Source: a filamentous cyanobacterium CCT1 (lineage in GTDB: Bacteria; Cyanobacteriota; Cyanobacteriia; Phormidesmidales; Phormidesmidaceae). Taken from it: 14,899 nt of DNA. The position numbers were made by a program, and so were the translations under genes. Positions within the stretch are counted from its first letter, which is position 1, and the number at the start of each line of letters is the position of its first letter. Shown here in pieces: positions 1 to 14,899 of the stretch. A model generated the notes under the pieces. It was not told where the DNA came from. It did not search any database and worked only from the letters and a program-made list of their open reading frames with translations. Where the stretch lies: assembly GCA_003017855.1 (NCBI GenBank), contig PYER01000155.1, positions 1 to 14,899 of the forward strand, read 5' to 3'.

Positions 1-317
1 GTGGATGGGTGGGCGGGTGGATGGGTGGATGAGGGGAAAGTTTCTCCTCCTGGAGACGCTACGCGAACAAAATTCAAAGTTCAAAATCCAATGCCATAGG
101 GTGCATTAGGCCGCAAAATCCCTTGGGGAGAGCCGTCAACCTGGACCTGGCCGTAATGCACCGTCTAATACCGAATCCGATTCCCAAACCCCCGATTCCC
201 AGAAGACCAAACCGTAGGGGCGCATGGCGTGCGCCTTGCCAAATCGGGGGGTAACCTAGCAGGATTTTGTATAAGGATTTCACCCTGCCAAAATCTAAAA
301 TCCAAAATCGCCCAGGT

Positions 318-2075
318 CTAGCTTTGAACAGCCGGAGACTTCGCCCAGCGATCGCCCTCGACCACCGTATGCACCTGCCAGTCGTCGCTGGTGTGGGGGT
401 AATCTTGGCGAAAGTGGCCGCCACGGCTTTCGGTGCGAAAGGCGGCGCTGTTGAGAATGAGCCAGGCAATGTCGTGCAGGTTGTTCAGTTCGCCCCAGGC
501 GCGCACTAGCGGCCAGTCCAAGGCTTCGGGGAGCGCATAGACAGCGCCTGTGGGCAAATTGTGCAGCGCCTGCAAAGGATGGCGCTGCCACTCGGTGCGC
601 CACTGGCTGAGGGTAGCGATCGCGGCCTCAAGCCCGCTCTGGCTGCGGCTGATGGCGGCGGCATCCCACATCAGCTGGGTCAGACGCTGGCGCTGCTTTT
701 CTACGCTGGCCCAGGCATCTTCCAGGGGCTCTGACCAGTCCAGGGATAACGCTTCCGACAGCTCTGGTGAATCTGGGGCGGCAGCTGGCTCCAGAGGCAG
801 GTGGGCTAGCTCAGCGCCGTAGACCAGGCACTCCAGCAGCGAATTGCTGGCCAGTCGGTTGGCTCCGTGCACCCCTGTGCTGGCGTTTTCGCCCACCGCA
901 TAGAGGCCTGGCACTGAGGTCTGGCTGTGGATGTCGGTGGTGATGCCCCCCATCCAGTAGTGGGCGGCGGGGGCAACGGGCACTGGTTCAGTCAGCGGGT
1001 CGCAGCCCCAGTGGCGGCAGACCTGCAAAATATTGGGAAAGCGGTACTGCACGCGATCGCGCGGAATTGGGCGCAGGTCGAGCCACACCTGGCGATCGCC
1101 CGTTTTTTGCAGGTGGTGAAAAATCGCTCGGCTAACCACGTCGCGGGGGGCCAGCTCGCCGTCGGGGTGGTAGTCAAAGGCAAAGCGGTAGCCGTCGTTG
1201 TCCACCAGGTGAGCCCCCTCGCCGCGCACCGCCTCGCTAATTAAAAACGGCGGGGCTCCCAGCTGGGCCAGGGAGGTGGGGTGAAACTGCACAAATTCCA
1301 AATCGCGCAGCTGCGCCCCGGCCCGCCAGGCCATCGCCACCCCATCGCCCGTGCTGGCGGCGGGGTTAGTGGTTTGGGCATAGACCTGGCCGCCGCCGCC
1401 CGTGGCCAGCACGGTGGCCTGGGCCGACAGCCAGCGCAGCTGCTGATTGTGAACTACCAGAGCGCCTCGACATCGACCTGCCTCAAGCCACAGGTCAAGG
1501 GCAAAGGCCTGCTCAAAGACGGTGATGTTAGGCTGCTGCAGCACTGCCTCCGCCAGAATGGATACGATCGCGCGGCCGGTAGTATCGGCGGCATGGAGCA
1601 CGCGACGGCGCGAGTGGGCCGCCTCCAGGGTCATGGCCAGCTGCCCGTCGCTGCGATCGAAGGCCACGCCTAAATCGACCAGGCGCTCAATACATTCAGA
1701 GGCATGGCTAGCCAGGTGCTCCACGGCTTTAGGGTCGCACAGCCCGGCCCCGGCCACCAGGGTATCGGCTACATGCAGCGACACCGCATCGTCAGCCCCA
1801 ATCGCCGCCGCAATGCCGCCCTGAGCCCAATCGCTAGCCGAAATTGACAGGGTATCTTTGGTCACCAGCCCAATTCGCCACTGGGGAGGAATCGACAGCG
1901 CGGCGTACAGTCCAGCGGCCCCTCCCCCAATCACCAATACGTCAAAGCGGTTGCTCTGGGCTGAGGCTAAATCAGGCTTGGTCAAGGGCGGCTCCCAACT
2001 AGGGTTGATGGTGCGTGAAAGGGTATGTAGAGACTTGACTAAAAGGGTAAATATTGAAAGGCCCCAGCCAGTCAT
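318..2075 (-). CDS. nadB: L-aspartate oxidase (NAD biosynthesis)
   Basis: 585-aa ORF. It has an N-terminal FAD dinucleotide-binding motif (FDVLVIGGGAAGLYAAL) and the fumarate reductase/succinate dehydrogenase/aspartate oxidase family motifs (HPTSL, GANRLASNSLLE, ESRGGHFRQDYP near the C-terminus). The true start may lie downstream of the annotated first start, because about 40 aa precede the FAD motif. Confidence 0.9.
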   Translation of the reverse strand: MTGWGLSIFTLLVKSLHTLSRTINPSWEPPLTKPDLASAQSNRFDVLVIGGGAAGLYAALSIPPQWRIGLVTKDTLSISASDWAQGGIAAAIGADDAVSLHVADTLVAGAGLCDPKAVEHLASHASECIERLVDLGVAFDRSDGQLAMTLEAAHSRRRVLHAADTTGRAIVSILAEAVLQQPNITVFEQAFALDLWLEAGRCRGALVVHNQQLRWLSAQATVLATGGGGQVYAQTTNPAASTGDGVAMAWRAGAQLRDLEFVQFHPTSLAQLGAPPFLISEAVRGEGAHLVDNDGYRFAFDYHPDGELAPRDVVSRAIFHHLQKTGDRQVWLDLRPIPRDRVQYRFPNILQVCRHWGCDPLTEPVPVAPAAHYWMGGITTDIHSQTSVPGLYAVGENASTGVHGANRLASNSLLECLVYGAELAHLPLEPAAAPDSPELSEALSLDWSEPLEDAWASVEKQRQRLTQLMWDAAAISRSQSGLEAAIATLSQWRTEWQRHPLQALHNLPTGAVYALPEALDWPLVRAWGELNNLHDIAWLILNSAAFRTESRGGHFRQDYPHTSDDWQVHTVVEGDRWAKSPAVQS

Positions 2076-2142
2076 CGTTAACCACTAGGGTCAACTTAAC
2101 CAGCCAGGGCCAGTGGGCGTGAGCAGACCTATGACCCGCTGC

Positions 2143-2574
2143 TTACTTATAAACGCCGTTGTTAAAGCGATCGCCACCTTCTGTAAAAGCGGAATCAGGC
2201 ACAGTAACCGTAAAGTTGTCGAGGTTTGCCTTCAGAATGTCGAGCTGCTGCTCGCTCAGCCCAGGCAAATCTAGAACATCTTCAACGCTCTCGTAAGGCG
2301 CGTTGAGCAGAATTTTACGAGCCAGGGTGGGGTACAGGCCCGGAAACTTTCTAAAGCCCTGCACGTTAGCGTTATTCAAGTCGAGTTTAGCGCCGTACTC
2401 AGTTTTTAGTTTGGCATCGACCGCATTTTGCGGCGAGGCTTCTGCCATCCAGGCCATGGCCTCAAGGGGGGCGCTAAAGAGGTCTGCCCCAGAGATAGGC
2501 TGCGCCACAGCCGGGCTACTTACCCAACCCAACAGCACTGCCAGCGCAACGAGTAGGCCAACCAGTTGTTTCAT
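2143..2574 (-). CDS. psbU: Photosystem II 12 kDa extrinsic protein PsbU (precursor with signal peptide)
   Basis: 143-aa ORF with a signal peptide ending AVAQ. The mature part carries the conserved PsbU blocks [35 protein letters not shown]...Q...L..NL..FTV and the C-terminal [19 protein letters not shown] Shine-Dalgarno-like element lies about 10 nt upstream on the minus strand. Confidence 0.9.
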
Positions 2575-2744
2575 TTACCCTAATCCTCTCCTACCAGTGT
2601 GAATGTCTATACACAGCATTTCTAAGAGACTACCATTTTCCATGCCCCTGCAACGGGGAAAGAACGCCATTAGGCGATTCCGCAAAATTCCCCAATTTCA
2701 GAAGGCCCCAGTTTCAAAAAGCTTTTCAGGCGCTACTCCTGGCG

Positions 2745-3203
2745 CTATTCCTGGGGCAGACGCTCTAGTTCTTCGGCATAGTGCTGGCCGACGTCTTGGC
2801 CCTGCAGCAAAATCTGTTCGTACTGAATGGTGGCCCGAATGGCGATCGCGGTGCCCGCCGGGGGCGGGGCCTCGTCGCTCAGCACCCAAATCGCCCCCGA
2901 CTCATCCACCAGTTCGTAGAGCCCCTGGCCCACCAGGGGCAGCTGCTGCTCTACGGTACCCGCTAAATACACCGTCGACTGCTGGGTCTGGCTGACCTCA
3001 GCGATTGGGGTAATGGGGTCGAGCCAGGCCAGGCCAGGCCAGGTGCTGAGGCGATCGCGCAGTCCGTAGCCCACCGTCGCATCGAGGCTGGCCCCGCAGC
3101 TGGTCATGGCGACCAGAACCAGGCCAACTCCGCTTCCAACCATGCCGTAGCGGGTCACCCAGCGGGTAAAGCAGCGCTTTAAGTCAGTCATCGAACCTGT
3201 CAT
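2745..3203 (-). CDS. Hypothetical protein with an N-terminal membrane anchor
   Basis: 152-aa ORF in backbone-like G+C-rich codon usage. It has one hydrophobic segment (GMVGSGVGLVLVAMTS) followed by a soluble domain. I recognise no family motif. Confidence 0.55.
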   Translation of the reverse strand: MTGSMTDLKRCFTRWVTRYGMVGSGVGLVLVAMTSCGASLDATVGYGLRDRLSTWPGLAWLDPITPIAEVSQTQQSTVYLAGTVEQQLPLVGQGLYELVDESGAIWVLSDEAPPPAGTAIAIRATIQYEQILLQGQDVGQHYAEELERLPQE

Positions 3204-3403
3204 AGGAGTTGAGATTACAGCACATACCGGCGCGATGGCCCCTGAGCAAGGCCTCTAAGAAGCGCAACAGAGAGGCGCAACAGAGGAGCAAAATCTGAGA
3301 CACTGGAAAACGTCGGCATCCTCGGCTTTGTCAGACCTGGCTATGGGGCACCGATACCCCTTTATATTGAGATATCCGAGATACAGGTTAGCGCACCTCA
3401 GCC

Positions 3404-4264
3404 ATGACCCTTCTGCTCGACGGCAAGGCCCTCGCCGATCAAATTCAAACCCAGCTAGCCCAGGAGATTCATGCCCTGACTGAGCAGGGCTATCGTCCCC
3501 CAGGGCTGGCGGTGGTCATGGTAGGCGATAACCCCGCTAGTGCCGCCTACGTGCGCAACAAAGAGCGGGCCTGCAGTCGGGTCGGCATTGCCTCCTACGG
3601 CAAACACCTGCCCGCCACCGCCACCCAGGCCGAGGTGGCCGCGCTGCTACAGCAGCTCAACGCCGATCCCAACGTGGACGGCATTCTGGTGCAGCTGCCC
3701 CTGCCTGAGCACCTCGATGCCGTTGCCCTGCTCAATACCATTGACCCCGACAAAGACGCCGACGGGCTGCACCCCATCAATCTGGGCCGGCTGGTGCGCG
3801 GCGAACCGGGCCTGCGCAGCTGTACTCCCTACGGCGTCATGCGTCTGCTGGAGTCAGCCAACATCAACCTGGTGGGGGCAAATGCTCTGGTCGTGGGCCG
3901 CAGCATTCTGGTGGGCAAGCCCATGGCCCTGATGCTGGTTGAGGCCAACGCCACCGTTACCCTGGCCCATTCTCACACCGTCGATTTACCCGCGCTGATG
4001 CGGCAAGCTGATATTCTAGTGGCGGCGGTGGGTCGCCCTGGCATGATTACGGCTGCCGATGTCAAACCCGACAGCGTGGTCATCGATGTGGGCATCAATC
4101 GGGTCGAGCAGCCCGACGGCTCAGCCCGCCTGGTGGGCGATGTCGACTACGCCTCGGTACAGCCGGTGGCGGGAGCCATTACTCCAGTGCCCGGTGGCGT
4201 TGGCCCCATGACCGTGGCCATGCTGCTCGAAAACACCGTCACCAGCTACCGCAGCCGCCTCTAG
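3404..4264 (+). CDS. folD: Bifunctional 5,10-methylenetetrahydrofolate dehydrogenase / methenyltetrahydrofolate cyclohydrolase
   Basis: 286-aa ORF with typical FolD blocks: LDGKALA, VGDNPAS..YV.NK..A...[16 protein letters not shown](A)[65 protein letters not shown]. Confidence 0.93.
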
Positions 4265-4374
4265 GCTCTAAATTAAGCGGTCAAAGCAGGCGGCCAATTA
4301 AAGCGAACAATCTCGTTCAAGCCTGCTCAGTCCAACTCTGTTATTCATCTATTCTCAACCTGCCTGTTGCCGCT

Positions 4375-5304
4375 ATGGTGCCAACCAACTCCCTCGATTC
4401 CAGACCGTCACCTGCTGGCCAGTTTGATCTGGAGGCCTACCTGGCAGAGCAGCGTCAGCGGGTAGAGCTCGCCCTTGACCAGGCCCTGGCCATGCGCTAC
4501 CCCGAAACGCTCTACGAGGCCATGCGCTACTCGCTGCTGGCGGGGGGCAAACGGCTGCGGCCCATTCTCTGTTTGGCCAGCTGCAAGCTGGTTGGCGGCA
4601 GCGTCGAGATGGCTATGCCTACCGCCTGCGCCCTGGAGATGATCCACACCATGTCGCTGATCCACGACGATCTGCCCGCCATGGACAACGACGACTATCG
4701 TCGGGGCCGCCTCACCAACCACAAGGTCTACGGCGAAGATGTGGCCATTTTGGCTGGGGATGGCCTGCTGTCCTATGCCTTTGAGCATGTGGCCACTCAA
4801 ACCCGAGGAGCCGCCCCAGAGCAGATACTGCGCGTGATTGCCGGGCTGGGCAAAGCGGTGGGCGGCGAAGGCCTGGTGGGGGGCCAAATCGTCGATTTGG
4901 CCAGCGAGGGCAATCCCGATGTCTCCTTAGAAACCCTCACCTATATCCACAACCACAAAACAGCAGCTCTGCTCGAAATCTCGGTCACCTCTGGAGCCAT
5001 GCTGGCCGGAGCCAGCGATGACGATGTCGATCGCCTGCGCCAGTACGCCCAGCGCATTGGTCTGGCCTTTCAGATTGTCGATGACATTCTCGACATCACC
5101 GCTACCTCCGAAACTCTAGGCAAGTCGGCGGGCAAAGACATCACCGCTCAGAAGGTCACTTACCCCAGCCTTTGGGGTCTGGACGAATCGCGCCGCCAGG
5201 CCAGCCAGCTGATCGCAGAGGCTAAAGAGAGTCTGGCCGGATTTGGCGACCTGCGCCTGCCCCTGCTGGCGATCGCAGATTATATTGTTGCGCGCACCTA
5301 CTAA
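4375..5304 (+). CDS. crtE: Geranylgeranyl diphosphate synthase (type I polyprenyl synthetase)
   Basis: 309-aa ORF with the first Asp-rich motif ([27 protein letters not shown]), the second Asp-rich motif (FQIVDDILD) and GK.AGKD. The crtE call, as opposed to another short-chain prenyl synthase, rests on cyanobacterial context and is not proven from sequence alone. Confidence 0.85.
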
Positions 5305-5324
5305 ATTCATGACACGCCCTAGGG

Positions 5325-5792
5325 TTGCCTGAGCCGATGGACAGTATTAGCGATATTCTCAACAACCACGTGCTGATTGTGGCTCTGATTGCCTGTTTTA
5401 CGGCTCAGGTGCTCAAGGCCTTTATCGAGCTGGTGCGCCACCGCAAGCTCAACCTGCGGGTAATGGTGGGCACCGGAGGCATGCCCAGCGCCCACTCGGC
5501 CCTGGTAACGGCGCTGGCCTGCGGTATTGGGCAAACCCTGGGCTGGTCAAGCCCGCTGTTTGCCGCTACCTCAGTCTTTTCAATTATTGTCATGTACGAC
5601 GCGGCGGGGGTGCGCCAGGCGGCGGGCAAGCAGGCCAAGGTGCTCAACCAAATTATCGACGAGCTGTTTCAGGAAAAGCCGGAGCTGCGCGAAGACCGCC
5701 TCAAAGAACTGCTGGGCCACACCCCGTTTCAGGTGATTGCCGGATCAATTTTGGGTGTGATGATCTCCTACCTGGCCGCTCCGGCCTACTAG
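5325..5792 (+). CDS. Divergent PAP2 family membrane protein (acid phosphatase/vanadium-dependent haloperoxidase-related, DUF212)
   Basis: 155-aa ORF with several hydrophobic segments and the family signature GGMPS.HSA.V.AL...G, VMYDA.GVR..AGKQA.VLNQI and LKE.LGHTP.QV..G..LG. Confidence 0.82.
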   Translation: MPEPMDSISDILNNHVLIVALIACFTAQVLKAFIELVRHRKLNLRVMVGTGGMPSAHSALVTALACGIGQTLGWSSPLFAATSVFSIIVMYDAAGVRQAAGKQAKVLNQIIDELFQEKPELREDRLKELLGHTPFQVIAGSILGVMISYLAAPAY

Positions 5793-5821
5793 AACGCCGA
5801 CTCAGTATTCGCTGTCCCTCG

Positions 5822-5842
5822 TTCCAATGCTCTGCATTGGAA
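5822..5842. other. Small perfect hairpin (9-bp stem TTCCAATGC / GCATTGGAA, loop TCT)
   Basis: Read directly from the sequence. A second small hairpin with the same TCT loop (GAGGC-TCT-GCCTC, about 5853-5865) follows. Both lie in the convergent intergenic region after the DUF212 gene. Confidence 0.6.
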
Positions 5843-5890
5843 TGCTCGTTGGAGGCTCTGCCTCTCAAACCAAGCGGCAAAGCCGCAAAC

Positions 5891-5923
5891 CCCTGGTGCC
5901 CTAGCTCCGCTAGGGCACCAGGG
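5891..5923. terminator. Strong hairpin between convergent genes, likely a bidirectional intrinsic terminator
   Basis: Perfect 14-bp stem CCCTGGTGCCCTAG (5891-5904) / CTAGGGCACCAGGG (5910-5923) with a 5-nt loop. It sits 22 nt beyond the stop of the minus-strand gene at 5945 and about 100 nt beyond the stop of the plus-strand gene at 5792. On the minus strand it is followed by GTTTGCGGCTTTG, which is moderately T-rich. Confidence 0.6.
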
Positions 5924-5944
5924 TGAACCGGAGCTTGTTAGCCC

Positions 5945-6754
5945 TCACCGAGCCGTGAGCGCTACCGCTGGGGTCAGCATCACTACATCCTGGCTATCGA
6001 CGATAAAGCCGGGAATATTCAGGCTGGTAAGTACCGATAGGGTAGAGGCTGCCCCCTCAACATCGGGGCTGTGGGCAATTAGCAGGTACGATCGCTGGCG
6101 GTGGACCGCTAGCCCTACGGCCTGGCCCACCTGGCGCTGAATGGCGATCGCCGCTTCTGGCTGATACTGATAGTCGACCAGCACCGCAAAGCCTGTGCCC
6201 AAGGGCTGAGGCGCGTAGGCCGTTGGTGCTGATGACGCAGTGGTCGTGCCATTAGCGGGGCTGCTGCTGGGGGCTGTGCCCGCAGCGGGAGGGGTAGCGC
6301 CATTGGCCGGGGTCTCGCTGGTCGGAGCTTCGCTGGCCGGGGTGCCGCTGGCGGGTGGCGCGGGCTGAGCAACGGTGGTAGCCGGTCGGGCGACAAAGGC
6401 CTGGAAGCCCTCGACCTCGGTCATGTACTGAGCCCAGGCGTTGGCATTCTCTAAGTTAGTGAAACCGCCTGCCCGCACGACCGTATCGTTGAGGTAGTCG
6501 CAGACCAAGACGGTGCTGTTGGAGGGGAGCAGGTCTTGCACGCGATCGCGCTCGGCCTCGGTGTTGCTGCGCACCAGCAGCAGGTACTCGTTGGCTGAGG
6601 GGGGCGGACAGGGCGGAAACTGAGCGCTGGCCGGGTTCCAGAACCCCAGCGCGGGGGCCAGCATCACACCCAGGGCCACGGCCCCCGACCTGAAGCCCTG
6701 TCGCTGTAAAAGCCGTACCCGCGTTCCCTTGCTCCGTTTCAAACCCTTTACCAT
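5945..6754 (-). CDS. Secreted hypothetical protein: two small globular modules joined by a Pro/Ala/Thr/Ser-rich linker
   Basis: 269-aa ORF with a basic N-terminus, a hydrophobic stretch and a likely signal peptide cleavage site (ASAQ). An approximately 70-aa low-complexity linker (PAPPASGTPASEAPTSETPANGATPPAAGTAPSSSPANGTTTASSAPTAYAP) separates two domains. The function is unknown. Confidence 0.65.
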   Translation of the reverse strand: MVKGLKRSKGTRVRLLQRQGFRSGAVALGVMLAPALGFWNPASAQFPPCPPPSANEYLLLVRSNTEAERDRVQDLLPSNSTVLVCDYLNDTVVRAGGFTNLENANAWAQYMTEVEGFQAFVARPATTVAQPAPPASGTPASEAPTSETPANGATPPAAGTAPSSSPANGTTTASSAPTAYAPQPLGTGFAVLVDYQYQPEAAIAIQRQVGQAVGLAVHRQRSYLLIAHSPDVEGAASTLSVLTSLNIPGFIVDSQDVVMLTPAVALTAR

Positions 6755-7103
6755 TGGTTTCTTTACTGCACTGCCAAAGTCTGCCAGCGATTCTAGCCTA
6801 AAGCAGCGATCGCTGAGCAGAGAATTCAGGTTTTGATTGTAATTTCATCGGCTGCGTCATCCATAACCAGGGTTCGCCCAATCGACCATCCAGACGAGGC
6901 CCGAGATTGGGCCAGGGTCAGAAGGGCTTTCCAAGCCCTATGGAGTCTAAGCCCCGCACCATTGATAACTGGGGTATTGAGCTGCTCACCCGCGACCTGG
7001 TGCCGCGCCACAGCCTAGATCCTTTTTCCGGAACCTCTTCAAATGACGGTGTTAGACTCAGTAGGAGATTTCTGTACTGCCTCTGCTATCTGGAGTTTTC
7101 GTA

Positions 7104-7607
7104 ATGGCCTTTGACCGTCTTGCGGATGTTCAAGCTAACCTAACAACACTTTATGAACAGCTGGCAGGTAAGGAACAGGCTTTTCTCCTAGCGGAAGAAG
7201 CAGAAAAGGTTCGGATTCAGCAACAGATTCGCTTAACTTGGCAACGGATACATAAGTTTGAGCACGAATATGCTACCACGTTAGGCCAGCAAGTTAAGCG
7301 GCAGGCTTTACAAGAGTCTCAAGCAGAGATCATCATAGCAGAACTAGTAGATGAGATTGAAATTTTAACCCCGCTACAGAAGAATGATGATGTCAAAGTG
7401 TTGCTGCAGCAAATCTTGCAGGAGCTACAGAAGCCAGAGTTGCCAGCTTCGGCCAAGCTGAAAGTAGCGATTCCGATTATTCCTCAGGTCGTGAGCTACG
7501 AGATAGAGGGTGACACGGAAGGTGTTTTACGGCAACTATTTCCAACCTTCGTAAAGGTGTACGACAATCTGAAACTACTTACTTCACCAGATGAGGGAAA
7601 AAAGTAG
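7104..7607 (+). CDS. All-helical / coiled-coil-like small protein; candidate N-terminal module or partner of the downstream NB-ARC NTPase
   Basis: 167-aa ORF with an ATG start and GGAG 8 nt upstream (7092-7095). It is AT-rich like the downstream gene. Heptad-like charged/hydrophobic patterning extends over about 110 aa (LTTLYEQLAGKEQAFLLAEEAEKVRIQQQIRLTWQRIHKFEHEY...). A more hydrophobic segment follows (KLKVAIPIIPQVVSYEIEG...LFPTFVKVY). The ORF ends at the A_AAA_AAG TAG site. Confidence 0.7.
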   Translation: MAFDRLADVQANLTTLYEQLAGKEQAFLLAEEAEKVRIQQQIRLTWQRIHKFEHEYATTLGQQVKRQALQESQAEIIIAELVDEIEILTPLQKNDDVKVLLQQILQELQKPELPASAKLKVAIPIIPQVVSYEIEGDTEGVLRQLFPTFVKVYDNLKLLTSPDEGKK

Positions 7608-7660
7608 TCGCCCTTGATACTGACCTTACCGGGTCAAGGGCAGTTGCAAAACAGGTAGGG
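7598..7660 (+). promoter_or_regulatory. Candidate -1 programmed ribosomal frameshift cassette (slippery heptamer, spacer and stem-loop with possible pseudoknot)
   Basis: Zero-frame codons are GGA AAA AAG TAG, so A7598 AAA AAG7604 is an X_XXY_YYZ heptamer identical to the dnaX/IS911-type A_AAA_AAG. The -1 frame has TGA at 7592-7594 and is then open through 7679 to 11428. A 5-nt spacer is followed by an 8-bp stem GCCCTTGA (7610-7617) / TCAAGGGC (7634-7641). Loop bases CCTTACC (7624-7630) can pair with GGTAGGG (7654-7660). Confidence 0.45.
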
Positions 7661-7678
7661 GCAAGTAACCGTTCACCT

Positions 7679-10600
7679 TTGAATCCTGGTGCACCTTTTC
7701 CCAAAGTGCGTTTGCCCGAGAACTTTGTAGCTCGCCCTGATGCTTTGAATGCTGTGAAGGCAAAGCTTCTGGCAAAAAATGAGCAAATGCTTGTAGTGAG
7801 CGCAATCGCCGGTTTAGGAGGACTTGGTAAATCTGTCTTAGCAGCAGCGTTGATATTGGACTTAGAAGTACAAGAGCGATTTGCAGATGGTATTTTGTGG
7901 GTGACGTTGGGACAAAACCCTGACTTACAGACAATGTTAGGAGATTGGATTCGGGAATTAGACAAATCACGGGATGCGTTTAGCGCGAATACGCTTGAGG
8001 CTGCTTCGCGATACTTACACAACCTTTTGATAGAGCGGCGAATGTTGCTCGTCGTTGACGATGTGTGGAATGCAACTCACGCAGAGTGGTTTCGAGTTGG
8101 GGGTGTAGGGTGTCGAGTTTTAGTGACGACTCGAGAGGCTCAACTTGAGGGAGCTGAGTACTATTCATTGGATTTGATGACTGAGAATGAAGCTGTTGAC
8201 CTAGTACGCCAGAAGCTAAAACATGTGTGGCGACCGGAAGAGGAACATAAGGTTAGAGACTTTGCAAAAGTTTTAGGGTATTTACCTTTAGCATTAGATT
8301 TAGCCACAAACCAAGTTCGGCATGGACTCAGTTGGGCAGATTTAAAGGCGGAATTTGAGGCAGAACGGCGAGCCGTTGCCTTAGGAGCCGGACGAAGATC
8401 GCGAGCGATTACATTATTGGACTCTTTGGAAGCTTGGGACCGCCTAGATGAGAACGAGCAACGTAATTACAGTTTGCAAGCTTGTTTCAACTTAAGTTTA
8501 AACCGCTTAAACAAGCTACAGTTAAAGCAGTTCGCTTGGTTAGGAGTGCTCCCCGAAGACGTAATTATCACGGGAACAACAGCAGCAGTTCTGTGGGATG
8601 TACCGCTCATTCAAGCAAAAAGAATCTTGGCTCTGCTGCGAACACGTTCTTTCTTAACTGATGGAGTGGTAACTTTTGAAAATGAGCTGACGTATCGAGT
8701 ACATGACTTGATGCATGATATTGCACGCTGCCTCATTGAAGAGGACACCCTTCAAGTCAAAAGCCTTGATCTTGAGTCTAAAAACTGTTTTCAAATAGCA
8801 CACTGCCACTTTCTTGATCGCTATCGTAATTTGGCAGCATATGGATTATGGGAGAAGTTACCCAATGATGGCTATATCCATCGGCATTTAACCTGGCATA
8901 TGGTGCAAGCAGGATTAAATGACGAGCTCCATCAATTGATGTCAGCAAGCAATGAATATGGACGAAACGCTTGGTTTGAAGCATGTGAGCAAGTTGGGCA
9001 ACCCGCAATTTTTGTAGACGATGTATCTCGAGGATGGAAATTAGCTGAGGAAGAGTATTATAACCAACCCTCTAAGTCACTTATCCTGCAGTGCCGTTAT
9101 GCTTTGGTGACAGCAAGCCTTCATAGCTTGGTTGAGCAAGTGCCTGCAAATCTGATGTCAGAATTCATGATGCGAGGATATTGGACGCCAGAGCAGACTT
9201 GGGCGTATGTAGAACAAATACAAGATGACCAGAGAGTTTCTGAAGCGATAGTAGCTCTCGCTCCTTCTTTACCAGAGTATATACTCAATTTAGCAGTTAA
9301 AAAAGCTCATCTAATCCAAAATAAGTATAGAAAAGCCCTTGCTCTAAGCTCTCTGGCTCAGATCAAGCATTCTATATTTCCGGATGCTTCAAGAGCCGTA
9401 GATGAAATTCGAGATGAGTACTGTCGCGCATTTGTTTTATGTACACTTACTCAAATTTCTGGTATTAGTTTTACACAGCGCCAAAAGCTATCAGAGATCG
9501 CAAGTAGTTTCCAAAATAAAGAGTATCAAAGAAGAGCTTTAAATTGTCTAAATAGTATCAGAAAGACTGATTCTAGCTGTACTCAAGAGAGTTCGCCTGA
9601 ATTTAATCTATTTAAAAATTTTTCCACTCCTGATACTGATTTCGCGAGCTCCAGCTTTAAATTTCTTCTTAAGCAAGCCAAAGAAACAGATTTCGGATAT
9701 CCCCGTGCATGTTTACTGAGCGCGTTAGCCAAACACGAAGATGCTGATTTCACACAATTGCTAGAAGTGGCACGTTCCATCAGGGATGAAAACGAATTTG
9801 CATATACACTGAGTAAATTAGCTAAGCTTAACCATATCTATTTTGAGGAGGCATTCAGGGCAACAAAGCTCATAACAGACAGCTACAGATATAAACATAT
9901 TTTTCGTGCATTATCTCAGGTTCAGGGTGCAGATTTTACACGATTGTTCGAGACGGCGCAAAAAATCTCAAACTTTTCTGACCGTAGCGACGTACTATGT
10001 GAGCTAGCTCGTATGGAGTCTGCTAGCTTTATGCAGTTGCTTGAGGCGGCGCAAAAAATCTCAAATTTTTCTGACCGTAGCGATCTACTATGCGAGCTGA
10101 CTCACATGAAGTCTGCCGACTATACTGTTCTCTTAAAAACAACACAGGAACTCTTCAAAGAAACTGTCTTTTCAAAAAAACAGAATAGACAACCCAGCAG
10201 TTACTTAAATAGAATTTTTCGGACGCTAGCAAAGATGAAGTCTGCTAACTTTTACCAACTTCTCAAGCTAGCACAAAAGCTTCCTGCCGCTGATCGCGGC
10301 GAGATGATATGTGCACTAGCTCAGATGGAGTCTGCTGACTTCAACCAACTACTCAAATTAGCACGAGAAATTCCTGCCGCTGATCGCGGCGAGATGATAT
10401 GTGCACTAGCTCAGATGGAGTCTGCTGACTTCAGCCAACTACTCGAATTAGCACGAGAAATTCCTGCCGCTGATCGCGGCGAGATGATATGTGCACTAGC
10501 TCAGATGGAGCCTGCTGACTTCAACCAACTACTCGAATTAGCACGAGAAATTCCTGCCGCTAAACATAGCGACGTGCTATGTGCATTATCTCAGATGGAG

Positions 10601-11428
10601 TTTGCTGACATTAATCAATTAAAAAAGGCGGCAAAAAGACGAAAGATTTCTGACCCGGAGTTATTTCTTTTCCTAGCCCGTCTAAAATCAGAAGATTTTA
10701 ATCGGCTCTTGGCAACAGCACAAAATGCCCTGAATCTCTCCGATCATCCGGAAGTGTTGTGTGCGTTGTCTCAAATGGAGTCTGCTGATTTCAGCCAACT
10801 ACTCAAACTTGCGCGCAAAATTCCTGCGTCTAGGTGCCGTGAGGTGTTGTGTTCATTGGCTCGGATGGAGTCTGCTGACTTCAGTCAATTGCTTAAGCTA
10901 GCGCAAAAAATTTCGAATCCTTATGACTATTGCAAAGTGTTGAGTGCTTTATCCGACTTAAATTCAGCAAATTTTACTCAATTATTAAGGGCCGCGCAAA
11001 ATTTACAGGATGAAAGAGAATTGAGTAATTTGTTAGTCCAACTAGCCAAAAAGGAAGCGGTAAATTTCATTGATCTATTAGAATCAATAAAGCTTATTCA
11101 GGACGAAATGATTCGTGCGAATGTCTTAATTGAAATAGCGTGTAGAGTATCATCCTCTTTGTTGGACAAAGCATTTCAGGTTGTAGATTCCATAACACAC
11201 AGGCCTACTGGAGCAAAAGTGATTAGTAGTTTAATTGCTTGTCCTACTAACGTTATCAAGACTTATGCTGACTGGCAATTTTCTTTAAATCTTCTTTCCT
11301 GCCGAAAACGTTCAGAGCTGATGCAAGACATTGTTTCTCTGCATTATGTCATCACATATTTTAGTGGAGAGGAAACGATGAACGGTATCGTCGATGCTAT
11401 GCGAGAAGTTTGTGATCAATGGAAATAA
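7679..11428 (+). CDS. NB-ARC (Apaf-1/R-protein/CED-4 type) STAND NTPase with C-terminal helical-repeat sensor; NLR-like protein
   Basis: 1249-aa ORF. NB-ARC motifs occur in canonical order: P-loop GLGGLGKS (7811-7834), RNBS-A-like FADGILWVTLGQNPD, Walker B/kinase-2 LLVVDDVW (8045-8068), RNBS-B RVLVTTRE, GLPL-like LGYLPLAL (8276-8296), RNBS-D-like CFNLSLNRL...FAWLGVLPED, and MHD-like VHDLMHD (8699-8719). An Apaf-1 HD2-like segment follows (YIHRHLTWHMVQAGLNDELHQLM...NAWFEA), then about 20 repeats of 30-31 aa. The annotated start is a TTG with no convincing Shine-Dalgarno element. The first in-frame ATG (7787) is only 8 codons before the P-loop, so the real N-terminus is uncertain (see the frameshift cassette). 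Confidence 0.9.
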   Translation: MNPGAPFPKVRLPENFVARPDALNAVKAKLLAKNEQMLVVSAIAGLGGLGKSVLAAALILDLEVQERFADGILWVTLGQNPDLQTMLGDWIRELDKSRDAFSANTLEAASRYLHNLLIERRMLLVVDDVWNATHAEWFRVGGVGCRVLVTTREAQLEGAEYYSLDLMTENEAVDLVRQKLKHVWRPEEEHKVRDFAKVLGYLPLALDLATNQVRHGLSWADLKAEFEAERRAVALGAGRRSRAITLLDSLEAWDRLDENEQRNYSLQACFNLSLNRLNKLQLKQFAWLGVLPEDVIITGTTAAVLWDVPLIQAKRILALLRTRSFLTDGVVTFENELTYRVHDLMHDIARCLIEEDTLQVKSLDLESKNCFQIAHCHFLDRYRNLAAYGLWEKLPNDGYIHRHLTWHMVQAGLNDELHQLMSASNEYGRNAWFEACEQVGQPAIFVDDVSRGWKLAEEEYYNQPSKSLILQCRYALVTASLHSLVEQVPANLMSEFMMRGYWTPEQTWAYVEQIQDDQRVSEAIVALAPSLPEYILNLAVKKAHLIQNKYRKALALSSLAQIKHSIFPDASRAVDEIRDEYCRAFVLCTLTQISGISFTQRQKLSEIASSFQNKEYQRRALNCLNSIRKTDSSCTQESSPEFNLFKNFSTPDTDFASSSFKFLLKQAKETDFGYPRACLLSALAKHEDADFTQLLEVARSIRDENEFAYTLSKLAKLNHIYFEEAFRATKLITDSYRYKHIFRALSQVQGADFTRLFETAQKISNFSDRSDVLCELARMESASFMQLLEAAQKISNFSDRSDLLCELTHMKSADYTVLLKTTQELFKETVFSKKQNRQPSSYLNRIFRTLAKMKSANFYQLLKLAQKLPAADRGEMICALAQMESADFNQLLKLAREIPAADRGEMICALAQMESADFSQLLELAREIPAADRGEMICALAQMEPADFNQLLELAREIPAAKHSDVLCALSQMEFADINQLKKAAKRRKISDPELFLFLARLKSEDFNRLLATAQNALNLSDHPEVLCALSQMESADFSQLLKLARKIPASRCREVLCSLARMESADFSQLLKLAQKISNPYDYCKVLSALSDLNSANFTQLLRAAQNLQDERELSNLLVQLAKKEAVNFIDLLESIKLIQDEMIRANVLIEIACRVSSSLLDKAFQVVDSITHRPTGAKVISSLIACPTNVIKTYADWQFSLNLLSCRKRSELMQDIVSLHYVITYFSGEETMNGIVDAMREVCDQWK
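9236..11240 (+). repeat. Intragenic array of about 20 degenerate 30-31-aa alpha-helical (HEAT/ARM-like) repeats, the sensor region of the NB-ARC protein
   Basis: The recurring consensus is D/N-x-x-x-R-x-x-v-L-C-A-L-a-q-M-E-S-A-D-F-x-Q-L-L-k-L-A-q-k-I, read along the translated ORF. Examples are SDRSDVLCELARMESASFMQLLEAAQKIS, ADRGEMICALAQMESADFNQLLKLAREIP and SRCREVLCSLARMESADFSQLLKLAQKIS. The boundaries are approximate. Confidence 0.8.
10281..10550 (+). repeat. Three near-identical tandem 90-bp units inside the sensor repeat array
   Basis: TTCCTGCCGC recurs at 10281, 10371, 10461 and 10551, a period of 90 bp or 30 codons. The units 10281-10370, 10371-10460 and 10461-10550 differ pairwise at only 2 of 90 positions by hand alignment. 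Confidence 0.92.
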
Positions 11429-11602
11429 ATAGCAATTGAATTGTTTTCCTGAAATGAGTTCTTATAAAAGGACTACTTTATAGGCGTCGGATAATTTTCG
11501 GTGAGTTTAAATGGCCTTGAGGTTTATCTGAGAAAAAACCCTTTGACCAAAATTCAAATGGCCTTTCGATTGCATTAGGCTTTATACCTTTAAACTGCGA
11601 GA

Positions 11603-11800
11603 CTACCGATCGCACCCCTTTACCCTAAACACCTCCCCCTGCTCTGGGGTAACCAAAATCCCCGACTCTGGTATCGTTACCGACCGGCTCCACTTCCGCC
11701 ATTCCAGATACTCGACCACTATGGAAGGTTTTCAGCGTAGCCAGCCAAGCCTTAACCCAGTCCTTATTACTTCAAGAGTGAGAGGTGATGATACATGCTG
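11603..11800 (-). pseudogene. Decayed C-terminal relic of a paralogue of the 160-aa gene at 12730-13212
   Basis: 11625-11700 aligns to 12761-12836 with 66/76 identical bases by hand alignment (50/53 over the first 53). The minus-strand translation ...EYLEWRKWSRSVTIPESGILVTPEQGEVFRVKGCDR* parallels ...AEQREWSRQFTIPESGILITPEQGEVFSYLLRYRQLD*. The frame is closed by an in-frame TGA at 11732-11734. Further upstream similarity (LAGYAE, HVSSP) appears only in other frames. The upstream extent is uncertain. Confidence 0.5.
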
Positions 11801-12085
11801 CAACAGGTTATGGCCCAAATCCTGCTCCATCTCTCCGATTACTTGGCAGAACGCCTGGCCCCCTTCCAAGAAAAGCTACCAGAGCTGCTTGAGCGTGGTC
11901 TGCAAGACGTGCTAGACCAACCGACTCAAGACAACCCCGAGCAAGAGGCTGAGCTAGATCAGTCTCAACAACACGCCGAACTATTTAGAATTCCTCGTCA
12001 GATCCGCACCGACATACAAGCTAAGCACGGAACCTACCAAGGTGATCTACTAACCGAAGCCCGCTGCCAGGAGTTCCAGCCATAA
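11795..12085 (+). CDS. Hypothetical small acidic protein
   Basis: 96-aa ORF with an ATG start and GAGAGG 9 nt upstream (11780-11785). I recognise no motif, and it partly overlaps the relic region, so it may not be a real gene. Confidence 0.4.
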   Translation: MLQQVMAQILLHLSDYLAERLAPFQEKLPELLERGLQDVLDQPTQDNPEQEAELDQSQQHAELFRIPRQIRTDIQAKHGTYQGDLLTEARCQEFQP

Positions 12086-12133
12086 TAGAACCATCCCAAC
12101 AGCGACGAGGTGGCCTGCCCATGACAGGTATCA

Positions 12134-12358
12134 TCAGGCCGCATAACGACGGATTTCAACCTCGGCACCGCTGGCAATTGCTTCTTCTGCCCGTTCCAGC
12201 AGATCTCCAGTTACCTCATCACTGAGGTAGTACTCACCACAGTTTTCGCAAACCTCAGCAGGTACTCGTTTAAACACGACGATGGCTCCCTCCCGGTCTA
12301 AGGTGACCGTTACCAGCCCGGCCTGGGTTTGTCCTTGTTTGCAAATCACACAGTTCAT
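12134..12358 (-). CDS. YgiT-type (MqsA-like) zinc-finger protein, putative antitoxin
   Basis: 74-aa ORF with two CxxC pairs (CVICKQG ... CENCGE) and the typical layout MxCxxC..G......tvtl.r.g..vv...VPA.VCxxCGE.Y. Its ATG overlaps the stop of the upstream DUF4258 gene (ATGA, 12355-12358). Confidence 0.82.
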   Translation of the reverse strand: MNCVICKQGQTQAGLVTVTLDREGAIVVFKRVPAEVCENCGEYYLSDEVTGDLLERAEEAIASGAEVEIRRYAA

Positions 12359-12672
12359 GGTTGTTTCCGAGTTTTGAAATCAGGTTGCCACAGGTTTAGA
12401 TCCGGTTCATAGGCAGTAACGACATAAGCAGTCTGTGTGTCAGCATCCATTGCCGCTACAACATGAATCGGCCGCTGATTTACTACCCTCAGCATAAGAT
12501 AGCTGGGATAAGGGCGATCATTGGGATATTCGGCGATCACTTCCCCTTCAGCCAGAACTGCCTTAACTTCGTCTCGGCTAATCGTGCGCTGAAACATCTG
12601 TTTAATGGCATGACCTGAGAAAACGAGCGTTTGATAATCCACCCTGGCTGATAATCCATAGAGGGCACTCAT
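12355..12672 (-). CDS. DUF4258 domain protein, putative toxin of a type II toxin-antitoxin pair
   Basis: 105-aa ORF matching the DUF4258 pattern: FSGHAIKQMFQRTISRDEVKAVL..GEVIAEYPNDRPYPS.L.L....RPIHVV.A.D.....YVVTAYEPD...W..DFKTRK. It has the canonical gene order and 4-bp overlap with the zinc-finger partner. Confidence 0.8.
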   Translation of the reverse strand: MSALYGLSARVDYQTLVFSGHAIKQMFQRTISRDEVKAVLAEGEVIAEYPNDRPYPSYLMLRVVNQRPIHVVAAMDADTQTAYVVTAYEPDLNLWQPDFKTRKQP

Positions 12673-12683
12673 CCACCATTATC

Positions 12684-12720
12684 GAAAAGATCCCTGGACT
12701 ACTCAGGAATCCAGGGATCT
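12684..12720 (-). terminator. Perfect 11-bp-stem hairpin with a T-tract: intrinsic terminator of the 160-aa gene and/or operator palindrome of the toxin-antitoxin promoter
   Basis: AGATCCCTGGA (12688-12698) pairs with TCCAGGGATCT (12710-12720) around an 11-nt loop. On the minus strand the hairpin is followed by TTTTC (12684-12687 are AAAA on the plus strand). It lies between the stop at 12730 and the start at 12672. Confidence 0.5.
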
Positions 12721-12729
12721 AATTCACAA

Positions 12730-13212
12730 CTAATCCAACTGCCGATACCGTAGTAGGTAGCTAAACACCTCCCCCTGCTCCGGGGTAATCAAAATCCCCG
12801 ACTCCGGTATCGTGAACTGGCGGCTCCACTCCCGCTGCTCGGCGTACCGCGGCAAATTCAGGTGGTTAATCGCCCCTCGCACCCCTTCCGGCGACCCAAT
12901 CACCAGATGGCGCAACCGCTCGCGCCCCGGCTGACTCTCCGAATTCGCAAGCAGCAGCGGAGTCGTCGCCTCACTCCGATGGGCAAGCGCTACTAAATAT
13001 GGCAAACACAACATCAGGGTTTCCTCCAAGAAACGGATGGGTAGGAAACCCAAAATTTGGCCGCTCCCAGACAATATGCGGTTCAGAGCGGCCAGAGTAA
13101 CATAGTACTCAGCGCCCGAGACTGCTTGCTCAGCCTTGGGGGTCAGCCGCTGGTTGGTGTTGGTAGCACCTTCCAGCGGCGTTCGACCAAATTTTGGGAT
13201 ACCAAGCTGCAC
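12730..13212 (-). CDS. Hypothetical protein; a second decayed copy of this family lies at about 11.6-11.8 kb
   Basis: 160-aa ORF in backbone-like codon usage. The annotated start is a GTG, so the N-terminus is uncertain. The C-terminal block REWSRQFTIPESGILITPEQGEVF is conserved in the relic copy. Confidence 0.62.
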   Translation of the reverse strand: MQLGIPKFGRTPLEGATNTNQRLTPKAEQAVSGAEYYVTLAALNRILSGSGQILGFLPIRFLEETLMLCLPYLVALAHRSEATTPLLLANSESQPGRERLRHLVIGSPEGVRGAINHLNLPRYAEQREWSRQFTIPESGILITPEQGEVFSYLLRYRQLD

Positions 13213-13419
13213 GCAGACAGCTCTAAATCAGAAATTTAGCCCATTGCGATCGCCTAAGCAAGTCAAAATTGCTACAGAGTGCACCACCGTCTTGAACCTT
13301 AACATTGCAGAGAGTTCCGCAGAGGCGCAGTCGTCGATTGTCGAGAACAGTTACGTCGCTGTATCTCTTCCAAATTTCTGCACTGGTAAAATTGGACTCA
13401 TCCCTACCCATCTCTTGCG

Positions 13420-13770
13420 ATGCCCCCTGTCGACATCCGGCAACGAGCTATCTCTCTCATCGAGCAACTGCCTCAAAGTAAGCTAGCAGCAGTGGTTCAG
13501 CTGTTGGAGGTATTGACAGAACCAACCTCTCAAAGTGTAGCGAATGGTGATGAAACGCACCTGCTGGAGATTATCCAGCGGCGTCTACCAGAAGCAGAGC
13601 AAGCACGATTGAATGAATTGCGCGATGCTCAAAGAGCGGCCCTTGATGGCCAACGCTGCGAATGGGGCGAACTCACTGAAGCAGAACACCAGGAGCTGAT
13701 CCGCTACGAAGATCTCCTGGAACAGCACCGGGTCGAGCGACTGGAAGCTCTGATAGAACTTAGGCATTAA
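13420..13770 (+). CDS. Hypothetical small helical protein (antitoxin-like N-terminal LIEQLP...L helix)
   Basis: 116-aa ORF with an ATG start. It is a charged helical protein (RLPEAEQARLNELRD...ELTEAEHQELIRYEDLLEQHRVERLEALIELRH). No partner gene is evident downstream, and no clear Shine-Dalgarno element is present. Confidence 0.5.
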   Translation: MPPVDIRQRAISLIEQLPQSKLAAVVQLLEVLTEPTSQSVANGDETHLLEIIQRRLPEAEQARLNELRDAQRAALDGQRCEWGELTEAEHQELIRYEDLLEQHRVERLEALIELRH

Positions 13771-14035
13771 CACTAAATCGTGCAGGGGTCATTAACCTGA
13801 GACGGCTTTTGGCTTCAGCAGGGCTGCATCCTCCTGAGTAGATACTGCTCCTTGATCTAGAGCAATCACGTTGCTAAATCGTTATGCAGCTCCGTTCATG
13901 GGCAATGTTCAAATACCGGCAGGCCAACGCACAATAGCCCTGTTATCCATCGCACCTCTACAGTGAGGCGTCAATGCTTGAGTGCGATCGCTCACTGGTT
14001 TAGATTGCGGCCCAACAATGCCAATGCGAGGGCTC

Positions 14036-14198
14036 ACACGCTTAATGCGTCTATGGTTTGCTTTATTGTTATAGAGCAACTTCGAATCTGCAGCCGTCAC
14101 AATCTTAATTGCACCCCTCGCAGTCTTAATGCGATCGCGCGCACGCTTAATGTATCTATGGATTGCTCTACTGTCATTGAGCAACTTCGAATCTGCAG
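14036..14198. repeat. 105-bp-period direct duplication containing a 14-nt motif YCRCANNCTTAATG phased at multiples of 21 bp
   Basis: CTTAAT occurs at 14041, 14104, 14125 and 14146, at offsets of 63, 84 and 105 bp. The segment 14041-14093 (CTTAATGCGTCTATGGTTTGCTTTATTGTTATAGAGCAACTTCGAATCTGCAG) matches 14146-14198 at 46/53 positions by hand alignment. Confidence 0.8.
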
Positions 14199-14527
14199 GG
14201 CTCACATTCGTACCTGCTCAATTCACATTGGCATTGTCATTGCTGCACATCAATCATTCAGCGCTGACAACAAGCCCGCAGCGCCAAAACCCTTTCCAAC
14301 CTGAGGGCGACCTTTATCAACGCTTCATCAAAATCGTTAGTCTCAGCGTGCAACTGGGCAATCTTGGCAATAGATGAGACAAATCGACGATACCGCCCCA
14401 AACGTCGGCTCTGACTCGCCTGTTCCAGAACTACTCGTCACTACTCCATCGTCTGCCTTACGCCCGAATCTCTCGGGCATGCGGCTTGTTCGTGCCCAGC
14501 TACATCTACCAATAAGGTTTAACTCCT

Positions 14528-14899
14528 ATGGCTGTTGTCAATATTGCTCGTCGTCTATCTGTAAAAACCGTTAGAGCCGACATCGATTCCCTCAACGCGC
14601 TCGGCACCGTCGAGGGCTATACCCCTGTACGGGCCGACTCTGCTCCTGATGCCCTCAAAACCAGCTATGCCAACATGCTGGCCATGCAGCAAAAAGAAAC
14701 TGAGCTGCAGGTAATGATGAAAGCCGCCAGTGATACCGCCCGCCAGGCCGAGTGGGAGTTCCACAACGCCATTTTGTCGATGAAAGAAGCCGTTCGCGCC
14801 CAGTTTGGCCCCGACAGCAACGCCGCCCAGGCGATTGGCTACAAGAAAAAGTCGGAACGCAAGCGCCCCCGCCGCATAGTAAAAGCAGAGGCGATGTAG
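14528..14899 (+). CDS. Hypothetical protein with a basic C-terminal tail
   Basis: 123-aa ORF with an ATG start and a stop at the last 3 nt of the window. It has G+C-rich, third-position-biased codons typical of the backbone. I recognise no motif. Confidence 0.55.
   Translation: MAVVNIARRLSVKTVRADIDSLNALGTVEGYTPVRADSAPDALKTSYANMLAMQQKETELQVMMKAASDTARQAEWEFHNAILSMKEAVRAQFGPDSNAAQAIGYKKKSERKRPRRIVKAEAM

Follow-up and report, generated by a model that had tools for sequence, protein, structure and literature searches.

The 14,899-nt window analysed here, from the cyanobacterial strain CCT1, contains a gene for a large NLR-like receptor preceded by a small open reading frame (ORF1), which raises the question of whether these are two independent genes or two parts of one. 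With moderate confidence, we interpret them as one recoded gene system, in which a single mRNA would give both ORF1 and a rarer ORF1-NLR fusion, and which would have arrived as an acquired cassette.

The cassette and its chromosomal site

The first-pass annotation had described an AT-rich island between about 7020 and 11600 devoid of the octamer HIP1 (GCGATCGC). All 14 perfect HIP1 copies are where it placed them (348, 616, 1053, 1092, 2167, 2842, 3051, 5269, 6144, 6542, 6806, 13246, 13984, and 14131), against 0.33 expected by chance, and the HIP1-free gap is wider than claimed, reaching from 6813 to 13246. Given the density outside (1.65 per kb), the probability of finding no HIP1 is 2.4e-5 for these 6432 nt and 5e-4 for the 4581 nt of the island. 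The low G+C content was also confirmed, being 0.428 in 7020-11600 versus 0.607 in 1-6880. In 500-nt steps, it was 0.36-0.47 within 7000-11500, while the sequence further left had 0.50-0.67 and that further right 0.48-0.57. GC3 was 0.45 for ORF1 and 0.37 for the NB-ARC gene, compared with 0.73-0.76 for five of six backbone genes and 0.58 for the sixth, PsbU.

The insert carrying the ORF1/NLR cassette was placed at 6877-11624 (G+C 0.43, no HIP1). On its left side, the backbone ceases to align at 6876 against the locus of Nodosilinea sp. AN01ver1 (L059) and at 6862 against that of Nodosilinea sp. LEGE 06152 (L060), and similarity to other ORF1/NLR cassettes (L045, L047, L048, and L049) begins at 7027-7104. 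The site is empty in LEGE 06152, where Ycf54 adjoins the homologue of the 5945-6754 gene, and is occupied in AN01ver1 by another insert of about 6 kb with TIR-GUN4 and PIN genes. The segment combines the deviant composition of a genomic island with absence from a close relative at the same site. These observations are best explained by a horizontally acquired cassette (about 6880 to 11620) inserted where the chromosome of a Nodosilinea-like cyanobacterium is variable. As for hallmarks of mobility, no tRNA gene was found, Pfam scans revealed no integrase domain, and no target duplication flanks the cassette; the sole direct repeat (75 nt) brackets a toxin-antitoxin pair instead of the cassette.

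The right end of the AT-rich cassette is marked by a 75-nt relic (11625-11699) that duplicates the 3′ terminus of the 12730-13212 gene and is 88% identical to 12761-12835. The toxin-antitoxin pair (12134-12672, reverse strand) consists of a DUF4258 toxin (12355-12672) and a YgiT/MqsA-type zinc-finger antitoxin (12134-12358). Both the relic and the pair had been proposed earlier and were recovered. The pair is a neighbour within the same variable region and lies outside the cassette.

The NB-ARC STAND protein and its sensor

The larger ORF of the cassette (7679-11428, forward strand) encodes 1249 aa from its first possible start, a TTG, and matched the Pfam NB-ARC family over residues 22-186 (E = 3.5e-23; 82.6 bits against a cut-off of 23.5). 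The motifs that define the NB-ARC class (Walker A, Walker B, RNBS-B/sensor-1, GLPL, and MHD) are all readable in the translation as GLGGLGKS (the P-loop, 7811-7834, within the Pfam match), LLVVDDVW, VLVTTR, GYLPLAL, and HDLMHD, and the set is conserved in 24 aligned homologues. The Apaf-1-type HD2 model APAF1_C scored 21.1 bits, just below its cut-off of 22.8, and reached 26.0 bits in a homologue (P0002). The closest solved structures were AfsR, Apaf-1, and ZAR1. Downstream, 9296-11425 (forward strand) encodes a sensor composed of a HEAT-like alpha-solenoid of about 30-aa repeats and a conserved C-terminal cap. Its AlphaFold2 model is an all-alpha solenoid with two helices per repeat (pLDDT 79.6), for which Foldseek returned transportin-3, SF3B1, and importins (E = 1e-5 to 1e-3). 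A tandem array of 4.3 units of 90 bp (10226-10609, forward strand; 90% identical) lies within the sensor, and these repeats have recently expanded. No enzymatic domain and no DNA-binding domain were detected in the protein. It is a genuine NB-ARC STAND whose sensor is a HEAT-like solenoid, and in ORF, motif set, repeat sensor and lack of an enzymatic effector it agrees with the initial description.

The search for homologues of this protein yielded 746 sequences, among which TIR, caspase, trypsin, and EAD N-termini occur. Bacterial NB-ARC members of this kind had been called functionally uncharacterised, a view that needs qualifying, since an Apaf-1-like cyanobacterial clade (AP-ATPases) has already been described comparatively (Kaur et al. 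2021, PMC8195603; a 2026 survey, PMC13581612). These STANDs share with the window protein the NB-ARC core, the 30-aa HEAT-like repeats, the conserved C-terminal cap, and probably an APAF1_C-like HD2, with a full-length identity of 44-47%. In both, different modules can take the N-terminal position, which in the described clade are EAD, TIR, caspase, or trypsin modules. Unlike in those proteins, however, the module of the CCT1 system is a separate ORF, apparently joined via a heptamer and a hairpin.

ORF1, a conserved helical module

ORF1 (7104-7607, forward strand) encodes the 167-aa protein previously annotated there. The prediction that it is helical holds, as the AlphaFold2 model is an all-alpha, six-helix structure (pLDDT 81.8). 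The first-pass annotation drew no link between it and the NLR gene. ORF1 is the conserved N-terminal module of the NLR system, and a conserved signal for -1 frameshifting apparently ties the two genes together. A word-index search identified about 90 homologues, nearly all of 158-198 aa, in which the C-terminal KK is nearly invariant and the preceding tail variable. ORF1 matched nothing in Pfam, NCBIfam, or PADLOC, its fold gave no informative match in the PDB, and no similarity to known effectors or EADs was detectable, including the named EADs modelled in Pfam. The family is likewise unrelated by hhalign to the EAD4, EAD2-like, and 129-aa N-termini of the NB-ARC homologues (probability at most 3%). 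In a set of 300 representatives, nSTAND1, TPR, and GUN4 proteins carry the ORF1 domain on their N-terminal side, and caspase-GUN4, Roc-COR, SNF2, and NACHT-like proteins carry it on their C-terminal side. With its all-alpha model and these terminal placements, ORF1 corresponds to the EAD principle of Kaur et al., that is, a small, non-catalytic, mostly alpha-helical terminal domain of NTPase, effector, or signalling proteins that also occurs alone.

A putative -1 frameshift signal between ORF1 and the NB-ARC ORF

ORF1 ends on the forward strand with GAG GGA AAA AAG TAG, in which the slippery heptamer A_AAA_AAG (7598-7604) stands in the X_XXY_YYZ phase of ORF1 and the stop codon TAG (7605-7607) follows directly. 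RNAfold predicts a 9-bp hairpin (7610-7641, forward strand) with arms at 7610-7618 (GCCCTTGAT) and 7633-7641 (GTCAAGGGC), starting 5 nt past the heptamer. The -1 frame is open from 7595 to 11428, connecting the heptamer with the NB-ARC ORF, and a -1 shift would give an ORF1-NB-ARC-HEAT fusion of 1441 aa. The 28-codon linker in this frame (7595-7678, forward strand; GKKVVALDTDLTGSRAVAKQVGASNRSP) contains no ATG, GTG, or TTG. The first possible start, TTG 7679, encodes the L of a conserved PL(K/N)PGAPFP motif that is internal in homologues. The tryptic peptide VVALDTDLTGSR could originate only from -1-frame translation upstream of this TTG. Taken alone, the 91-nt segment folded with RNAfold has an unremarkable z-score (-0.66), no conserved Shine-Dalgarno-like stimulator was seen upstream of the heptamer, and Rfam holds no family matching the element.

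The signal recurs in related loci. An in-phase A_AAA_AAG or G_GGA_AAG occurs at the end of ORF1 in 22 distinct loci, including the window and one degenerate case (C_AAA_AAG in L049), and is directly followed by a stop codon in most related loci. In E. coli, both heptamers belong to the most shift-prone ones known (PMC5009743). In the 20 codons past the heptamer, stops were absent from the -1 frame (0/440) and present in the +1 frame (26/440) and the 0 frame (45/440). In 20 of the 22 loci, the -1 frame leads into a partner ORF that is 150 aa or longer. STAND NTPases from several families make up most of the partners, whose types are NB-ARC with 30-aa repeats, NB-ARC with TPR, NACHT-like, NACHT with HEAT, nSTAND5 with TPR, and TPR only; two partners, of 159 and 170 aa, are short ORFs that match no NTPase. 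The hairpin recurs 5-6 nt past the heptamer. When 13 loci were aligned, 92% of cells were paired, with compensatory changes in five of nine base pairs; none of 500 shuffles reached the observed value, slid controls were 28-49% paired, and RNAalifold gave the same helix. A covariance model (R1) searched against 534 kb matched only ORF1 3′ ends, those of untrained loci included. The site has three sequence features of programmed -1 ribosomal frameshift sites of the dnaX and lambda G/GT type: an in-phase conserved heptamer, a structure backed by covariation within 5-8 nt downstream, and an open, conserved -1 ORF.

The linker has the same length (24 codons) in the alignment with L045, L048, and L049, and no NTPase start is positionally conserved across loci. 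The V of 'QVG' is GTG in L047, L048, and L049 and GTA in the window and its closest relative, L045, where the first start codon sits within the conserved RVR-L-PDNF motif. Plausible NTPase starts do exist in several loci: L024 has an ATG, L048 and L049 have the GTG of 'QVG', and each of the four G_GGA_AAG loci has a GTG at 'xVGR'; therefore, the NLR could also be made alone. In L047 (Oculatella), the hairpin loop has lost one nucleotide, which moves the NB-ARC ORF to the +1 frame; a -1 shift in this locus would add only 27 residues. More distant relatives (Trichodesmium and Anaerolinea) have ATGA-coupled two-gene operons without the heptamer, indicating that members of the family need not be covalently fused. 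In other divergent members (P0374 and P0356), the ORF1 domain precedes a STAND NTPase within one reading frame, and residues 191-771 of P0374 resemble the -1-frame partner in L031 (37% identity, E = 3e-101). No such in-frame fusion occurs among the 90 word-index homologues.

Alternative explanations

ORF1 and the NLR could instead form an ordinary two-gene operon, always translated separately from their own starts (TTG 7679 in the window), with the hairpin and the A-rich ORF1 end serving translational coupling or setting the ORF1:NLR ratio. The ATGA-coupled relatives, the possible starts in L024, L048, L049, and the G_GGA_AAG group, the +1 frame of the partner in L047, and the fact that gene callers annotate two genes everywhere fit this reading. 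We nevertheless consider it unlikely, since it leaves unexplained the nucleotide-level, always in-phase conservation of the heptamer, the complete absence of stops specific to the -1 frame, the placement of partners from at least six families in that frame, and the in-frame fusions of the same modules. In addition, both the window and L045 have GTA at the position of the putative start, yet the Val and the linker length are kept. Exactly the same fusion frame would be reached if RNA polymerase added one A in the A6 run; A-runs are known slippage sites. Such transcriptional slippage is reported to be efficient in runs of more than seven A (PMC3711429); the run here has only six, one clade with G_GGA_AAG has only three, and a conserved hairpin 5-6 nt downstream is a hallmark of a ribosomal stimulator, which together make this explanation quite improbable. 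Least credible is a continuous ORF1-NLR gene split by a 1-nt homopolymer indel, through mutation or sequencing error. A homopolymer does lie exactly at the break, and two related loci are clearly degraded (L003, whose G8 run contains an indel, and L005, with ORF1 split internally). The same break with its stop nevertheless recurs across the 22 loci, between whose ORF1 proteins identity falls to as little as 45%, no unbroken version is found among the 90 homologues, and apart from the break neither ORF is disrupted over 4.3 kb. The break is also not an assembly error, because a second assembly (strain CCT1) encodes ORF1 and the adjacent flank protein with 100% identity.

A separate question is whether the cassette serves defence. 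The earlier claim of a defence system gains no support from PADLOC-DB v2 (Avs, bNACHT, and others), in which neither protein matched a family at E <= 0.01; the case comes from context and from homologues with TIR, caspase, or trypsin N-termini. The NB-ARC protein might be a signal-transduction switch like AfsR or MalT, located in a variable region by coincidence. AfsR is indeed its best match among both solved structures and NCBIfam sequences, and the lack of PADLOC matches and of an enzymatic effector is compatible with that role. Against it stand the missing DNA-binding domain, the effector-type and EAD N-termini of close homologues, the foreign composition, the absence from a close relative with TIR-GUN4/PIN cargo at the same site in another, and the nearly identical, recently expanded sensor repeats. 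Such a role appears rather doubtful, and from its context the cassette may act in defence or cell death. Elsewhere, related loci have GmrSD, PIN toxin-antitoxin genes, and a reverse transcriptase as neighbours.

Relation to known systems

The two heptamers and their phase are those of dnaX (A_AAA_AAG with a hairpin) and lambda G/GT (G_GGA_AAG) (PMC5009743, PMC3711429). As in dnaX, G/GT, and IS3-family orfA/orfAB, the stem-loop lies 5-6 nt downstream, and as in G/GT and IS3, a short frequent and a long rare product with a common N-terminus would be expected. The CCT1 site differs from all three in its STAND/NLR gene context, in the absence of a conserved upstream SD-like stimulator, and in having the 0-frame stop directly after the heptamer.

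In its tripartite architecture (N-terminal output, central STAND NTPase, C-terminal repeat sensor) and in its position within variable DNA beside a toxin-antitoxin pair, the cassette resembles the antiviral STANDs Avs1-21 and bNACHT, which have been characterised by experiment. Unlike in these, the NTPase is of the NB-ARC type, outside the Avs/NACHT clades and without a PADLOC HMM match, and there is no enzymatic effector.

Fungal NWD2/HET-S and animal NLR-ASC (PYD/CARD) are NLR/effector pairs whose signalling relies on a terminal motif common to both partners, and bacterial NLR-associated amyloid signalling motifs have reportedly been described by Dyrka et al. By analogy with these, the small upstream-encoded protein may share an element with the NLR N-terminus, so like-with-like recruitment after NLR oligomerisation is possible. 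In those systems a short motif is duplicated in two genes, whereas here a whole 167-aa protein would be shared through the same codons decoded twice. No amyloid-type motif was seen, and the ORF1 model is helical.

Proposed mode of action

Frameshifting at A_AAA_AAG, at whatever rate, is predicted from the sequence. Most ribosomes on ORF1 would halt at TAG 7605 and release the free six-helix protein. A minority, aided by the adjoining stop codon and the hairpin, would slip back one base on the heptamer, cross the linker into the NB-ARC ORF, and produce the 1441-aa protein, in which ORF1 would occupy the N-terminal output position held in homologues by EADs or TIR, caspase, and trypsin domains. 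The HEAT-like solenoid may then sense a trigger, e.g. a phage or other non-self protein, upon which the NB-ARC switch might oligomerise. The clustered ORF1 domains could recruit the free ORF1 pool like-with-like or act directly, and the outcome may be cell death or growth arrest.

In the literature, we found no earlier report of an immune-type receptor joined to its N-terminal module by a -1 frameshift. In the CCT1 cassette, the front module of an Apaf-1-type (NB-ARC) receptor is a separate small gene, apparently joined to the receptor by a conserved -1 ribosomal frameshift signal.

The NB-ARC receptor and its apparently missing front module

The 1249-aa protein encoded at 7679-11428 (+ strand) matched the Pfam NB-ARC domain far above threshold, and all the motifs of the NB-ARC set could be read in its translation, in agreement with the first-pass annotation. 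A match to APAF1_C fell slightly under the Pfam threshold. The nearest solved relatives by sequence were AfsR, Apaf-1, ZAR1, MLA13 and Sr35. The repeat sensor that had been ascribed to the protein was recovered by structure prediction: in the AlphaFold2 model of the C-terminal 710 residues (pLDDT 79.6), each 30-aa repeat contributes two helices to an all-alpha solenoid, and the model resembled HEAT-repeat proteins (transportin-3, SF3B1 and importins) according to Foldseek. Part of the sensor is encoded by a tandem array (10226-10609) of 4.3 units of 90 bp with about 90% identity (units 86-92%). Two homologous proteins, P0002 and P0010, contain dozens of 30-aa repeats that hardly differ from one another. 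Such near-identity suggests rapid repeat turnover and recalls fungal NLRs, whose repeats show high internal conservation.

We found 746 homologues of the large protein, essentially all cyanobacterial. The NB-ARC family is already known from comparative work (PMC8195603), and the closest homologues of Apaf-1 are cyanobacterial (PMC13581612). Close full-length homologues (44-47% identity) bear an additional N-terminal module, namely EAD4, EAD10 with trypsin, an EAD2-like domain, TIR or caspase, and in all of them the start of the core, PL(K/N)PGAPFP(R/K)VRLPENF, is internal. The NB-ARC ORF of the window opens directly with the PL(K/N)PGAPFP motif, and its only available start codon, TTG at 7679, encodes the L of this motif. 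The NCBI model (C8B47_11845, 1227 aa) starts 22 codons into the ORF, at the TTG of L23 (7679-7747), and omits the conserved NPGAPFPKVRLPENFVARPDA segment. Since a motif that is internal in the homologues stands first here, the NB-ARC protein appears, from its sequence, to be without an in-frame front module.

A candidate frameshift signal at the end of ORF1

The gene directly upstream, ORF1 (7104-7607, + strand), encodes a 167-aa protein and ends in GAG GGA AAA AAG TAG. The A_AAA_AAG at 7598-7604 lies in the ORF1 frame as a canonical X_XXY_YYZ slippery heptamer for -1 frameshifting, with the stop codon directly 3′. The same heptamer is used by dnaX. From 7595 onwards no stop interrupts the -1 frame, which encodes GKKVVALDTDLTGSRAVAKQVGASNRSP, then LNPGAPFP, and so enters the NB-ARC ORF; no ATG, GTG or TTG occurs in this frame between the heptamer and the NB-ARC ORF. 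The tryptic peptides VVALDTDLTGSR, AVAK and QVGASNR are encoded 5′ of every possible start codon. The computed product of a -1 shift is 1441 aa. A hairpin at 7610-7641, with arms GCCCTTGAT and GTCAAGGGC, begins 5 nt past the heptamer. For the 91-nt stretch taken alone, RNAfold gave no significant z-score, and therefore the case for the hairpin rests on covariation. A search of Rfam matched no family anywhere in the window, and 7500-7760 stayed without a match when the cut-off was relaxed to E ≤ 5. ORF1 had previously been listed as a 167-aa helical ORF; the ORF itself stands, but it ends in a putative frameshift signal that leads into the receptor. As judged from these sequence features, ORF1 is the front module of the receptor, joined to it through a candidate frameshift signal.

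Conservation of the heptamer, the frames and the hairpin

DNA of related loci was gathered from genomes, metagenomes and an exact-protein look-up. An in-phase A_AAA_AAG or G_GGA_AAG ends ORF1 in 22 distinct loci, one of which has C_AAA_AAG instead; these counts come from only about 25 close loci and are modest and phylogenetically non-independent. The stop codon follows the heptamer directly or within two codons in the 22 loci. In E. coli, few heptamers are as prone to shifting as these two (PMC5009743). Across all the collected DNA, 34 of 446 ORFs of at least 150 aa carried any in-phase heptamer equally near the stop, and A_AAA_AAG or G_GGA_AAG was present in 28 of these 34, which is about the number of ORF1 copies (ORF1 genes being included). 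In the 20 codons past the heptamer in the 22 loci, stops were absent from the -1 frame (0/440), with 26/440 in the +1 frame and 45/440 in the 0 frame. Of the 22 loci, 20 have a partner ORF (at least 150 aa) that follows on in the -1 frame. The partners comprise NB-ARC proteins with 30-aa repeats or with TPR, a NACHT-like protein, NACHT with HEAT, nSTAND5 with TPR, and TPR alone with a reverse transcriptase after it; another two partners are short ORFs, of 159 and 170 aa, that matched no NTPase.

No positionally conserved start codon for the partner was found among the loci compared. The Val of “QVG” is encoded by GTG in three loci (L047, L048 and L049) and by GTA in both the window and its closest relative, L045 (ORF1 84% identical). 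These last two keep the QVG Val residue and the 24-codon linker, and the first start codon of L045 falls within the conserved RVR-L-PDNF motif. In loci L002 and L054, ORF1 and the hairpin are common and the partners diverge about 20 codons past the heptamer; therefore, ORF1, heptamer and hairpin travel as a unit.

In 13 A_AAA_AAG loci, a 9-bp helix begins 5-6 nt past the heptamer and is 92% paired, with compensatory changes in five helix pairs. None of 500 shuffles reached the observed pairing, and slid controls were 28-49% paired. RNAalifold independently recovered the same helix. A covariance model of the site, searched against 534 kb on both strands, matched only ORF1 3′ ends. Matches outside the training set were those of L005 (54 bits) and, more weakly, L004, L051 and L003. 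On this comparative evidence, we regard it as probable that the frameshift product is real and selected.

Two loci, L051 (5001-8035) and L054 (5001-8070), carry ORF1 and the frameshift site followed by a TPR-only protein of about 400 aa without an NTPase, directly after which lies an RVT_1 reverse transcriptase gene. These loci may represent a different system type with the same front module. Locus L057 (5001-9265) carries an ORF1 version with an N-terminal HEAT extension (240 aa) that ends in A_AAA_AAG_TAG, followed by a NACHT and HEAT protein in the -1 frame with its first start 146 nt past the ORF1 stop.

Exceptions and alternatives at the junction

Locus L047 (Oculatella sp. FACHB-28, 5495-5580) is the only one whose NB-ARC ORF lies in the +1 frame; a shift of -1 would extend ORF1 by no more than 27 residues. 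A -2 shift on its A7G run would formally reach the NB-ARC ORF. However, the hairpin loop of L047 has a 1-nt deletion, which explains the locus more simply. Immediately upstream, this locus has a gene for GmrSD type IV restriction. L029 is broken off after 63 codons, and L003 and L005 are degraded. In L032 (5481-5530), ORF1 ends in G_GGA_AAG_TAG with no partner ORF and is followed by a perfect 22-bp inverted repeat; this ORF1 seems to be an orphaned module copy. The 198-aa protein P0178 was considered as an in-frame read-through product; instead, its CC_A_AAA_AAG_TAG is intact, and an indel has occurred in a G8 run before it.

The divergence of the L002 and L054 partners also prompted us to consider the junction hairpin as a DNA recombination site for module swapping. 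This reading was dropped as the main explanation, because it leaves the phase of the heptamer and the stop-free -1 frame unexplained. Frameshifting may not be the only route to the receptor. Plausible NTPase start codons of its own occur in many loci (ATG in L024; GTG in L048, in L049 and in each of the four G_GGA_AAG loci); therefore, the NLR may also be produced on its own. Distant relatives (Trichodesmium, Anaerolinea and locus L008) have ATGA- or ATG-coupled gene pairs without the heptamer. Thus the frameshift linkage would be derived and confined to one clade, and ORF1 is evidently able to work in trans, as far as gene arrangement indicates.

The ORF1 module family

The AlphaFold2 model of ORF1 has six predicted helices (pLDDT 81.8, pTM 0.73). 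PADLOC matched neither ORF1 nor the NB-ARC protein, and ORF1 had no match in Pfam or NCBIfam. BLASTP and phmmer found nothing between ORF1 and the N-termini of 120 NB-ARC homologues, and hhalign comparisons with the EAD4, EAD2-like and 129-aa N-terminal groups gave probabilities of 3% or less. A Foldseek search of the PDB returned only generic helical bundles (designed proteins, CdvB, Psu and apolipophorin III), none at E ≤ 1e-3.

The family has some 90 close members, which with few exceptions measure 158-198 aa; none is fused to an NTPase. Their C-terminal KK is nearly invariant and the preceding ten residues are variable. A profile search of 1.84 billion representatives detected 300 family members, most of which stand alone. 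In-frame N-terminal ORF1 domains were found on the STAND NTPases P0356 (nSTAND1) and P0374 (NTPase with TPR), and also on TPR, GUN4 or periplasmic-binding proteins. The domain is C-terminal in caspase-GUN4, STAS-LRR-Roc-COR, SNF2 and NACHT-like proteins. Over residues 191-771, P0374 aligns with the partner ORF that L031, a G_GGA_AAG locus, has in the -1 frame (37% identity, E = 3e-101). Thus one organism fuses in frame two modules that another joins through a frameshift site. The conserved ORF1 core (about residues 93-142, around the motif KLKVAIPIIPxVVSYELEGD) also occurs in archaeal proteins of 580-1190 aa (L014-L022; Methanosarcina and Methanolobus), where it occupies the extreme C-terminus, and the module thus extends beyond bacteria. 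In being small, helical and terminal, and in its attachment to STAND, Roc-COR and caspase proteins, ORF1 agrees with the “EAD principle” (Kaur et al., PMC8195603), although by sequence it is not one of the Pfam EADs. It may act as an adaptor or be the effector itself.

A variable chromosomal site

A pattern search returned the same 14 perfect HIP1 octamers, at identical positions, that had been listed from the sequence (0.33 expected by chance). The HIP1-free island proved wider than the proposed 7020-11600: no site occurs between 6813 and 13246. At the outside density of 1.65 per kb, this 6432-nt gap has P = 2.4e-5, and the 4581-nt stretch originally proposed has P = 5e-4. The low G+C of the island was likewise reproduced by a sliding G+C run (0.36-0.47 in 7000-11500; 0.50-0.67 on the left and 0.48-0.57 on the right), and its two ORFs are as first described. 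GC3 is 0.45 for ORF1 and 0.37 for the NB-ARC ORF; five of six backbone genes have 0.73-0.76, and PsbU has 0.58.

The left flank carries core genes (FAD flavoprotein, PsbU, FolD, polyprenyl synthase and DUF212), and a 269-aa flank protein groups the host with Nodosilinea. The large protein is 100% identical to one of “filamentous cyanobacterium CCP4”, and an identical ORF1 is found in a second assembly, of strain CCT1. An empty site, which the first-pass annotation had proposed to look for, is present in Nodosilinea sp. LEGE 06152 (L060), where, in the same gene row, Ycf54 adjoins the homologue of the 269-aa gene. In Nodosilinea sp. AN01ver1 (L059, 3861-10000), a different insert of about 6 kb lies between these two genes, with a PIN toxin-antitoxin pair, a 541-aa TIR_2 and GUN4 protein, DUF488 and UPF0175; the insert is lower in G+C (0.49; locus, 0.57) and contains only two HIP1 sites. 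The cassette (ORF1 and the NLR gene) is therefore absent from at least one close relative, and the site is a hotspot at which cargo is swapped.

Collinearity of the window with both Nodosilinea relatives ends at 6862-6876, and similarity to other ORF1/NLR cassettes begins at 7027-7104. The right end of the AT-rich unit is a 75-nt relic (11625-11699), a copy of the 3′ end of the 160-aa gene at 12730-13212, forming a direct repeat with 12761-12835 (88% identity). The two repeat copies bracket a DUF4258/YgiT toxin-antitoxin pair, which suggests that this pair was inserted separately. Pfam and tRNA scans and a repeat search of the window found no integrase, tRNA gene or repeats flanking the cassette, and sigma-70 and terminator scans stayed at or below shuffle level. 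Beyond 13320 the window is not collinear with either relative: Ycf54 and PdxJ were not found there, and the ORFs in 13321-14899 have no Pfam match. HIP1 is present again at 13246, 13984 and 14131. The variable region may extend to the contig end.

Proposed mechanism and significance

The data show a foreign cassette with an NB-ARC/HEAT receptor that has no N-terminal module in frame, and a conserved module gene whose end bears a conserved -1 frameshift signal pointing into that receptor. We propose that most ribosomes would terminate at the end of ORF1 and yield free ORF1, and that a minority would shift and yield ORF1-NLR, the same scheme of frequent termination and rare shifting as in lambda G/GT and IS3 orfA/orfAB. 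A ligand bound by the HEAT solenoid would trigger oligomerisation of the NB-ARC domain. The ORF1 heads, once clustered, would recruit or activate free ORF1, and the ensuing growth arrest or death would limit phages or other invaders. The proposal as a whole, with its role in conflict or defence, seems to us somewhat better than an even bet.

A more tentative, and rather doubtful, extension is that ORF1, heptamer and hairpin together serve NLR-like receptors as a portable, “self-matching” output cassette. The same codons, decoded two ways, would give a large pool of free ORF1 and little ORF1-NLR in a fixed ratio. The NLR oligomer would cluster the ORF1 heads, nucleating or opening the free pool into a lethal or signalling assembly, and the cassette would have been grafted onto at least six receptor families. 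Such a system would be a bacterial counterpart of NLR-ASC and NWD2/HET-S in which the match between receptor and effector could not drift.

In full-text literature searches, we found no report of this site or of programmed frameshifting tied to STAND/NLR proteins. What is new is the combination of a known receptor class with a known recoding mechanism, together with a module family not yet described. To our knowledge, programmed -1 frameshifting in cellular bacterial genes is limited to a handful of cases, for example dnaX, cdd, copA and csoS2. If true, the present case would be a conserved recoding event recurring across several STAND families in filamentous cyanobacteria, and the annotation of these ORF1/STAND systems would be corrected. 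It would also suggest a simple way to fix the ratio of a receptor to the free copy of its own output domain. The new terminal module family, with about 300 clusters at 50% identity and fusions to STAND, Roc-COR, caspase-GUN4 and SNF2, provides a testable handle on signalling by effector-less bacterial NLRs.

Follow-up and report, generated by a model that had tools for sequence, protein, structure and literature searches.

Programmed −1 ribosomal frameshifting is known from few cellular bacterial genes, among them dnaX, copA, csoS2 and chlD. In phage lambda, the G/GT site is G_GGA_AAG. The Bell/BASS and HET-S/NWD2-type pairs, made of an effector gene and an NLR gene, come with the notion that signalling between the partners is templated or works by co-assembly. 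The heptamers A_AAA_AAG and also G_GGA_AAG have both been documented as shift-prone, the latter in E. coli and at the g-t site of an archaeal virus (PMC5009743). The principle of effector-associated domains (EADs), by which the same adaptor is found on core systems and on effectors in the conflict systems of multicellular bacteria, was set out in a paper from which the word "frameshift" is absent (Kaur et al. 2020, PMC7159879). A preliminary description of the present locus was not aware of any recoding described for a STAND/NLR gene, and we found no published description of it in the searchable literature.

In this study, we analysed a window, that is, the whole stretch of 14,899 nt of DNA from the filamentous cyanobacterium CCT1, in which a small ORF (ORF1) is followed by an NLR-like ORF (ORF2) amid chromosomal housekeeping genes (Table 1). 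We propose, with a probability of about 0.8, that these two ORFs are joined by programmed −1 ribosomal frameshifting, a reading drawn from sequence comparison. The ORF1 protein is predicted to fold into six helices (pLDDT 78.6) and belongs to a family of at least 298 clusters at 50% identity. It matches no Pfam, NCBIfam or PADLOC model, and a Foldseek search of its predicted structure against the PDB gave only generic helical bundles and none at E ≤ 0.001. ORF2 is predicted to have the STAND/NLR-like layout of the NB-ARC clade, composed of an NB-ARC NTPase (E = 3.6e-23) with the Walker A motif GLGGLGKS, an APAF1-like helical domain (the APAF1_C match is weak) and a C-terminal helical repeat region, the repeats of which match no Pfam repeat model. 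Read from its TTG, ORF2 reaches Walker A after about 48 aa, whereas more than 85 aa precede this motif in 55 of 98 homologues. As neither ORF1 nor ORF2 matches the PADLOC defence models (known anti-phage families, Avs, bNACHT and the like), a defence role for them is an analogy only.

Table 1. Features of the ORF1-ORF2 locus; positions are counted from the first letter of the window.
Feature	Position	Strand	Remarks
Shine-Dalgarno-like GGAG	7092..7095	+	8 nt 5′ of the ORF1 ATG
ORF1	7104..7607	+	167-aa all-helical protein (predicted); zero-frame product
Slippery heptamer A_AAA_AAG (putative)	7598..7604	+	last two ORF1 sense codons plus third base of the preceding codon
Trans-frame linker (predicted)	7604..7678	+	25 codons in the −1 frame, VVALDTDLTGSRAVAKQVGASNRSP, 5′ of any ATG, GTG or TTG
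Zero-frame stop TAG	7605..7607	+	abuts the heptamer; ends the free 167-aa product
Spacer, heptamer to stem 1	7605..7609	+	5 nt
Stem-loop	7610..7641	+	stem 1 = 7610-7618/7633-7641, 9 bp including U7618-G7633; loop of 14 nt
H-type pseudoknot stem 2 (proposed)	7624..7660	+	loop 7624-7630 (CCTTACC) with 7654-7660 (GGTAGGG)
ORF2 as annotated	7679..11428	+	TTG start, 1249 aa; −1-frame part of the predicted 1441-aa fusion
90-nt tandem repeats	10226..10609	+	4.3 copies, 90% matches; inside the presumed sensor repeats of ORF2

The 3′ end of ORF1 reads GGA AAA AAG TAG, which places A_AAA_AAG in the X_XXY_YYZ phase, and all the coordinates given for this ending in the preliminary description were confirmed. 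So was its reading of the −1 frame, which carries a TGA at 7592-7594 and is then open from 7595, through the 25 linker codons and into TTG 7679, up to 11428; the sole stretch in which a frame switch can fuse both ORFs, the 10 nt from 7595 to 7604, contains the heptamer. AAAAAAG is found three times in the window for 2.97 expected, so that the heptamer alone is not significant there; its significance comes from its phase, its place within this fusing stretch and its conservation in relatives. A second in-phase A_AAA_AAG, inside ORF2 (10621), is without structure, has a −1 frame of 8 codons and probably occurs by chance. The adjacent TAG may enhance frameshifting as a "shifty stop". Recomputing the fusion gave 167 + 1274 = 1441 aa, the length previously proposed, with ...SPDEGKK|VVALDTDL... 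as predicted junction. The predicted −1-frame tryptic peptide VVALDTDLTGSR is encoded at 7604-7639, upstream of the TTG, and the predicted trans-frame junction peptide is K/KVVALDTDLTGSR. The view that the TTG is devoid of a clear Shine-Dalgarno element also held, none of GGAG, GAGG and AGGA being found within the 25 nt upstream of it.

Downstream of the heptamer, the perfect 8-bp stem that had been noticed (7610-7617/7634-7641) is present at 5 nt and extends to 9 bp. The 41-nt hairpin has a predicted energy of −17.1 kcal/mol (z = −2.74), equalled by 3 of 200 shuffles, whereas a longer stretch of 91 nt folds unexceptionally (z = −0.66); the structure expected in this region therefore stands out as the hairpin proper and not as the larger fold. 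The proposed pseudoknot complementarity was recovered as 7 bp with one G-U pair (shuffle p = 0.044 for this window alone), and the position of the partner is kept in about half of the relatives. In A-type loci, the stem starts 5 nt past the heptamer, with energies of −14 to −21 kcal/mol. Across relatives, 93% of the cells are paired and double changes are seen in 6 of the 9 pairs, a level reached by none of 500 shuffles, and slid controls gave 30-49% pairing; RNAalifold recovers the same stem-1 helix. In 8 of 15 A-type loci, a pseudoknot partner begins 12-14 nt past stem 1, with a complementary sequence that differs each time; the A-type loci without it have hairpins of 12-13 bp instead. No common stimulatory structure was detected in the G_GGA_AAG loci (7 sequences compared), and no Rfam match was obtained for 7400-7900 at E ≤ 1. 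The hairpin was also considered as an intrinsic terminator and rejected, as it is without a terminator-like site.

About 25 related cyanobacterial loci have an X_XXY_YYZ heptamer, either A_AAA_AAG or G_GGA_AAG, zero to two codons before the ORF1 stop. The codons read xxA AAA AAG in 17 of 18 A-type loci, where the preceding residue is variable (G, Q, S, P, A, R or K), and xxG GGA AAG in all 8 G-type loci; L033 has an imperfect heptamer, C_AAA_AAG. For comparison, 23% of ORF1 codons overall have A as third base, and synonymous sites at invariant ORF1 residues vary, Lys being encoded 182 times by AAG versus 99 times by AAA and G136 by all four Gly codons. The comparison argues that the heptamer is kept beyond the need of the protein sequence. 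The stop directly follows the heptamer in most core loci and comes 1-2 codons later in the rest. C-termini in KK or GK, sometimes with 1-2 additional residues, are found in 80 of 90 close family clusters and in 60 of 144 remote ones.

Of the 21 loci with a long downstream ORF, 20 have it in the −1 phase; in L030 the NTPase is in the +1/−2 phase. The linker before the first conserved NTPase motif ranges from 7 to 49 codons among loci, and the partners differ too. The start of ORF2 is not conserved: the first ATG, GTG or TTG lies anywhere from codon 1 to codon 49, and the closest relative (L029) has TTA at the position of the window's TTG. The alignment of orthologues, proposed earlier as a check, thus shows the heptamer, the open −1 frame and the stem to be kept, the latter with compensatory changes. 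The same description had asked whether homologues are single fused ORFs; the close homologues of ORF1 are all small (90/90) and none is fused. Some loci with the heptamer or a KK ending have a short −1 ORF (32 aa in L023, 63 aa in L040 and L020, 159 aa in L004 and 170 aa in L008), and L041 ends in GCG AAA AAG TGA without any −1 ORF. Because of these short or missing −1 ORFs, KK may also act at the protein level, or the loci may have decayed.

The junction precedes NB-ARC, NACHT, nSTAND1, nSTAND5 or TPR partners depending on the locus. In the window, the end of the linker (..SP) opens the motif SPLKPGAPFPRVRLPENFV, a linker that in-frame homologues have inside the protein. Moreover, NRSPLNPGAPFPKVRLPENFV matches the internal linker KSPLKPGAPFPRVRLPENFVER, which in in-frame NB-ARC homologues comes after a domain of the EAD4, TIR, caspase or trypsin type. 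As judged from these predicted proteins, the −1 frame upstream of the TTG is a coding linker. In-frame fusions also involve the ORF1-like domain itself: P0132 carries it with AAA_16/TPR, the NTPase family of the −1 ORFs in L007, L022 and L039, and P0117 with nSTAND1, the family of the −1 ORF in L042. Altogether, the partners of the ORF1-like domain, adjacent or fused, include nSTAND1, AAA_16-TPR, TIR, SEFIR, caspase, Roc-COR, SNF2 and NACHT. By its predicted architectures, this domain fits the EAD pattern, being found both at the N-termini of STAND proteins and fused to effector domains; it matches none of the described EAD models in Pfam and NCBIfam. Its identity with EACC1 (Kaur et al. 2020, PMC7159879) was rejected, since EACC1 is a single-TM domain and ORF1 a six-helix, soluble-looking one. 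The EAD4 N-termini of NB-ARC homologues were likewise set aside as relatives of ORF1, as they look unrelated in a comparison made by eye only.

The comparison of relatives shows a putative frameshift signal, its phase, a predicted RNA structure, linker coding and in-frame fusions. The features of a predicted −1 site are found together, namely an in-phase heptamer, a structure with covariation (except at G-type loci) and an open −1 frame without a conserved start. We nevertheless considered that ORF1 and ORF2 could be two independent genes, ORF1 stopping at its TAG and ORF2 starting either separately, at TTG 7679, or through termination-reinitiation. Other functions would then fall to the hairpin and to the KK ending, such as a signal at the protein C-terminus, a part in the stability or processing of the mRNA, or control over how ORF2 is initiated. 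Gene callers do annotate two genes everywhere, and in distant relatives that lack the heptamer the junction is an ordinary one with a proper start, where the genes either overlap in ATGA or have GGAGA ahead of an ATG; as these relatives are two separate genes, covalent fusion is not universally required. L041, which keeps its KK ending with no −1 ORF, is also in agreement with separate genes, and a GTG or TTG found soon after the stop, at codon 1 in L002 and L017 and at codon 7 in L042, makes independent initiation possible in these loci. However, two genes would explain neither the nucleotide fixation of xxA AAA AAG and xxG GGA AAG, when synonymous sites are otherwise variable, nor the near-constant −1 phase of the downstream ORF. 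In addition, neither a start codon nor a Shine-Dalgarno element is conserved, the codons for the conserved linker peptide precede any start, and the start in the window is at a distance of 71 nt, past a hairpin of −17 kcal/mol. We consider this reading unlikely.

Transcriptional slippage, by which RNA polymerase would add one A within A6 so that a fraction of the mRNAs carries A7 and directly encodes the fusion, seems to us less likely still. The A-type sites are homopolymer runs, reaching A9 in L008 and A7 in L030 and L042, and the A9 of Thermus dnaX is a precedent (PMC3711429); slippage by the polymerase may thus contribute at the longer A-runs. Yet the A6 of the window is short when the cited sites are An with n > 7 (PMC3711429), and the G_GGA_AAG subfamily, with only A3, cannot work in this way. 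A polymerase would be indifferent to the strict X_XXY_YYZ phase, and the hallmark of ribosomal shifting is a stem or pseudoknot that lies at 5 nt, is conserved and covaries. As for the fallback of the preliminary description, a single fused gene interrupted by a 1-nt deletion, by a sequencing error in the A-run or by a phase-variable A-tract, it could draw on the in-frame domain-STAND NTPase fusions of remote relatives and on L003 and L006, which have indels elsewhere in the gene. It did not survive the comparison: over 25 independent assemblies, from isolates and metagenomes, are out of frame in the same manner, with A6, and conservation extends to the stop that directly follows the heptamer, to the stem and to the phase. 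No fused allele occurs among the 90 close clusters, and no mixture of on and off states was seen. Furthermore, A6 and G_GGA_AAG, the latter replacing the A-run in one subfamily, are poor tracts for slipped-strand mispairing. The conserved out-of-frame state and the non-homopolymeric G_GGA_AAG led us to reject pseudogene, sequencing error and phase variation, and we regard a broken gene as highly improbable.

Under programmed −1 frameshifting, ribosomes translating ORF1 would reach A_AAA_AAG with tRNA-Lys in both the P and A sites, where the stem-loop or H-type pseudoknot 5 nt downstream would resist unwinding and the adjacent TAG may slow them further. Most of them would terminate and release the free helical protein of 167 aa. 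A minority would slip one base back (AAA AAG to AAA AAA) and continue with GTA GTC GCC, giving a 1441-aa product, an NB-ARC/repeat STAND (NLR-like) NTPase that has the ORF1 domain as its N-terminal module. We infer from the sequence features that slippage takes place at this heptamer with some efficiency, and a fixed ratio between the free module and the full NLR would follow from it. The ORF1 domain itself is probably a module of the adaptor or effector type, and the NTPase polypeptide would carry such an N-terminal module only if the frameshift occurs. By analogy with Gag/Gag-Pol and lambda G/GT, free copies of ORF1 might co-assemble with the sensor-tethered copy upon oligomerisation of the NTPase.

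More tentatively, and with slightly more doubt than confidence, we suggest that the ORF1 domain and its −1 signal constitute a portable "recoding junction", placed on at least five partners in filamentous cyanobacteria (NB-ARC, NACHT-HEAT, nSTAND1, nSTAND5-TPR and TPR-only) and hard-wiring the ratio of free to tethered adaptor in an NLR-like immune or cell-death machine. Depending on the lineage, this junction would use G_GGA_AAG in place of A_AAA_AAG; Oculatella (L030) might rely on a −2 shift at A7G, and Trichodesmium on a +1 shift at UUU_UUC_GG. If it is real, recoding would be a general design principle for a class of bacterial NLR-like receptors. If frameshifting does occur, one mRNA would yield a free small protein and the same protein fused to an immune-type sensor, the ribosome fixing the stoichiometry of the free N-terminal module and the full receptor, which is of direct relevance to the way in which oligomers of the NLR type recruit their downstream partners or seed them. 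Hundreds of cyanobacterial pairs annotated as a hypothetical protein and an N-terminally truncated NB-ARC/NACHT protein would then be mis-annotated single recoded genes, and a new, widespread adaptor-like domain would be defined. The recoding field would also gain natural experiments, with two heptamers, hairpins versus pseudoknots, in-frame fusions and separate-gene relatives.

Among known systems, E. coli dnaX likewise combines A_AAA_AAG with a stem-loop a few nt downstream and gives two products with a common N-terminus at a set ratio (PMC5009743, PMC3711429). There, the protein is cut short by the shift; in our case, a 167-aa protein would gain 1274 aa, so that the present locus resembles the dnaX type described as "long product by frameshift" (PMC3711429). 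It also differs from dnaX by the zero-frame stop abutting the heptamer, by the pseudoknot found in about half of the loci and by an unrelated gene family. A dnaX-like Shine-Dalgarno stimulator about 10 nt upstream of the heptamer is not conserved among loci; GAGGG abuts the heptamer only in the window and in L028/L029, and is absent in L031, L006, L016, L001 and others. In the IS3 family (IS911/IS150), a small ORF similarly ends with A_AAA_AAG, followed by a stem-loop or pseudoknot and a large −1 ORF, and in the OrfA-OrfAB pair the fusion is the full-function form and the short protein a partner or regulator (see also PMC5009743). Unlike IS3 elements, the present locus has neither transposase nor inverted repeats, and its partner is a STAND NTPase that varies by locus.

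The likeness with lambda G/GT is that the heptamer ends a small ORF and that long and short forms with a common N-terminal domain act together. Sites of the G_GGA_AAG type are often without a stimulatory structure (PMC5009743), as are the G-type loci here. Unlike lambda G/GT, we are dealing with a cellular, non-phage gene and unrelated proteins. In the Bell/BASS and HET-S/NWD2-type pairs of multicellular bacteria, a small helical-protein gene also lies directly 5′ of an NLR-like gene; the link proposed here is instead translational, and we saw no amyloid motif that the C-terminus of ORF1 would share with the N-terminus of ORF2. Finally, the ORF1-like domain is promiscuous in the manner of EADs, adjoining STAND NTPases and being fused as well to TIR, SEFIR, caspase, Roc-COR and SNF2, and in close NB-ARC homologues the position of the ORF1 domain is taken, in frame, by EAD4, TIR or caspase. 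It differs from the described EADs by its larger size and predicted six-helix fold, and in that it would be joined to its partner by recoding rather than by fusion or as a separate gene.

The junction between ORF1, the small 167-aa gene, and ORF2, the large NLR-like NB-ARC gene downstream of it, is best explained by -1 programmed ribosomal frameshifting at A_AAA_AAG, a reading to which sequence comparison leads us to give a probability of about 0.8. In the window, the -1 frame carries a TGA at 7592-7594 and is then open for 1277 codons, up to 11428; its first ATG, GTG or TTG is the annotated TTG at 7679, with 25 codons (7604-7678) ahead of it. A shift at the heptamer would give a fusion of 167 + 1274 = 1441 aa with the junction SPDEGKK/VVALDTDL. 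The position and phase of the heptamer, the open -1 frame and the stem agree with the preliminary description, the stem proving even longer than proposed. When folded, the 41-nt hairpin reaches -17.1 kcal/mol (z = -2.74), and the stability of the 91-nt region folded whole is not exceptional. No Shine-Dalgarno sequence was found upstream of TTG 7679, whereas ORF1 has a GGAG at -12; neither an Rfam match nor a terminator-like T-run was found at the site. AAAAAAG occurs in the window at chance frequency (3 seen, 2.97 expected), so the window locus alone proves nothing. A second in-phase A_AAA_AAG lies inside ORF2 (10621-10627); its -1 frame ends after 8 codons, no structure was found 3' of it (-5.9 kcal/mol), and it is probably due to chance.

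Features of the proposed recoding site and of ORF2 (window positions)
Feature	Position	Strand	Remark
ORF1, 167 aa	7104..7607	+	3' end CCA GAT GAG GGA AAA AAG TAG
Heptamer A_AAA_AAG	A7598-G7604	+	X_XXY_YYZ phase
Stem 1	7610-7617/7634-7641	+	perfect; 9 bp when extended
Pseudoknot stem 2 (putative)	loop 7624-7630 with 7654-7660	+	7 bp, one G-U
90-nt tandem repeat	10226-10609		4.3 copies, 90% matches; within ORF2 C-terminal part

We therefore turn to 42 related loci, fetched and analysed by script, with a core family defined by at least 45% identity to ORF1. All close ORF1 homologues (90/90) are small proteins without a fused NTPase; their alignment ends in a conserved KK preceded by a linker of variable length. 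A_AAA_AAG was found in 18 distinct loci (A-type), among them one imperfect C_AAA_AAG, one A9G and two A7G, and G_GGA_AAG in eight (G-type), always 0-2 codons ahead of the ORF1 stop. In A-type loci the residue ahead of the lysine pair is variable (G, Q, S, P, A, R, K), but its codon ends in A in 17/18; in all eight G-type loci the glycine is encoded by GGA and the codon before it has G as its last base. Synonymous sites of invariant residues elsewhere in ORF1 vary freely, with lysine encoded by AAG 182 times vs 99 for AAA, and in this comparison the third base is A in 23% of codons. A KK or GK C-terminus, sometimes followed by 1-2 residues, is present in 80/90 close and 60/144 remote clusters. 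Finally, a long downstream ORF is in -1 phase in 20/21 loci, the length of the -1-frame linker differing by locus, while independent genes would be expected to have no phase preference. The orthologues keep the heptamer and the open -1 frame, two features for which the preliminary description proposed to compare them.

In A-type loci the RNA structure is conserved as well, with hairpins (-14 to -21 kcal/mol) that start 5 nt 3' of the heptamer. When 15 loci were aligned, 93% of the cells of the 9-bp helix were paired, and six of the nine pairs showed double (compensatory) changes; none of 500 shuffles reached these values, slid controls gave 30-49% pairing, and RNAalifold independently predicted the same helix. 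The pseudoknot proposed in the preliminary description holds for a subgroup: in 8/15 loci the best loop-to-downstream helix begins 12-14 nt past the stem, with differing complementary sequences (CCTTACC/GGTAGGG, CCCCACAG/CTGTGGGG, AGGCTCAC/GTGGGCCT, GCCTACT/AGTAGGC), and the other loci have extended 12-13-bp hairpins instead. A common structure was sought in G-type loci and none was found, a feature that they share with phage G/GT-type sites, where absence of a stimulatory structure is typical too (PMC5009743).

The first possible start codon lies between codons 1 and 49 past the shift site, often behind a conserved peptide, and the closest relative (L029, ORF1 84% identical) has TTA where the window has TTG. 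In homologues of the NB-ARC part, an EAD4, TIR, caspase or trypsin domain is often present in frame at the N-terminus; there, KSPLKPGAPFPRVRLPENFVER forms an internal linker, located at residues ~50-290 (>100 behind a sizeable N-terminal domain). The trans-frame peptide predicted for the window, NRSPLNPGAPFPKVRLPENFVARP, has the same motif and begins 5' of the TTG. Judging from these homologues, the -1 frame upstream of the annotated 'start' is protein-coding.

Independent initiation or reinitiation of ORF2 appears unlikely, as it leaves the heptamer, the -1 phase and this coding linker unexplained. Ordinary junctions do exist in distant ORF1 relatives (31-38% identity): the ORFs overlap at ATGA, an ATG stands 2 nt past the stop, or an ATG is preceded by GGAGA. 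Such separate ORFs with a proper start, which the preliminary description would have counted against recoding had orthologues shown them, are confined to this distant subfamily, and the contrast with signal-bearing loci is informative. Transcriptional slippage could contribute at longer A-runs; it is less probable still, being unworkable at G_GGA_AAG and having no need of a stem. A broken or phase-variable gene is the least probable: the 1-nt deletion, sequencing error or phase variation first offered as an alternative is at odds with a uniform state across >25 assemblies.

Some loci depart from the frameshifting pattern; they make its universality less certain and do not weaken the argument for the site in the window itself. 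L030 (Oculatella sp. FACHB-28, 5480-5560) has CAA AAA AAG TAA (A7G), a stem loop 1 nt shorter and a 1425-aa NB-ARC ORF in +1/-2 phase. The A7G run would permit a perfect tandem slip of -2; an indel is the alternative. The NTPase is broken in L020, only short -1 ORFs follow in L023, L040, L004 and L008, and L041 lacks a -1 ORF. In L023 (5481-5530) and L040 (3867-3910), no long -1 ORF is present and G_GGA_AAG with its stop leads straight into a long perfect hairpin (22 bp and -35 kcal/mol in L023); decay, an insertion or a terminator may account for these loci. The -1 ORFs of L008 (6440-6960; A9G) and L004 (6480-6880) extend 165 and 133 aa past the shift site, respectively, without Pfam match, and the L008 product is strongly acidic and has a TM-like hydrophobic tail; both may encode small effector partners. 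In L003 (6440-6600; protein P0058), an upstream G8 run moves ORF1 reading into the '-1' frame before the heptamer, and the called protein (...TTKKVVTGYS...) ends 34 aa later; the locus is a decayed one, and the change is either a natural indel or an assembly error. In Trichodesmium (L011, T. erythraeum IMS101, NC_008312, 6440-6640; also L010 and L025), the 3' end of a distant ORF1 relative reads ACC UUU UUU CGG AAA UGA, and the +1 frame, which opens just 26-32 nt upstream of that stop, holds a 1239-aa NTPase ORF; no ATG, GTG or TTG appears in it until codon 43-46, behind a conserved LPLSDISTFTGRRDEL motif. This is a candidate for +1 (UUU_C with rare CGG) or -2 recoding, or else a pseudogene.

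ORF1 had no match in Pfam, NCBIfam or PADLOC; a hypothetical protein of 'filamentous cyanobacterium CCT1' shows 100% identity to it, and its predicted structure, a six-helix all-alpha domain (pLDDT 78.6), had no significant structural neighbour. In ORF2, an NB-ARC NTPase (E = 3.6e-23) is accompanied by a weak helical match of APAF1 type and by an extended region of helical repeats; the latter contains the 90-nt tandem repeats, themselves a portion of a longer C-terminal array of ~30-38-aa helical repeats (...ADFxQLLxLA...). The array matches no Pfam repeat model and may act as a sensor that evolves fast. The window, a piece of cyanobacterial chromosome, has genes for PsbU, FolD, polyprenyl synthase and a flavoprotein. 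Past the NLR-like gene, a DUF4258 protein (12355-12672, - strand) and a small ORF (12134-12358) overlap by 4 nt and look like a toxin-antitoxin pair (12134-12672, - strand).

A profile search gave 298 clusters of the ORF1-like family, a few of them in-frame fusions: with AAA_16 and TPR (P0132; L007, L022 and L039 have the same NTPase family in the -1 frame), with nSTAND1 (P0117) and with TIR (P0228). P0117 matches the -1 ORF (706 codons) of a remote locus, L042, which has GAA AAA AAG TAA and a hairpin of -23.5 kcal/mol. In SNF2 helicase, NACHT, STAS-LRR-Roc-COR, caspase-GUN4 and SEFIR/TIR proteins (P0103, P0166, P0180, P0181, P0197), the domain is also placed at the very C-terminus, and a KK end is frequent among family members with this arrangement. 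The one such C-terminal case checked at the DNA level (L041, a DUF8370/DUF8371 protein) has GCG AAA AAG TGA (G_AAA_AAG), a KK end and no -1 ORF. Partners at the -1 junction comprise NB-ARC, NACHT-HEAT, nSTAND5-TPR, nSTAND1, TPR-only and short ORFs without Pfam match, a diversity indicating that the ORF1 domain and the frameshift signal behave as one module. In the L037 (5001-9265) and L038 subfamily, a HEAT extension (240 aa) is present at the ORF1 N-terminus, HEAT repeats recur in the NACHT protein that forms the -1 partner, and the first -1-frame start codon lies 49 codons past the shift site.

The mechanism is canonical, and the gene family and biological setting are, as far as we searched, new. 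The 2016 recoding review (PMC5009743) and the 2013 GeneTack survey (PMC3711429) mention no NACHT, NB-ARC or NTPase cases, and the word 'frameshift' is absent from the papers of 2020 and 2021 on conflict systems. In recent papers on STAND proteins, frameshifting comes up for phage tail chaperones only, and a 2026 screen of cyanobacterial RNA structures reported prfB as the sole site. A recoded ORF1-ORF2 junction would be of high interest for bacterial NLR biology.

We propose that the hairpin or pseudoknot would stimulate a -1 slip at A_AAA_AAG, the adjacent stop codon possibly adding to the stimulation, and that the slip would yield free ORF1 together with an ORF1-NB-ARC-repeat fusion. Upon oligomerisation, free adaptor copies could co-assemble with the sensor-tethered copy. 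The ORF1-like domain resembles the effector-associated domains (Kaur et al. 2020, PMC7159879) in its promiscuity, but no EAD model matches it. For the proposed co-assembly of free and tethered copies, Gag/Gag-Pol and G/GT serve as the model.
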